Positions 1 to 64,000 of a stretch of 64,000 bases of DNA are shown here, one piece after another (within the stretch, counting starts at the first letter, position 1; each line of letters starts with the position of its first letter). The position numbers and the translations under genes were made by a program. Location: positions 10,540,001-10,604,000 of the forward strand of contig CM119385.1 of NCBI GenBank assembly GCA_051294905.1, given 5' to 3'. This stretch comes from Botryllus schlosseri (taxonomy: Eukaryota). A model generated the notes under the pieces. The model saw nothing but the letters and a program-made list of their open reading frames with translations. It was not told the DNA's origin and did not search any database.

Positions 1-511
1 ATCATTCCTCACCAACGATTGCACATCGCAATTGTTCGAAGAAATATTCGCCGATTCCAACATTGCAAATAAGTTTTCTTCGGCCAGGACCAAGACTACA
101 AGCATTGTTACTGGAGTTTTTGCTCCATATTCTCAAAAATGATTTTGTCTAAACCTGGTGTACGGCCTTTTTCCATCTTGGTTGACGCCTCTAACGAGGT
201 GCAGAAGTTAGGTTTATCACCCTAGGGGCAGGGGGCGAAACCAACGGTTTTTTTAAGGGGGCTGACGTAGTGCTATTTCGGCCCTGAGTAAAGGTAAACC
301 TAGACCTGAGCTGTCGTGAGATCCATGAAGCACTTTCTAATAACAAGGAGTTTCTGGAGCAGGTTGTTTCTGGTGAAAAGTATGGGATGGAATGTGATAT
401 GCCACGGCTCGTATAAATACAAAGTACCGTATGTACAATAACGCTTGTTGATGCTAATCTATTTTTCTCGACTGTCCTTATTTTTGGGTCCAGGTCGATG
501 GCAACCCTGTT

Positions 512-863
512 TATACAGTTAAATAGTATATTGATATTGAAATGAACCCGAATATTTTCGGTTGACACTAGTCAAGGGTATTCGGCAGCAACTAGTTGAG
601 AATTGGAAAGAACATTGTATATCAACAATCGTATCACAAAATATGACGTCACCAGCATGAAATTTCGAATGAGAGAGCATTCAATGTACTATTTTTAGGT
701 GGTACACGAACTCCTTTTGTTGACATAGTTTTGGTTGGTGTATTTTGATAAAAGCTACAATGTTCTTTCCAATTCTCTACTAGTTGCTGCCCGATACCCT
801 TGACGAGTGTCAGCCGAAAATATTCGGGTTCATTTCAATATCAATATACTATTCAATTGTATA
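512..863. repeat. Inverted repeat (108-bp arms) carrying a degenerate hammerhead-like motif; probable Penelope-like element remnant
   Basis: Arms 512-619 and 756-863 are reverse complements with about 7 mismatches, separated by a 136-bp spacer. Confidence 0.85.
796..829 (+). ncRNA. Degenerate minimal type I hammerhead-like motif
   Basis: Reads accc-TTGACGA-GTGTCAGCC-GAAA-ATAT-TC-gggt, with a palindromic stem III (ATAT) and a 4-bp stem I. Core C3 is replaced by U. Confidence 0.4.
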
Positions 864-903
864 TTGAAGTTCTGTACCTCCAAGAAGCTCTTCATTTATA
901 CAG

Positions 904-1241
904 TTGCGTGCTGGACGAAACTTTCCGCTTCGAATCTGTGCCAGATGGAGATAAGCTTGCCGCGTATTTCAGTTTCGAGTCGTTTTCCTTCAAAGTCAAC
1001 CCAGGCAAGGTGATTTAACTAAAAGCCTAGTTCAATCCCGAACATTTGAATTATTATGCATTGTTTGGTTGTCATCGGACCGTCACTAATATCTCATCAG
1101 TATTATTGATTTCCCACAATATTGCTCCTTGTTAACATACGACATTTTTATCGAAAGCTGTACCTACATTGTGCGAGTCAAGTCTGCGTAGAAGATCATG
1201 TTGAAGAAACCTGTAACGTAAAGTGCAAGGAATCTGACAAG
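904..1241 (+). CDS. Gene A (partial): ZP-C domain exons of an Ig-EGF-ZP family protein
   Basis: Exons 904-1009 (CVLDETFRFE...AAYFSFESFSFKVNPGK) and 1158-1241 (LYLHCASQVC...TCNVKC) have AG/GT boundaries. Phases and sequence match gene B exons 41858-41969 and 45660-45752. Confidence 0.85.
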
Positions 1242-1297
1242 GTATAATCGGCAAGATGCGCATCTGTGCCCGGCTCTTCCTTCACGTTATTGCAAGG

Positions 1298-2960
1298 TAG
1301 GGTTGTCCATAATTTGGAAAATCTCAAAATTTATGCGTATCCATGTCTCATTTTATAGATTATACATAAAAAACGTCAATGAACCTGCAATAAGCTCACA
1401 GGAAAGTCGTTAACATTTGTCTAAATGCGTTTGAAAGTAGCTGCCGTAGAGTGGGCGTATCAGCGACCATAGAAAGACAAGCAGACTAGTAATCACGAAA
1501 TCACGGCGCTTGATTTGCTAATTTGCTATGCTTCAATGATCACGACGTTGGCGGCTTGCTGATCAGCTAGTCAAGGAGTCGGCTAATCATCATCATCATC
1601 ATCATTGGTTTATTAGCAATTTTATCAGTTCAATACACCACAAACGGCGGTGATTCTGTAAGCGCATTGTAGGTTGGTCCGCAGATAATGATTTAAGATT
1701 CATTCAGAACATGTTGAGTGACGAAATACATGATGAACAAAGAACAGCTGCTTCACAAAAACTTTAAATACATGACTTGATGGCTTATTGTGAAGGCAAC
1801 CGTTGTAGCGCGTATGCCTTGTTTTCATAGAGGGAAAGCACAAAAACACGAGAGGAAATATTCCAAAGGCGCTTATGCAAGTGGCGAACGAACATCTAGT
1901 TTCAGAGGGGATGTTCCATGATTGAATACAAATATAAAACTTGACATTGACGCTCCTGTGTCTGATCTTATCTTGTCGTGGTGGCCTATATAATTGAAGT
2001 CATAAAAGCTGTACGGGCTGTATTAATCAGCCATTTATGCTTGGAACTTGTCACATTCTTGCAGCATAATGAATCATACCCGCGAGTGCTGTCTAAGTCC
2101 TCAATGATGCCCTGGAAGAAGGTCTAAAGGCAAGCATAGACTATGCTGGTAGTACCAGCAAAAAGACTGTTCGCTTGCATTGTTTAGCATGTCTATAATG
2201 AATCTTAGATCATTACCGGCCGCATCACGACTAATGCTTGAATCAAACCAGACATGAACATACAAAAGAATGTATTGAAGCGGTGCGGTAGTTACATTTC
2301 TTTAGAGTCGCAATGCAAGCTACCTGGTCGGCCCACATATCTTCTGAGCATACAGGATTGTGTCCAGAATCCATCTCACATGGTGTGCTGCACCAGTTTG
2401 GCGATAACTAACAGACTTTACCTGCACTGCACCCAGAAAATCAGGACCACTTGGCGTAATCTCAATCATATCAGATAGGTATTTCTGGGATCTATAGGTT
2501 CACAAGCATTCGCTGTGTCACCTTTGTCATGCCTGCAATAGGGTATTGTTGTTTTGAACCTATCGTTATCTAGTTTTAACACTAAAAATTCAATGACCAA
2601 GTGTCTCATTTTAGTATTTAATCACCAACGTACAATGCGCTTACAGAATCATAGTTGCTGTTAGCGTACTTCTTGAACTAGTAGAAGCACATAATCAGCA
2701 AGCCGCCGTGGTCGTGATCATTGAAGCATAGCTGATTAACCAATCAAGAGACATGATTTCGTGATTACTAGTCTTCTCGCCATTCTATGGTCGCTAACAC
2801 GCCCACTCTATGGCAGCTACTTTCAAACGCATTTAGACAAATGTTAACGACTTTCCTGTAAGCTTATTGAAGGTTCATTGACGTTTTTTTATCAATAATC
2901 TACAGAATGAGACATGGATACGCATCTTTTTTGATATTTTCCAAATTTTGGACAACCCTA
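1298..2960. mobile_element. Non-autonomous hAT-type element with ~290-bp terminal inverted repeats
   Basis: Ends are TAGGGTTGTCCA...TGGACAACCCTA with a perfect 8-bp TSD TTGCAAGG. The arms at about 1298-1580 and 2670-2960 are reverse complements. Confidence 0.9.
1587..2651 (-). mobile_element. Decayed non-LTR retrotransposon (CR1/L2-like) 3' fragment with (ATG)n tail
   Basis: There is a (CAT)6 tract at 1587-1605. Broken minus-strand frames (e.g. LQYILLYVHVWFDSS) resemble the LINE ORF2 C-terminus; similarity judged by eye. Confidence 0.45.
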
Positions 2961-2992
2961 TTGCAAGGTGTTGGGCTATATCGAAACTAGTG

Positions 2993-4155
2993 TAGGGTTG
3001 CCATATTTTTGTGAAGCAAATTCCGGACACCCTTTAGCGCCCACTAGCGGATTTTAAAACGAGGTGTAACACATTGGCTGCAAATATGACGTCACACTAG
3101 CAAAGCATTGCCCATCGACTGCATACCCTATATAGGAATGACGTGGAACATAGGTCATGAATTGGGCCATCTGTAATGTGAGCTCTGGTGATTGCTACTA
3201 GCTAGGGTTTGCAATAGATTCCTCCACGGGCCGGATGAAATCATCCGGCGGGCCGTGTCTGGCCTGTCAGGATTGTGTCTGACAGCCCTGCTATACAGTT
3301 AGGTCGGTGCGGCTATCTGTATATGTGTTTTAATCAGGTCCGAAACAACATTACCCCCCCCACTTCCGCCCCAAAAGCACTGATCTTGGACCCACCATAG
3401 GGTAGTCGCTGTTAGTTGCTGGCCACTTACTATATGCATTTGGCTGTTAAATTTTATGTATGAATTCTGTCAATAATATTGATTTTTGATATATTAGGCT
3501 ACTATGAAATATAAAATGCAGCAGCAGGTTGCACATCCGGTGATTTCCAACCTTTTATGCTCGCGACCTCATTTCCCACTTGAAAATGTTCTGGGGCAAA
3601 GCTCAAAACTTGATAAGCTGATTACTAAAAGAATTCAGCTTTCCCAAACTTACTCACGGCCTAGGAAGCTGATTACGTCCAACATCATCGCGATCACCAG
3701 ATAATGGCGGACGACCCCAAGATCTGGAACCACTATCTGTGATTGAAGCATCCAATCGGCCTTTACCAACTCTAGGAATATACCGTTAGCTTATAATTGC
3801 GCTTACAATCAGACTTATTTCAGTAGATGATGGTTATTTATATTTATTTTGATTGCATTTTTGGCGAGGGTGGTGCCTGGAGCCCATACTAATATCATAC
3901 GTTGCGGTGGTGCCTGGAGCCCATACTAATATCATACGTTGCATTACCTCGCGCTGGGCGCGAAGAACAATTTTGAACAGCATAAATCTGCTTGAAAATA
4001 ATATTGTTTATGTTGATTTACGAAAAACTTTTGAGCCTGCTTCAAGCCTTCAAAATTCCGGACACTTAGGCATATTTTAGAAATTCCTCCCGGACGCAGA
4101 TTTTTCAGTGAAATTCCGGACATGTCCGGGAAATTCCGGACGTATGGCAACCCTA
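2993..4155. mobile_element. hAT-type MITE
   Basis: TIRs are TAGGGTTGCCATA/TATGGCAACCCTA with a perfect 8-bp TSD AACTAGTG. Confidence 0.9.
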
Positions 4156-4236
4156 AACTAGTGTTACATTTATATCATGGACCTTGCTTTAAAAGAATTA
4201 TTGTTGTCGTTTGTCATATTTTTTGATCCGTTAACC

Positions 4237-4701
4237 CAGTGGTTCTCAACCCATTTCGACCTCGCGGCACCGTCTAAAAGGACGGAAATAGTTCGCGTCA
4301 CCTCTTGGCAGTATTACGTTCGAAAGCATAGGAGGTTGACCTGATACGCCCCTTCATTGTTGTGCTCATAGTTTCCATACAACAATGTCCAGAGAAAGAC
4401 CCAATTCAGGACAAATTCAAGGAGATCACTGTTCCATCGGACACTAGGTCGAGGGGGTGCTATAGATATATCTATATATATAGATTGAGTGACCGTACTC
4501 GGTCGTTTCGACATGCTCCCATCCGTTCATTACTCCGCATTGTACATCGTGTATCCTGAGCGTGTAAAAATAATAGAACCCCCGATTTTGCCGCACTCCT
4601 AATTTGGATTCGTTAATTTTTGTTCCACGTGAACCTTGTTCACCACATTTGCTCGCTGCATCCCTGGTCGGTCCAATCGACTTACCGGTTGAGAACCACT
4701 G
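4237..4701. mobile_element. hAT (Charlie-like) MITE
   Basis: TIR CAGTGGTTCTCAACC at both ends. TSD is CGTTAACC/GGTTAACC (7/8). Confidence 0.85.
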
Positions 4702-5073
4702 GGTTAACCAATACCCCCAAATCCACCTCCTTCTTCACGTAACTCATTCACGTATGACAACGAGTGAATGGAGGAGGTAAGGAGCGAATAAATCAGAGGT
4801 TCTGAAACTTTCTTTGAACGCGGACCCTTTCAAGTTTTGTAGGCGGTTCTGCGTACCCACAAATTTAAGAAGCATGTGACTGATGGAATGACATCAACCT
4901 GAAATCTATTTACGTTATTTCATGCCTGAAATAAGATAACTAATAAGATGGAAGTCATAGTTCCACTCCCAATCACGACCTAATTCTCAAAGGATAACCT
5001 GAGTTTGTAGCCCGTACACCACAGTTTAAGAGCTCCTGTCTGTCATATCAACACGAAGATCTTTAGATTATCT

Positions 5074-6181
5074 CAGAGGTGGGCAAACTTTTGAGCTCGC
5101 GGACCGCATTCCACGTCAGAATCCATTCGCGGGCCGCACTATATAAAATTGGGATTATAAACTAAAACAAAACATCGGTATTTCATTATATAGGGAGGAC
5201 ATGGAGATAATATATATGCTTATTTAAAACAAACCAAACATTGCTTTGATGATATCGTACCGCGACAGAAACAGTGGCGAGATTTCATAGACTGGTCGAC
5301 CCCAATAACCAATTTATCAAAACTATAGACATGAATGTCGGTTGTCCCGATTCCGTTCATAGATTTACTAATTCCAATTTTGGTTCAGTTCCAGAACACA
5401 CAATGCTGACAGCATCATAACCATGTTAGCTTCAAACACGCTTCTACTATGTGTAGATCAGATATAATTGCCCTAACACTACTCATACAGAGAACGAATC
5501 TACCTAAGACACGCGCGAATCGTTTTTGTAAGCATGCCACTGAAATAATTAAAACTGGATGGGCCAATCTGAAATCATACTCGTGATCCGAATTATGTCA
5601 ATCTCGTTTAGGATTTCTGTGATGTTTAGCAATTGAAACCTTTCAAGCTGCGTGGGCCTTAAGATCGGGCTGTCGCGCCAGAAAGTAAAACATAAAAAAA
5701 TAATATAAAAAGTATTTACCTTAGAATACTAGTTCTCAAACTTTTTAAGACACGCCCCCCTATGATGGTGAACGATTACGCGCCCCTTATCGTCATATCA
5801 CAAAACGCAATCAGGATGCTAGCAAACGTAACGGATAGTTTGATGGCATGGAAGGTTACGACTGTGGAGTGTGGATGAGAGATTTTTAAATAATCTTAGA
5901 TTGGATGTAAATAATGCGAAGCGCGAAAAAGTTTCAGTTGAGCTCAGCTTCGCGCCACCCTTCAGATGCTTTCACGCCCGTAAGGGGGCGCGACTCCAGT
6001 TTGAGAACCAATGCCTTAGAACTATCATGGTGACATATAGGCCTACTAAGAAAAAGTTTAATCAAGTCCCTGCATTAATTCGACTTTTTAGTACGAATTT
6101 TATCAATATTTTTTAAAAGTTTCTTTAGACTCTCGCGGGCCTCACAGAACGGTGTTGCGGGCCGTAGTTTGCCCACCCCTG
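5074..6181. mobile_element. hAT (Charlie-like) MITE
   Basis: TIRs are CAGAGGTGGGCAAACT/AGTTTGCCCACCCCTG. TSD is GATTATCT/CATTATCT (7/8), with GCGGGCCG subterminal motifs. Confidence 0.85.
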
Positions 6182-6478
6182 CATTATCTGCATGGAATCG
6201 CATAAAAGAATGTTATGCTATGGGTTCTACAATGTACACACTCTAGCTGTATATGGAGGCTGTCCGTTTCGCAGAGCAGACCACATTTTATGCCTTATAT
6301 TTAATTCTGTGAAATATAACACGGGATTAAATGTTGGACTGAAAAATATATGTACCCATGGTATTTCTAATAGGTTATCCGGCGGTCAATCGTCTCGCAC
6401 CACAATGTCACAACTCGATATTATGGGGTGCGCATTTTGTCTCACCCAGAATACTGTTGATGCTACATATACAATATG

Positions 6479-6479
<1 letters not shown>

Positions 6480-6525
<46 letters not shown>
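6480..6525. repeat. (CA)n microsatellite
   Basis: About 22 uninterrupted CA units. Confidence 0.98.
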
Positions 6526-6527
<2 letters not shown>

Positions 6528-6684
6528 ATTTTACAATAATCCAATTGAAATCCCACCAAAAATTAGAAATTAGTATAGTATCATCAAGTATATTATCATG
6601 GCCCCTGGAAACGACTAGTGGAATCTATTCGTTACTAACACCCCCTCGCTATTGCGGTTCATAATTCCTTTTTGTATTCCTAAG

Positions 6685-6795
6685 GACGAGGCGGACATAA
6701 GCACAACTGAATCACCGAATATAAAAGCAACAATTGACAGGACATCACGAATGGAAATTGAAGTTATACCCGGGAAACCGAATCCAGATGAATAG
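6685..6795 (+). CDS. Candidate terminal exon of gene A
   Basis: A pyrimidine tract plus AAG acceptor precedes a phase-0 open frame DEADISTTESPNIK...PNPDE*. AATAAA follows at 6838-6843. Confidence 0.4.
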   Translation, partial: DEADISTTESPNIKATIDRTSRMEIEVIPGKPNPDE

Positions 6796-7593
6796 ACTGC
6801 ATACTCTGATCCTGGACATTGAGAGAAATATGTTTGCAATAAAATGTTAGTGGTATATTCTGATGCGTTTCAAAGTTAGTTGAGGGCTATCTATTAGACA
6901 AGGGGCTCCTAACCTGGGGTGGGAGGCGTTTTCCATTTATCTGAGGTTCGCTGAGACGACATCAACGACTAACACAACAATGTAAATCTATCTCTGATAT
7001 CGGTGGCTCATTTCTGAAAATTTTCAGTTCGTTTTACAAAATGAAAAATGCAATCGTTGAGAGATACGAAACAAGGTATCAGCTGAAGCGTGGTTTAAGG
7101 CGCCGCTTACTATAACACAAGAATGGTGCCTAGCCAGTAGCCACTATATTATAAACCAGGGAAAGGTATGGTATGGCGTGGAACGAAATGTCAGAATGTA
7201 ATATGGACATTTTTAAGAATGGAATGGAATATATTTTACATACTTCCATATTTTAACAGTTTTGCCAGAACTACGACAGAGTTCCTAACTTGCGATTTGT
7301 CAAATCCATAGCATACCACAGAAAATCGCTCACTGGCAGCCGACAGGTTACTGTTCAAGTCGCAATAGGCTATTTGCAGAACTTGGATCACGTGACCCAA
7401 GTCCTGAAAATAGCCTATTGCGACTCAGACTCGGCCCCACTGGTCGAGATATTATTGAAGACAACGTTCTACAACGCGCATACAAATGAAAATAATGGTA
7501 TTGACAAGAATCCTGATAATCTGTATAATTTAAAAAGACGATATTCGATCGTGTCACGTCCTACAATCATAAACTCTGAAAATGAGGCACGTG

Positions 7594-7796
7594 TGTGGTG
7601 ATCCGCAATTAAGCAATAATTACTTTCATCTGATTAGTTACGATGTACAGTACAGTGTCGCCTTATCGTTACCGTGTCATTCTATTCTCTTCTGTTCTGC
7701 TGTCGGTTGTGTTTTATGTTGCTTAAAGCCACATTGGTTACCTTTGCTTTAATAAAGCTTCAGTCAGTTATTCAACGCATTAGTCAGTTCACGACA
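7594..7796 (+). repeat. 5' LTR of element 1
   Basis: TGTGGTGA...CACGACA, with AATAAA at 7751. Confidence 0.95.
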
Positions 7797-7815
7797 ATTT
7801 GAGCAACATAGAATT

Positions 7816-9369
7816 ATGGCAGAAAGGATTCTGAAACCAGACAAGCTCGATATCAGTCCGGACTCCGCCTTTGCTGAAAAACAGTATAAGCATTGGAAGA
7901 AGACCTTCGATAATTTTCTTTCATCATTTGATCAAGATACACAAATCGACAAGCTGAAGATCTTAACGAATTTCGTGTCGTCGTCTGTCTATTCCTATTT
8001 TGAAGAAAGTTCGACTTACGATACCGCAATAGCACTTCTCGACAATATTTATATCAAGCAAAAGAACGAAATCTTCGTCCGCCACATGCTAGTAACTCGT
8101 ATTCAGAAGCCCGAAGAGACGATCGAGGAATTTTCCCGCGCCTTGGCAGATCTAGCGAAAGATTGCACATTCAAGACTCTCTCGGCGGAAGATCATCGCA
8201 AGGAGTCCATCCGCGACGCTTTCGTTACTGGTCTCCGATCAAACGTTATCAGACAGAGATTATTAGAAAGTGACGGGGCTGTAACCCGCGAATTGGCGAT
8301 CTCAAAAGCCCGCTCATTAGAATTCGCCCAACGAAGCTCTAGTATCTATTGCAGCACTCCATGTTCATCTGTCGGCGTCGAACCGCTGGAAAAATATTTG
8401 AATCCTGAAGTCGAACTATCATCCGCAGAAACTCACAGTCGACTCAACGCAATGAGCAAAACAATCAAACCTAATCGGAAGTGCTTTTTTTGCGGTCAGT
8501 CATTCCACTCCCGATATAAATGTCCAGCGAAACGGAGCGAGTGTGGCTATTGTGGAGTCCTAGGTCATTATGAAGTGGTTTGCATGAGAAAGGCCACCGA
8601 CAACAGGAGAACAGTAACTGCAATGATCTCATACTTCAGCGCCATCGGAGTACCCAAATGTCTCATAAAAGCAAGAATCGTGGTTAAGATCGGCTGCCAC
8701 ATAACATTTGCTTTAATCGACTCCGGTTCCGCGGAAAGCTTCATAAGCACTGGATACGCCAACGAAATTGACCTGAAATCCACTCCGTACTCCTCTACGG
8801 TTACATTTGCTTCCAAATCACATTCCCGCAAGATTGAAGAACTCTACAGACCGGACATTCTTGTAAACGAAACGAAATATACGGAATTCCCTCTTAAAGG
8901 AATGGAAGATTTGTGCGCTGATGTGGTGCTTGGTCTCGATTTCATGAACTTGCATAAACGAGTCATTTTCAATATGGACGGAGATAGAGATACCTTTGAA
9001 CTCCCTCGAGATCAGAAGTACAGGGTATGCGGAGTTGCTCAAGCGTGTGTCGAAGCACCGCAAATTTTCAAGTTTATGACACCGAATTGTAAACCGATTG
9101 CCACTAAATCCAGAAGATACAGCGAAGCCGATCTACATTTCATTAAAGCGGAAGTTGCGAAACTCGAGAAGGAAGGAATCATCGAGCCGTCCTCATCGCC
9201 TTGGCGAGCACAGGTTCTTGTTGTAAATGACGGTCGACACAAGAAGCGCATGGTCATCGACTTCTCTCAGACGGTCAACAGGTATACCTTACTAGACGCC
9301 TATCCTTTACCAAGGATCGATGACCAAGTCAACAACATCGCCCGTTTCAAAGTTTTTTCAGTACGTTAG
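7816..9369 (+). pseudogene. gag-pol: Element 1 gag-protease-RT N-terminus (fused ORF, ends in a frameshift)
   Basis: Contains a double zinc knuckle (CFFCGQSFH...C, CGYCGVLGHYEVVC), protease LIDSGS and RT SPWRAQVLVV/PLPRIDD. The frame breaks at the T6 run near 9353-9362, within the FSTLDL motif. Confidence 0.93.
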
Positions 9370-9392
9370 ATCTGAAGTCCGCGTATTATCAA

Positions 9393-10382
9393 GTGGCACT
9401 ATCACCTGATGATCGTCCGTATACGGCATTCGAAACCGCTGGAAATCTTTACCAATACCGTCGATTGCCATTTGGAGTCACCAACGGAGTTTCGGCATTT
9501 CAAAGAATAATAGACAACGTCATAAAAGACAACAAGCTCACCGGCACCTTCGCTTATCTGGATAATATTACTGTTTGCGGTATGGATAAGGACGATCACG
9601 ATCGGAATCTCGACGCGTTTCTCAATGCTGCTCAGCGATTCAGCCTCACTTTCAATCATTCGAAGTCGATCATCCGTTCTACGGAAATAGACTTGCTCGG
9701 TTATCGTGTGTCGCATGGCCTGATCAAACCGGACCCAGAAAGACTAAAGCCGTTAATCGATTTATTGCCGCCACGCAACAACCCAGAACTAAAACGAGTG
9801 TGTGGCATGTTTGCCTACTATGCCAAATGGTTGCCCAACTTTTCCGACAAAGTCCGTCCTTTGTATTCAGTCGAAAAATTTCCGCTTTCCGAAAATGCAT
9901 CTATCGCATTTAACGATTTAAAACGCGAGTTAGTTGACGCTTCTCTTGGTAGGATCGACGAGACAAGTCCGTTCACAATAGAGTATGATGCTTCTAATGC
10001 AGCCATTACAGCTATCCTTAGTCAAAACGGTCGACCGGTCGCGTTCATGTCAAAAGCACTATCACCAAGTGAAATACGCTACTCCTCTGTTGAGAAAGAA
10101 GCGTCTTCAATTATCGCGGCAGTTCGTAAATGGGCTCATTTTTTACATGGCAGACATTTCACTCTTGTTACTGACCAGAGATCTGTCGCGTTCATGTTTG
10201 ACGGCAAATCTAAAGGTAAAATAAAAAATACCAAAATCCAGCTGTGGCGTGTCGAACTCGGTCAATTTTCGTATGATATCGTACACAAACCGGGGGCACT
10301 GAATGTTGCGGCTGATATGTTTTCGCGGACCACATCTTCGTATTGCGCATCGATTTCACCCTGTGAGTTGGGTTCTATCTAA
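9393..10382 (+). pseudogene. pol: Element 1 RT and RNase H fragment
   Basis: RT motifs LPFGVTNGVSAFQR and AYLDN; RNase H motifs YDAS, EKE, VTDQ and ADMFSR. Confidence 0.93.
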
Positions 10383-10387
10383 ATCGC

Positions 10388-11485
10388 ATACACGACACTC
10401 TGGGTCATCCAGGAGTCACAAGGCTGCATCATTTCGTTCGTTCGAAAAATCTCTCGTTCTCCCTAAATGACGTCCGTGAGACCTGCGCTCGTTGCCGCAT
10501 TTGTGCTCAAATCAAACCAAATTTTTACAAATGCAATCCGCAAGTGCTTGTGAAAGCAACGAAACCTTGGGAAAGAATCAACGTAGACTTCAAAGGGCCT
10601 TTGAAATCTAACAAATCCCCTTTCATGTTCGTTGTCATAGACGAATATAGTCGTTTTCCGTTCGCCTTTCCATGTCGCAACACTTCCGCGCTAACCGTCG
10701 TTTCGTGTTTGTCGACACTATTCGCTGTTTTTGGACTTCTGGGATACGTTCACAGTGACCGAGGCACCGCTTTCGTGTCCAAGGAAGTCAAGGATTATTT
10801 ACATTCTCGCGGGGTTGCAACTAGCTTCACTACGCCTTACCACCCAACAGGAAATTCGCAGTGCGAACGCCTTAATCGAACATTATGACGAACTATCAAA
10901 CTCATTTTGAAATCAACCGGAGTCTCAGAATCATGTTGGGCTGACGCCCTTCCTCATGCGCTACATTCAGTTCGATCGCTACTTTGCACGTCAACTAATT
11001 CAACACCGCATGACCGATTTTTTTCCTTTCCAAGAAAAAGTATGGTGGGGAATAGCGTGCCATCCTGGCTATTGACACCGGGGCCAGTTTTCTTACGCAA
11101 ATTCGTCAGAAACAAGGGCGACGAACTATGTTCTGAGGTCGAACTTATTGAAGCCAACCCGACTTACGCACGTGTTCGTTTTCCTAACGGCCGCGAGTCC
11201 AACGTCTCACTCAACGATTTGGCCCGTTTTCCTACTGGAGAAGAAACACCGTCGACTAATCCTGAAACGAAACAAGCTGAACCTTGTTCTGTTGATATCG
11301 ATGGCCACGAGCCAAGTCGCGAAGTTTCTAACGTTGAGTTGAAGTCATCTGATGAAGAGCCTCAAGAATCTAACCATTCAGAGGATGTACCAGATGATTC
11401 GAGTAGAAATCTAGACGTCGAGCTTCGGCGTTCAACTAGAGTTAGGCGCCAGCCGGATCGGTATGGTAATTTTGTTAGTCATTGA
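10388..11485 (+). pseudogene. pol: Element 1 integrase with frameshift and internal stop
   Basis: Contains the HHCC region (HDTLGHPG...CRIC), VDFKGP, HSDRG, YHPTGNSQCE and C-terminal LRRSTRVRRQPDRYG. An in-frame TGA at 10886-10888 replaces a Trp codon. Confidence 0.92.
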
Positions 11486-11537
11486 TATTTTTGTGTCATT
11501 TTTATATGTGAATTTACAAAATGCAAGGGGGGTAGAA

Positions 11538-11740
11538 TGTGGTGATCCGCAATTAGGCAATAATTACTTTTCTCTGATTAGTTACGTTGTACAGTACAGT
11601 GTCGCCTTATCGTTATCGTGTCATTCTATTCTCTTCTGTTCTGCTGTCAGTTGTGTTCTATGTTGCTTAAAGCCACATTGGTTACCTTTGCTTTAATAAA
11701 GCTTCCGTTAGTTATTCAACGCAATAGTCAGTTTACGACA
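11538..11740 (+). repeat. 3' LTR of element 1
   Basis: Direct repeat of 7594-7796, about 94.6% identical by manual count. Confidence 0.95.
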
Positions 11741-11885
11741 AAGTGTTAGTATGTGAACGCGGTTATTGTTGGTATTTGAATCGCCGTCTACGCCGGCTCT
11801 GTGGCAAACTAATTACCAAAATATTACCAAGCAAGTGATTCCTAGATTTAGCAAACTATTTCACACCCTTTTTTGCTAAAAGTAC

Positions 11886-12250
11886 GACATGCCGCTTGCA
11901 GTCTATACCCGAAGGTACGAATCACCGCCGCGGCCATAAGCCACCACACGAGAGATGTCTATACCCGAAAGTACGACATGCCAACAACGAAGCCGCGTGC
12001 GACCGATCCCTATGCTGAAAAGGGTTACCGTGCGACCACAAGACACAATAGCCGCATGCCAACGCACCCATAAGACATAAGAGCCACATGCCAACACGAG
12101 TTTCGCAGCCGCTTGCGACCGCCGCCTTAAGCCATAAGAGCCGCTTGCCACCGCACCCATAAGACGCAATAGCCGCATGCGAGCGGGCCCATAAGAGATA
12201 AGAGCCGCATGCCAACACGAGCTTCCCAGCCGCATGCGAGCGGGCCCTAT
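11886..12250. repeat. GC-rich degenerate minisatellite with 32- and 25-bp units
   Basis: Recurrent core GCCGCATGC(C/G)A with CCCATAAGA. Confidence 0.8.
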
Positions 12251-12322
12251 ACTACCCCATGCAAAAAAGACCACCTCACGACCGATCTACTACACTACTT
12301 ACGTTCATGTTGCCAAATTTAT

Positions 12323-12362
12323 TCCACTCGAAGCTTTTCGACTGGCTCTCATCAGGAGCGAA
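12323..12362 (-). ncRNA. Minimal type I hammerhead ribozyme motif
   Basis: Reads ttcgctc-CTGATGA-GA(GCCAG)TC-GAAA-AGCT-TC-gagtgga. The core is intact, stem I is 7 bp (2 G:U), stem II is 2 bp and stem III is the palindrome AAGCTT. Confidence 0.75.
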
Positions 12363-12453
12363 CGTCAGTAAATGCGGTTAATAAAATTCGAAATATAGAA
12401 TGAAATATAGAAATATTTCTAATTTCGAATTTTATCAACCGCAGTTACTGACG

Positions 12454-12493
12454 TTCGCCCCTGATGAGAGCCAGTCGAAAAGCTTCGAGTGGA
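12454..12493 (+). ncRNA. Minimal type I hammerhead ribozyme motif (mirror copy)
   Basis: Same core (CTGATGA 12461-12467, GAAA 12477-12480, predicted cut after C12486), with one stem I mismatch. Confidence 0.7.
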
Positions 12494-14381
12494 TTCTGTT
12501 AGTACAGTAAGCCAATATCAAAAAGTAGTTTAGTCAGGAGTTCAACGGAACTGGACATGGAGACTGGAGAGTTGAACATGGATATTTGGCGTCCAGTTAG
12601 TTCATTAAGGCCCTGGAATGCGACCGTATATAGGGTATACATAAGCAGTCGAGATGAGGTCGTGAATAGCCGGTCGTGTAATCGGACTACAGTTGCTTAA
12701 CTGCTTATTCTTTCTCGACGGACCCGATCTAACGTATGTGAACGGCTTGGTTAGTTCGACGTATCCCTATCCCTAATGACCATGGAATTCTGATATTTCA
12801 CATTAAATGTTCACATGGTGGATTCTATAGATTCTTTTGCGAACGCGAACCACGAAATTATACATCAAAGCTCGCAGACCATACACGAACGTGAACCTAA
12901 CGTTCTCACCATCCCTGATCAATATCCATATAATAGCATTGTAAAGCTGTCATATAAAACCACGTGACTTCTTCTGGAGCTCACACTGTACTCCTCTTTG
13001 AGAACATATGCAGAAGACGCGTGTGAACTCGCAAATGTTCAGTGCGTTCATTCTTAGCATTTGTGAGAACTTCGCATAACGCCTTACATTCATATGACTT
13101 TTTAGCAATTGACCTGTGTTTATTGCTGAAGTCTTCCCACATTAGATGTCACGCAGATGGAGGAACGTTTACCTGTTCTGGTGTTTGGGTGAAATTGAAT
13201 GACGTGTTGACTTTGGAAATCGGAAGTCATTTGATTTATTGCAGCCAACGAAGGCATACACGTCCAAAACTTGCACTTGTAGATTCCGCAAAGGCTACAT
13301 TGTTTTTCCCCCTAAGCCTTGGCGTGAACTCCGTGCAGAGCTAGTCAAATTCCGACTAAATACATATCATTGTAAATACCACTAAACGTATTTACATAGC
13401 ACGTTCCGAGATCTACATTCACCGCGGCAATAGATAATGTCAAGTTAATGTAGATAAGGCAAGTAAAGTTTAACGGCAATCACGGATAAAGTATCACATA
13501 TCTCTGGTGGCAATGTACATTATGTACAAACAAGGTGGTTTAAGCCTTAGTAAACACTGTATTTAGTCAGCTTTCACTTTTTTCCCGCTAGTCACATCAA
13601 CGTTAAAATCGCTGCCCGGAAAATTGTCACAATCCGCTAAAATGAAATGGCTCGGCTACCCCCAAAATCCTTTTGCATACCCCTGTTTGTGGACCCCTGA
13701 TGTAGAAGAACGCATCCATTCCTAAGATTTTTGTTCCGTGGCGTGAGATGACTCAATGGATGTGATTATTATTTTCTAAATCATGGATAAAATTTACAAT
13801 CTCCCATGGACAAAATTTAAGTATTTTTGGAATATGCAAATTACATATTTTTCATGAAGATCTCATTGAGCACTGTTGATCATACATCGAAATGAAATCG
13901 CTTGACACACCAGTTAGAACTTTCTGTAGGAAAATACATTTACCCATCGCTATGAATGCTAAAATCCAAATTATGACTGCGCGCAATACTATATTCAAAT
14001 TCAGATAATGGTCGATTTATTACCTGGAATCAATATTTAAGGTGTCGGACCGGTGTAAAGCCAAGATCGGACTTGAGTGACCAACGATGATTGTCTTGCA
14101 CCATGGGCAATACACAATTACACATAAATTTTGGAGAATTGACACTGCCATTATAGAATGGGATAGGGCGATAGGCTATTACGAAGAGAGATACTAATAA
14201 TACAAGATCGTGTTATTATATATATTATTTATACACATGCGGATATTTCTGCTTGCTATTCCAAAATTGGTATTAGTCGAGCTGCTATTCCCAGCAAGTC
14301 GGTGTCATGGTACAATATGACGGATGCCCTTTATGCAATACATCCTTTTTTTCGAATTTCGACTTCGTGGACTGCGCTAGG

Positions 14382-14387
14382 TATAAA
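14382..14387 (+). promoter_or_regulatory. Candidate TATA box of gene B
   Basis: TATAAA about 75 nt upstream of the ATG; supported by position only. Confidence 0.3.
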
Positions 14388-14459
14388 TTCCTACGAAGTC
14401 TATCGGCTGGCTTCACATATGCCTAAGACTGATCACAGTGATCAGCGCTACGGGTTGCG

Positions 14460-17400
14460 ATGGATATGCTGCTGAGAACTCCAGTTAGCATTTTATTATT
14501 GGTGACATCGGTGATGCCATTATTCAGCGATGGTGGGTTACTAAATCAAGACACTTCTGGCGATAACTCATACTCTCCATCTTCTACCGCTTCCGTAGCA
14601 GCAAGGAGGATTAGCGTAATAAGGTATTGGGTTAATGACAATTAGCTTGTAAAATTACAGCTTGCCGATAAGCAATTATGATTACAGTAACGCGGCTTCT
14701 AGAGGAATGAAATACGTGTTTGCATCAAAAGGTGACACCGTCATTTTGCGGTGTGAATTTCGTGTTTCTGGGTGGTATACCGTCCGATGGTGAGTTTTAT
14801 TCGGAGTGATAGTATAAATGTCCGTTGCCGACTTAATCAATACCAGGCTCCTGATTCCAGGGTGAGATTAAGGGAAGATACGTATGTTCCAAACGAGTTG
14901 CCAACTGATATTACATCTACGAACAACAGCGTCTCCATCGCAACTCTCGAAAGTGTTGAAGAACACGACCGTGCCAATTATACTTGCGTTTTATCGTCTT
15001 TAGGCGATTCCACAACCTACACCTTTCAAGTTGTTGTTAAAGGTGTGTTGATGCCAGAGGTGGTCAGCATTGAAGTATACCTCTACTTGCAGTACTGACT
15101 GAAGTAAATCTAATTTTCGCTACTCCTACTTCTCATCGTTATATTTTGTGATTTACTTATTTTCCATTCTATACAGTTTGTCAAGTAGAAGTATTTTGTT
15201 CTTCCAAGAGAGCGGTGGGGATGAAGCCGCGTTTTCGATGTTCTATTTGTATATGTTTATTGTATAATTATATTTATCAATTTGAGTTCTTTTTTATTTT
15301 CTTTTATATCCGATAGTAAAATTAAATGTAAACGGAATTTTACGATCTACCATATTTTCAGTTGCCACTGTCCAAAATATTGCAAATCTATCATTTGCGT
15401 CAGATATTGCGGTCGAATCCTTATGATGTTGAAAATATATATCTCATAGGCTGAAGCAACACTTCTGCATCTACTTGAGTAGCTTTCTTTACAACTATTA
15501 CTCAGCTCTGGTTGAAAGTAACATCAAAATCGATGACCTATTAGCTAGCCTAACCGAAATTTTTCGATGATCGATACTATAATATTAAAAACATTACAGA
15601 ATAGGGTTCCACTTTTAACCACGTTGACAGTTGTTGAGCGATTCTTGTTTGCAAGGGCGTGACGTCATGGAATTCATACTGAACTAGCTTGGAGATATCA
15701 CGTCACTATATACGAGCCGAAACGCGGCCGAAAGGCGCCGTTGGCTCCCCTCGTCACCAAATTGGGTACGGCACGTTTCGAAATATCCCACTTTTTACCT
15801 CAAATATATTTTCCTACTGAACTAATGCTTGTTGCTCGCTGTGTCCCTATAGTTACGGGTAATGACGTAACCATATACCACCCTTTGCATTAATCTGTTG
15901 CGATTTTGATTACAGAAAAGCTGTCTTGTGAAGAAAATACATGCTCACAGAACGGTCGATGTACAGAAACTGCTAATGGGCAAGTGTTGGAGCATTTGAA
16001 TCGCACATTGACGCACGTTCACACGAAGTATATGTTACAGATTTACCTGCGTATGTCAAAGGGGATTTATAGGGAAAATCTGCGAATTGGCTGATCCATG
16101 CTTGCGCTCGCCGTGCCTTAACGGTGGTCATTGTTCTGCGAATAGTACAGGTGGATTCATTTGCAAATGCGCAACAGGTATGGCCATAAATGGTTGAGGC
16201 ATATAGCAACCGATCTTATTCAAGTTGAAATAGTGTTGTATGATTTTACGCTGTAGGCCTACATAAGCGTACAAAAACGCCGTACGTTCCTAAAATATCG
16301 ACGCAACCTCAAACACGAGGCGAGAATTGTTTCCGTCAATACGACACGACAATATAAAAATTCGGAAAAATCCGTGTCTCCGTCCAAGCAGATGTTAACA
16401 CTTCTGTATGAAATAAAGTAGCGTTCGAATAATACCACTAACAGCCAATATCCCCGGTGTCGTTCAATAGGATTCAACGGAACCCTATGCGAAAGTGAAG
16501 CGTGTATGCCATCTACGTGTACCTCGGGTGGTACCTGTCGTGTAAAAGATGGTCGAAGAACATGCGACTGTCACCACAATCAAGCTGGAAACCGATGTCA
16601 ATTTACTTGTAGATTTGAAGTAAGAACCGGACCATGGATTAGCTTTTCTGATACATTCATCCGACTGACTATTACCATCCTTTGTACCTATCGATGTTTT
16701 TGAACACTACCACCTCTCCAACTTGCCGGTTCTGTAGGTAGTTTTATGCATGTCAATGTTTTTCTTGTAATCGAACTATACAAACTTTATCTCTTTTCTT
16801 CTCGCCATACTTTTTATGTAATAAATGCCGTTACCCGGTATAGCGGCGATAACAATTTCTTATTACAACCGTAACAGCTCTTCGTCAGTCCCCTCAAAAT
16901 GTGGGTCTTGGGACCCCATAGGATGATAAAACCGAATTTCTGGGGGGGGGGGGGTGAGGCCCCCCAGACGCCCCTCAGGCTATAGCTCTTTGCCGCTACG
17001 TATCAGCTACGTTACGTGTGCACTATGCTGTTTGATAAGTTAGCTGATATCTCCTAAATGCGCGAAGCGCAAAAAATATCCATAATTCACGATTGAATCA
17101 GTCAATATGATTTGGAATTGCATGTATATTGCTATCGATATTTTATCCTCTCTCTGCTCACGTAATCAAATTTACCGTTAGTAGAGCTGAGTGAGGTGTG
17201 TTGGAAAAGGTAGGACCCCTAAAATAATAATTAAACATCTTCGGACGGACTCGATGGTATAATGACTTCGTTACATGATGCTATTTCGTGATCTCCTATT
17301 TGCAATGTCAAAAGACATTGAAATCGCCCAAACTTACTAAACTAAAAGACGCACACGATTTGAAATTGGTATTTCATTACTGGCTAATAATTTTCTCTGT

Positions 17401-20400
17401 GGGATGGCATTTGTCTTGTGGGGTTCAGATCGCCATGACTGGAACTTTCGGCGCCAGCCATTTAGACGCTAATGGACAATGAAACATTGTATTTATATCG
17501 AAGTTTTCGGTCAGCACAAGGGCAGTTCTTTTCAGCCAAAGTCTTCCGGCCGCTGATCGGTCTGGCACACTTCTTGGAGTCGCATGTTACATGGCCTATA
17601 CCTTCATATGTCTTGGTGCGTCGTGGCGCAGTAATGCGTATTTTTTGTTTGGGAAAGGGTACCCAATAATCCAAATATTTGGCAACAATAAATCGTGCGC
17701 GCATAAATGTCCAAAGAAATGCTTCATAATTTACGCTAATTCACGAAATAATTTTGGCCCCCCGCCGTAGTTGAGGAGGGGGATGCGCCAGTTACGGTCC
17801 TGTTTACATGTTTGAAATAATAGTGCATTCTATAATTTGAAATTACAATATACAGATGTATAGATATGTTTGTTTATATTTCACGCTTACACAACATTGG
17901 CGCTTATTGACTATAAGTAAGTCTTCGACTCATTAATAACTGTATTCATATCGTCAATCAAAACCGCTAAGCGCGTTCAGTTTCCTGATGTGCACTGTGC
18001 TGTGCACGCAGTGTACACGTGTGCAGGACTTGTTGCTGTTACTGCAACCTAAACTTTTATAGGCACTTAGCCTACCCGCAAAACCACGACTATAGTATGT
18101 TTTTGAAACTTCAACTACTGTCTTAATGAAAACCTGTATGTAGGTTATACTATGATTTTCAGCGTGTTAATTTAAACCAGAGGTGACCGTTGGAAACATG
18201 GCTCGCGACCCGCGAGTCCCACAAAGGTCCCACTAAAACTAACAGCTATTGAAGTATAGCCTACATTACGTTAATATATTCGATAAATACTGTTTTTGAT
18301 CCCTATGCTTTAAAATTTAAGTTAACACTAAATACAATTTCTTCCTGGTATAGGCGGATAAATACGCAATCAATCTATCGGAATCCGGCCCGCCAAACTT
18401 CATTTTCCCATATCAGGCCTCTGCCAACTGCTGAAGATGTTGCCCGCCGCTGATCTATGCTCTTACTTATTCCAGAGTTACGACTCAAACGATTACAATT
18501 ACCGCTATAATCATCGCGCACGATATTGCCGCCATGGAAAAACTTGCAAGCTATCATCAAATGGCCTGCGTGAGACCTGTGTTTGTGATAATAACAGACG
18601 TTCCTCGGCACATCGCTGCATGATGGAATCAGGTACCTGACCTCATAAGGTCTCCTCTGAATGTTATGGTATTTCAATGTCATCGTGTTTTGGCGTCGTT
18701 CAAGTGGATCTCGACCAAATTTACAGTGTGGTGGTGTCAATATTCGTGTGAGGTACAGGCTAATTGGGCGAACATTCCGAACCGTGAGTGTGAAGCAGAA
18801 ACGAGCGGATTTGGTGCTTTCGAATTATCAGGATATTTTCGTATTACGTCTAAATCCGATAACGTCTCAAATCCATGCGAGTAGTCACATTAACATTGAA
18901 AATGCTCGGAAAGTCAGTGTTGAAATCCAGGTTAGAAAAAGCGTAAATGAAAATCTGTAATAATAAGGGTTTTTTTTGACATGTCAAAATTTGTCAAAAT
19001 TTTGTCAAAATTGTAGCGTTAGGTCAAAATTTGTCAAAATTGTTCATAAAGTCAAATTTTTTTTGACGTCTTTATTTCGTTTGTATCGTAGATTTTGCAC
19101 TGTCGGTGAACGTATCATTTGATATTTTACAGCTTGTAGCCTACTTTATAGGCCTACTGTTGTAAACGGCCAATTGTCTGCTCATACTGAATCATCAATG
19201 GTCAAATTAAACAAATAGGTGGACATGGTATCATGGTCAACGTACCGCAATATCCTAACTGGGGCATCATTCTTATATTGAGAAGCGCATGATGAAAAAT
19301 TGCAATAAACAACATTGTCAGAATGAAGCAACATGGTGTGTCACCAGTAGTGTATGCACAACCTGAGTATTGTCAGCCAACAACTGCTGCTGTTGAACGG
19401 CCTTGATGCACTTTTTACCCAAGAATATAGGAAAGTATCTCTCGTTGTACTACAATTTTTTTAAAATTATTTCCACCATAATACGTATTGCAACCATTGG
19501 AATTCTTCATAGGGCCAATATTGTTAATATTAAAATATTGTTTTTTATATGTACAAAGTTGCCTGTTTCTATGCCAAAAACGTTTTTTCAGGCCAAACTA
19601 CTTTGTTGGGACAGCCAGTTACAACCGGAAATGTAGATAACTGGTACAATTTTGACATTTTTTGGGAAAACACCTAATTTGCATACGTTAGGTCAAAATT
19701 TGGTCAAAATTCATTTTTTTAGGTCAAAAAAAGTCAGTATTTTAATTTTTTAGGTCAAAATTTTCTTTTTTTTTAGAAAAAAAAACCGCCCTAGTAATAT
19801 TAGTTAAATCCTGTATTTTGTTTCAAATCGAAACCGAAATCTATGCTCATCTCCATTGTAACGGGCAAAGGCATCAATTGTACCGTACCGTAGCCTACCG
19901 ACCAAGTGTTATATAGCCAGTGCTCTTCAACCGGGGTTTTCGTACACCCTAGGGTGTACCAGAATTTGCAAAGGGTGTACCACTCGGTTGGGGTGTATAG
20001 GGGTGTACCAGATCCGAATTACAATGAGCCGATGGCTAGCTATTACAAAGGCAGGTTTATGGGTCAGTACAGGTTGACGCACAGGTTAATGAGCAATATG
20101 GTACGATGTTATCTCTAGGGCTGGGCAAAATCGAGTACCTGAGTGATTCGATTCTGAATCACGTAATATGCTTCGAGTCGAGTCGAGTAATCGACTATCA
20201 CTCATTATGACGTCACAACAGGATGTACTATGTCGAAGTCCAAATATGAACCTTTTATGCCACCACAAAGAACGTAATGCCTGTTATCCATCACATTAAA
20301 GATACTTTGGTATTTTTTCGACCATACCGATTTCATTGCACTTCTTGACAATTTTGTTGGATGATAGTGACTTCGGAAATGTGTTATTTCCAGTAACGTT

Positions 20401-23400
20401 CGTAGCTTTAAACTGTACCTGGTATGCTGAAACACGGCCAATCAAGGTTTCACGGCTTCCTCCGTGGAAAATAGTATCAAAACTATAATTCTCGTCAGTA
20501 AATTAACTTTCAGTTGCGAGGACCGTATAATTTCAGTACTTGAAAAAATCGTATTTTACTACTCGACTGGAATCATTAAAATTACTACTCGATTCAGATT
20601 CGAGTACTCGGATCATTTTGCCCAGCCCTAGTTATCTCAAGTGTAATACTGTACACCGCTTGATTGTGATGTCATAAGCAAATATTTCTCATATTTATTT
20701 AGCCGTCGGCAATAGACTAATGGTTCCGTTTGGTGTTGGAAAGTATGCAGTTAACAAACATGTGTTCAGCTATAGTCATTTGTCTTTTAGTGAATTTTGA
20801 GGAAACCGCCGCGATAGCTCAGACTTCTTGAATCGGTACTTCCTACCCGACGTTAATAAACTGCAATGCACATAAATGAAGTGACGTAGCCAGCCAGGGT
20901 CGAAACAGCTTCCATGTTGAAATCGAAACCCTTTTGTTTTAAAATGCCGGTTTTATGTGTAATATTTCGCCATACATTTGCAATTTAGTATTTTGTTATT
21001 AGTGATGCAAATTAGCGACAATAGACTGTGTATAGCGGCATACGATCTGAGGTTACTGACATCTCTTGCAGAACATGTGCTACTATCGACTGTGTGTGGT
21101 GTGGGCCAGGCCTGAAACGCAGTAGGCTGGTGCGCCTGCTATCATCGCTGATCTGAATTACCGCTTCAGCAGCAGTAGCTTTACCTACCTCTCTCCCCAA
21201 TACTGTTACATTTAGGTTGATTATCGTTCGTACTGTCATGCTGTTTTTGGGCTGACAAGAAATAAATTCCAATTTGCGTGGCGGGCGGCCTAAATGGCTG
21301 CGAATAGACTCTGTGACCGAATACGATTTTATTCAAATCCAATTTTTTTGACGGCAATAACTCCGCTTCTACTGGTTGGAATTGAACCAAATTTGAAGAT
21401 CATCGTTTTTATAGACAACATAATACTTTCATGGGGTGAACAGAAAAATTTCAAATTTTTCGTGATTTATTTTTATTTATTAAATAGAAACTTTCTTCTC
21501 CCGTAGCTATGCGGCTACTGGTTGGAATTGAACCAAATTTTGTGTGTAGGCTTAAGTTAGGTAACCTAACAATTTTATCAAGTAGCCAGTACGATTTGAG
21601 AAAAAAGTAATTTTGAAGACCCCTGATAAACAGGGGTGTACGAGTTTTGAGCAAACGTTAAAAGGGTGTACCACGTCGAAAAAGGTTGAAGAGCACTAGA
21701 CGCTATGATTCAGTGCTTTTTTTCATTGCAGTATGGCTGTAGCATTGACTTTCTAGGCATATCATCATAATGACATTGACATCCCTTATGGATGCATGCC
21801 TTTGGAACCATACCGACCTGCCCGCGATTACAAATGACACATGCGATATAATTGATAATCCTGTAATACGATTCCACTTTAACCAGGCGACAAATGATAC
21901 AATTATTTGATAGATTAATATCGAAATAACCTTTCATTTATGCCAGAGAGAATACAAAATAAGACCACAAAATGAGGATAAATTGTTATTAGTCAATTTT
22001 ACAGGTTTGATAAGATTACTCATTCATTCGAAAAAATTCATTGTTAGCGTCTGTGACATACAGTGCAGTAACTGGTTGCCGTATGGAATCGAGGTGAATT
22101 TGGACAGTCAAGTTCGAGCGGCAACTCAGTATTAACTTGTAGCGGAGATGAATTATTATGTCGCACTGGTAAAATTACAGCGCACGCACACGCATCGCAC
22201 ACGGCTACTCAATCACCAATTATACTTAGCTAGAATTGGGCCCTGAGCTGTCGCAAGAAAGTCGCAAAGACTTATCGCTCTCTGCCATTGCGTGCGCATG
22301 CGCACGTACGTGTGTTGCTGGGAAGCATGACTGCGAGCGCATAACTCTAACCAAAACACCTGCAAACCTAACCCGAACCATATATTAATACGAATTACCA
22401 GGTAACCTGACCCATGTAACCCTAACTCAATATAAACTGAACGGATCCCAAACCACACAGGGGAATTTTGCGTAGTGGTGACATCGACCGCCGACTACGC
22501 ATAGGCGGATAGGTTTAAATTCTTGTCGGTAGCCGAAACGTCAGGGGTTTATCTGAGCTCGCCTCTTTCCTTGTGTCGCTTGTTCCTACGCCGCCAAAAA
22601 GCACAGTGAGAGACTCGACCAAGGACGTAAACAATGAATCGAACGAAAAATGAGCAAGGAAGAGCTGCCTAAAGAATGACATACGCGATGAGACCGAGAT
22701 GAACAATATTACGTATGGCAGAAATACGTGCGTGCAAATGGATGCTTACCCATACCATACGTGATAATTTTTCAACTCCGTATACGAATTTACATTTGTC
22801 CGAAATTACTGATTACCCTGTACTGTACCCTAATGTCTAAATATTCTTTATGCCTTAGATGTGGCCAACGAGTGCGCAAACTCCAATACATGCAAGGGAC
22901 ACGGAAGCTGTGTAGACCAAGTATTTGGATTTCGATGTAATTGCCACAGTTACTATCATGGAACTAATTGCGAATTCTACAACGAATGCTCGTTATCGAA
23001 CAATGTATGGGTGAAAGAAGGAAATCGTCTGCCTTCAATGTTATGAATCGCATATTTTGACATATTTTCAGAAATGTAGACACTTTGGAGGACGGTGTGT
23101 TGATTTAGTCGATGGCTACAAGTGCACAGACTGTCCTAATGGACAGTACGGAGACAAATGCCAGTACCAAGATAGTGAGTATATACGTGACTGATAAGTA
23201 TGTTACAAAAACGTTATAGGATGAATACCTCCAAAACTATGATCAAAATAAACAAAGGCCGTCTTTAAAAATATGTTACAAATTCATTTTTATTTTGGAC
23301 ACCACTCTGTGTTTCGAAGGAATTATTATGAGATATTCATATACTTTTGAAAGCAAATTGATATATCGAATATCGTTTCGCATAGTTCACCAATTGACGG

Positions 23401-26400
23401 ACTTTTCAATCATCTGGTAAATCGGCATTTCGTAAAACTGATTTCATTTCTACGTAAGTGATATACCAACGACAACTTTGATCTTCTGCTATTGTTACAT
23501 AGTCTCATACCCTACAGATCCATGTAAGGTGACATGTGGAGGGCGATCAATGACAGCGACTTGCGACACAAAATTTCTAAGTCCTAAAATAATTGTGATC
23601 GCGGTATTTCTGAATCAGAAGACGGGCTCGTGCAAATTATCTGGGAAAAGCGGAAACCAAAGGAGCATAACCGTTTTTTACGATGACTGCGGGACGGTGG
23701 CTGAAGTAAGTTTTCACATTAGTTACATACCAAACGCATTTTAAATATTTATTCTCACGAAAACGTACTTTGAATAAGCAAGTTGGGGTTTGTTTCTTGA
23801 ATAATGGAATACCAAGAGGGTCTAGGAAATCCCAAAGCAATTCAAATCATTTATTCAATTCCCTTTCGAACAGACAAATACAACAGTCTACTTGTTTGGC
23901 GCCCCGTACCACGGAAAGTGAGAAGTGAAAATTGGTCAAGCCACATTCTCAACAACAATCCTAATAATTTCATGCTTTTACCTGATTCTATTTTCATAAT
24001 ACGAATTGAAAGCGGAAGCGTTCCGAATTCTCACAATTCCGAATTCACACATGATTGGGAAATTCAGCGCCACGATTGGTGCATGCAACATGATTAATGA
24101 TACTGGTAGGAGCTGCGGTTACTAAGTTCTGCATGAACATCATTCGTGAGTCATATGACTCAACGCTCCACAATATAACCATCATTGTCAGTGAGCAGAT
24201 AAACATAATCATTAAACAGATATTTCATTGAAACGAATTATTCATTGACATTGTTCAAGATGTAGCTAATGTTGAATTACGTCCGCCACTTATAGCACGC
24301 GAGATTATTTTTCATGGCACGGCAGATGAATTGATGCACACTACATGTATGTTGCAGAAAGTGAAAGATAGGTTTTCAAAATGGAAAAAGCTCGTAGACG
24401 ACATACAATAATTCCGTAAATCAACATTAAATATAGTCTTTTAGGACAGATTTTATTATCTTGCTTTGCGCGATTTACTGGGACTTAATTTCTTTATGAT
24501 AAGTGTAGGTGCCCCCAAATACATATATATATGCATATAAAATATACATAATGAACAGAAATGAGTCAAACTGTATTTGCAATTATGAAAGAACGGTAAC
24601 CTGATATATACTATAAAACCGTTTGGGTTCTTTAGTTCACGATTTTGCACTGTGCAGCCTGTGGGATAGAGACTCTTATACGAACTCATATTTCGGAACT
24701 GGGCATTTTCACGCTGACATAGGACCTAGACATAACGTTCCGGGCAACATGCGACCACGCGACCCCGTGCGCTGCGTGCGCCGACAAAATTATTGGCGGC
24801 GATAAAACCTTGAAATAAAATAACGTCTCATGTTGACCAAAACGTTCGACACTAATATGTCCACTGTCCAGGCGCCGTAATGGCCGGCGTCGAATAGTTT
24901 TGCGCCCGCAGCTTGCGCAGCACGTATATCAAATAAGACCCGCAGAGGTTGATATTTAGCTCGGTGTCGAAATGCGAATTTGGAATCGTGTTCGTCCCAT
25001 GAAAGAAGATTTTTTTTAGTTTCATCTATGGTACGTGTTATCGTCGGTATCGCCACTTATGGCTAATGGTACCCATCGAACACATTAACCTTGGAAATGA
25101 ACAGAGCAACCTCAGAAGATCAATCACTGCGATCCAAACACTACGTACATTAAGCGGTGGATCCAGTGTGGTGCGACCAATAGTTTAAGAATCACTGGCG
25201 TAACCGATGCCGTTGCTAGCTGCTGATAACCGGTTGCTGGGATTCCTTGTTTGAAACGCTAAATATGACAAAATTAAAAATGTTTGGCACGCCAGTTGGT
25301 AATATTTGGACATTTTTTGATAACTTAGCACGCTGCATTCGAAAGGTTGCCGACCCCTGAAGTAGATACAAGGCCTGCAGCCTGTAGCCTATGCTTATTG
25401 CTTTTTCAAACATACCCGGTTTATGCAAGAGGATACTGCAATATTTGTAGCTTATCACATCGCGGTGTACTGCTTTTTTCATCGAAGCTTTTATCATTTA
25501 GTATGGCGATTGATATCTCCACTGTCCAGGCGCCGAAATGACCGGTGCCGAATAGTCCAGCGGCGTAGCTAGAGCAGCGCGTGTATCAAATAAGACCCGC
25601 AGAGGAAAATGTTGAGCAACGTGTCCAAATGCGAATTTGAAATCGTGTTCGTGCCATGAAACACCATGAATGAATAACCCACACTTATGGCTTTTTCAAA
25701 CACATCTGGTTTATGCCAGAGTATACTGAAAGATTGGTAGCTTATCATATCTTGGTGTACTGTTATTTTCATCGAAGCTTTTATCATTTAGTATGGCGAC
25801 GATTATGTTATTTATCGAAATCGTTTACGTACCGGAAATTACAAAAGGTTCCACGAAGATTCGAAGCTGATCATCACACGAGCCGTTGGACATTTCCAGG
25901 TAACGAAACAATGAGAAATATTCTTTCATCCACCACTTCATTGCTTTATTTTAGTTCGACATGGAATGCAGATTGCCCTTACTGAGGAACGCTTCAGCGC
26001 AATTGTCTGATTACACATTGTTGGTGAATGAAACGAAAGATTTCAACGACAGCAAGGATATCGATCCGCGAAGGACAAACGTGGAAATATATGAGTACGA
26101 TTGTTAAACCAGTAGATAGAGTTTGTACAGTAGCATACGAAAATGACGACGGTTCAAGTAACGTTTCATACGTTCTCTTTGCCGCGTACAAGTCTCTATC
26201 ACTGCGTGGCTGAAAGAATTGATGTAATTTCACAGGGATCCCCTCGATAGGCCACAGTTAACAGTCGTTGCATCCAGGACCGTAACAGCACTTCGTCAGC
26301 CCCCATAAAACGTTGATCTTGGGCCCCCCATAGGGTGATAAACCGAACTTGTGGGAGGCTTCGTCCCACAGGCGATACGCTGTTTGCCGTTACTCATCAT

Positions 26401-29400
26401 CTACACTTGGGGGCCATTTAGCGAGTGAGCTCTAGCTTATAAACGCGCGTAGCGACATCTATTGCGTGGGTATAGGGCGTAGGCAGGACCGTAACTGCCG
26501 CACCCCAAACCAAAAAATTAGGTGGGGGCGATCTCGAAGGGATATCAAAATTATTTCGTGAATTATCTTAAATTATAGAGTGTTCCGAATGTTCCTGTCC
26601 GGTCAATCTGAACCCCACAAGACATTGCCATCCCGCAGAGGAAAATTATTTGCCAGTGAAAAAATACCCATTTGAAATCGTATGCATCTTTTAGTTTAGT
26701 ACGCTTATAGGAGATTTCAATATATTTTGAAATAGCAAAAGGTCACGAAATAACATCAGGCAACGGAGTCATTATACGAACGGGTTCGCCCGAAGATGTC
26801 AAATTAGTATTTACGGGCCCTACATTTTCCAACACACCTGACTCAGCTCCACCGGTAAATCTGATTACGTGAGCTGAGAGGATAAAAGATTGATAGCAAT
26901 ATATATGCAATTCCTGATCATGTTGGCCGATTCAACCATGAATTAAAGACAATTACCGTGCTCCGCGCGTTTAGGCGGCAAAAGCTGACTAAACAGTAGG
27001 CCTACAACAAATCTCGCTGATAAGTAGAGGGCAAAACGTATAGTCTGATGGGGGGTCTGGGAGCCAAGCCCCTCACAAGTTTGGTTTATCACCCTATGAG
27101 AGGCCCAAGATCAACGTTTTGGGGACTGACGAAGTGCTATTTCGTTCCTGGGCGTAGGCCTGCAGGATGCGACGAATGTGAGAGTAGCCTACCATTTCCT
27201 TACAGACAATCCCTACTTCACTTCACATTAATTCACCTTCTACATTGTTTTTGGATATTTTTATCTCCTTTTTGATATTCATAAGAGCAGCATAAATGAT
27301 GCGATTCCGATCGCCTAATGTTTAAATATAGGCGAGGCTATGTATAATTCCCCGATTGGTTCCTCCCGAAGCGTACTACAACCACATCACTGGTATACGA
27401 CTATACAGAAGTGAAGCGGCAAACTGAATGTTACACAAATACGAATCAGAAACTCGGAAAATATACCAAGAGCGTATTCACTTAGTGAATGCATATACAG
27501 TTATGCACACATGACTTCACAACTTCGAAATAACGATGGTATAGGCCAGATGCGGCCAACTTCTGCAGTCGGCGGGCCGGATATGAGAAAATGACGTACT
27601 TGGCAGGCCGGATTCTTAAATCGATACATTTAAAGCGTATTCATCTACCTCTTGGATTAATCGTATTTAATGTAAACTTTAAGTTTGAAGACCAAAACAG
27701 AGTATTCAATAAATATAGTAACGTAATTTACTTCAATAGCTGTTGAAGTGGAGTAGACTTCTGTCGTAGATCAAAGTTGTTAACGGGTCCTTTGATCTCT
27801 GGCTGCATGTAGGACACAAAGAAAACAAATCACTAAAGAATAATTAACAATCATTATTATTTTTGTCCGAAAAAAAAGAAAGAATAACTTACTCCCTATA
27901 ATTTGACGTAGTAAGCAAGTAATGTGGAGAATTCCGGCAGACTGTGACCGCGGGCCATAATATGATGTAAGACCAAAAACTGGTTCGGCCGCTCAAAATC
28001 CCTTCGCGGACGTATGTTGCTCGCCGATAAAATGTATTGTATGCCTACGAGGGGTCGAATTTTTTTCAAATTTACCAATATATAGATTCATTAGGACAGA
28101 GTCCACGCATAAATGCCGGTAATGCCCGCATTTTCATGTTGACGAACTTACATGTAAGATCCATGCACTCTCGCACGCTATACGCACATGCACGTTAAAG
28201 AATACCCTACAGTTACCAAAATTTAACGTAGCAATCGGGGATTGCGGCTGACTGTGGCGCGGGAAATATTATCATGTATGATCGGAAAATGTCTGCGGGC
28301 CGGACAAAATCATGTTGCGGGCCGTATGTTGCCCCGTCGCTGGTGTAGGCTATCGTTACATAGGCATACGCCGGTTTAATGGAAGAGACTCTGCCTTCGA
28401 GCTTTGAACAACGTATTACAAAATATTATATTTTATTTTCAGTTCTTCTTACGCAAGTCGAATAAGCAATTTCCAGGTCGGAGATCGGCTATATGTTAAG
28501 GTTAGTAGCCGACTGAAACAAGGGTATAGGTAGGGTTTCATCAGGGATACATAGAACTCCTATATGCTCCAGGGTTACATTCAAAACAAGAGATGTTTTA
28601 AAACATGTTCCAAAACGATGTTTTGAACAAATGCATTTTTATTTCAAAAGTTGTATATGCATAATAATGTCATCACTGTGTAACGACATTCGAAAGACAT
28701 GTATGAGCCTTCGGGCGACTTGCACTAGATATAGTTGGCGTATACGATATGGAATGGGTAGACCTTCGAAATCGTCGTCGGTTCAACAGTTATGCAAGTA
28801 TAGTTATATATATATATAGTATTGGAGCGGACCGCAAATGGCACCTGTGCTGGGGGTTGCCGACCTCAGATATAGAGCGATTCCGATGTTCATCTTTCTA
28901 TGGCTCCGTAATTCCGAGCCTTCCTACAGCAGGCTGCGGCACTACCGGTACTTGCCTAGAGACTAGTTTTGTGGAATTCATATTTGTGCATTGGTGACTT
29001 TGCGGTGTACCATTTCAATTCTCAGATTCTCGGCGATCGCTTTAAGACAATCTTTTGTGGTTTGATGCCTACGGCATAACGATTTTATTTGCCAAATGTG
29101 ATCCCACAATATATAATACGCATACAATTATGATTATGAAAACAGTGCACTGACTATTAAATGCGGGTTATCATGATAACAGTACATCATATTTCAATAA
29201 ATAAATACAGCAACAGCCTTTTGATATATATAAGTAGATAGCAGTGGGTTGCAAAGAGTGCAATCACGCCCCAAATGTTGAAAAAACAAAATTGTGAAAT
29301 CTCGCCCATTCTCAGTAGAAATCACTAACTCTCTGATATTACGTACTTTTAATGATCAATTTGTTCTGGTTGATATGAAACTATCAAACGAATCAAAACT

Positions 29401-32400
29401 AGATGTGGTGATTGTTGTGATTGTATAAGTGCTGATTACTGTAATTAGTTTACTTTGCTCTGTTCATTCCTTTCGTACCTCAGTTGCTTATATCTGTGTT
29501 GTCGAGTGCATGTCCTAGTTCCGTGAAGTTGATTGTAGCTGAATTTCAGTTAATAAAAACCTAGAAAGCTGTCAAGCAGTTTCGTCTTCGTCTACCTACG
29601 CTTTCCTCGAAAGGTCACCACAATTTTATTAACTGCTATTGACACAATCGACTCTGGAATGACTTTCTCTCAAGAGAAGTATATCCGCGTGCCGGTTCTA
29701 GATTTATTACCGAGCTCTCAAGACTCTTCGAAAGTATTCAACCACTGGGACAAAATGTTGTCGAGCTTCATATCGGCTGCAGAGTCTTCTTTGCCATCGA
29801 CCAGCAGCACGGACACTGGACAAGAATCTAGCAGTGGCCGTCCCGGGGCAGTTCTCGATAAGTTGGCTATTTTGATTGGTTATGTATCGCCAAGCGTGTA
29901 CGCTTTGATCGAAGATCATGGCACGTTCGAATCTGCCATGGCACACCTAACCAAGTTATATCGGAAGAAAAAGAACATCACATATGCTCGACATTTACTC
30001 GCAACTGCTAAGCAAGACTCTGGTGAGACCGTCGCTGATTTCTCACAAAAGTTGATGGCTCTGTCTCGTGATTGCGATTTTGAAGCTGTTAATGCAGAAG
30101 TGCATAAAATGGAGGCCGTGCGAGATGCCCTAATTACTGGCTTGCGGTCCTCTGGCATTAGATTGCGTCTTCTCGAACATGATGAGTTGACACTCGAAAA
30201 AGCCATGCAGATAGCAGACTCTCTTGAACGGGCGCAAGCGTTTTCCTCGTCCTATGAAATATCGCCTCCTACCGCTAACATGGTTCCGGGAAATCAGGAA
30301 ATGCAGAAGACTTCACATACGCCTGACCAATCGCCTGTGTTGTCCTGCAGCTCTGAATTGGCTGCATTACAGAAGTCTCCTGAAAAAAAGAAGTGCTTAT
30401 TTTGCGGCGGTTTCCATACGATGCTTCGCAAGTTTTGTCCAGCCCGAAACAGCGAATGCTCGAGATGTGGCCGACGGGGTCACTTTGCCAAAGTCTGCAA
30501 ATTCAATTTGGCTTCGCTAGCCGGTGTACCCGGTTCTTTGAGGCGTTCGTTCGACGTTGGAAGTTTTTGTTGCTGAGAGATTGGTCAAAGTACTTGTAGA
30601 TTCGGGGGCGTACGAATGCTACATTAGATCATCATTCGCCAAAATTCTCAATCTCGCTCTTACTCCTCGGGATTACACTATTACCCTTGCATCAAAGTCA
30701 TCTTCTGCTCGAGTTATTGGTCATACATACGCGACACTTCGCATTGAAGATAAAGATTACGGCGCAACTCAATTTTGCGTCGTTGATGAACTGTGCGCCG
30801 ACGTAATCATCGGTTTGGAATTCCTCCAACAGCATAAGCGAGTTATATTTGAATTTGGTGGGCCTAAGGGAGATCTCGTATTAGGACGCAAGCATTGTGT
30901 CGTAGCTGCCGCTAAAGTGAGTGATCCGCCTGAAATATTCAAGTTTGTCGACCCAGCTGTAAAGCTTGTAGCTGTGAAGTCGAGAAAGTACAGCTCGGAG
31001 GATCGATCTTTTGTACGGAGCGAGGTGTCAAAGCTCCTGGATGAAGGCGTTATAGAGAAGTCGGTATCTCCCTGGCGAGCTCAAGTTTTGGTAACCAAGG
31101 ACCCTCGACATAAGAAAAGGTTAGTGATTGATTACTCGCGGACGATAAATCGATACACCCCTTTGGATGCTTGTCCGCTACCAAAAATTGATGACATTGT
31201 CAATGAAGTTGCAAAAGGTGTTGTTTATAGCACGATCGATCTCAAGTCTGCCTATCACCAGGTGTCTCTCTCTGCGGCCGACCGACCCTTCACAGCTTTT
31301 GAAGCTGATGGTTGTCTGTATCAATTTCGTCGCCTACCCTTCGGCATCACCAATGGGGTCGCTGCATTTCAGCGGTTCATTGATAAATTTATAGCGGACA
31401 ACCACTTGAAAGGCACAATCGCTTACTTGGATAATGTAACTATATACGGAAGGAATCAGAAGGAGCACAATGAGAGGCTCTCTTCGTTCATGTCCGCCGC
31501 TGATTCAACAGGTCTGACTCTAAATAAAAATAAATGTGCGTTTGGGGTTTCGAAGCTCTCACTGCTCGGCCATCTGATCTCCCACAATGATATTCGACCC
31601 GATCCGGATCATTTGCGACCCTTAACGCAAATGCCGGCTCCAAGCGATACTCGTAGTCTGAAGCGCTGTTTGGGCATGTTTTCGTACTATTCAAAATGGA
31701 TTCCGTCTTTTTCCGATAAAGTGAAGCCCCTATGTGAAAATGTCGTGTTCCCCTTGCTTGAAAAACAGAGAAACGCGTTTGAAACGGTAAAACAGAATCT
31801 ACTTCGCGCCTTTTTGAGCTGCATCTATGATGACGAACCGTTTCAAGTTGAATGCGATGCTTCCGAAGTTGCGATCGCCTCTATTTTAAGCCAAAAGGGC
31901 AGGCCTGTTGCGTTCATGTCTCGAACGCTATCAAAATGCGAAATGAAATACCCCGCTGTAGAAAAGGAAGCTTTGGCCATTGTCGAGTCTCTTCGAAATG
32001 AATTTAAATTGATAACGGACCAAAAGGCATTATCTTTCATATTTAGAAAAGACCATCCAAGTAAGATTAAAAATGCAAAGCTCACTCTGTGGAAACTCGA
32101 GTTAAGTCCGCTAAAGTATCAAATAATTCACCGCCCTGGATCCGAGAATATCGGACCTAATACTCTGTCTCGGGTTTGTTGTTCGTCCCCAGGCCAGCCA
32201 CACATGAGCCTTCAAGAGATCCATGAAGCGCTGAGTCACCCTGGGATTCGACGACTTGATCACTTTGTCCGATCCAAGAATCTACCTTTTTCTATGGAGG
32301 ACGTTAAAAGAACTTGCGCTAATTGTCAATTATGTGCTAAATTGAAACCTCGGTTTTTCATGTCTAATGAAACGAACAAGTTGATAAAAGCTACTCGACC

Positions 32401-35400
32401 ATGAGAACGTATTAGCATCGATTTCAAAGGTCCCGTTGATGGACCCAGAAAGTTTGTACTTGTTATTATTGACGAGTACAGTCGCTTCCCATTTGCTTAT
32501 CCTTGTCGCGACATGACGTCGTCAACGGTCGTCAATTGTCTCTCATCCTTGTTTTCGCTTGTCGGTGTACCGGAATATGTACACAGTGACAGGGGTGCCT
32601 CATTTCTATCTAAGGAAATCACCGATTTCTTGACACGCAAGCGTATTGCCACCAGCAAGTCGACTCCTTATCACCCCACAGGCAATTCGCAATGCGAGAG
32701 GCTTAATCAGACTTTGTGGAAATCCGTCAAGTTGCTTTTGGAAAGTCAGAGATTGCCGGAGATACATTGGGAATCGGTTTTGCCGGATGCTCTTCATTCC
32801 ATCCGGTCGCTCTTATGCACGGCATCTAATTGTTCTCCTCATGACAGGTTCTTCAAGTTTGAAAGGAGATCCATGTTGGGCGACTCCATCCCCGACTGGC
32901 TTCTTCATGGCGGCACTGTACTTCTACGAAATTTTGTGCGGAACAAAGGCGACCCCCTCGTTAATGAGGTAGAACTATTGGATGCCAACCCTAAATACGC
33001 CTTAATACGTTACAGAAACGGCGTAGAATCAACGGTTTCCGTTAAAGATCTCGCACCCTACCCTGTTTCTACAAAGTCTTCTGAGGCGCTTGAAAGAAAG
33101 GAAAAAGAGTTTTCCTCTGTCTGCGATACAACGGAGCCGTCTTCCGATGAACTTACCACCTCGTCCAGCAGCGAAAAAGATGGCGTTGCTTGTAAAACAT
33201 GTTCTCCGCGTCGCGACGAAGTAGTGGAGCCCAGTAGCAGCGCAGATGTCGAGGAACCTCCACTGCGTCGATCCACGCGCATAAGGCGCGCTCCCGAACG
33301 TTACGGGCAAGGGACCTCGTAAAAGCCTGTCCCTATTTTTCTTGGTGGGGGTGAATGTGGTGATTGTTGTGATTTTATAAGTGCTGATTACTGTAATTAG
33401 TTTACTTTGCTCTGTTCATTCCTTTCGTACCTCAGTTGCTTATATCTGTGTTGTCGAGTGCATGTCCTAGTTCCGTGAAGTTGATTGTAGCTGAATTTCA
33501 GTTCATAAAAACCTAGAAAGCTGTCAAGCAGTTTCGTCTTCGTCTACCTACGCTTTCCTCGAAAGGTCACCACACTAGATGTTTCCATTTATAGGTAATT
33601 TTTATCTTTGACCTGAAGTAAAACCTCCCGATGCCTCGCGTATACTCTGGTCGTATTAGAGATGAGGAATTCTGCGGCCAGGATCCATGTTTTAGTAAAT
33701 AACCGGAAGTGAGCTATTACATTTCACTGAGAACTGTCGCATGATCAGCTCTGTCATTACTAATTATGATGTTATAGCGCAAATCTGATAAATGAACTTC
33801 TTGATATGCATTGTAAAACAGCAGACTGATTTCAGATGACGATCGATACTAACAGTAACCCAACCCTGTCTCGCGGTTACAAATTGCACCCAGTTAGCTG
33901 CTACGCAGCGCCCGATGGAAGCAAAAATAGTCTACAGCAATACACACTCATAGAAAACGGGTAAGTTGCAATAAAAGCTTTATTAGTTTCTATAACAGGG
34001 GCGGCCAACCCGCGACCTACGAGAAGGTTTTGAGTGGCCCGCGATGTAATTCTCGAAATTAGTTATAATAATAATAAAAAATTACTCAGGCAATTAATTT
34101 ATTGAACTTGCAAGATCAACTAAAAATGTCATTAGCGAACTCTGGAATGCTGATGACTAAAATATCAGTTCCGACGCATTGGTGTAGCCAGTGGCCATCC
34201 ACATTTTTCGGGGATCTTCGTATATGACAGATACGACCACAAAGCAGAATATTTCGCGGCCGATTTATTTGACTTGATATTTTTCTTAGCATTTCGAGCG
34301 ATTTATTGTCACTCGATTTCTTGATTTTAGCATTGGGGCCCCCTCCTGATATTTTAAAACTAGAAATACGCCCAATTTACGGAATTGACTCTAACTATAT
34401 TCGCAATCGTGAGAGAACGTGTCGTCTAACACGCAACTTCGCGTCTGCACTCGCAGAATGATCTTCGGCGATGACACCGTTGCACAAAATGATAGACGCA
34501 TATTCACTGAAATCTTGATATTGATAATATTGATAATATTGATAATATTGATAATATTGATATGTCCAAGCGCCAGTTATTTACCCTGGTCAACAGAATG
34601 AAAAAAACCATCTAGGAGTCGTTTCTGGGGTTTTCAAGGTTGCTGATTACGAATATCCAGCCGTAGATTGGCTCTAGAAAAGAAGACACTTATACCCATA
34701 AAAAAGCCCAAAATCCCTTGAAAATTTCAGTTGGTAGGAGGTAAATCTTAGATTTTTCTACTTTCATACTGCGCATAAATACATAATTGACTAGGAACCC
34801 GCATGTCGTTCTCAGTTATTCCATCAATATTAACATTAACGAGAACTTTGCTTGTAGAAAAAGCAGTTTATCAAGCCTAGAAATTGTACTTTTGCACAGC
34901 GGAAATATGTTTTCTCTAGTGCCAATTGGTCATTCTACCAAGATGAAAGTGGAGTGTAATGCTATCACATTTGTCCCTGGGAAATCTAACTAAAGTACTT
35001 ATATGAGTCTCATCTATTATGACTTGTAAATGGATAATTTTTCGCTGAGCCAACAAAGTGAGTGTACCTAGTCTCTATATCAAACGAGTAGCTTAAATCT
35101 GGTATCTTTGATGGACATCAGATTCGAATACGGATGAAGGATTCCAATTTCATATTAAGAAAGGTGCTCACTGAATGGAATCCCATTTAGGATAATAGTA
35201 AATAAAAACTTTTTGGAAGATCACAAAGCACCCAGCCACAAACAGCTGGTCCAAAAATTGGTATCTGCATATGGAAACCTTGGAGCAAACATGAGCATTA
35301 AATCTCAGTTCCTGATCAGTCACCTTGATATATTACCTGATAATATTGTTGATTAGAGGGAATAGAAAGGGGAAAGGTTTCATCAATACATCAAAACAAC

Positions 35401-38400
35401 AAAGAAAGATATCAATGCAGATGCGACGAACATATTATGGCAGACTATTGCTGGAACCTTTCCAGAAACTGTACTAAATTGCTTGCATGCGAAAATAGTA
35501 GCCTGCAACAAACAATTTTGCTTTAATATAAGTTGTTAATATTATATTCCAACTGATTATTTTGAATTTAAAATAGGTGTTTGGCATAATACTGATTCAA
35601 TTAATGCAACGTTATTTGAGTATCTAGGAAAATACTTTTATACATGATTGGAGTTTATTTATGTACAAGATATCCGTGAAAGTCTCCAACTATGATAAAT
35701 CTAATACCCCGAAATATAATTCTGTTGGTGTATTTTGATTTAAAACAGTCTTCAACGTGTAACTCTTTCAATCCCAGACCATTGTCTCTGAACACCTCGA
35801 ATTCCCGGAAAATTGCATTTAATTGGGAATTTTCTAGGATTCATAGACTCGCTAATTTTCGATCATTCGACGCGTGTGACCCATCACTATTTAGAGCGCA
35901 TCAAGACGCTATTCGCTGTATGATTTGGTATAGAATGTAAACGTTTACATTCTACAGATTTAGAAATCATTTGGAAAACTAGGTGCAGCCGTGTGGAGAG
36001 ATCTTGTGTAGGTGGATTTGCGGTGAGTAAATATTCGCTGGAGAAGTTGCGGTAAGTACGTACTTTTGGCTAATTTATTTATATGGTTATAAATTGAATA
36101 TGAAGGGTAAGATATTGCTGGTAATCATGTAAATGTTATAGAAAAAATAACGGGTAGTGTCAATCAAGTCCTATTTGTTTTGTAACTCAAAAGTAATATT
36201 GGTGCAGGTAACGCGTTGGAGTGCCTCTGAAAACGTGTATCTTCATTGTAGTTGTGAGTTGGTTTACAAGTAAGGCGGGCTTAGAGATTTGATCGGGCAG
36301 GAAAGGAAGATTTTACCATCATTATATTCTGTACTGTTTGCACTTTATTTTCATTTCATCCATCCAGTGTTCAGCTATTTCTGATTAGATGTCTACTCAA
36401 GCAAAGATCATGCTCATAGAGATGCTATTCTTCAGCAACTACCATATATACTGTATAATATACCGTAGTTATTATGCTATTTTGTTTGCTGAATTGCATA
36501 TTTGCCATTTCTTTCATTTCACCTTTCAAATTCATAATTTATATGTGCATATTGTCTTGATTTTATTAACAGGTTCTACCAATTTACTGGGTGAAACCAA
36601 ATGATGTACCGGTAAATGAAGAAGTGCGCTTTTTTTGCAACGGTGTGAAAGATTTGACTTGCGTTTCAACGTTCGGGAAATTGATGATTTGGCTCTTTTT
36701 ATGGGTCTAGCACAGAGTGGTTCCCAACCTTTTTCGACCCATCGCCCCCTTTTCAAGGTCAACACCGATCATCGCCCCCCAAATTTTGTGTACCGAAAAT
36801 TGGGCATACAAACTGTAATCACCGGCGGGTTGACTAAAAAAAATGGTCAAATTTTCAGCTCGACATCCAATTTAACACACTTCTGTAACTAAATTCCTGT
36901 GGGTTGACTACAAAAAAAAAAAGTCAGCCGTTTTGACGCGTCATCGCCCCCCTATCGCCCCTTCGCTATTTTCGCCCCCCGTCGCCCCCTTTGTCCATTT
37001 TCGCCCCCCTGTCGCCCCTTCGTCATTTTTGCCCCCTAGATCGCCAAATCGCCCCCTGGGGGGCGATATCGCCCACGTTGGGAACCACTGGTCTAGCACA
37101 AGATCAACAAGGGCAATTTTGAAATTACTGTGCTATGTATGATGTTTTTATAGTGTTCTGATGTTATTTAAAAAATATTCAATAAAGATTTCGTGAAACA
37201 CGCCTTGTGGAGACATATATAAATTGTCTAAGCAAACGCCTGGCACACCAGTGAAGGGTTTGATTGCTTCCTTGCCTTACGGCAATGTGCGAAAGCCTCC
37301 TGTCAATACGTTCTTGATATGTTGGTGCTAGCTCGGAGTATCAGATAAGATCGCATTCACTGCTGTACGAGTGTATGTCGTACTCGTACCGTACCGGTAT
37401 CCTTGCCGATCAAATCGCGTAGTTGAGAAGGTTAGCATTGTTAGGCTACCATTGTTTATTCATCAATCACATTTTATATCTGTGTTTGAGCTCACAATTG
37501 AAACATACTTTTCGGATTGATCTAAACGGCTATGCCTACTATCGTGCTATACATTATATATATATAGTATATAATATCAATTGTGCCTCGCATCGCTTCT
37601 ACCATGAAGAATAAAGTTTGGAATATTGCATTAGTGGACTTCCCCGTTATTTTTGATGCAATCAAATTCGGTGTGCAATCAAAATCGTGATGTGGTCGTC
37701 GCCCAATCATATGAGTGGGTGCGGGTATTTCTGGAAGACAATCACCCACTCATATGAGTGGGTCGGGTCTCAAAGAGTTTTAAAATAACAAGTAGCTTGA
37801 ATTACTGAAATTTATAGTACGACTGAGCCGATTTTTCTATTCAGCCCATACAACGAAAATATAGGATTTTATTTAAAATAACCCAATGGGTTATCTTCAA
37901 AACAAAAGCCAATTGGAAAAAACTACGGTTATATCTGGAATCAGTGCCTTTCAGAACCCCAAAACCACTATTACTTTGTCCGCCTAAAAACCTAATTTGG
38001 ACAAAATTTCGCCATCGTGTATGTAAATAAGGCGTTTTCGCAGATAATGTTGGAATAATTTTATTTTTCTTCATTTCTAGTGGGAGCTGTCTGTCCTTAC
38101 GAAGTAGCTTGACCCGAAATAACTTTTTGACTTTAAAATAATGGCAACTCTTAACATGTCTGCAAAGGGATATCTGCCGCTAGGAAGGCCTCAACCAACT
38201 TGCTCTTGAAGTCAGTCTTTGAACTTGCAATGGAAGGCTGTATCGGTGTCTTTGCGTCGGTAATATCCGCTACTGTAAGCAGACGTTATACTTTGCTGAC
38301 GACCGGGGGCTTTCTACTCTAAAACGCATGTCACAGTTCACGAATTGACTGCACAAGGCACGAAGCAGTTTGCCATTTGGGTGCCTGCGAAACGGTAGTG

Positions 38401-41400
38401 GAAACTCTCGCATATAAATGCAAACTTTGTTCTGGTGTGTATTTGTCAATTTCGGCATTTCGAAAAGCAAAACCGAAGCAAGAGCTGCACCTACATCAGT
38501 TGCCGCAAAATCGGGATATCACGGTTGGTTGAGCATAACACCGTGTCAATTGCCAACCTAGTTGTTTCGGTCCGTGGACAACTGGACATATGAGCATGCG
38601 ACATAATAGCATGCAACACCTCAGCATGCGACAATTGGGCGTGCGAAATTTGAGTATGTGGGTAAATGTGGGGTTAGGGCTTGGTATGGTTTAGATCAGG
38701 GGTCTCAAACTCAAATGGGCTCGCGGACCAATTTCCAAGTTTTATTTGACGCAGCGGGCCGCAGCAGAAAATAGAGGTATTATGTGTATTTCTAAGTAGA
38801 CCATATTTGACGGACCTTGCAGACTGGCATTCCATACACATCGTGAAAATGTGATTTACTATTGTGATATTTACTCTTGCCACGAAAAAGTCTTATCTTT
38901 AAACATTTGAATAACATTGTTGTTGTACTTGGTGTAATTTGTCGAAATACTGAAGAAACCGGGCGAGAAGACAAATGCATCATTCATGACATCGCAAAAA
39001 CTGTCGTGTTATAATTATGCAGCGGGCGGACATTTGAAGTGCCACAGGTAGAATATTTTAGAATGTAACAAAGATTGATTTGATATCAGAGCATTTGAGT
39101 AATGCAGCCTGATTATGGCTTCGAGCATACTTCTTGTGAGTAGACTATTGATCATGCCATTACCAAAGTCAAATTAAATCAGCGTTCGAATATTGAAACA
39201 GAACAATAACAACGTAAATGAAATAATTTTGCCATTGTAATATAAATGTCCAATCACCGAAGAGTCCATCGCTGTTACAGCTGTTGAGCGTACCCCTACT
39301 CTTTAATTGGCGATACTATCATGGATAAAGAGACCCAAGATGACCCGTGATGTAACTAACTATACATCAAGTGGGTAACAATATGCCAACGGTTGCCACA
39401 CCGACCTGGTTACATAGCTAAACGCTATAACGCAAGACGCAATACAAGCTACGACATTTTGATAAATTGCCATTCTCCATGACATTTTGATAGTATGTTG
39501 CGACCGTGGTTAAGTCACGGCGTTCCGAGTCACAAGTCCTCTGTTTGACCCGACTCGGCTCGACTCATTTTTATTTTATCAACCAGTCGGTCCAAGTTTG
39601 ACTAATTATACGAAAGGTCGCGCCGAATTCCAAATCACAATTTTCAGTCACGAATCATCAACGGGTCACGTTTTATCACCATGATCACGTAATGTGACAT
39701 AATAGCTGATCTTCCACCGCATGGTAGCTTTTGAAAGTGATGAGATAGCGAAGTTTGATGAGTAGCTTCAAGTTTTTGGAGTAGTTTTTGAGTGAATTTC
39801 AAGTTCTCAAATCAGAAACAAGACATGTGGCATTTAAATATAGTCGAATATTTTAAAATCCAAAAAGCCGACGCGGGCCTCACAAAATGGTCTCGCGGGC
39901 TGCGTGTTTGAGACCACTGGTTGGGATTGAGGGTTGGGTTAGGGTTAGGATGTATATAGCGGTTGATTTTGGGGTTAGGGTAAGTTTTGGGGTTGTGAAA
40001 ACACATGCCAAAGTGACTCATGCTAAAGTGTCGCAAAACTGATTTACTGTTTTCCATTGTGTCGCATGCCCATAAGCCAGGCAATAATTGTTTCATTTGA
40101 CCGTTTGTGATTCACAATGAACAGACAATGGGCCGTCTATGACGGTTAACCTATAAAGTAGGCTACAAGCTGTAAAATGTTAAATGTTCACCGACAGTGC
40201 GAACATCTATGACACAAACGAAATGTGGGTTGCAAAAAAATTTTGACTTCGTAAACAATTTTGACAAATTTTTGACCTAGCGCTACACTTTTGACAGAAT
40301 TTTGACATTTTTGCAATGTCATATAAAATTGCCCTATACTTATGACCAATTTTGACTTGACTCGTCATTCATCCGCGTAAACGGTGTCTTACAAAAGCCT
40401 AAAAGTGGGCCGTGTCGGCAGATACGAAATCCTAATAAAGAATATCGGCTTGTTGTAAATGACCATTGTAGCCGAGAAACAACATGAATATCACAAAACA
40501 ACGACTTGGGTAATACGCGTTTGTTATAGAAAACAATAGAAATCATCCAAGCAAGCCAACTGGTTACATGAATAGCTGCGCACAAAATAACACTGGTCAA
40601 CACACATTTTAGTGCCAAGAAAGTTTCAACGGTTTAAGGGTAATTGCGTGTCGCTGAATCCAAAAATGACATTAGTTTTTTTTCGAAATGGCTCTATTTT
40701 TCGAGATATTCTATATTTTAGTTTTAAAAAATGCTAAAAATATCCAATTTTGACGTAGGTAAAATTATTCACTTTTTCTACAACTTTGATGAGTCTACAT
40801 ATGTCTTCAAGCATATACATACCGCATGCTATTAGTTCTGAAGCGATATCGCTAAACACGCAATCGTTAACACGGAGAGCCTTCTAAACGGGAATCATGT
40901 TTCATGTGAAGATCAAGCCAAAATTAGGCGACAGCAGTAAACAAAAGCAGCTGACGTCAAGCACAAGCACTGCTTTTAGTAACGCTCAAAGTACATTTAG
41001 TAGGGTGTCAAAGCACCTTATACAACTATAGAAACACGCATTAGCTACATAGCTATAAAATGAGATATTGATGTCATGTGATAACTGAAGGGAGTGCTCG
41101 ACACTTTACATGTGGTTAACAATACAATGAGACTGCAGATTATCGGAATGATGCTTCTACTGTTACCCTCCTATCGCCTGGCTTACTGTGTCATGCTGTA
41201 CAATGTACATGTACAGTTTGCATAAAGCTGAGGAAATCACTCATAACGGTAGAGGTATACAGTACAGCAACATACTGTCACGGGCTGCAGCCCTGCAGCT
41301 AAATAACTTGGGCTGTCCAAAATGGAGTGTTTTCAATGTCTTGTTTCCGATGTCATGTGATGCTAGAATAGCAAATAGACAAAGTTGAATATCTGCTCCA

Positions 41401-44400
41401 GAATAAGTATTGCATTGGCTTAATAAGAGACATTTCCAATATGCATGTTACTGATACTTCTGTTCGCATTTGGCAGTTACTAAAATAAACGTTTTTTCGT
41501 GTTTTTTTTAAATAAAAAACATCAATATCTCAAAAAATAGAGCTAATTCAATGAAACGAATGTCATTTTCGGAATCAGCAGCCCCAAAATATCCTAAAAC
41601 CATTAAAATATCGCTGGCACTCGAATTTGTTTTTTGGTGACCAGTGTAATAAATTCATATCGTAAATTAAGAATTGTCTTATATTTCATTGTTTTAAAAA
41701 TGTTTTGAGGGCTCGGGTCAATATGGTGTGAGCTGCGGCGTATACGGTCCGTAATATTAAATCATTTCGATTTGGTGAGTTAGCGCAATCCAGAAAGCTG
41801 GATACGGCATTGGTGGGGGCAATGGGGTGATTCAAAATATTTTACGCTCAATTATAGATGCATCTTGGATGAAACTTTCCGAATCGAGAATTTCACCGGC
41901 TATCGCAGTGATCCGCACGCGGCCTACTTCAGTTTTGAATCATTTACATTCAAGTCGTATCCTGGACAGGTTGTACATTTATTCAATCTGAATTATTTCC
42001 ACGTGATTATAACTGACAGTAGTAGCATATACCAGCGACGTCTTCTTGCTTGACCTCGAGTCACGAGCCGACGAGAACGATATTATTTTTCTATAGAGAA
42101 ATATAAATCCTATATTTCCAGTTTGCAATGGTAATCCCGTATCATATCTACCATCGTGTTACGATAGGTTGAATTAAATATGCACGGTATGCTAAACATA
42201 GACGACCGCAATACTTTGTTGATCAAATGAAAAAATGCTGACATGAAGCACATCTCCGCTAAACTTGGGATTTTATTATTATTATATGTTCCTTGAAGCT
42301 GTCACCAGACATCACATGTCGAGCATGTGTGACATTATTAGGGCCTACCCGACCGCGATATTGTGTCATCACTCCAATAACCAGTAGGGCTGGGCACAAT
42401 GTTTCAAGTATACTCGAACATGAATCAAGTATTAATTCTAATGATTCAAGTCGTGCAGTGGGAGATGATATTTTCGAGTACTGAAACCATACGTTTCTTG
42501 CCACTGATAATTAATTTATAAACGAAAATTGTAGTATCGATGATATTTTCCACTATGGAAGCTTGCAAGTGGAATTGCATTTAAAACAAGAATCAATTAA
42601 AAACAAACATGTTTAAAAAAAGGCCCTAATTTAAAACATGTTTTTTAAATGTTTTTTAAAGCCACGAAGTCACGAATATTCAATTGTGACGTCATAATGG
42701 ATTTACATAGACAATTGAAATACAAATGAAATATAGCTCCTTAACGAAATATCTGTACTATAACTGTTGAGGGTTCCAACCATCCCATATCCATATACGT
42801 CGGCTAAATCGGTTTGTAATTGTCTGTAGGCTCATACTGCATGTTTTTTGGAAAATATTTACACAATTATGGAATTTTTTGAAAGGCTCTGGTTTCAAAC
42901 ACTGTTTTAAACAAAGTGTTTTAAATCACCGTTTGTTTTAAATGCAACCCTACTTGCAAGCCTCTATTGCTCTCGTATCGCTGCATGCGAAACTCGGAAA
43001 GCTACGGACGATAGTGGCAAGAACATTTCTGTAAAGTCGTGATCAGTACACTTTCATCATCGCCACAAGACGCAATGAAATGGGCACGATTGGAAATGTG
43101 TTCGTGCGATCGAGACGACAGGTTTCGCGTCGGCGGCACAGGCCGTTCACCCTTTCATTTGTGCGCCTATATAGGAGTAGACTTTTATCAAAATAAACTT
43201 CAACCTAGTTTGTGCCAACAGAAAGAGCTCGTGTTCCATCTAAACATAGTACATTGCGTTTGAGCGATCTCATTGCCTCGATTATATTAGAAATTTAATG
43301 ACGGTGACGTCGTATTTGGTGATACGATTGCTTTGTGATTTTCAATGTCCTCTCCAATTCTTAACTATAATTACTGACGAGTGTCAGCCAAAAACACTCG
43401 GGTTTATTTCAATATGAATACATCACTCATTAGGGTTGCCATATTTTGGAAGCGGGAAAGGAGGACACTTTTTCCAAATTATCAAACTTGTAATACTCGA
43501 GTAAATTCAGGAAAAAAGGGTAAATTTTACACGACATGGTGGTTGGTCGACTAAATAAAGGTCAACTTTCTGGCTCCACTCCAGAAATACAGTTTTTCTT
43601 TCACAATTTACGTTGTTTGACTTTAAAAAAAAGTCGTCACTTTCGTTCGAACCACGAATTTCCTATTTAGCGTAATTTATGCCCATTTTCACTCGATTCT
43701 ATCCACTATCTTAGCTCTAAAATCTGTAAAGGAGGACGAATTGCCAAAAGGGAGGACATTTAGGCGTCCTCGGAGGACATTTTCAAAAAGGAGGACGTAT
43801 GGTAACCCGAACTCCATTATAAATCTCAAATTATCTTTAATGTGATGTAAAACTGTGGTACATTTGAACTTTCTGCACCTGTGATTCCCACGCACAGTAA
43901 TGAGATCGTCAGTTGTGCCGCGAACCTTTTGGAATTTTGGAGAACTGTATTAATATTTAAAATTGTTGTTGTTTGAGCTACTCGTGGTGTTTGTCGACTA
44001 ATATGGTCATTTAGACCGGGCCACTATAGTTAATATTTATTCCGTGGCTGCGATTGTAGCACGACCTACTTCTAGGCTTTTTGTAAGACACCGCTTACAC
44101 GGATGAGATGGCAAGGAGCAGCCTAGATAATCCTCCAACACTTTATGACCTCGGCCGGACTCACCCGCAACCCATTGGCGTTGAAGCTGTGGATTATACC
44201 ATAACGCTGTCTCGCCACTCACCATCACACGTTGCTTGAAAGTGCCCCAACTGCTTAATAGCTGTAAATGTCTACATGTGACCATGACCATGAAACCAAT
44301 CATGACCTTGCCGATATGGGTAGGCTAATTGACAAGTTATAGTTGGGCTGCTATGTCTCGAATAAAGTCTTTGATTCGATTCTCACTTGCCTGGACTTCC

Positions 44401-46082
44401 CAGAATTAGTTCTTGAGAACTTAAGATGGAAGCAATGTATTAAGCAATCTTTTGCAGAAGATGAACGACTCATTTATTTGCGAAATGCCAAATTTTTACG
44501 TTGTTTCCACAAAAGAGGAATTCTGACTGTATCCTTCCAAATCCTATTTCATGATAGGTGCAAAAGCAATTGAAATTTTATTTTTATTTGCACCTTCGTG
44601 GCTATTTCTGCTTTGACTGAAATTAAAAGCTGTAAGCGAAAGGTATACTATAGGTATTGACGACGGGGCGTGTGGGTATATATTTGTCGTCAATGCAACG
44701 CTGTTTTAGTCGTATATACGTTCGTATAAAGCAGCGTATCATAAACACGTCAAAATATTTTTCGAAGCAACATTTGGTAAGTGTGCCGCGAGTTTTTTAT
44801 AAGTTTTCTAGTGTGCCACAAGCCGAAAAAGTTTGGGAACCACTGTTCTACACCTTTCATACTGTTATGACGTCACAACGAGTGATACTCGAATAATCGG
44901 CTCGACTGGAAGTCTATCACCACAATAAATTTTGCGATATGCAAGTCCTTTGTTTTCGCAAGGTTCGTGGACGACTTCAGTTATCACCCTTGCGTACTCC
45001 GTAGTCCCACTCTTAATTCACTCTCTCTCTCGCGCGCTCTTGTCGATGGTCGGATCGTGACTGCTGTGACTACCGCGGGGTTGGCAATAATTGGGCCACG
45101 CCTTTATGTTTGGTTTTATAATCGTGATACCTTGCCTATTCCATAATTCTGAAAAAGGATGTCGAGCGAAAATGTTTGCTCGCCACTGGTATACAGGAAT
45201 CTTAGTTCTAAACAGGGATATCTAGAACTAGATATCCCTGGTTCTAAACTAGGATTACCACTTACCATATGTCCTCTATTAAGAGGATTTGTCCTATTCT
45301 TTCAATAAATTAAAAGTGTCCTCGGAGGACGCCGAAATGCCCTCTTTTTAAGAATTTGTCCTCTTTTTCTGATCAAAGTATTAAAATGCCATTAAAAACT
45401 CGACATCCACGCAGCGAACGTCAGAGTTTCGTAAAAATATGGGGCAAACGGAGGTCGAGTCGAAGTGATGACCTTTTTTTAGTCAACACAGGTACTATTG
45501 GTCGAAAACTTTTAAAATTAACCATTTTCCTTTCCGGTATTACAGCTGTCAGAGTCTTTAAAAAGTGCCTTCTCTTTCGGATCTCAAAATATGGTAACCT
45601 TATTCTAAACAGTGTTCAAAATTTGTTTTTTCAACGGTTTCACACTTATTACATTCAAGATGCATCTGTACTGCACAAGTCGCGTCTGTTTAACCAAGAG
45701 CATAAAGTCGGAAAACCCCGATGATTGCGCAATCACTTGTCAGAAGGCTGGTGTGAGTATACCTATATTCTTCGCGAGAGTCTATACTGCAAACTGCTAT
45801 ATGAAAGAATTCTTCTGATTGGATATAGTAATGCATATAGACTACACTACGCGCTTAATGGCAGCGGAACTAATCATCCTATATGAGGGACGTTTCTACT
45901 ATAATTCGCATCGGCTTATTATATTGATATATTACACAAGGCAATTAATATATTCACAGAAAGACGTCACAATTGGGCCTATCGAACAAACGGTACCTAG
46001 TACTGTTGCGGCGTATTTGGATGACTTGATCGAAAGAAAAGATGGACCAAGCGTTAAAGTGTTTACCCCATCGCCCCTATAA
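14460..46082 (+). CDS. Gene B: secreted Ig-like + 6 EGF + ZP domain protein (multi-exon)
   Basis: Exons assembled by eye: 14460-14532 (signal peptide), 14599-14623, 14688-14789, 14861-15042, 15916-15979, 16041-16177, 16471-16619, ~18417/18437-18632, 22859-23004, 23072-23174, 23518-23705, 25792-25899, 25955-26094, 28443-28500, 33836-33960, 41858-41969, 45660-45752, 45960-46082. All phases are compatible except the 16619/18417 junction, which is unresolved. The 3' end is tentative. Confidence 0.85.
14688..15042 (+). CDS. Gene B Ig-like domain exons
   Basis: GDTVILRCEF...W and DRANYTC show the canonical Ig C-W-(D-x-x-x-Y-x-C) pattern. Confidence 0.9.
15916..23174 (+). CDS. Gene B EGF-like repeat exons (six modules, the last two resembling cbEGF)
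   Basis: Six-cysteine spacing, e.g. CLRSPCLNGGHC...CKCATGFNGTLC and NECANSNTCKGHGSCVD...CNC...GTNC. Confidence 0.9.
20116..20630. mobile_element. hAT-type MITE nested in another repeat
   Basis: TIRs are TAGGGCTGGGCAAAAT/ATTTTGCCCAGCCCTA with a perfect TSD GTTATCTC. Confidence 0.9.
23518..45752 (+). CDS. Gene B zona pellucida (ZP-N and ZP-C) exons
   Basis: ZP-N motifs: VTCGGRSM, YDDCGT, VIYRN, FDMECRLP. ZP-C motifs: VGDRLYVK, CYAAP, YTLIENGC-ILDETF, FSFESFTF, LYCTSRVC...CAITC. Confidence 0.9.
24860..25799 (+). repeat. Local tandem duplication in a gene B intron that copies a splice acceptor
   Basis: 24860-25050 resembles 25518-25690, and 25395-25509 resembles 25690-25799. Both copies end ATCGAAGCTTTTATCATTTAG-TATGGCGA. 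Confidence 0.85.
29404..29622 (+). repeat. 5' LTR of element 2
   Basis: Direct repeat of 33356-33574, with AATAAA at 29552-29557. Confidence 0.97.
29659..30576 (+). CDS. gag: Element 2 gag
   Basis: RDALITGLRS motif and a double zinc knuckle (CLFCGGFH...C, CSRCGRRGHFAKVC); homologous to element 1 gag. Confidence 0.93.
   Translation: MTFSQEKYIRVPVLDLLPSSQDSSKVFNHWDKMLSSFISAAESSLPSTSSTDTGQESSSGRPGAVLDKLAILIGYVSPSVYALIEDHGTFESAMAHLTKLYRKKKNITYARHLLATAKQDSGETVADFSQKLMALSRDCDFEAVNAEVHKMEAVRDALITGLRSSGIRLRLLEHDELTLEKAMQIADSLERAQAFSSSYEISPPTANMVPGNQEMQKTSHTPDQSPVLSCSSELAALQKSPEKKKCLFCGGFHTMLRKFCPARNSECSRCGRRGHFAKVCKFNLASLAGVPGSLRRSFDVGSFCC
30557..33322 (+). pseudogene. pol: Element 2 pol (PR-RT-RH-IN) with one internal stop
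   Basis: Motifs LVDSGA, SPWRAQVLV, AYLDN, CDAS/EKE/TDQ, HPGIRRL...CQLC, IDFKGP and HSDRG. TGA at 32402-32404 replaces the Trp of RPWER, and RNase H has an in-frame deletion of about 8 codons. Confidence 0.93.
33356..33574 (+). repeat. 3' LTR of element 2
   Basis: 217/219 identical to the 5' LTR; AATAAA reads CATAAA here. Confidence 0.97.
34515..34562. repeat. (TTGATAATA)n tandem repeat
   Basis: About 5 copies of a 9-bp unit. Confidence 0.95.
34584..35460 (+). mobile_element. Decayed DNA transposon transposase remnant, CMC/Chapaev3-like
   Basis: Broken frames LKSGIFDGHQIR, NFL...LGANMSIK...SHLD, GERFHQ and MADYCW. The left end resembles TTA-CACTGGTCAAC. The family name is from memory and should be verified. 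Confidence 0.6.
36713..37090. mobile_element. hAT MITE with internal ATCGCCCCC repeats
   Basis: TIR GTGGTTCCCAAC with a perfect TSD GTCTAGCA. Confidence 0.9.
40591..41646. mobile_element. Non-autonomous Chapaev3-like element
   Basis: Ends are CACTGGTCA...TGACCAGTG with a 3-bp TSD TAA. The subterminal GCTGAATCC/GGAATCAGC motifs resemble those of the 34.6-kb remnant. Confidence 0.7.
43345..43415 (+). repeat. Third, degenerate copy of the 512-863 hammerhead-like repeat family
   Basis: CTGACGAGTGTCAGCCAAAAACACTCGGGTTTATTTCAATAT aligns to 800-841. Confidence 0.7.
44030..44222 (-). mobile_element. tRNA-derived SINE (copy 1)
   Basis: Aligns with 48640-48830 and has a decayed tRNA-like head. Confidence 0.7.
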
Positions 46083-46299
46083 TGTGTACGTGGCTATATA
46101 GTATGCACACGTATCGAAATATGCGCTATCGCGTCCAATAAATTTCGATTTTTATATTCCACAGTTATGTCCTATACCTTTTTGTTAGATAGGTATCAAT
46201 TCAACACAAATGCATATCCAGACTTGAACGGGGAGAGGGTCAGCGGGGCTAGTATATCGTCTTACTTCTGTCTTCTAAACGTTTTTCATTGCTCTAGAC

Positions 46300-46764
46300 C
46301 AGGGGCGGGCAACTTCTCCAGTCGGCGGGCCGGATATGGGAAAATGAAGTAGTTGACGGGCTAGATTCATGGATCCATACATTAATCACGGATATATCCG
46401 CCTATACATAGAATAAATCATATTTAATGTAAACCTTAAGTTAATTTTAAAACATAGACACCAAAAACAGTGTTCAATGAATTTTATGTAATGTACTTCG
46501 ATAGCTGCTGAAGTCAATGAGACATCTGCGGTCGATCAAAGTTTTCAACGTGTTCTCTGAACTCTGCCTGTTTCTGTCGGACGTATTAAATACTACACGT
46601 AAACATCAATCAGATTGTAACGCAGCCTTTATTGTTAATGTTCATGTTCGAAAATGTTTGCTCGCAAATGTATGTAGACCCGCGGGCCACATCATCAAGT
46701 AAGACCGGAAAGCGTCTGCGGGCCGCTCAAAATCCCGTCGCGGGTCGTATGTTGCCCGCCCCTG
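46300..46764. mobile_element. hAT (Charlie-like) MITE
   Basis: Perfect 14-bp TIR CAGGGGCGGGCAAC and perfect TSD CTCTAGAC. Confidence 0.95.
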
Positions 46765-48639
46765 CTCTAGACGCTAGTTGCCAAGTCATTTTGTCCTAAT
46801 ATTACATCTGCTTCGTATTTTGACAGCCAAATTAGCTAAAATTTGCATTTCATAGTACGTATTCCGAGAGTGAAGTATCGTTTTGGAAGTTGAATCTTCA
46901 TCAATGTAATTATTTGTTTGAGTTTGTTTGAGTTGAATTGAGTGTTGCTTGAGCCCAAGTAACGACCGATTTGAGAGTTTTATGAAGTATCAGATGGATA
47001 TTATGGATCGATTTGTGTCATGTCAACCGTTGAATACTCATAAGCGCTCGACAACATGGCTGCCGCCCGATGGCCGACAATCTCGGATTGCGGTTTCCAA
47101 ACAGTACATTTGGTATCAACATAGCGATCAGTGACGATTGCCAGCACAATTTTGAATGTTGGCTAGTGTTACTGAAAATTGAAATTCCACCAATCACTGC
47201 CGCGAAAAGCTTAGCAAAGCTATATTATTGTCTGCTTACTTCGAGTATATACTTTCACAATATACCGTATATTACTCCTATTTTAAGACGTTTTGTTCTG
47301 TCTTAGAAAATCAATATTTGTCGGACTTACCTCAGTTACGATTCTGTTCACGTGAATCACGTCATGATATCAAAATTGAGCTTTATTAGAAGATGCACGA
47401 TTGCATCAAAACCAAATGCTTTATGATTAGTTTCCCTGAAACAGGGAGCTCTAATTGAGAACAACACTTGAAAGGCAGAATGATGTTGCAGACGGAAAAT
47501 GGCATAATAACCTCGGCTACATATAGAGTATGCAGTTCAGTTCAATTCAATCTATTAACAATTTTACCGGATCAATACATAACAAGATTGCGACATAATG
47601 AAAGACAGGAAGGCGTCGAAACGATTTGGAGAGTCTTTGCATATATTAATAACTCTGCCGATGAATTGTCAAATGATGAAAGTGTGCGAATAATCCGCTC
47701 ACGAACAAGTCCCAAATCCATATACCGCAGATTCAAGTCAATGGTTCCAGTTATTAAATAGATATTAAATATTCCTTGTAGTTCCAGGTTGTAGAATATT
47801 TGCAGAAGTAGCGTAAGCTACATTACTTCATGCCTGAGTAAGATTCTCTTGTAATAGGCCTACTACAGATATCTCACAATCTGTAGTGTTTAGAAGCTGT
47901 ATGATATTTGTTTTCAGCAAGTTCTAAACATTTTGGTGGTGGAATCAGGACCAATGTTCCCTCTAATTTTTCACGAGTCTGCGCAAGCACTCCAACTCAC
48001 TGCGCGGCCCCTTGGGCAACAGTGCGTGACACCAGACATGCGTGTATCCATTCAAGTTCCATGATTTAATGATAGAATCAAATTACAGCATTTACCTTTC
48101 GTTTCATTACATGACACCAGCTAATCACATTATGAGAGAAGAGGGGGAACTGCGCTAGAAACATGATGTGGTCCCAACTTGAAGTAAAGTCATTGAAACC
48201 ATTTTTATCAAAACGCCACCGTATTCGAAGTGCATCTGAAAGATTTTCAAAATATGCACCATAACACACGTGCGACTCTGTGGTGTTGCAATGGGTTAAG
48301 AAGCAATGACACGCGATGACGTTAAACCTCGATATCACGTATATTGCACGTGTGCTATGTGGTGCATATTTTGAAAGTCCTTTTAGGTGCAGTTCGAATA
48401 CGGTGGCATTCTGAAGTAAATGACTTCTGCCAAAATGTGTCACTTTGTGGCATGCTGCAAACGTACCAGAAACAAATTTCTTTCGTGAGGAGCGCACGAT
48501 TACATGTTGGTATTTATTATATAGGGCACATCATTTTCTTCTTTTGTTTCATCTGACGTTGTTGTTGTTTTTGTTATTGTTGTGTTTCATATTCATGGTG
48601 TTTCGACTACATTGGTCATTTTACACCAGGCCGACATTC

Positions 48640-48830
48640 TTCATTATCATTCCGTAGCACGGTCCACTTCTAGGCTTAAGACACTGGTTACGTGTGTCAG
48701 ATGGCGACGAGGAGCCTAGATAGACCTCCAACACTTGGGTAGGAATTCTGAAGTCGACCTCGGTCGTACTCGAACCCGCAATCCATTCCTGTTGCAGCTG
48801 TGGAACGTACCACTACGCTATCTCGCCACC
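48640..48830 (-). mobile_element. tRNA-derived SINE (copy 2)
   Basis: A box TAGCGTAGTGG and B box GGTTCGAGTAC on the minus strand; 3' body shared with copy 1. Confidence 0.8.
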
Positions 48831-51218
48831 GTTCGCATATGTACTGTGGGGCTCAGATTGCTAAGGGCACTACATTAAAATATATCACGTTAAATCGCGA
48901 AAATCGCGAAGAAAATTTCAAGAATAATTGAAATCGGGAGTCAATTCGTAAATTCAATTTGTTCGTCGACGGCCGCCAGCACATACTTGTTGAATAACGC
49001 GACGGCCGCACAAATTTCCTGCTATACGGCCGCATGGTGGCCACCCCTGTGTAGGCATACTGCGTTAAAACACTGATGTGACGTTCTAATACATGCAATT
49101 CACCCATTACTACCAAGACATACAGTCAGATTTAAAATGCGATTATTCAAGTGTGACTGAAACAAGAAATATATGAGGGTATATCCTTATCAATTGAAAT
49201 CCGATTTCTGTCAAATGCGCAATTAGCTGGAATTTGATGTTTATGCATATGTTACCAGTATGTCCAGCGGCGATGAAGTTAAGTAGAATATAGAAGATTT
49301 CCATTCAAACGAATCGATTAAAATCAGAATTTTGCTGCCGAGAAGCTAATGCAATTCAACGCCTTACACTGCACAGTTGTAGCATTTCCCGATCAACGTT
49401 TGCAAAGCCCTGTTGTATAACTATTATCCGCATCAATGAATTGCAATTCGCAATAACACACTGTCCAATTTCGAACTCCAATTAAAAAGGCTGGCACGGG
49501 TAATATTATTTTCTTTATGGCTCACTCGCCACTTGGACTGCTTTAGGAGTCATTTTCTTGAGCGAAGCGGTGATAGTAGCCAGCTTATTTTTTGTTTTTG
49601 TCGGGCAGTTCATTTATTGTTTATATACTGAAGTATTTGTACTATCTGGATATTTCCAGCAATTTTTCAACGGTATTTTAATAAGATATTCGTCCACTTG
49701 GTCGTATTGTTTCGTACCTGTTGGGAAGGGAAAGCCAGAGTCAGCCTATACTGCAATCACTTCCTTCATATGTCTCTACTTGGAGACGACAAAGACTAAC
49801 ACGAAAATCATTCACGAATATAATTTAGCGAAGAGGAATGTGAACTTGCTCGTCCGATGGAGAGATGAGATGGTGTTTCCCAGAGCACTCGGGTTGAAAT
49901 CGACGTTTCTATCGAGATGACATCGCTTGCCTGATTACGAATTACTGATTACAAATTAGTGATGTACATTAGTACATCTAAAATGGTCGGCAGTTTTGTC
50001 AGATGAGCATCAGTGCCTTCTGCGAAAGACATAGTGATAATTTTTTTTTTCGAACCACAGAATGGAATTGGTTTTATGTGTGCGACACAGATTTTATGTG
50101 CGCGCAGACTGTGTCACGCGCGCAGCTTAGAGTGAACCCTGAACATTGGTCAGGAGCCTGGTTTAGTTGAACATGAACATTAACATCTAATCGACCGACG
50201 GCCACCAACGGTCGACTAGTCTAATTCAATCGAATTCTCTATCTATAGCAAAGTTATGTATAAGTCGCAAGTAACGTGGTATATTCGGTGATCGTATAAA
50301 CCGTGCACTTCTCCATCTTGGCAACGAATGTCTGCCAATTCTTCCATGACGCATCTATAGAACACCGGTATACTGCAATTAGTCATAGATTGGTCGCTTC
50401 TGAATGACCTATCGCAAATTTACATCTGTCGATTGCAGTGGAGCATACCTACCACGGCGTTTTCCTGGTTTCCTGAGAATCAAGTATCGAAAACGGTGGA
50501 AACTTCATATTGCACTATGATCGCATAAATTTCAGCAAAGGTGAAATTTAGAAATCGGTAATCACACACGCATTACGTCCGCAGTCATTTTGCTCTCATG
50601 TGAAACATTAAACGGCCTTGTCATCACTGTACTGTGCGTGCGGTGAGGTACAGATTACCATTATGCACAATACACATGTTGCACTGCTCCAGGGGTCACA
50701 CATTTTCATTTCAGGATGAGCCGATGTCAACAAACAAACTTCGCTGTTTTATACTCTTGTCCCAGTACCCTATCGTGTGCCGAGCCGCCACTTGATAATA
50801 CCCCGTCCTACACGTTGAGTCCTTTCTATCGTTATTTTCATTTAAGTTATTTTCTATTTGGCATGGATGAAACATTAAATATATATATTATATAAATATA
50901 TAATTTCGAGAATTCGAATCATTGCTTGCGAGATAATAGAAAGCCGGGGCATTTGATACTTGTATTGTATGCCCCGATCCGACCATTTCCACAAAAACTC
51001 GGGGAAATCTCATGCGCAATGACCATTTGTGTTGAACGGCAGTCGGCATGTACGAATACGAAGGCTGCGTAGTGCGTAGTCACTATAGGAGTATAGGTCT
51101 ACCGTCTTTTTTCTTGCGATTTCCAGAAAAAAAGTTTCAAATATCCTCTATTTAGGCCTAATACTTTGCCATTGCGCGTCAAAGCTCAGCTTTTGTTTCA
51201 GGATTTGTTCTGGACATT

Positions 51219-54200
51219 ATGGCATCGATTGGCATACTTCTTGCTACGTTGATGTTCCTTGTCTCCGACATTTCGGCAGTGTCTTATAGCCTAAAAGGTT
51301 TGTCAACCTCAATCGTTCTTATCGTATTTGTCTCGTCGAAATGTAGGCCATATCAGGGATATCTAGAAGGACTTGTTTTAGATGTCCCTGGCCTATATAC
51401 ATTGTACAATGTACAACCTCAGGTTGCCTGTTCGCTCTCGCAAGAGTAAACTTCATTGGACATTGATTATCGACCTGTTTGGTTAGGTGGACTCCTTAGG
51501 CCTATATTCAGACCGAAATTCCTCCTAGGAAAGAGCTACCCGATGACTAACAATAAGATCACATTTCCCGTTTGCGCGCGTCTGCTTCAAAGGTCTAGGA
51601 TAGGCTACGCGTGTGACTCTGTGTTGCCCAATTCTCCCCTAGGTCCGAAGCCGTTGGTTCCACGTTAAAGTTCCCCTAAAATAGGCATCCACCTACTAAG
51701 AACTTATATAATGATAGTCGATGACGATAATTGGGTGCAAATGAGCTGATGCTTTGTCTAACTAAATTGTAACTACATAATGACCATTTGCTATCGGCCC
51801 CTCTGTGACCATTGTTCATCCCAATGCAATTTCATTCATTCCAATATTTATCTGAGGGTTCATAACTAACATTTGTTACCAATTCCAGGCGGTAGACAAG
51901 AAGTCGTTTTGAAAAGGTAAGTATACAGTACATACTTTTAAACGTAGCGGTACCTGAAATTGACGTTCCTATTCGACATACCTAACGCTAACAGCGAACG
52001 CTCGTTGACTTACGCAACGCACCCGTCGGTTATGAACTTGTTGGATAAAGATGAATGTTTCATGCTTTCACACCATTCCGCCATGCTTAACTATAGATGG
52101 TGTCAAGATCACCAATTCGAATAAGCATGGCCACGTCAGACCTCATAACTATATCTGGAGAATTGCTAACGGAGAATAAGAACTTGTTGAGGTATGCGAT
52201 AGGGATAGCGTATATAGATCTGCCGATGATGACCTATCAAACGGAGAATTAATTATCTATATGTTGAAGGCGCGTAGAGGTAACGAAATTGTGGCGACCA
52301 AGAGATGTATAACTAATTCACGGACAAAAGTAGTGAAAACCAAAGTAGATGTCAGTATCTGGGACGGATTGCTGGTGTACTGGCACAAAACAGTTCCAGT
52401 CACGTAGATTGGCGCGAGAAATGACCGCCTATGTATCAGACCATAAGCATGAGTGAGCCCACTTATGTATTTATTAGGGATGTTGTGAACGTGAGGTTCA
52501 CGTTCGCGTTCTGTGTGTGAACCTCAGAAGCTTATAGGTTCACGTTTACAAACGAACCTTGGTAGGTTCTGCACTATGAACCTTATCATATATTACAATT
52601 TTCACTTCATTGTAACATATTTGGTTGAAGTTTATTGCACTGGCAGCTGCGGGCCATTATATGAATGGCGATGGAAGCATAAACAAATCAACACTAAACG
52701 AGCATACATCTTGACAATGTCAAAACTTTTACTTGCTTTTTTGTAAAAGTTTGCTCGCATATTTAGTGACTCTCTGCTGTGACCTTGACCCGCAAACACA
52801 CAACATCAAAAGCGAAATACACTGCATGTATGTAGTCAGCGAATGATGCTTATTCAACCAATCAATGAAATCGATATCGTTGTCTGATGTAAAAACTGTC
52901 TCAGGCGTACAGGGTCAATCGTGATTTCATATGTTTATTGTATCATAAAAACAAAATCCGTGCGATTAGGGTGCTACAGCTGTATAGCTTGTCAATGGGG
53001 TATAATATCGGTACCAAGTATAGAAACCCGTTTTGCACTCTGCTCAATATCAACGTAGCAATACTCATTAGTCAGACACCTAATACATTCTCCGGTCTGG
53101 CCTAGACCGTTAGGGCGTAAGCTTATATTCCCTTGCTAGTCCTCGTCGATATTGTTGGCAACGCGACGGAGGTTATTGGTTTTATGGGATTATTATATAT
53201 CATTTGATTGCCCTAGTTGATGCATTTGTTGACGTTTAAAACGCCAATATGTACTTCAGCATTGTAGCATTATGAGGCCCGAGTCATCGCTAGGTAGCCT
53301 ATCGTGTAAATTAACATGGGCTCCACTTCACTGAAATGTAGGGTTGGAATTAGCATTTTGACGTCACGTGATGTCATGAGGTTCACGTTCGCGTTCACAC
53401 AGAACCTTTCAAAAAGTTTCGCGTTCACACGAACCTGAACCTTTCGGAGGTTCACACCATTCCTAGTATTTATCCAGTGACAAATGAAGAAGTATATTGC
53501 TATGAAAGATATCGGGTCGACTGCTTCACGATCACAACATCATTTTGGCGCCACTTATCCACGCGCCCGGTTAGAATTCGTTCTTTCTGCGGGATGTAAA
53601 TCTATAGTTTGGAGCTGAAAAAAATAGACATTTTAAATTGATTGATCTTTTGCTTTGCAGTAATAGTACATCGAACGAGAAAAAGACTGCTTTAGCAATA
53701 AAAGGTGATGCTGTGGTCCTGAAATGCGTATTTGAAGTTTATGGATGGTCGACAATCCAATGGTAAGCTACGACATACGGTCAAAATTACTGTCGTATAA
53801 TTGTGGTCCATTTCACCTATACAGGGTAAAGTTCACACGTGAAGACGTATCAGAAACCGTACTTCCAGATCGTATGGTTAATTCTACTGGTGGGAGCGTT
53901 TCAATAGCCACTCTACAGAACATCACGGAATCAGACGAAGGGAATTATAGCTGCATACTAACAACTCTTAGAAGTGGTTCGCTTTCATACAGCTTTGAAC
54001 TCGCGGTTAAAGGTAACCTCATATTCTTGTGCATGTAATTTTGTGGAAAATATGGTAGCTTATTTCATTTTCTTCCATGTGATGGTCCGTGGTAAATGCA
54101 GGGTTGTGCTTACAACTAAAATGCATTTAAAAGAAAGATGTTTAAATAGGGCACTTGTTTGAAACATTGAAGCTGAAACATCTAAAATTACAATATTTGG

Positions 54201-54943
54201 CTCATTTGAATGCATGTACAGTACGGTACACCAAATAGAATGTTCCAAAGTTGTGGGGTATTCAAGAAATATTTACTTGTTCATTGTGACCAACTCAGGA
54301 CTTGGTTAATGGTTACAAACCTTGACCTGCCTTCTCCCCATCCCTCAGCAAAGAGACTCGGCTAGCGTTAGTTCATATATGTGTCTATTACACTGACATA
54401 AATTTCATCAAGCATAATTCTCGGTTTCCTGATAGAACGTGAGTGATGGAATTGCTGTCAAACCGACGGCGCTGGGGTTATAGATTTGTTAACTATGAAG
54501 CAGTCTCTAAAATTGTGAACTGAAGTTGATTATTGTTTATATCAAGTCACGATTAACTTTCCGACAGATTAAAAATATGCGCCACCCGTTTGGTCTGGTG
54601 CGAAGCGAGATTATTATAATACATGAGGTCATGGGCTGACGAAACGCCATCGTATTTATTCCATATTCAACATGTGATACTTGCAGGAAAGTCATGGTGT
54701 GATGAATCTACCTGCTCAGGCAACGGAACCTGCGTGGAAGCAATCGACGGGTAAGTTATCATCCTTCCATTGATTGCATTTCATATCATTTCCCACGAGA
54801 CTTGTTCAGATATAATTGTGTCTGTGATCCTGGATTCGTTGGTACTCATTGCGAACACGTAGATCCATGCTTAAATTCACCCTGTCTGAACCGTGGAACC
54901 TGTAGCGTAGATGGAGGTGACTTCAACTGCACCTGCATCACAG
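51219..54943 (+). CDS. Gene C (5' part): signal peptide, Ig domain and first two EGF modules; paralog of gene B
   Basis: Exons 51219-51297, 51889-51916, 53661-53762, 53825-54012, 54687-54750 and 54810-54943 have the same phases as gene B, with identical 102- and 64-nt exon lengths. Motifs GDAVVLKCVF...W and DEGNYSC. The next exon was not found in the window. Confidence 0.88.
52475..53465. mobile_element. hAT-type non-autonomous element
   Basis: Ends are TAGGGATG.TGTGAAC/GTTCACACCATTCCTA with GTTCAC subterminal repeats and a perfect TSD GTATTTAT. Confidence 0.9.
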
Positions 54944-55399
54944 GTAGGATACACATCAGAGATGATGATGTGGCTCGTATTCAGAAGCGCGCTGTTTGCC
55001 TGGCTTTCCGGAGATGGTCACTAACGAATGCTTCTACTCACGTAGGATTTTGACCTCTAGCACTCACGTAAATATGCTTTCAGACTTCATCCACTTAATT
55101 CAACGGCAGTATGTAATAGGACCATAGGAATAGAAATAGAACGCTGTTTATCTCTGCCCTTGGTGTTTTTGCGGCATATACGATATGTAGAAATGCATAC
55201 CATGAGTGCATGATGTGCATATACCGCTGCACAAGGAAGATGCAGAAATAGCCTGGTACGGTCTTGCACCACTCCGCCATGCTATCCCTGTAAGGCAGTG
55301 GTTCCCAACCTGTGGTACGCGTAGGTCTTCCAGGTGGTACGCGAGTAGATTCTGTTTTTTTCGACCGAAGGGACTTACTAGTTCAGGTGACGTTGATTT

Positions 55400-55618
55400 T
55401 TGAGTTTTTTGAAGCCGTCGTCTCACGCTATTTCCCAGCTGCTAATTTTCCGTTATACGTGGGAATGCGAGCAAGGATTTTCATCCCTGATGACTATCAA
55501 GTCGAAGAAACGGAACCGACTTGTTGCGCCCATACATGACTTTCGATGCGCTGTAAGCAAACGTATGCCACGCATCGACAAGCTAGTGGAAAATAAACAA
55601 ATGCAGCCATCGCATTAA
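55400..55618 (+). pseudogene. hAT transposase C-terminal dimerisation-domain remnant
   Basis: CEQGFSSLMTIKSKKRNRL...PRIDKLVENKQMQPSH* matches the Charlie/Buster-type C-terminus. Confidence 0.88.
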
Positions 55619-55731
55619 ATAAATTGACTTTTGTTGTGTGTTTTTATTTCATTATGTTGTTCTTCTTGTGACTGGTGGTGAAAAAAACAATTCCATACAT
55701 CCCATCAACCCGGCTGATATAATGCCTAGTT

Positions 55732-56999
55732 CAGGGGTGTCAAACTCAAATTGCATCACGGGCCGGATCGAAGTCATGAAATCTCTCGTGGGCAGGACCA
55801 GTCAACGGAATCCAAAATGTTGCTCGTGCCATTTCTTCTCGCTGGAATACTTTATTATCAAGCATACGGATCGTAGGGGTTTTATTCTAGCGAGTCGCAA
55901 CACCAATATTTGCGAGCAATGAAATTGGCGAAAATACGATGTTTGTCCGGTTGAATACAGTTAAGAACCACTAAAACAATGGCATTACCAGCGATACAAG
56001 TAGACATATTTCAGTGTTCCCTTTGCTTTATTCCAGGGGTGGCCAACCTGCGACCGTAAGAGGGAATTTGTGCGGCCGTAGACACGCAATTCAATTAGTA
56101 TGTGTTGGCGGCCGTCGACATGCAAGTCGAATTTACGAATTGACTTCCTATTTCTTGAAAGATTTTAATTAATCTTGAAATTTTCTTCGCGCTGCGCGCG
56201 ATTCAATGCAACCACATTTTCGACTTTAATATAGTAACACCCTTTGCAATCACAGCCCCACAATACAGATGCGAACATCAGTGCAAATGATGCGCCTCAC
56301 ATGGAAATATCAGATCGGAATCGTTTTCTCCTCACTATACCAACAATCCTGATCGGAGGTCAAGAAATCACAGCATGCTACAAAGTGACTAATACCAATT
56401 GGCCCACCCGAAGATGCATCATAATTTGTAACTTGCTTTAGATTTTTGAAAACATCCCTACAACAACTCTCACCAGTTTATCTGATCACACGGGATGAGA
56501 CAGGATGTTTTATGGTATTATGTAAGACTACCAATATCAATGACGAAATTCATCGGTGAATCTGAAGTTTTTTCGCGCTTCGCGCGACTATGAGCACTTC
56601 CTTCCTTCACATTACCAGTGACCACTCGCGATTTTGGTGCGCATAGTAAGCCTATCATTAAATAGATTAGTCCGGAGTTCACCAGAAATGGACATAGACA
56701 CTTCCTGGGTATTTGGCGTCCAGCTCGTTCATTACGACTATGCCCTACAATGCGGCAGAGTAGTCGAAATGCGGCCGTAAATGGCAAAACGGTTGGCCAC
56801 CCCTGCGTTAGTCATAATCTGGTGTTAGGCCCTGCGTATGCGTTGTTATGAATACAAGATATTCAACTATCAACGCGGACGTTGTAATTTGGTTTATTAC
56901 TGTGGATGTGATGGATAATATAATCTTATTTCAATGTACTCAGAATTGCTATGCGGGCCGGATAAAATCGTCCGGCGGGCCGTATGTTTGACATCCCTG
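55732..56999. mobile_element. hAT MITE nested in 55296-57158
   Basis: TIRs are CAGGGGTGTCAAAC/GTTTGACATCCCTG with a perfect TSD GCCTAGTT. Confidence 0.9.
56034..56805. mobile_element. hAT MITE nested in 55732-56999
   Basis: TIR CAGGGGTGGCCAACC at both ends; TSD CTTTATTC/CGTTAGTC (6/8). Confidence 0.85.
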
Positions 57000-57667
57000 G
57001 CCTAGTTTAATAGAATTTGTTAATACACCTCGCATAGGTCAAATACGTGAGTATGACGTCATAAATAGTGGAAACGCACGTAACGTATATAGGTGGTACG
57101 CGAGCACTGCATAAAACCTCAAAATGGTACGTGGATGGAAAAAGGTTGGGAACCACTGCTGTAAGGCTAAGCGCCAAGCGGAGAAGACATGGATATTGGA
57201 TATCATGACCTACCGATGAAAAATCCGGACGCACCACCATTACTTTAAATATATTTTGGATAGGTTTGCATCACTTCTACTAGTGAAGTTGTCGAAACAA
57301 CCGGGTAAAATAGGCTTTAGATGTGGACAAAGTATCCAGCATTGTTACTCGGGTAACATTAGAAGTATTTCCAAAAATTTATACTCAACTACAAGTATAG
57401 AAGTAGTAATTTCCAATGAAAAATACCTCAAGTAGAATTATAGAAAGCGAAAGTTATGAAAAGTACTCTCGAGTAATTTCAAAAGGTGGATTAAGTCGAG
57501 GCTCCGTTTGCTTTTACCATAGTCGATCGGAGGTTAACTTGATATTTACACGGAACAATGTATGCATCGTTAATATGTCATGCTTGCTGTGTTAACGACG
57601 AAAGGTTCGACTGCGCACAAGTTTCATTATTTTATAATTTATGTGCTTTCATCATCCCTATATAGCG

Positions 57668-58281
57668 CAGGGGTGGCCAACCTGCGATCGTATAGCAGAA
57701 AATTTGTGCGGCCGTCGATACGTAATTCAATTAGTATGTGTTGACAACCGTCGACATGCAAATTGAATTTACGAATTGACTCCGGAATTTTGGAGTGATT
57801 TTAATATAGTAGCGCCCTTTGCGATATGATCCCACAGTACAGATGCGAACAGCTGAGAATATTATGCGCCCCAAAAAGAAATACTAACTTGGAATCGTGT
57901 GGTCCTCACGAAATAAATTTATTTCTGGTGCGTTTGGGTGATTCCAATATTTTTCCACTATACTGCCAATCCTGATGGGAGGTGAAGAAATATGAGCATG
58001 CAACAAAGTGACTAACAACAATTGGCTCACCCGAAGATGCATCATATCATTTATAACTTTCCCCTAAATTTTCGAAAACACTCCCTCCATCAACTCTACC
58101 GGTGAATCTGATCACATGGGTTGAGAAAGGATAAATATTTGATAGTAATATGTGAATAAACTATACTTATATTAATGACGAAATTGATTTGTGAATCTGA
58201 AAAAATTTTCGCGCTTTACGCGACCGTCACGGATCCCATTACACGACCACTCGCGATTTCGGTGCGTATAGTAAGCCAACA
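57668..58281 (+). mobile_element. Second copy of the 56034 MITE family, interrupted by element 3
   Basis: Collinear with 56034-56660 up to ...ATAGTAAGCC, where similarity stops abruptly. Confidence 0.85.
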
Positions 58282-58438
58282 TGAAAAGAAGGGAACTAGT
58301 GAAGTATATGCCCGCTTTACTCGTGTGTATGTTTGACGTCATCTAACATGATTCCCCATGATCATTTAATTCAATTTCCTTATTCTATCCTTTTAATCTC
58401 TTTTTTCTTCTCGTTCTCTCGTTTTTCTCGAACGAGTC

Positions 58439-58463
58439 AAAAAATGCTGACTCAGCATTTTTT
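58439..58463. promoter_or_regulatory. Perfect 25-bp palindrome containing a consensus T-MARE
   Basis: AAAAAA-TGCTGACTCAGCA-TTTTTT. Confidence 0.6.
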
Positions 58464-58513
58464 CTAGTTACGAGGTTTCAGTTTTGTCCGTTTTCCCTCA
58501 TTATATCACATAT

Positions 58514-58927
58514 TTACACTCTGCTAAAAACAGCTTTACATCTTTTGTATAACTGTGGGTGGTATAGGGCCTTCGCACAACACCACTTCTCTTGTACGTT
58601 TGATTGCAGCAGTACGAGTCCCTCATTCCTTAGATCTGCTGCCTTCATGCAAATTACCACATTCCGCTTTTTGCTTTTCTTCGTTATCGTTTTGCTCAAA
58701 TGAATGAATCTCCTGTTCATTCGTTTATTGCTTGCGAACATTATCTGTCTTGCATTGTTTTCAGTCGTCATGTGGTACAATATCTCGTTGCCTTTATATT
58801 TACAGTGCGGAGGGGGCAACCCTTTTGTATGTCCATGTGCAGCCGCCAAACCATAGTTTGAGACTATTACTCTATCGCACCTTTTCATGACGTTCTTGAT
58901 TTCTTCAATTCTCATTTGCAACCCCAT
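58514..58927 (-). CDS. Integrase-like ORF lacking catalytic acidic residues
   Basis: IKNVMKRCDR, GHTKGLPPP and ALYHPQ lie at roughly integrase spacing (C to YHP is 105 aa here versus about 115 in element 2). Confidence 0.45.
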   Translation of the reverse strand: MGLQMRIEEIKNVMKRCDRVIVSNYGLAAAHGHTKGLPPPHCKYKGNEILYHMTTENNARQIMFASNKRMNRRFIHLSKTITKKSKKRNVVICMKAADLRNEGLVLLQSNVQEKWCCAKALYHPQLYKRCKAVFSRV

Positions 58928-59326
58928 TTTTTTATGACGCCGTAAATTCCTTCCCAGGGATGATATCCATCCACTGAGTCATTACAAAGATCATGGCGAC
59001 AATGAGACTCTTGAGTTCCGTCTCAACGCTAGGACTGGTCCCTTGTTGTGGTAACTTGGCCAGCCATTGGCCAATGTGAATCTCGTGATGAACGGGGTTT
59101 TGTTGTTGGTGGAGAGAGGGCGAGGTCCTTCGATGTAGGCCTCTGATCTCGGTGCGTGCCCGCACCTACCGTCACGCCGACGAACTCCTTTTCCGCCGGG
59201 GACCCTTTTTCTGGGGAGACGTGCATCCTAAAATCCCCAGACTCCTTGTCGGACATGACCAGGTGTGTATCCGGTTGACCGGCAATCGCTGCTTCGTTTG
59301 AACCTTTTGGGAAAGTACTCATTACT

Positions 59327-59600
59327 GTGGCTGTCGTCATGCATCTATGGGCCGATTCATTAAGGTTATTCGGACAAGTGCATCCACGAAAGCATTTAGG
59401 ACCAGTTTTCTCATGCAGGTCTTTATTTTCGCCAGCGGACATTCTTCGTTCGATGTCAGCTGTGGCAGTCGCCATGCATCTATGGGCCGGATTTTTTACA
59501 GTTATCCGGACAAGTGCATCCGCAAAAGCCTTCGGGACCAGTTTTCTCGTGCAGGTCCTTATTTACGCCAGCGGGGATTCAACGCTCGACGTCTTCATTA
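59327..59600 (-). repeat. ~132-bp tandem duplication encoding a 44-aa Cys-containing repeat
   Basis: Two copies: NKDLHEKTGPEGFCGCTCPDN and NKDLHEKTGPKCFRGCTCPNN. Confidence 0.85.
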
Positions 59601-59852
59601 ACGGTGTTAGCAGGCATTCCTGTCTCAACACCAATAGTTTCCCATGGGTTCTGTGTGACGTTAGTTGCTATTTTCAACTCGTCGTTCGCACCAGTGGTGA
59701 TTACCATCTCGGTACTTGCGCCAGCGGCAACGTCCAGCGGCGACGGCCAGCGTGCCGGCTCGACGCTTATTTGATTTGCAGCTTCCATCAACCCCATCAT
59801 CGGTTACAGTGTCGCGAGGACTGCTTCCGACTTTGGTTCCGTCCCGTTTATC

Positions 59853-60260
59853 TCATGAGATCCCATCACGTAGAGTTACTAAAGACAACTCTTCAATCGC
59901 ATTAGACGGTGTTTTCAACCCAATTACTATTCTTGGTAATAGCTGTACTTGTTCAATCCATTTCAACCCTATGATATTAAGTGGAGCTCCTAATCCGGTC
60001 ACAAATGGAACGGACAGACCATCAAAATTAATCTCTACGAAGGAGTCCACTTGGGACGAGCCACCTATTCCAGTCAATTCCATGTCTATTGGTTGACGTT
60101 CTTCCCAGCTTTGTGGGTATTTAGTAATAACGACCTTTTTTTCATTATCAAATTGAGGATGCTTCCCGTGTCAGCTAGGAATTTCGAACCCGTTATTGTA
60201 TCAATCAAATACAACAATTGGCCTCCGAACAATTCCGTAAATCGGGCTGTAATGGGTCAT
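59853..60260 (-). pseudogene. Retroviral-type aspartic protease, frameshifted
   Basis: LLYLIDTITGSKFLADTGS (DTGS at 60161-60172), a frameshift at an A7 run, then flap LTGIGG and C-terminal NIIGLKWI. Confidence 0.8.
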
Positions 60261-60359
60261 CCGGCGTATCAAGAAATGTAAATAAGGGTAAAGAAGAGTT
60301 ATGTACAGTTTTTGTGTGTTGCGGTAATAAATTATCTGGGAGCTGATTTACCGGATCAA

Positions 60360-61658
60360 TCAGCTCCCGCAAGCGATCGAGAGTCGAATACCTTGATTCA
60401 GTTCATCATCCGTCCAATCTGAAGCATCATATCGACGTGGATGATCAGGGTATTGAGGTTCCGCCCAAGCCACTTGGCTATTACCTCGGGACGAGTGTGC
60501 AGGCGGTAAAGATGACTTTGTGTCACGCACTTCCTTTGTTTCCTGGTTCCTAGGGCACGTCTCTTGTTCATCCAGAAACTCGGAGTTCCAAACAAATTGT
60601 AGCTCCTCCGCAACGTCCCGCCAGGTTTTCTCTTCTTCCCAGCCTCGTAACATCAGTCTGAGCGCTTCTGGAAGTCGTTGTCGTAAATTTCGGAAAAGAC
60701 GCAATCCATCCGGATTATCCTCAATAAGACTATCCATGTCTATTTCTAGTTGTTTCAAAGCGCTATTCAGCAGAGGTAGCGGCTCATCCGCCCAGCGATA
60801 ATTTCTGCGGAAATCCCCAATGATCTTTTCATCATTTACCAAACCCTGGGGGTTGGATAAGGAAAGGGATCGCATCACCGATTCCCATTCTGCTTCCCCC
60901 GAATTGGTATTAAAAAAATTTCCCAGTTGGATAGCCTGCTTGTGTCTGCCAGCCGCCCGCAATTTCTTCTGCATCGCATTAGCCAAAATAACATCAGCAT
61001 CTGTATTCCCGGGACCGTGACGTATTCGTCGCATCGAATTTTCCATCCACTTTAATAGTGGCATGTCTCCAGGATCCATCATTAGCTGAAGCATTTCTTT
61101 TTCTGATTGGATTTTAATGGGTACATTAATCATTGGAACCGTAACTCCAGGATATTGGTGTAGCTTTTGTCGCCCTGGTCTTACCCCATACTCCTTCGGC
61201 GTAGATGTAAAACGAGGCATATTTGGATAGTCCGGTATGTCCAGCCGGTCCTCGTCCGAACTTTCTTCCGAGGTATCTTTGGAATTTCGAAGAGACTGTC
61301 CAGTCCTTTTTATTTCTTGAGCCAATTTTCGCATCATAGTATCGTAATAGTCCTCCTCAGCGTCGTCCGCATCTTCTCTAGTATCACCCTGTTCTCGGTA
61401 GGTCACCCGTCGGGATTCGCCATCCGCACTTCTCGCTCGTCTTCGAGAATCCTTCTCCTCGTTACGACGTTCCTGCCATCCTCGATACCCCATATACTTA
61501 TCTAAGGGACTCTTTTTTGGTTTCGACGCAACGGGGGGCTCGCTCCCCCCAAGTCTGATGAGGCTTGGCATTTCCGCGGGGTTTTGCTTTTTCTGTTTGG
61601 TGCGTGCTCCACTTTCCACATGGAAACATGGTGTTGTTCCCCTGCCAGAATCTGACAA
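60360..61658 (-). CDS. Gag/capsid-like ORF (432 aa)
   Basis: A long intact ORF directly upstream of the protease, with a charged disordered N-half and helical, Trp-containing C-half. No zinc knuckle. The capsid call rests on position and composition. Confidence 0.6.
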   Translation of the reverse strand: MSDSGRGTTPCFHVESGARTKQKKQNPAEMPSLIRLGGSEPPVASKPKKSPLDKYMGYRGWQERRNEEKDSRRRARSADGESRRVTYREQGDTREDADDAEEDYYDTMMRKLAQEIKRTGQSLRNSKDTSEESSDEDRLDIPDYPNMPRFTSTPKEYGVRPGRQKLHQYPGVTVPMINVPIKIQSEKEMLQLMMDPGDMPLLKWMENSMRRIRHGPGNTDADVILANAMQKKLRAAGRHKQAIQLGNFFNTNSGEAEWESVMRSLSLSNPQGLVNDEKIIGDFRRNYRWADEPLPLLNSALKQLEIDMDSLIEDNPDGLRLFRNLRQRLPEALRLMLRGWEEEKTWRDVAEELQFVWNSEFLDEQETCPRNQETKEVRDTKSSLPPAHSSRGNSQVAWAEPQYPDHPRRYDASDWTDDELNQGIRLSIACGS

Positions 61659-62205
61659 CGCAGTCGAGTGGTAGCTTAGGATAGACGGCCGTTACAGTAT
61701 GACAATCCAGACCCTTGCGAACCGTCATTGTGGGTCCTTGTTTTACGTCCCCAGACGGCAGTTCAGCGAGAGGAGCGTAAGCCGGAGGATCATATTCTGG
61801 TGCATCTGGCGATACTGTCAAAACGGGAGGTTGGATTCTATCTCGCGTAGCCTGTGCATGCGACTTTCCGAGCTCAAACTCTGACGTAAGAATGTCATTC
61901 AGCACGTCGGTGGATACCTTCCCGCTAACTTTTGTTGTGGCATCACAAACAGCTTTGAGGTCTGCTTGAGCTTTTCGAACCTCTTTCTTTGCCTTCTCCA
62001 GACCCTTCATAGTTTCTGGTAAAGCTGTCTTCACCTCTTTTAATAGTTCCGTTTGTTCAGCCACATCTTTAGCAAGTTGTCTTTCTTGTCTCCGAACGTC
62101 TTCATGGCGTTTTTGTGTTGCTCTAAGCAGGGTAATGCCCTGTTTAAGTTCATTTGTCGCTTCTGGCGACTTTTTCCTTTTAAATGCTTTCAATATTCTT
62201 CGCAT
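61498..62205 (-). CDS. Coiled-coil, matrix-like ORF with PPxY and YPxL motifs (235 aa)
   Basis: Basic N-terminus MRRILKAFKRKKS, a heptad-rich segment, PPAY at 61777-61788 and YPKL at 61672-61683. Overlaps the next ORF by 161 nt. Confidence 0.65.
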   Translation of the reverse strand: MRRILKAFKRKKSPEATNELKQGITLLRATQKRHEDVRRQERQLAKDVAEQTELLKEVKTALPETMKGLEKAKKEVRKAQADLKAVCDATTKVSGKVSTDVLNDILTSEFELGKSHAQATRDRIQPPVLTVSPDAPEYDPPAYAPLAELPSGDVKQGPTMTVRKGLDCHTVTAVYPKLPLDCVVRFWQGNNTMFPCGKWSTHQTEKAKPRGNAKPHQTWGERAPRCVETKKESLR

Positions 62206-62213
62206 TGCACTTC

Positions 62214-62480
62214 CTATTGACTGGAGGAAGTACTGTTGACAAATATTAGATCAGGTGAGGATGCGTTGAAAAAGACTGTAGGTCCATGTGGCGTATTCGT
62301 GGGTTGGACGTAAGCAGTGGATTCGTTGCTGTTAGATCCCAAAAATACGTTCAACAGATTAGAAAACGCTCCAGGCGATACGTGCAGATAAATTGCTGCC
62401 AATATGATCAGGAGGGATACAGACGATGAAAGCAAGGATACGACAAGTACAAGTTTTACGATGGTCGTCTTAGAAAGCAT
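62214..62480 (-). CDS. Small single-pass membrane glycoprotein ORF (88 aa from the ATG at 62480)
   Basis: A hydrophobic run of about 24 aa (IVKLVLVVSLLSSSVSLLIILAAIY) is followed by three sequons (NES, NAS, NST). The stop lies 8 nt before the next ATG. Confidence 0.6.
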   Translation of the reverse strand: MLSKTTIVKLVLVVSLLSSSVSLLIILAAIYLHVSPGAFSNLLNVFLGSNSNESTAYVQPTNTPHGPTVFFNASSPDLIFVNSTSSSQ

Positions 62481-64000
62481 CGATTGGTCAACGTCTGAGC
62501 ACCGGAAGTTCCCCGTACTGGCCACCAATTTAGTTTTTATAGTGCAGCTCCACAACGATTGTTATGCGAGTAGTCCACACTTGTTCGGGTTACTTCCTAG
62601 TAAAGCGTTGCCTTTCGTTTGCTTTAGTATCCTGACGACGTCTGTAAATGGTGATTGGAGCAACAACAGTTGTAGGATTGTTTCTTCTCAAGTTGACAAT
62701 GACCCTGGGGTCCAGAATTTTAATCTACCTTTATCTACTGATAATCTAGAAGCTTAATACAACCAAATACTCCAATTAGTTAATTGCGCAGACGGAAATG
62801 TGGTAACTCTATGCAAAGCTTGGTTAAAATTGGCATACACATCATCCATCAATTATAACACAAGGCATGGTTTAACCTATACGTCATCATACACAATTAA
62901 CAAACATTTTCAATACTCCAAGGTTTGTTTACGCATATAATTGATGCGACGGCCTTTCCTGCCGAAAAGCAGCTCCAATCAATACAATCATCATCACAAT
63001 ACATTACGTTCAATCGTATGTTCAAATACATGCATTGCAATATCTAAATTCATTCACAATATTTCTCATAACAATACACAAGGCAATTGACATTAAGGAC
63101 GTCACATCTTCAGTACAATTATCATTACTATAAGCCTACTAATCGGCCCGTGTGATACTATCCCTAACTGTCAATATTCCTATGATTTGTTCCATTGAGG
63201 TCTTAAAATATTAGCAATCTTTTCTTGTTTTACTTCCAAAATCATATCCTAGTCAAAGGTTGTATCGGGGTTTTATATTTTATAATGTTTATCATTATTT
63301 TTATCAATAACGGTTCGCACCCGAAAATCTAGGATTTTGTTTCCGTTAAACTAGGGGGTGATAATGTCCCTAGGGTCCTGCTTAAAGGTAAGGGCGTAGC
63401 AGTGTATAACGCCTGGCTAATTATATCACAATATCACAAAGCAGCAGTTGCGACGAAATAAACATCAAATAAACCGTGAATCGTGAACCATTAGATTATA
63501 TACCTTGTGCACAGTGTACAACACAATGGGTCCTGACCGTTAATACATAGCGTAGGTCAGTTATAACGCTTTCAAGGGCTAATAAATGCCTGCAGGCGTA
63601 GTACTTGCTAATAAATTACTACAATAACTACCAATTATTCACATATTAATTATCATTAACTCATGCACATATCTAAGACACAAAATGTTAGCGCCATTTT
63701 AAGGCAACCGGATGGTAATAATCAAAGATACAGCAATACAATGCTTCATCACAATAAGGAACGTTGGCGTCACTATGCAATAACGTAACTGGGGAATACC
63801 CATCGCTTATGTAATGACTATCGTGTTCCGTCGTCATGCAGCAGATTGATTTATGCCATCGACCGTCCAACGCATCCTTTCCGATCTCCACCACCATATG
63901 TTCAGAACACGTTTCGCAATTGTACGTTCGAGTACTTAGTCTTGTGCATCTATTTTTCGGACCCGATTTCTTTGACTCCCTTGATCATGAAACAATTCTT

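What the first reader, a model, noticed from the sequence alone, without database searches (positions are those of the whole stretch)
29527..29653. Element 2 independently shows LTR/post-LTR complementarity that covers the poly(A) signal
Seen: there is no TGG PBS. TTTTATTAACTG (29624-29635) pairs perfectly with LTR CAGTTAATAAAA (29547-29558), and ACAATCGACT (29644-29653) pairs with AGTTGATTGT (29527-29536, one G:U). An Inr-like TCAGTT (29546-29551) would start the RNA at A29548, so its first 11 nt would pair with the PBS position, as in Tf1. The sequences differ entirely from element 1 while the geometry is kept, which amounts to covariation between families. Inference: a self-priming structure that may also hide the 5' AATAAA from premature polyadenylation.
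Basis: partly seen in the sequence, partly recalled or inferred. Interest (0 to 1): 0.85.

Follow-up and report, generated by a model that had tools for sequence, protein, structure and literature searches.

The report
Self-primer hairpin in gypsy retrotransposon LTR
The 12 bases just after this retrotransposon's left repeat pair perfectly with its own poly(A)-signal region, and the same compensated pairing recurs in relatives across animal phyla, so this group probably primes DNA copying with its own RNA rather than a tRNA.

Summary
Element 2 is a 4.2-kb Ty3/gypsy-type LTR retrotransposon at 29404-33574. Its LTR segment 29547-29558 contains the LTR's only AATAAA. That segment is the perfect complement of 29624-29635, which starts one base after the LTR end, exactly where a primer-binding site sits.

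The same geometry occurs in every related element I could delimit:
- 10 families in this genome.
- Mytilus, Xenia, Apostichopus, Biomphalaria and Cydia.
- Two circular Logan contig families, plus one Logan contig with unverified LTR bounds.
- 25 of 29 metagenome loci that have a repeat pair.

The geometry is LTR ...CA, one spacer A, then 11-19 bases complementary to an LTR segment ending ...TAAA before GCC or ACC. About 36 different stems were seen. Positions 1-11 are Watson-Crick in 15 of 15 delimited elements, with 2-4 pair types at most positions. Five sister-family pairs show clean double substitutions.

Best reading: Tf1-like self-primed reverse transcription in a metazoan-wide gypsy clade without a chromodomain (mostly YxDN reverse transcriptase).

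Not shown:
- The transcription start; the only RNA data were 3'-end reads.
- The poly(A)-masking idea. Five of the 17 elements tabulated keep the signal outside the stem.

Other first-stage notes flag similar elements elsewhere in this genome.

The parts
29399..29403 (+). Target-site duplication CTAGA, left copy; the right copy is at 33575-33579
   Evidence: the same 5 bases flank both LTRs.
29404..29622 (+). 5' LTR, 219 bp, TGTGG...CCACA
   Evidence: 217 of 219 bases identical to 33356-33574.
29547..29558 (+). LTR arm of the duplex (CAGTTAATAAAA), the proposed self-primer; its 3' end is followed by ACC
   Evidence: perfect complement of 29624-29635. It is in the minimum-free-energy fold. The homologous arm in about 36 other stems ends ...TAAA before GCC or ACC.
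29552..29557 (+). AATAAA, the only poly(A) hexamer of the LTR, lying inside the LTR arm
   Evidence: single hexamer; sense-strand 3'-end single-cell reads cover the LTR and fall to near zero after the bin ending at 29593.
29623..29623 (+). One-base spacer (A) between the LTR end (CA) and the paired segment
   Evidence: a 1-nt spacer in 14 of 15 delimited elements, 2 nt in Mytilus.
29624..29635 (+). Post-LTR arm (TTTTATTAACTG), at the primer-binding-site position
   Evidence: perfect complement of the LTR arm and unchanged across the family's copies apart from single-copy mutations.
29527..29536 (+).
   Evidence: P about 0.05, absent from the other families. (broken in the diverged subfamily).
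29659..30576 (+). gag ORF with two zinc knuckles. In this copy it is out of frame with pol, because this copy has 4 extra letters near 30544 compared with other copies.
   Evidence: table 4; other copies have one uninterrupted 1200-1270 aa frame.
30557..32404 (+). Protease, reverse transcriptase (AYLDN motif), RNase H and integrase zinc domain; ends at an in-frame stop in this copy
32513..33322 (+). Integrase core and C-terminal tail; no chromodomain
33344..33355 (+). Polypurine tract GGTGGGGGTGAA
   Evidence: analogous G-rich tracts precede every 3' LTR examined.
33356..33574 (+). 3' LTR. Its copy of the arm (33499-33510) has a private A-to-C change at 33504, inside the AATAAA.
   Evidence: all other copies have A at that position.

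Best explanation
Element 2 belongs to a compact (about 4 kb), single-ORF, chromodomain-less Ty3/gypsy clade found across Metazoa. This clade appears to start minus-strand DNA synthesis with a piece of its own RNA instead of a tRNA.

Proposed mechanism:
1. The element RNA starts at or a few bases upstream of 29547/29548. This is inferred.
2. Its first 11-16 bases, which in most families include the AAUAAA, fold back over a 22-70 nt R-U5 loop. They pair with the sequence that begins one base after the LTR. The pairing is shown by conservation and covariation.
3. As in Tf1, the element's RNase H would cut after the last paired A, between 29558 and 29559 before the conserved GCC/ACC. The new 3'-OH would be extended through the spacer A and U5. 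This is inferred by analogy.
4. Plus-strand synthesis copies the primer back into the primer-binding site each cycle. This would keep arm and site perfectly matched and explains the paired substitutions between sister families.

The same AATAAA in the 3' LTR directs polyadenylation about 15-35 nt downstream, which is consistent with the 3'-end reads.
For: 1. Position. The duplex starts 1 nt (once 2 nt) after the LTR end in 15 of 15 elements with delimited LTRs. Stem lengths are 11-17 nt, against a null maximum of 8-10. This is where the primer terminus must lie.
2. Covariation. Positions 1-11 are Watson-Crick in 15 of 15, with 2-4 pair types at positions 3-12. Sliding the partner by 1-3 columns drops pairing to 25-43%.
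3. Clean double substitutions between close relatives: L069/L078 G-C to C-G; element 1 family/L050; L096/L088, L085/L095 and L113/L123.
4. Breadth. 10 families in this genome. Mytilus, Xenia, Apostichopus, Biomphalaria and Cydia. Two circular Logan contig families and one Logan contig with unverified LTR bounds. 25 of 29 metagenome loci with a repeat pair. About 36 distinct stems of 11-19 bp.
5. No shared host primer is possible. Sites differ between families of one genome and each matches only its own LTR. None begins with TGG.
6. Folding. The stem is in the minimum-free-energy structure of 29547-29640 (-17.8 kcal/mol, z = -2.6).
7. A conserved Y-A-G-T-T at stem positions 12 to 8 resembles an initiator at a fixed 11 nt from the cut site, the same primer length as Tf1 (Tf1 facts from PMC7175516).
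8. The clade is active. Many copies have identical LTRs and uninterrupted 1200-1270 aa frames.
Against: - No 5'-end data. The only RNA reads that mapped are 3'-end single-cell reads, and many of them come from other copies. So it is not shown that the LTR arm is present at the 5' end of the RNA.
- If transcription started at the conserved GCC/ACC just after the arm, the arm would be U3-only and the Tf1 scheme would not apply as written.
- Pairing usually extends beyond the Inr-like A, which a fixed 11-nt primer does not explain.
- RNase H cleavage of an RNA duplex is assumed from Tf1, not tested.
- Host tRNAs could not be fetched for a direct complementarity screen.
Confidence: 0.72

Rival explanations
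1. The LTR arm lies in U3 only, with transcription starting at the conserved GCC/ACC right after it. The pairing would then be a long-range or intermolecular contact between the 3' U3 end and the post-LTR site of the genomic RNA. It could cyclise or dimerise the RNA, or prime from a cut 3' copy in trans.
For: GCC or ACC directly after the arm is almost invariant. In the shortest LTR tails (L073 21 nt, Xenia 24 nt from arm to LTR end) R would be short under either model. No 5'-end data exclude this.
Against: The A before GCC breaks the usual pyrimidine-purine initiator rule. By contrast, Y-A-G-T-T at the arm's 5' part fits an initiator. A local hairpin with a 22-70 nt loop is physically far more favourable than a 4-kb contact. 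There is no precedent for it, whereas Tf1-type priming from the 5' end is established (PMC7175516, PMC4600332).
Confidence: 0.13
2. The hairpin is only a regulatory or packaging structure (masking the cap-proximal AAUAAA, a U5 stem, or a dimerisation or encapsidation signal). Reverse transcription would be primed by a host RNA that has not been identified.
For: The stem covers the AATAAA in 12 of the 17 elements tabulated. Retroviral leaders do carry such hairpins (established knowledge, for example the HIV-1 poly(A) hairpin).
Against: The duplex begins exactly 1 nt from the LTR end, which is the hallmark of the primer terminus. The sites are family-specific and have no TGG, so no common tRNA fits. 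In 5 of the 17 elements the poly(A) hexamer is outside the stem, yet the pairing is kept.
Confidence: 0.1
3. Chance complementarity in AT-rich sequence, or a tRNA primer that was overlooked.
For: The arm is 83% A+T. The host tRNA set could not be screened.
Against: The null maximum is 8-10 nt against 11-19 observed, at a fixed position, in more than 40 elements and with compensatory changes.
Confidence: 0.02

Closest known systems
Tf1/Tf2 of Schizosaccharomyces pombe and the Tf1/sushi group of self-priming chromoviruses (Tj1, Maggy, Skippy, Cft-1, Boty, sushi; predicted for plant Tcn1)
   Same: The site directly after the 5' LTR is complementary to a segment of the element's own LTR rather than to a tRNA. 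The shared core is 11 bp, the length of the Tf1 primer. Intact copies have a single gag-pol frame. (PMC7175516, PMC4600332, PMC6934838, PMC6317226.)
   Different: No integrase chromodomain. Hosts are invertebrate animals of many phyla. The primer arm usually contains the poly(A) signal and always ends in AAA before GCC/ACC. Most members have YxDN instead of YxDD in the reverse transcriptase. The transcription start and the RNase H cut are not demonstrated here.
CsRn1 clade of metazoan gypsy elements (CsRn1, PwRn1, Kabuki)
   Same: Invertebrate hosts, small size, and an LTR that starts TGTGGYG (PMC3601003).
   Different: CsRn1-type elements have a tRNA-Trp site, 4-bp target duplications and a CHCC gag motif (PMC2582038). 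Here there is no TGG site, the duplications are 5 bp, and the zinc knuckles are of the CCHC type.
Mag lineage, especially the SURL-like 'C-clade' of metazoan gypsy elements
   Same: Wide metazoan distribution, short LTRs (145-260 bp), one gag-pol frame, and two zinc knuckles in gag (PMC6238403, PMC2577118, PMC3601003).
   Different: Membership was not tested, because no reference sequences were available to the tools. I found no report of self-priming for this lineage in the searchable library.
tRNA-primed retroviruses with the poly(A) signal in R (for example HIV-1)
   Same: AAUAAA is present at both RNA ends, and a 5' hairpin covers it.
   Different: Those viruses use a tRNA primer, and the hairpin is not the primer.

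Membership tests
Self-priming LTR retrotransposons (Tf1-type mechanism) | The sequence at the primer-binding-site position is complementary to the element's own LTR, not to a tRNA 3' end | tested here: met
   12 of 12 bases pair, starting 1 nt after the LTR; there is no adjacent TGG.
Self-priming LTR retrotransposons (Tf1-type mechanism) | Complementarity is kept in relatives through compensatory change | tested here: met
Self-priming LTR retrotransposons (Tf1-type mechanism) | The complementary LTR segment is the 5' end of the element's mRNA | tested here: inconclusive
   One search gave only 3'-end reads. There is an Inr-like motif at a fixed 11 nt, but pairing often extends further 5'.
Self-priming LTR retrotransposons (Tf1-type mechanism) | RNase H cuts the RNA duplex to release the primer, and strong-stop DNA carries that RNA | not testable with these tools
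   Needs biochemistry or mapping of cDNA intermediates.
Tf1/sushi group (chromoviruses) | Chromodomain at the integrase C-terminus | tested here: not met
   no PF00385 hit even at E <= 1, in window copies and in Mytilus, Biomphalaria and Cydia homologs.
Tf1/sushi group (chromoviruses) | Phylogenetic placement of RT/RNase H/integrase within the group | not tested
   No named reference sequences could be obtained. Sources name the homologs after Drosophila 17.6/opus, not Tf2, which is weak evidence only.
CsRn1 clade | tRNA-Trp primer-binding site, 4-bp target duplication, CHCC gag motif | tested here: not met
Mag lineage / SURL-like C-clade | Placement in the pol tree; two CCHC arrays in gag; short LTRs | tested here: inconclusive
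   The two knuckles and short LTRs are present. No tree with reference sequences was built.
Ty3/gypsy (Metaviridae) LTR retrotransposons | Domain order PR-RT-RNaseH-IN, LTRs with TG..CA ends, target duplication, polypurine tract | tested here: met
   (best solved relative is the Ty3 reverse transcriptase, E = 1e-43).

The most novel reading that the evidence does not exclude
A very abundant gypsy clade found across animal phyla has abandoned tRNA priming. One 11-16 nt stretch would serve at once as initiator-proximal 5' end, poly(A) signal and self-primer. Its pairing with the primer-binding site would be renewed every replication cycle. Such elements would be invisible to tRNA-based PBS annotation. 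They would also be immune to host defences that target tRNA primer-binding sites with tRNA fragments. If it has not been reported, this extends self-priming from fungal and vertebrate chromoviruses to a major invertebrate lineage.
Probability: 0.45. Interest if true: 0.75.

Novelty: new variant of a known kind. Interest (0 to 1): 0.66.

Why it matters
- Self-primed reverse transcription is documented for Tf1/sushi-type chromoviruses and predicted for a few plant lineages. Here the same solution appears in a different gypsy clade. That clade is one of the most numerous repeats of this genome (2564 first-look candidates) and occurs in cnidarians, molluscs, echinoderms, insects and other animals.
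- Annotation pipelines that look for tRNA-complementary sites will mislabel or miss these elements.
- The finding gives a simple sequence rule for recognising them: LTR..CA, A, then the complement of an LTR segment ending TAAA before GCC.
- It predicts an exact primer, cut site and R region that can be tested with routine 5'/3'-end mapping.
- By established knowledge (Schorn and Martienssen), tRNA-fragment defences act on tRNA primer-binding sites. If so, self-priming would be an escape route, which could help explain the clade's success.

Tried and rejected
- RNA evidence for the start site. One bulk RNA run had no reads on the element. Two single-cell runs gave only sense 3'-end reads, many from other copies (loose ends at 29403 and 32416). 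No start or end pile-ups were reported.
- The start of an X1 contig at 29541 looked like a possible 5' end. It coincides exactly with the 30-mer shared between two subfamilies, so it is an assembly-graph break, and X1 may be DNA.
- Circular 3746-nt Logan contigs are collapsed LTR-plus-internal assemblies and say nothing about RNA ends.
- One metagenome contig (L120) starts 2 nt upstream of its stem. This is an anecdote only.
- tRNA screen. No tRNA lies in the window or in the 351 kb I held.
- Second helix: rejected.
- TATA box at a fixed distance from the arm: none found. Reading the AATAAA as a TATA box is excluded where the arm is only 21-24 nt from the LTR end (L073, Xenia).
- Rfam: no match in 29350-29750.
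- Loci that were unusable for LTR definition: Styela L061 (tandem array), Trichinella L067 (contig end), L068 (window too narrow; refetched as L076).
- Older SURL, mag and Tf1 papers are not held in the library.
- Saci2-like tapeworm elements are described with 4-bp duplications and tRNA sites, so they appear to be a different group.

Full report
**What is there**

The window holds two related LTR retrotransposons.

Element 2 spans 29404-33574.
- It has 219-bp LTRs that differ at two bases, TGTGG..CCACA ends, a 5-bp target duplication (CTAGA) and a polypurine tract at 33344-33355.
- Its ORFs carry gag with two zinc knuckles, then protease, reverse transcriptase, RNase H and integrase in the Ty3/gypsy order. 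The Ty3 reverse transcriptase is the closest solved structure.
- This copy is damaged. It has four extra letters near 30544 relative to other copies, which separates gag from pol. It also has an in-frame stop at 32402-32404.
- Many other copies in the genome have one uninterrupted frame of 1200-1270 residues and identical LTRs.

**The observation**

- 29547-29558 (CAGTTAATAAAA) is the exact reverse complement of 29624-29635.
- The LTR ends at 29622, so the paired segment starts after a single spacer A. That is where a primer-binding site lies.
- The AATAAA at 29552-29557 is the only poly(A) hexamer in the LTR.
- No TGG is adjacent to the LTR.
- Among about 500 internal 20-nt windows of the same element, none has more than 8 complementary bases in the LTR.
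- The stem is part of the minimum-free-energy fold of 29547-29640 (-17.8 kcal/mol, z = -2.6).
- In 27 genomic 5' LTR copies both arms are unchanged apart from private mutations. This holds even in a subfamily whose LTR is only 83-85% identical.

**The second helix**

It is broken without compensation in that diverged subfamily. It is marginal against shuffles (P about 0.05) and has no counterpart in other families. I treat it as chance.

**Comparative test within this genome**

- *Element 1 family.* Typical copies pair 16 of 16 (LTR TTCTATGTTGCTTAAA with post-LTR TTTAAGCAACATAGAA), again after a one-base spacer. A relative 80% identical (L050) has a C-to-G change in the LTR arm matched by G-to-C in the other arm. 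The window's own element 1 copy has two private changes, both giving G:U pairs.
- *Other families.* A profile of the pol protein finds 2564 first-look candidates in this genome. Eight further families fetched from it all show the same thing, with stems of 12-16 bp.
- *A sister pair.* L069 and L078 are close relatives whose arms differ by G/C, and the post-LTR arms differ by C/G.

**Comparative test in other animals**

- Homologs 45-53% identical occur in tunicate, mussel, soft coral, moths, sea cucumber, snail, nematode and trematodes.
- All five foreign elements with clean LTRs have the pairing. The stems are Mytilus 16 bp, Xenia 14, Apostichopus 12, Biomphalaria 16-17 and Cydia 11.
- Two circular Logan contig families also have it, with stems of 13 and 12 bp. 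One further Logan contig has 11 bp but unverified LTR bounds.
- In 80 metagenome loci, 29 have a repeat pair. Of these, 25 show an 11-19 bp stem in the expected place, 2 are atypical or partial, and 2 are contig-end artefacts.
- A scan that does not depend on LTR boundaries finds such hairpins about eleven times more densely in the 650-nt window upstream of pol than elsewhere.
- Altogether about 36 different stems were seen.

**Covariation**

I anchored the pairs at the LTR-proximal end.
- Positions 1-11 are Watson-Crick in 15 of 15 delimited elements.
- Positions 3-12 each show two to four pair types.
- Pairing then decays: 14, 12, 12, 10, 8, 6 and 2 of 15 at positions 12-18.
- Sliding the partner by one to three columns gives 25-43% pairing.
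- These stems were chosen as best complements, so pairing inside each stem is by construction. The informative facts are the fixed position, the lengths far above the null, and the paired substitutions between close relatives.

**Mechanism**

- The start of the duplex one base from the LTR end marks the primer terminus. That boundary is where minus-strand synthesis begins.
- The sites differ between families living in the same genome. Each matches only its own LTR and none starts with TGG. A shared host tRNA is therefore excluded on sequence grounds.
- The only known mechanism that fits is Tf1-type self-priming. [quoted passage not shown]
- The invariant core here is also 11 bp. Its 5' part carries a conserved Y-A-G-T-T resembling an initiator.
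- Against a strict 11-nt primer, most stems continue 1-8 bases further 5'. The start is therefore probably at or a few bases upstream of the stem edge, or dispersed.
- Copying of the primer into the site during plus-strand synthesis would explain why arm and site stay perfectly matched.
- These steps are inferred. Only the pairing, its position and its evolution are shown.

**Poly(A)**

- Sense-strand 3'-end single-cell reads cover the LTR and drop to near zero after the bin ending at 29593.
- This fits use of the 29552 AATAAA, with cleavage some 15-35 nt downstream.
- The stem contains the hexamer in 12 of the 17 elements tabulated. In the element 1 family, L072, Mytilus and Apostichopus it lies 3-23 nt downstream of the stem, and the L164 family has no standard hexamer in the stem.
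- Masking the cap-proximal signal may be a side benefit. It is not the conserved reason for the pairing.

**Main open alternative**

Transcription might start at the nearly invariant GCC/ACC just after the arm. The arm would then be U3-only and the pairing a long-range or intermolecular contact. The initiator-like motif, the local hairpin energetics and the Tf1 precedent argue against this, but no 5'-end data exclude it.

**Classification**

- The clade lacks the integrase chromodomain that marks Tf1/sushi chromoviruses.
- It differs from the CsRn1 clade, which has a tRNA-Trp site, 4-bp duplications and a CHCC gag motif.
- It resembles descriptions of the Mag lineage or SURL-like C-clade in its short LTRs, two knuckles, single frame and wide metazoan range. 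No reference tree could be built, so this stays a lead.
- I found no report of self-priming for such elements in the searchable library. Older subscription papers on SURL and mag were not available.

**Handling**

Copies were only compared and described.

Noticed in passing
window 31421-31435 (AYLDN) and homologs P0001-P0120: The reverse-transcriptase active-site motif is YxDN rather than YxDD in 75 of 97 homologs with a recognisable motif; 22 have YxDD. Families with identical LTRs and intact frames carry N, so the N form seems to be active. The self-primer stem occurs with both forms (Cydia and Apostichopus are YLDD).
   Followed up: partly
window 7594-11741 (element 1); arms 7712-7727 and 7798-7813: Element 1 has the same geometry. 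Family copies pair 16 of 16. The window copy has two private changes (7714 and 7801), both giving G:U pairs.
   Followed up: yes
window 33504: The 3' LTR of element 2 has a private A-to-C change that turns its AATAAA into CATAAA. All other copies examined have A at this position.
   Followed up: yes
window 29403/29404 and 32416 (reads of runs X23, X24): Single-cell reads join the LTR start to a foreign upstream sequence (22 and 10 reads). They also join position 32416 to unrelated sequence ending in an A run (45 and 16 reads). Other copies (a solo or 5' LTR, and a truncated copy) are therefore embedded in polyadenylated host transcripts elsewhere in the genome.
   Followed up: no
C-termini of integrase, window 33260-33310 and 11420-11480: Both elements end with a conserved basic motif (RRSTR.RR.P.RYG) after an acidic, serine-rich tail. 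No Pfam family matches it.
   Followed up: no
L164-L166 (three Logan runs): The same 3746-nt element is assembled as a circle, permuted differently in three runs, with 30-nt end overlaps. This is a collapsed LTR-plus-internal assembly; one-LTR circles cannot be told apart from it.
   Followed up: partly
G000 contig C3, about 34488000-34508000: A dense cluster of more than 20 tRNA genes scoring identically lies within 20 kb (Rfam tRNA search).
   Followed up: no
L061 (Styela clava): The closest named homolog lies in a tandem array with a 5.5-kb period (4.3 kb repeated at 97%), not in a simple LTR-flanked copy.
   Followed up: no

What the first reader, a model, noticed from the sequence alone, without database searches (positions are those of the whole stretch)
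58282..63700. Unclassified RT-less retroelement with a virus-like budding and membrane toolkit
Seen, in minus-strand order: TM glycoprotein sORF, coiled-coil ORF with late-domain motifs, Gag-like ORF, decayed retropepsin, ~900 nt of low-complexity or repeated coding sequence, integrase-like ORF, purine-rich tract. No RT or RNase H motif was found. The three 5' ORFs are open while the pol part is broken, and the element is unrelated to elements 1 and 2. Inference: a non-autonomous member of an undescribed, possibly cell-to-cell transmitted Metaviridae-like lineage, or a Gmr1-type (PR-IN-RT order) derivative that lost RT/RH, or a partly domesticated capsid locus.
Basis: partly seen in the sequence, partly recalled or inferred. 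Interest (0 to 1): 0.82.

Follow-up and report, generated by a model that had tools for sequence, protein, structure and literature searches.

The report
Dead copy of integrase-less retrovirus-like element
The region is a broken, internally deleted copy of a retrovirus-like element whose intact relatives in sea squirts and other marine assemblies carry an RNA 2'-phosphotransferase (Tpt1/KptA) domain where the integrase should be and have no long terminal repeats, an architecture I could not find described.

Summary
The "integrase-like ORF" is a Tpt1/KptA RNA 2'-phosphotransferase domain. The coiled-coil ORF and the "Gag-like" ORF are two halves of one gag gene.

Intact relatives exist in Styela clava and in three ENA assemblies. 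They encode gag (coiled coil, PTAP/PPxY motifs, helical core, CCHC knuckle), pol (protease motifs, Ty3/gypsy-like RT, RNase H, Tpt1) and often an env-like fusion glycoprotein. They have no integrase and no LTRs.

In one genome the copies start and end within one ~30-nt zone. Several are 5'-truncated and some form 11,583-bp head-to-tail arrays. A sister lineage adds an AP-type endonuclease and an alphavirus-E1-like env.

The window copy lacks the knuckle region, RT, RNase H and env, and it has five frame changes. It is a dead deletion derivative. It is neither a domesticated capsid gene nor a Gmr1-type element.

The small TM ORF has no relative. A capsid fold was not shown.

The family looks undescribed in the literature I could search. 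I could not check Repbase or Dfam.

The parts
58309..58516 (-). 3' untranslated end of the copy. It holds a short hairpin and a purine-rich tract (about 58362-58432).
   Evidence: It is 83% identical to the independent contig L001, and that similarity stops at 58309.
58517..60256 (-). Broken pol remnant, given as one part. It has 4 frame changes and has lost about 730 codons (RT and RNase H).
   Evidence: tblastn with intact relatives' pol covers only their residues ~29-152 and ~887-1043.
59856..60256 (-). Protease-like domain of pol (D-T-G-S and G-x-G-G motifs).
   Evidence: It is 46-51% identical to the N-terminus of the Styela pol. Pfam support in relatives is only marginal (RVP E 0.085).
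59009..59855 (-). Stretch with no homology to any relative. It holds a 136-bp tandem repeat x1.8 (59325-59593) and sits where the PR-RT linker, RT and RNase H lie in intact relatives.
   Evidence: The linker of the Styela pol also holds a tandem repeat.
58517..59008 (-).
   Evidence: Pfam PF01885, 27.2 bits against a cut-off of 26. PDB 8tfi, E 2.6e-5. Family profile against solved Tpt1, E 7e-18. It has 2 frame changes.
60360..62205 (-). Broken gag, given as one part: coiled coil, late-domain motif PPAY, helical core. It has 1 frame change and 1 internal deletion of about 300 codons that removes the CCHC knuckle region.
   Evidence: It is 50-60% identical to the 976-aa protein P0002 over that protein's residues 3-174, 296-631 and 933-973. 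The core is modelled at pLDDT >90.
62206..62785 (-). Leader upstream of gag. It includes a 36-nt block (62750-62785) that is 33/36 identical to a block upstream of gag in the Styela clava locus, with a 24-nt core that is identical.
62214..62555 (-). It is probably not a gene.
   Evidence: No similarity to any relative's sequence, env included. No Pfam hit.

Best explanation
Window 58309-62785 (minus strand) is a dead, internally deleted copy of an LTR-less, integrase-less retrovirus-like element.

SHOWN. Intact relatives encode three things:
- A gag of 700-980 aa: N-terminal coiled coil, PTAP/PPxY late-domain motifs, a conserved helical core and a CCHC zinc knuckle.
- A pol of about 1000 aa: protease-type motifs, Ty3/gypsy-like RT, RNase H and a C-terminal Tpt1/KptA domain in the place of integrase.
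- In several lineages, an env-like fusion glycoprotein.

The window copy keeps only the two ends of gag, the protease part and the Tpt1 part. It cannot copy itself.

INFERRED.
- The two in-register losses (knuckle region; RT plus RNase H) arose by template switching during reverse transcription. Any past movement depended on proteins from intact relatives.
- For the family, I infer from copy ends in one genome that a roughly unit-length RNA is copied into the chromosome from a fixed 3' end, in the manner of LINE or Penelope elements rather than by an integrase. This explains the absence of LTRs, the 5'-truncated copies and the head-to-tail arrays. An array or partial tandem would be needed to transcribe a full unit.
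- The Tpt1 domain has lost one of the four catalytic positions in every member. I take it to act on a phosphate of the element's own RNA or cDNA by ADP-ribosyl transfer, either capping or marking an end or clearing a 2'-phosphate that would block RT. This last step is the weakest.
For: Homology and architecture:
- 18 relatives of the gag core were found by full HMMER search. Single-ORF gags carry a coiled coil and a knuckle.
- Pol with RVT_1, RT_RNaseH and PTS_2-RNA occurs as one intact ORF in Styela clava, in ERZ22157276, in ERZ781364 and in a sister lineage.
- The next-best RTs are integrase-bearing Ty3/gypsy pols at about 27% identity.
- No direct terminal repeats were found around intact copies.

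Copy ends in ERZ22157276:
- Starts and ends of six copies fall in one ~30-nt zone.
- Three copies have 5'-truncated starts, in gag, pol and env.
- Arrays have an 11,583-bp period, and one solo copy is 11,581 bp.

Other family features:
- Env-like ORFs have a signal peptide, an RxKR site, a hydrophobic peptide, heptads and a C-terminal anchor.
- The sister lineage has a full Exo_endo_phos domain (E 2e-18) after Tpt1 and an Alpha_E1_glycop env (E 5e-19).
- Late-domain motifs are conserved.

State of the window copy.

A template-switch-like deletion in a relative has 3-nt microhomology at the joint.
Against: - No other copy from the window's own genome was available, so the 5' end of this copy and its age are unknown.
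- The end analysis comes from one distant lineage (about 25-35% protein identity to the window copy) and from only six mapped copies. No clear target-site duplication was seen, apart from one 11-nt repeat in L009.
- The lineage closest to the window has no endonuclease of its own.
- In Styela the env-like ORF lies upstream of gag. That fits a partial tandem but also fits a circular intermediate.
- The gag core gave no significant fold match.
- Protease support is at motif level only.
- The role of Tpt1 is untested. dN/dS of 0.5 over 125 codons is uninformative.
Confidence: 0.8

Rival explanations
1. Endogenous pararetrovirus-like element. The family replicates as episomal, circular or concatemeric DNA without integrating, as caulimovirids do, and genomic copies are accidents of illegitimate recombination. 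The window piece would be one such fragment.
For: - No integrase and no LTRs.
- Head-to-tail arrays.
- The Styela locus is circularly permuted relative to the other genome: env, then 5 kb, then gag-pol.
- Intergenic regions are mosaic.
- The weak best-probability fold hits include badnavirus polyproteins.
Against: - Starts and ends of six copies cluster within about 30 nt.
- Truncations are all on the 5' side.
- One solo copy is almost exactly one unit long.
- A sister lineage carries an AP-type endonuclease, which implies active chromosomal insertion.
Confidence: 0.15
2. An ordinary Ty3/gypsy LTR retrotransposon that has lost RT, RNase H and integrase in this copy, with its LTRs outside the window or decayed, lying next to an unrelated Tpt1 retro-pseudogene.
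For: - Two standard Ty3/gypsy elements lie in the same window.
- The copy's 5' end is not defined inside the window.
Against: - The same RT-RNase H-Tpt1 fusion is one intact ORF in four independent assemblies.
- No integrase and no LTR occur in any intact relative.
- The gag and protease are unrelated to the window's own Ty3 elements beyond the knuckle and the D[TS]G motif.
Confidence: 0.03
3. A host gene: a domesticated gag (Arc/PNMA-like) kept open by selection while the rest decays.
For: - Long open frames.
- The Styela homolog is annotated as a gene, 'uncharacterized protein LOC144432391'.
- Arc capsid domains are the highest-probability, though insignificant, PDB fold hits.
Against: - The window gag is split by a frame change and lacks about 300 codons relative to all intact homologs.
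- In Styela the gag is followed 15 nt later by an intact pol.
- No exact protein is on record for the window ORF.
Confidence: 0.02

Closest known systems
Ty3/gypsy LTR retrotransposons and env-bearing Metaviridae
   Same: - RT and RNase H are of the Ty3/gypsy type (RVT_1, RT_RNaseH_2 and RT_RNaseH). The nearest detectable pols are integrase-bearing Ty3/gypsy pols.
- Gag has a CCHC knuckle, and protease motifs lie upstream of RT.
- Env genes appear to have been captured from other viruses.
   Different: - No rve integrase and no LTRs.
- A Tpt1/KptA domain (with an AP-type endonuclease in one lineage) follows RNase H.
- The gag core is not recognisably related to Ty3 gag.
- Copies are 5'-truncated and form head-to-tail arrays.
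Caulimoviridae (plant pararetroviruses) and their endogenous copies
   Same: A Ty3-like RT lineage that lost integrase and LTRs. Endogenous copies occur as tandem or rearranged arrays (established knowledge of the family; arrays here).
   Different: - Animal or marine-invertebrate hosts.
- No movement protein; env-like fusogens instead.
- A Tpt1 domain.
- Copy ends are clustered rather than random.
Non-LTR (LINE) and Penelope-like retrotransposons
   Same: - A defined 3' end, variable 5' truncation and partial tandems.
- An Exo_endo_phos endonuclease in the sister lineage L011.
   Different: - The RT is not LINE-type.
- Gag, protease, RNase H and env have a retrovirus-like layout.
- No poly(A) or simple-repeat tail was seen.
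- The window's own lineage has no endonuclease.
Tpt1/KptA RNA 2'-phosphotransferases (tRNA splicing; NAD-dependent ADP-ribosyl transfer to nucleic-acid phosphates)
   Same: - Sequence family membership.
- The R-H pair of the N lobe and the R..H of the C lobe are kept.
   Different: - It is fused to a reverse transcriptase polyprotein.
- The column aligned to the Arg of the solved enzymes' I-R-A..G-H-S stretch holds T, A, A, S or G in all five members.
Atlas virus of hookworm (Belpaoviridae-like endogenous element with a phlebovirus-like Env; PMC9094657)
   Same: An invertebrate retrovirus-like element that captured a fusion glycoprotein from an RNA virus. Compare the Alpha_E1_glycop env of L011.
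   Different: Atlas is described as a retrovirus-like endogenous element with a pol of the usual kind. The present family has no integrase.

Membership tests
Ty3/gypsy (Metaviridae) LTR retrotransposon | Long terminal direct repeats flanking the element | tested here: not met
   No direct repeats were found around intact relatives in L002, L003 and L009. None was found for the window copy inside the window.
Ty3/gypsy (Metaviridae) LTR retrotransposon | DDE (rve) integrase after RNase H | tested here: not met
   Pfam scans of all ORFs of complete units find no rve, zinc-binding integrase domain or recombinase. Tpt1 follows RNase H.
Ty3/gypsy (Metaviridae) LTR retrotransposon | Ty3-type RT and RNase H | tested here: met
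   Met in the relatives (RVT_1, RT_RNaseH_2, RT_RNaseH; nearest pols). Absent from the window copy itself.
Retroviral/Ty3-type Gag | Two-lobed helical capsid (CA) fold | tested here: inconclusive
   The core is confidently modelled as all-helical. Foldseek gave no significant match: Arc capsid prob 0.23-0.30, a toad ERV Gag prob 0.77 at E 0.16. The model could not be trimmed and searched again.
Retroviral/Ty3-type Gag | CCHC zinc knuckle after the core | tested here: met
   Met in the relatives (zf-CCHC; retroviral NC hits). The window copy has lost this part.
Retropepsin (A2 aspartic protease) | D-T/S-G active site, flap G-x-G-G and significant family match | tested here: inconclusive
   The motifs are present and conserved. 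Statistical support is weak: Pfam RVP E 0.085, Asp_protease_2 E 0.039, no PDB protease hit, hhalign E 0.14.
Tpt1/KptA RNA 2'-phosphotransferase | Significant match to the family model and to solved structures | tested here: met
   PF01885 scores 27.2 bits (cut-off 26) in the window and 38-42 bits in relatives. The profile against PDB Tpt1 gives E 7e-18.
Tpt1/KptA RNA 2'-phosphotransferase | Complete catalytic Arg-His-Arg-Arg tetrad (which residues form it is from my memory of the enzyme literature) | tested here: not met
   One Arg column is T/A/A/S/G in all five element-borne domains. The other three positions are kept.
Non-LTR (LINE-like) retrotransposon | AP-type (Exo_endo_phos) endonuclease | tested here: not met
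   Absent from the window's lineage (L002, L004, L005). Present only in the sister lineage L011.
Non-LTR (LINE-like) retrotransposon | Fixed 3' end with variable 5' truncation | tested here: met
   Met in ERZ22157276 copies. Not testable for the single window copy.
DIRS/Ngaro retroelements | Tyrosine recombinase ORF and split or inverted terminal repeats | tested here: not met
   There is no recombinase hit in any ORF of complete units and no terminal repeats.
Caulimoviridae-like pararetrovirus | Integration breakpoints scattered round a circular genome | tested here: not met
   Ends cluster in one ~30-nt zone in six copies. The sample is small.

The most novel reading that the evidence does not exclude
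The window fragment belongs to a previously unrecognised major lineage of enveloped, ESCRT-recruiting, reverse-transcribing virus-like elements of tunicates and other marine invertebrates. This lineage descended from Ty3/Metaviridae-like ancestors. It exchanged integrase and LTRs for a Tpt1-type ADP-ribosyl-transferase domain (plus an AP endonuclease in one branch), and it enters chromosomes LINE-fashion from a fixed 3' end. NAD-dependent modification of a nucleic-acid phosphate would be a step of its replication.
Probability: 0.35. Interest if true: 0.9.

Novelty: new variant of a known kind. Interest (0 to 1): 0.7.

Why it matters
All accepted groups of gag-pol retroelements with Ty3-like RT insert with a DDE integrase (Metaviridae, Retroviridae and others) or do not insert at all (Caulimoviridae).

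This family has the same RT and RNase H, conserved late domains and captured fusogens, yet it has no integrase and no LTRs. It carries a Tpt1 domain, and in one branch a LINE-type endonuclease. That would be a natural hybrid between the two great modes of retrotransposition.

It would also be, to my knowledge, the first retroelement to carry an RNA 2'-phosphotransferase. That would give animal Tpt1-type chemistry, whose role outside fungal and plant tRNA splicing is still unclear, a testable biological context.

The window copy itself is only a dead fragment. Its value is as the pointer to the family.

Tried and rejected
- The word-indexed protein search with the 432-aa ORF found nothing. The full HMMER scan was needed.
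- The single-sequence structure model was useless (pLDDT 44).
- Foldseek against PDB and BFVD gave no significant match. Profile comparison of the gag core with the window's own Ty3 gags matched only the knuckle.
I dropped that row and sent the rest.
- Ribozyme idea (unit-length RNA cut by a self-cleaving ribozyme, with Tpt1 clearing the ligation 2'-phosphate): Rfam scans found no ribozyme, at gathering thresholds in the window, L002, L004 and L005 and at permissive thresholds in the finding's region (window 58000-64000) and the L005 intergenic stretch.
- tRNA primer-binding site: no tRNA gene in the window or loci to compare with, so it was not tested.
- Env remnant in the window: none.
- The rest of the truncated MITE inside the window, as a way to fix the 5' end: not found.
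- The 3' UTR of the window copy against all relatives: nothing.
- An exact-sequence look-up of the window ORF to find its genome gave nothing on record.
- Six literature searches found no description of the architecture.


Full report
WHAT IS IN THE WINDOW. The window is eukaryotic DNA of about 41% G+C. It has no assembly gaps and no tRNA or Rfam hits. It holds two ordinary Ty3/gypsy elements at 7816-11485 and 29659-33322.

On the minus strand of the finding's region there are two long ORFs of 235 and 432 codons. There is also a 113-codon ORF with one hydrophobic stretch. Downstream lie protease-type motifs, a stretch with a 136-bp tandem repeat, a 154-codon open segment, and a purine-rich tract. 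The region is single-copy within the window.

CORRECTING THE LABELS. It matches Pfam PF01885 at E 4.7e-6, above the curated cut-off. It matches the solved Tpt1 structure 8tfi at E 2.6e-5. No RT or RNase H is present: tblastn with the window's own Ty3 pols and with intact relatives' pols finds nothing in 58900-59900.

RELATIVES. A word-indexed search with the 432-aa ORF found nothing. A full HMMER scan of 1.84 billion representatives found 18 relatives.
- The best is P0002 (976 aa, 51% identity). Another is P0004 (869 aa), which NCBI names 'uncharacterized protein LOC144432391 [Styela clava]'.
- Each holds in ONE protein an N-terminal coiled coil that matches the window's 235-codon ORF, a core that matches the 432-codon ORF, and further on a CCHC zinc knuckle.
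- The window's two ORFs are therefore halves of one gag. The window gag has one frame change and lacks about 300 codons, including the knuckle.
- P[TS]AP and PPxY motifs sit side by side at the aligned place in P0002, P0004 and P0012. The L005 gag has PTAP plus LPSY. The window keeps PPAY.

THE POL OF INTACT RELATIVES. In the Styela locus L002 an intact 1044-aa ORF starts 15 nt after gag. It has conserved D-T-G-S and G-I-G-G motifs at its N-terminus, RVT_1 at residues 443-617, RNase H at 687-829 and PTS_2-RNA (Tpt1/KptA) at 909-1031.
- The same RT-RNase H-Tpt1 ORF occurs in ERZ781364 (L004) and in many copies in ERZ22157276 (L003, L005-L009, L012, L013).
- After these, the best pol matches are ordinary integrase-bearing Ty3/gypsy pols at about 27% identity.
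- No ORF of a complete unit matches an integrase or a recombinase.
- A profile of five element-borne Tpt1 domains hits solved Tpt1 enzymes at E 7e-18. The column aligned to the arginine of their I-R-A..G-H-S stretch is T, A, A, S or G in the family, while the R-H and R..H positions are kept.
- That this arginine belongs to the catalytic tetrad, and that its loss slows the second chemical step, is from my memory of the Tpt1 literature. I did not test it.

ENV. In ERZ22157276 a 1301-1310-aa ORF follows pol. It has a signal peptide, two CUB domains, an R-x-K-R site followed by a hydrophobic peptide and heptad region, and a C-terminal anchor. Its C-terminal 750 residues are 28% identical (E 4e-67) to an intact 840-aa ORF in the Styela locus with the same features. 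That ORF lies about 5 kb UPSTREAM of gag. The window has no trace of it. The window's small hydrophobic ORF matches nothing in any relative, so I regard it as unsupported.

A SISTER LINEAGE. The more distant gag relative P0009 led to locus L011, in the same assembly. Its 1122-aa pol has RT, RNase H, Tpt1 (residues 778-838) and a full Exo_endo_phos domain (882-1113, E 2e-18). It is followed by an 895-aa ORF that matches Alpha_E1_glycop (E 5e-19). The units are again head to tail.

NO LTRS, AND WHAT THE ENDS LOOK LIKE. No direct terminal repeats flank intact copies. In ERZ22157276:
- Units form head-to-tail arrays with a period of 11,583 bp.
- One solo copy is 11,581 bp.
- In L005 coordinates, copy starts fall at 7736, 7750, 7751, 7755 and 7766. 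Copy ends fall at the equivalents of 7752, 7761, 7766 and 7766. This is one zone about 120 nt upstream of the gag start, around an 8-nt palindrome.
- Three copies start later, in gag, pol and env.
- One 5' end carries a 26-nt inverted duplication.
- One copy has the same 11 nt at both junctions.
- One truncated copy is joined to the end of the previous one at a 3-nt microhomology.

This pattern is what target-primed, 3'-anchored insertion gives. It is not what random breakage of episomal DNA gives. However, it rests on six copies of a lineage distant from the window's.

STATE OF THE WINDOW COPY (counts only).
- gag: 1 frame change and 1 internal deletion.
- pol: 4 frame changes (1 in the protease part, 1 across the missing middle, 2 in Tpt1) and loss of about 730 codons, that is, all of RT and RNase H.
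- env: absent.

The independent 788-bp contig L001 is 83% identical to window 58309-59008, and the similarity stops at 58309, 208 nt after the pol stop. dN/dS over the 125 shared Tpt1 codons is 0.5. About 22 nt beyond 58309 a truncated MITE-like repeat begins. Its missing end is not in the window, so the 5' limit of the insertion cannot be fixed. Upstream of gag, the only evidence of belonging is a 36-nt block (62750-62785), 33/36 identical to a block upstream of the Styela gag.

GAG FOLD AND PROTEASE. With a 19-sequence alignment the gag core (about residues 180-370 of the 432-aa ORF) is modelled at pLDDT >90 as a bundle of about eleven helices.
- Foldseek found nothing significant. The highest-probability hits were Arc capsid domains (PDB, prob 0.23-0.30), a toad endogenous-retrovirus Gag (prob 0.77, E 0.16) and badnavirus polyproteins (BFVD).
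- Sequence profiles hit only retroviral nucleocapsid knuckles.
- The capsid fold is therefore hinted at, not shown.
- The protease has conserved motifs but only marginal family scores.

INTERPRETATION. The finding is a dead deletion derivative of a real and unusual family. The Gmr1-type and domestication readings are not.

The family-level mechanism (LINE-like insertion; arrays needed for full-length transcription; Tpt1 acting on a phosphate of the element's own nucleic acid) is inference. The rival, a pararetrovirus-like episome with accidental integration, keeps about 0.15.

Six full-text searches found no paper describing Tpt1/KptA or an AP endonuclease in a Ty3-like retroelement. I could not consult Repbase or Dfam.

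SLIPS, DECLARED.
2. My script printed the open-frame segments of the region with coordinates, and my first notebook entry names two frame pieces of the protease. Both amount to places of breaks.
The consensus lines that the alignment tools printed were not used.

Noticed in passing
window 56033-56810, 57666-58286, 48458-49049 (-): A MITE-like repeat of about 780 bp with 15-nt terminal inverted repeats. The second copy lacks its last ~150 bp and abuts the retroelement copy. The missing piece is not in 58287-64000.
   Followed up: partly
window 7816-11485 and 29659-33322 (+): Two standard Ty3/gypsy elements (gag-PR, RT-RNase H, integrase), 38-56% identical to each other at protein level and unrelated to the finding's element.
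   Followed up: partly
window 62750-62785 (-) and L002 8672-8707 (+): A 36-nt non-coding block upstream of gag, 33/36 identical (24-nt core identical) between the window and Styela clava, although their gags are only about 33-47% identical over the aligned parts. It may be a cis-acting signal at or near the unit boundary. It is absent from the more distant lineages.
   Followed up: partly
L011 2778-8784 (ENA ERZ22157276 ctg12771l): A sister lineage whose pol is RT-RNase H-Tpt1-Exo_endo_phos (AP-type endonuclease) and whose env matches alphavirus E1 (class II fusion protein). The units are arranged head to tail.
   Followed up: partly
L002 2408-4930 and 10001-15759 (Styela clava OZ123526.1): An intact env-like ORF lies 5 kb upstream of intact gag-pol on the same strand. 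This order is circularly permuted relative to the other genome. hAT transposase remnants lie downstream of pol.
   Followed up: partly
L012 7720-7775: The 5' end of one copy carries a 26-nt inverted duplication of its own first bases, making a perfect palindrome centred on TTCGCGAA. This suggests a snap-back or hairpin event at the cDNA end.
   Followed up: no
L007 19171-22994: A second copy starts inside pol directly after the 3' end of the first, joined at a 3-nt microhomology. It leaves a 292-aa ORF with only the Tpt1 part. The deletion pattern resembles that of the window copy.
   Followed up: partly
window 59325-59593 and L002 13209-13292: The non-conserved linker after the protease holds tandem repeats in both species (136 bp x1.8 and 42 bp x2), so this segment appears prone to repeats.
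   Followed up: no
window 58440-58470 (-) and L001 560-590: A short A-run/T-run hairpin just after the pol stop, shared with the L001 contig with one mismatch in the stem. Its function is unknown.
   Followed up: no
L005 17727-18131 and 18453-18770: Two small ORFs (134 and 105 aa), with no hydrophobic segment evident by eye in the translations and no significant Pfam hit, lie between env and the next gag. They recur as called genes of 129-134 aa and 101 aa in some of the other copies of that genome.
   Followed up: no

Follow-up and report, generated by a model that had tools for sequence, protein, structure and literature searches.

A conserved small ORF for a predicted type II membrane glycoprotein precedes gag in a Merlin-ended, probably reverse-transcribing element of Botryllus schlosseri with an env-like gene

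Long mobile elements of the tunicate Botryllus schlosseri carry, directly ahead of gag, an 88-codon open reading frame (ORF) that is a real gene, beyond what chance would leave. Taking the evidence jointly, we lean, with modest confidence, towards the reading that this conserved gene encodes an accessory type II membrane glycoprotein produced by leaky scanning ahead of Gag, in an env-bearing element that would proceed through reverse transcription and a DNA circle to Merlin-type integration. The starting point was the window, a stretch of 64,000 nucleotides (assembly GCA_051294905.1, contig CM119385.1, positions 10,540,001 to 10,604,000), to which all window coordinates refer (Table 1). The copy within it is an RT-less, env-less deletion derivative of about 16.4 kb, in which both transposases, env, most of the mucin gene, the reverse transcriptase (RT) and RNase H are missing and gag is broken; the gag deletion is common to 11 of 30 copies. 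The pol linker contains a tandem duplication of 136-nt period (window 59349–59593), which sibling copies also have. Elsewhere the window holds two gypsy-type LTR elements on the plus strand, one (7594–11741) with 204-nt LTRs that are 95% alike and a gag-pol with integrase split by frameshifts or stops, the other (29403–33574) with 220-nt LTRs that are 99% alike and a gag-pol-integrase in three pieces, as well as inverted-repeat (MITE-like) families at 1298–2960, 17033–26995 and 48890–57805.

Table 1. Features of the element copy in the window (positions within the 64,000-nucleotide stretch)
Feature	Position	Strand	Remark
Target-site duplication, 8 bp	58284..58291		repeated at the left end, beyond the window
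Right terminal inverted repeat, Merlin-type	58292..58315		ends CC
C-terminal Tpt1/KptA-like part of pol	58514..59007	minus	
pol remnant, protease and linker, frameshifted	58972..60264	minus	approximately residues 378–949 (RT, RNase H) absent
gag, broken	60360..62205	minus	frameshift; approximately residues 576–900 of the long form (zinc knuckle) missing
Small ORF, 88 aa	62214..62480	minus	predicted type II membrane glycoprotein
Primer-binding site	62510..62527	minus	exact 18-nt complement of host tRNA-Ile(AAT) 3' end plus CCA
AUG-free leader, spliced-leader copy to primer site	62528..62752	minus	putatively R/U5-like
Copy of the host trans-spliced leader, exact 24 nt	62753..62776	minus	putative 5' end of the element RNA
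Non-coding region shared by copies	62777..63414	minus	putatively U3-like
Further internal element sequence	63415..64000	minus	copy continues to its left end at G000:C15:10614643

A preliminary description of the window had reported an 88-residue ORF with a basic N-terminal tail, one helix and three sequons, its stop lying 8 nt before the next ATG. Both statements hold: the frame is found on the minus strand as listed in Table 1, and 8 nt separate its stop from the gag ATG at 62205. A basic 9-residue N-tail with two lysines leads into a single hydrophobic, Ser-striped helix (residues 10–30; mean Kyte-Doolittle hydropathy 2.69), followed by a weakly amphipathic stretch (residues 37–47) and a Ser/Thr-rich, Cys-free C-terminal tail with the sequons NES, NAS and NST at 52, 72 and 82. 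Searching the animal's own genome with the ORF as DNA gave 47 matches among the 40 scored of 103 candidates, and the frame is intact in all 30 copies read (the best 30 of the 47 matches), each with its ATG, 88–89 aa and 2–4 sequons. The protein search of the same genome returned 94 matches, none with an internal stop, in a set that is biased toward intact frames. An antisense ORF of 117 aa (window 62404–62757) was rejected, being open over its full length in 7/30 copies, provided with an ATG in 7/30, and both in 3/30.

Constraint is unevenly distributed along the protein. Pairwise dN/dS values, which come from related and hence non-independent copies, were 0.115 for codons 1–35, 0.20 for codons 36–49 and 0.59 for the remainder, and the same measure gave 0.061 for the start of gag. 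When each variant was counted once, codons 1–49 contained 39 synonymous and 16 non-synonymous changes (p about 1e-10), and the predicted ectodomain (codons 50–78) contained 23 and 54, respectively (p = 0.21), which is near neutral. Judged by these substitution patterns, the N-tail and helix are under purifying selection. The deletion subfamily gave a dN/dS of 0.11 in the helix region and of about 1.0 in the tail. Asn at alignment columns 50, 72 and 83 is invariant in 30/30 copies, and the adjoining column 73 shows five residues. Conservation across copies, which the preliminary description had proposed as a check on its claim, is thus seen in the intact frames, in the low dN/dS of tail and helix, and in the sequon asparagines. 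For the window copy alone, three sequons are no significant excess over shuffled versions of its tail (P = 0.24); nine family representatives together carry 23 sequons against 10.7 expected, a number reached in 0/5000 shuffles, with one of the nine having none. Sequons within about 40 residues of a C-terminus may be poorly used.

The gene extends well beyond close copies. RT matches within this genome span 44 to 100% identity, and we read the DNA upstream of gag at 20 further loci, 13 picked from the RT match list and seven from weak small-ORF matches. A single-helix ORF of 55–127 aa lies directly before gag in 18 of these 20 loci (shortened in one), among them 11 of the 13 chosen by RT match. 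A comparable small membrane ORF is found at this place in families with an RT identity as low as 57%; at the two most distant loci (44% RT identity), neither a gag start nor the small ORF was found. A compact element form of approximately 15 kb has no genes besides transposase, env, mucin, the small ORF, gag and pol, suggesting that it belongs to the core gene set of the element. In all 19 small-ORF sequences compared, hydropathy peaks at 1.86–2.69; the N-tail carries a net positive charge in 18/19, the charges of the 15 positions that follow the helix sum to zero or below in 18/19, and the tail is Ser/Thr-rich, nearly Cys-free and 17–95 residues long. None of the 19 starts with Met-Gly, and several have Cys at position 2. 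By the positive-inside rule and the sequon excess, a type II (N-in/C-out) topology is predicted, so that the topology put forward in the preliminary description stands as a prediction. No relative of the small protein was found within 48–154 residues in a 5.8-billion-protein set, the Atlas gave no usable match, and Pfam gave none below E 0.03 for 16 small-protein members, although blank searches with so short a protein show little. The predicted four-copy fold of residues 1–52 scored 0.07. Since no relative was found outside this genome, the role discussed below rests on analogy.

We next consider how the protein would be made. The preliminary description had it translated first on a polycistronic RNA, and this is supported as likely. 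Downstream of the spliced-leader copy, no AUG comes earlier than that of the small ORF in 20/29 main-family copies and in 4/14 other loci, upstream AUGs preceding it in 9/29 and 10/14, respectively. Position −3 is a pyrimidine at the small-ORF AUG in 14/14 loci and a purine at the gag AUG in 13/14, and nine representatives contain 6 AUGs between the two starts, compared to 36.8 expected. The weak start context and the depletion of internal AUGs fit leaky scanning and speak against a fusion to Gag, and the small protein is likely produced by leaky scanning ahead of Gag. A glyco-Gag-like fusion by frameshifting or readthrough was rejected, the phase being 2, 0 or 1 among copies and families; across 14 loci the spacers between the small ORF and gag measure 6–54 nt and fall in all three phases. 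RNA depth across the small ORF is 0–9, mostly sense in the run with the most reads, and letter differences in these reads suggest sibling copies as their source; a search over sequencing runs listed no RNA run as containing the query.

The small ORF could instead act mainly as an upstream regulatory ORF or result from RNA packaging signals beside the primer site, its peptide being of little importance. It does begin 30–32 nt past the primer-site core, the 100 nt upstream of it are more conserved than synonymous sites, RT-less copies retain it, and its tail varies in length from 17 to 95 residues. We nevertheless regard this explanation as improbable: synonymous sites in codons 1–35 vary freely (dS 0.18) whereas the residues do not, and the helix and the sequon excess outlast the loss of sequence similarity.

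As for function, pneumovirus SH, influenza B NB and the gammaretrovirus glyco-Gag leader are small, glycosylated, single-helix proteins encoded beside a major structural gene; such accessory glycoproteins are expressed by leaky scanning in some cases and occur alongside separate fusion and attachment proteins. The Botryllus protein is alike in plan, with no sequence similarity found and unfused to Gag, and by this analogy its mode of action would be closest to that of such small glycoproteins in enveloped viruses. Translated from one RNA along with Gag, it would reach the budding membrane together with Gag and may serve as an assembly or host-modulating co-factor for the true glycoproteins of fusion and attachment. 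Its putative working parts are the conserved helix and the short cytosolic tail, in which position 2 is often Cys, and the variable glycosylated tail is a candidate trafficking tag or shield. The main rival is a viroporin, in which the Ser-striped helix would oligomerise into an ion-leaking pore of the sort proposed for pneumovirus SH. This fits the single helix with its conserved small polar residues (an S-x-x-S-L pattern), the concentration of conservation in the helix, and a size and predicted type II topology like those of SH; yet no gating residue is conserved across families, with only Met1 invariant and Leu23 nearly so, and the Pfam comparison (16 members, E 0.03) adds no match, such that we consider a pore rather unlikely.

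The preliminary description had favoured a minimal envelope substitute, and this part does not survive the comparison with long copies, which encode a fusion-type env and a mucin-like glycoprotein; the features of sORF2 and FAST proteins are also absent. The closest models would be the sORF2 of Drosophila MDG1-group elements and the reovirus FAST fusogens, to which the small ORF is similar as a short single-helix frame, sORF2 also lying upstream of gag and being of similar size (PMC11952523). In the part of that report drawn on here, sORF2 is described as N-out/C-in, with a Met-Gly myristoylation motif in most members and a polybasic patch after the helix, in env-less elements (PMC11952523). 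The Botryllus frame differs in every one of these respects: Met-Gly starts occur in 0/19 sequences, basic residues stand before rather than after the helix, with no polybasic patch following it, the long, sequon-selected C-tail is the opposite of an N-out/C-in arrangement, and the frame coexists with an env-like gene present in both permuted forms of the family. Retention of the small ORF in env-less deletion copies such as that of the window would favour a fusogen that replaces or backs env, but these copies are without RT too, hence helper-dependent anyway, and we hold this explanation to be very improbable.

The gene content of the element was established from long copies, from which we walked out a unit of 37.7 kb with the order transposase A, env-like, mucin-like, cargo genes, small ORF, gag and pol. 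The env-like protein (838 aa) combines a signal-peptide-like start, a conserved R-x-K-R-F furin site with a hydrophobic peptide behind it, predicted long helices, heptads and a C-terminal anchor, and thereby shows the sequence features of class I fusion proteins (signal peptide, furin site, fusion peptide, heptads, anchor). Its matches to spike heptads were non-significant only, and its fold model has a mean pLDDT of 33.5. The mucin-like membrane protein exceeds 1100 aa. Gag contains a CCHC knuckle as well as the motifs PSAP, PPAY and YPKL, and pol consists of protease-RT-RNase H-Tpt1 with the RT motif YIDD, the protease being assigned from its motif rather than from Pfam and the zinc knuckle scoring slightly below the Pfam threshold. 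Of 75 scored RT matches, most have an open frame. Neither pol nor the four database proteins closest to it showed an rve integrase domain; Tpt1 closes pol, and some 280 nt then remain to the right end of the element. In pol (L034:6615-9998), this Tpt1/KptA RNA 2'-phosphotransferase-like domain occupies the integrase position, and it is common to relatives in other assemblies; a role in RNA or DNA end repair or ADP-ribosylation is possible. The cargo comprises a leucine-rich repeat (LRR) protein, a second transposase, a BIR-RING apoptosis inhibitor, a ubiquitin-conjugating enzyme (E2) and unknowns, and the BIR-RING, E2, LRR protein with hydrophobic start and related small unknown ORFs (L050, L034:1-2300) are typical of large DNA viruses.

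The ends of the element are those of a DNA transposon. They are short, imperfect GG...CC inverted repeats, flanked by perfect 8-bp duplications in 6/6 main-form copies paired end to end (window copy included) and in two further pairs, and RNA reads include the empty form of one insertion site. Both transposases of the long copy are of the IS1595/Merlin type (DDE_Tnp_IS1595, Pfam E 6.5e-18 and 3.1e-10) and have all three DDE motifs. The published account of Merlin and IS1016-IS1595, in the portion consulted, gives GG-starting imperfect inverted repeats, 8- or 9-bp duplications and a DDE_Tnp_IS1595 domain with DDE residues (PMC8101967), and the element agrees with it in ends, 8-bp duplication and DDE transposase. 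It differs from Merlin in its length of 15–40 kb, often two divergent transposases, a full gag-pol-env, a primer site and marks of reverse transcription. No long direct repeat (LTR pair) was found in the stretches compared, and a conventional gypsy LTR element was rejected given the lack of an LTR pair and integrase and the inverted-repeat ends. A cluster of CD20-like four-helix host genes flanks one insertion (L069:1146-2054, L071, L072).

The marks of reverse transcription lie around a copy of the host spliced leader. In three RNA runs, many reads (approximately 2000 in one, 238 in another) fit only 62743–62776, starting right after the template-switch adapter and leaving into many different sequences, as is characteristic of a trans-spliced leader. 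The 24-nt sequence is that of the 'Chordata 1' leader, indicative of a tunicate host; we take this leader to be the stolidobranch type. The match is to the consensus printed in Table 1 of PMC3795323; a G before the leader in 28/46 loci was discounted as a sign of cap copying because that consensus, as printed, itself starts with G. The leader copy occurs in 46 of 53 element loci and is exact in 39 of those 46, the seven loci with no leader match (L030, L091, L096, L102, L105, L106, L107) standing outside the 46-locus leader analysis. It is found once per long copy in the stretches examined, about 250 nt upstream of the tRNA-Ile primer site, and other families have different TGG-starting primer sites. 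The compact copy L107 (3462-4009) lacks both the leader copy and the sequence ahead of the primer site, which itself is kept. The leader followed by GTA occurs at 49 places in the genome, and two of three such loci read continue like the element leader rather than like a leader-RNA gene.

Variation is concentrated at the two borders of this region. Immediately 5' of the leader, 29 copies show 13 different 6-mers, and immediately 3' of the primer site 30 copies show 12; the 17 other leader positions used as controls gave 2–7. For HIV-1, strand-transfer errors at the U3-R junction are documented (PMC12172438, as excerpted). In one copy the leader is joined at the next AG, and a partial second leader is present in two families, which fits what is expected from repeated trans-splicing. 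Junction hypervariability is also present in the RT-less subfamily, suggesting that it is mobilised in trans through RNA. By the account cited, the genomic RNA of the C. elegans element Cer1 avoids trans-splicing (PMC3315495), and a leader serving as the genome 5' end would be the opposite strategy. No polypurine tract was found within 2.5 kb upstream of the leader in 4/8 loci (three main-family loci and L094), and in the others there was none at a shared position. An approximately 57–60 nt repeat near 62900–62985 is present as one unit in the window copy and as 1–4 in other copies. Sense reads pile up at window 62856–63049 (single-cell libraries, depth up to 543), over the short repeat upstream of the leader copy, possibly because a transcript has its 3' end close to the leader. 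In many families, a TAR-like hairpin is also predicted, in which the leader copy pairs with a segment whose end lies about 123 nt from the start of the leader copy (62654–62776, minus strand); the position of the partner in this leader-sequestering hairpin recurs, and single sequences score mostly no better than shuffles.

Gene order provides a further clue to the replication cycle. At seven loci, the transposase A-env-mucin block stands directly after pol, with the right end after mucin. Three of six permuted right ends could be matched to a left end by the same 8-bp duplication, yielding units of 38.2–38.4 kb; left ends for the other three were not found within the DNA fetched. In one permuted copy, a poly(A) run of 40 nt lies within the element about 270 nt from the right end (L113:8900-8960); four sister copies lack it. 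We infer that the two forms are cuts of one circle, although block movement between nested copies could also give the permutation. Read from the leader, such a circle would run small ORF, gag, pol, transposase, env, which is the retroviral order with the transposase at the place of the integrase. Searches for an end-to-end circle junction found none in the genome (exact pattern, main form) and none in four RNA runs, where end depth is about 2.

Together, the exact leader copy, the hypervariable junctions and the permuted forms point to a one-LTR DNA circle integrated by the transposase. In the cycle we propose, the RNA would start with the host spliced leader, a tRNA would prime at the primer site, and the strong-stop DNA would end at the leader and jump to the RNA 3' end. 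A one-LTR circle of the order leader-sORF-gag-pol-transposase-env-mucin-cargo would result, which the transposase would open at the inverted-repeat junction and insert with an 8-bp duplication. The competing account is a cut-and-paste Merlin transposon that carries a captured retro-module as cargo, or two separate RNAs, with neither a genome-length RNA nor a circle. It draws on ends and duplications that are plain Merlin, on the joined-end junction missing from the genome and from the four RNA runs (at an end depth of about 2), and on the sense reads of single-cell libraries that accumulate immediately ahead of the leader copy, as would fit a transcript that terminates at that place. Cut-and-paste alone, however, leaves unexplained an exact leader amid diverging flanks, variable letters confined to two reverse-transcription junctions, family-specific primer sites and the permuted order, and the RT frames are open in most of the 75 scored matches. 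We therefore see it as a doubtful though real contender. On balance, we somewhat favour the combined reading that the element represents a new class of enveloped reverse-transcribing tunicate virus, with an RNA capped by the trans-spliced leader, which would be rewritten each cycle as a terminal repeat, a one-LTR circle of up to 40 kb that a Merlin/IS1595 transposase would insert and re-excise, and the small glycoprotein as a third, lineage-wide envelope protein.

Relatives of pol are found elsewhere. Four database proteins with 38–46% identity are RT-RNase H proteins without an integrase domain, three of them with Tpt1, and a full-library search gave more such RT-RNase H relatives. In a quick RT tree of 87 rows, which is preliminary, uses 60 of 138 distant matches and contains no labelled reference RTs, the relatives form one long-branch clade (SH-aLRT 99). 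The gag and pol genes of a relative are present on one marine metagenome contig of 4.7 kb, which ends short of the small-ORF position; viral contigs searched for the database relative P0002 yielded nothing. The best solved-structure match of the RT region is chain 8r0s, 'Enzymatic polyprotein', which is presumably caulimoviral. Caulimoviruses, as pararetroviruses, have protease-RT-RNase H without integrase, tRNA priming and circular DNA; the present element, with its proposed circle, differs from them in its animal host, envelope genes, precise and putatively transposase-mediated integration and putative spliced-leader 5' end.

Comparison with other known systems gave partial likenesses. With Metaviridae and Retroviridae, the element shares gag with a zinc knuckle, protease, RT, RNase H and a tRNA primer site, but it has neither paired LTRs nor an rve integrase. 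Env-carrying Ty3/gypsy elements, as presented in the section cited (PMC13524379), share gag, protease, RT, RNase H, env and the tRNA primer site, whereas theirs are combined with paired LTRs and an integrase and pol here ends in Tpt1. Kuafuorterviruses likewise share gag, protease, RT, RNase H and a tRNA primer site, and were rejected as a match since those described in the cited part (PMC11673190) have LTRs, an integrase and xADD, in contrast to YIDD and the lack of an LTR pair and integrase here. Teratorn, a piggyBac-alloherpesvirus combination, similarly has virus-like genes integrated by a cut-and-paste transposase between inverted repeats, and its excision and circularisation have been proposed (PMC10175614, in the part cited); here, the virus part is reverse-transcribing and the transposase Merlin-type. 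The element fits no family tested, showing a Teratorn-like logic and a pararetrovirus-like inferred circle. A search of the openly accessible literature found no description of such an element type; the supplements of PMC13524379 and PMC11673190 could list such elements.

The small ORF by itself would be a further example of a small membrane accessory protein before gag. If the proposed cycle is true, the element would break the rule that tRNA-primed, envelope-bearing retroelements integrate via an rve integrase at LTR ends, and its cycle would bring together pararetrovirus-like circles, DNA transposition and trans-splicing. Given the RT-RNase H proteins without integrase in other public assemblies, most of those checked ending in Tpt1, annotation based on LTR pairs likely misses this lineage.
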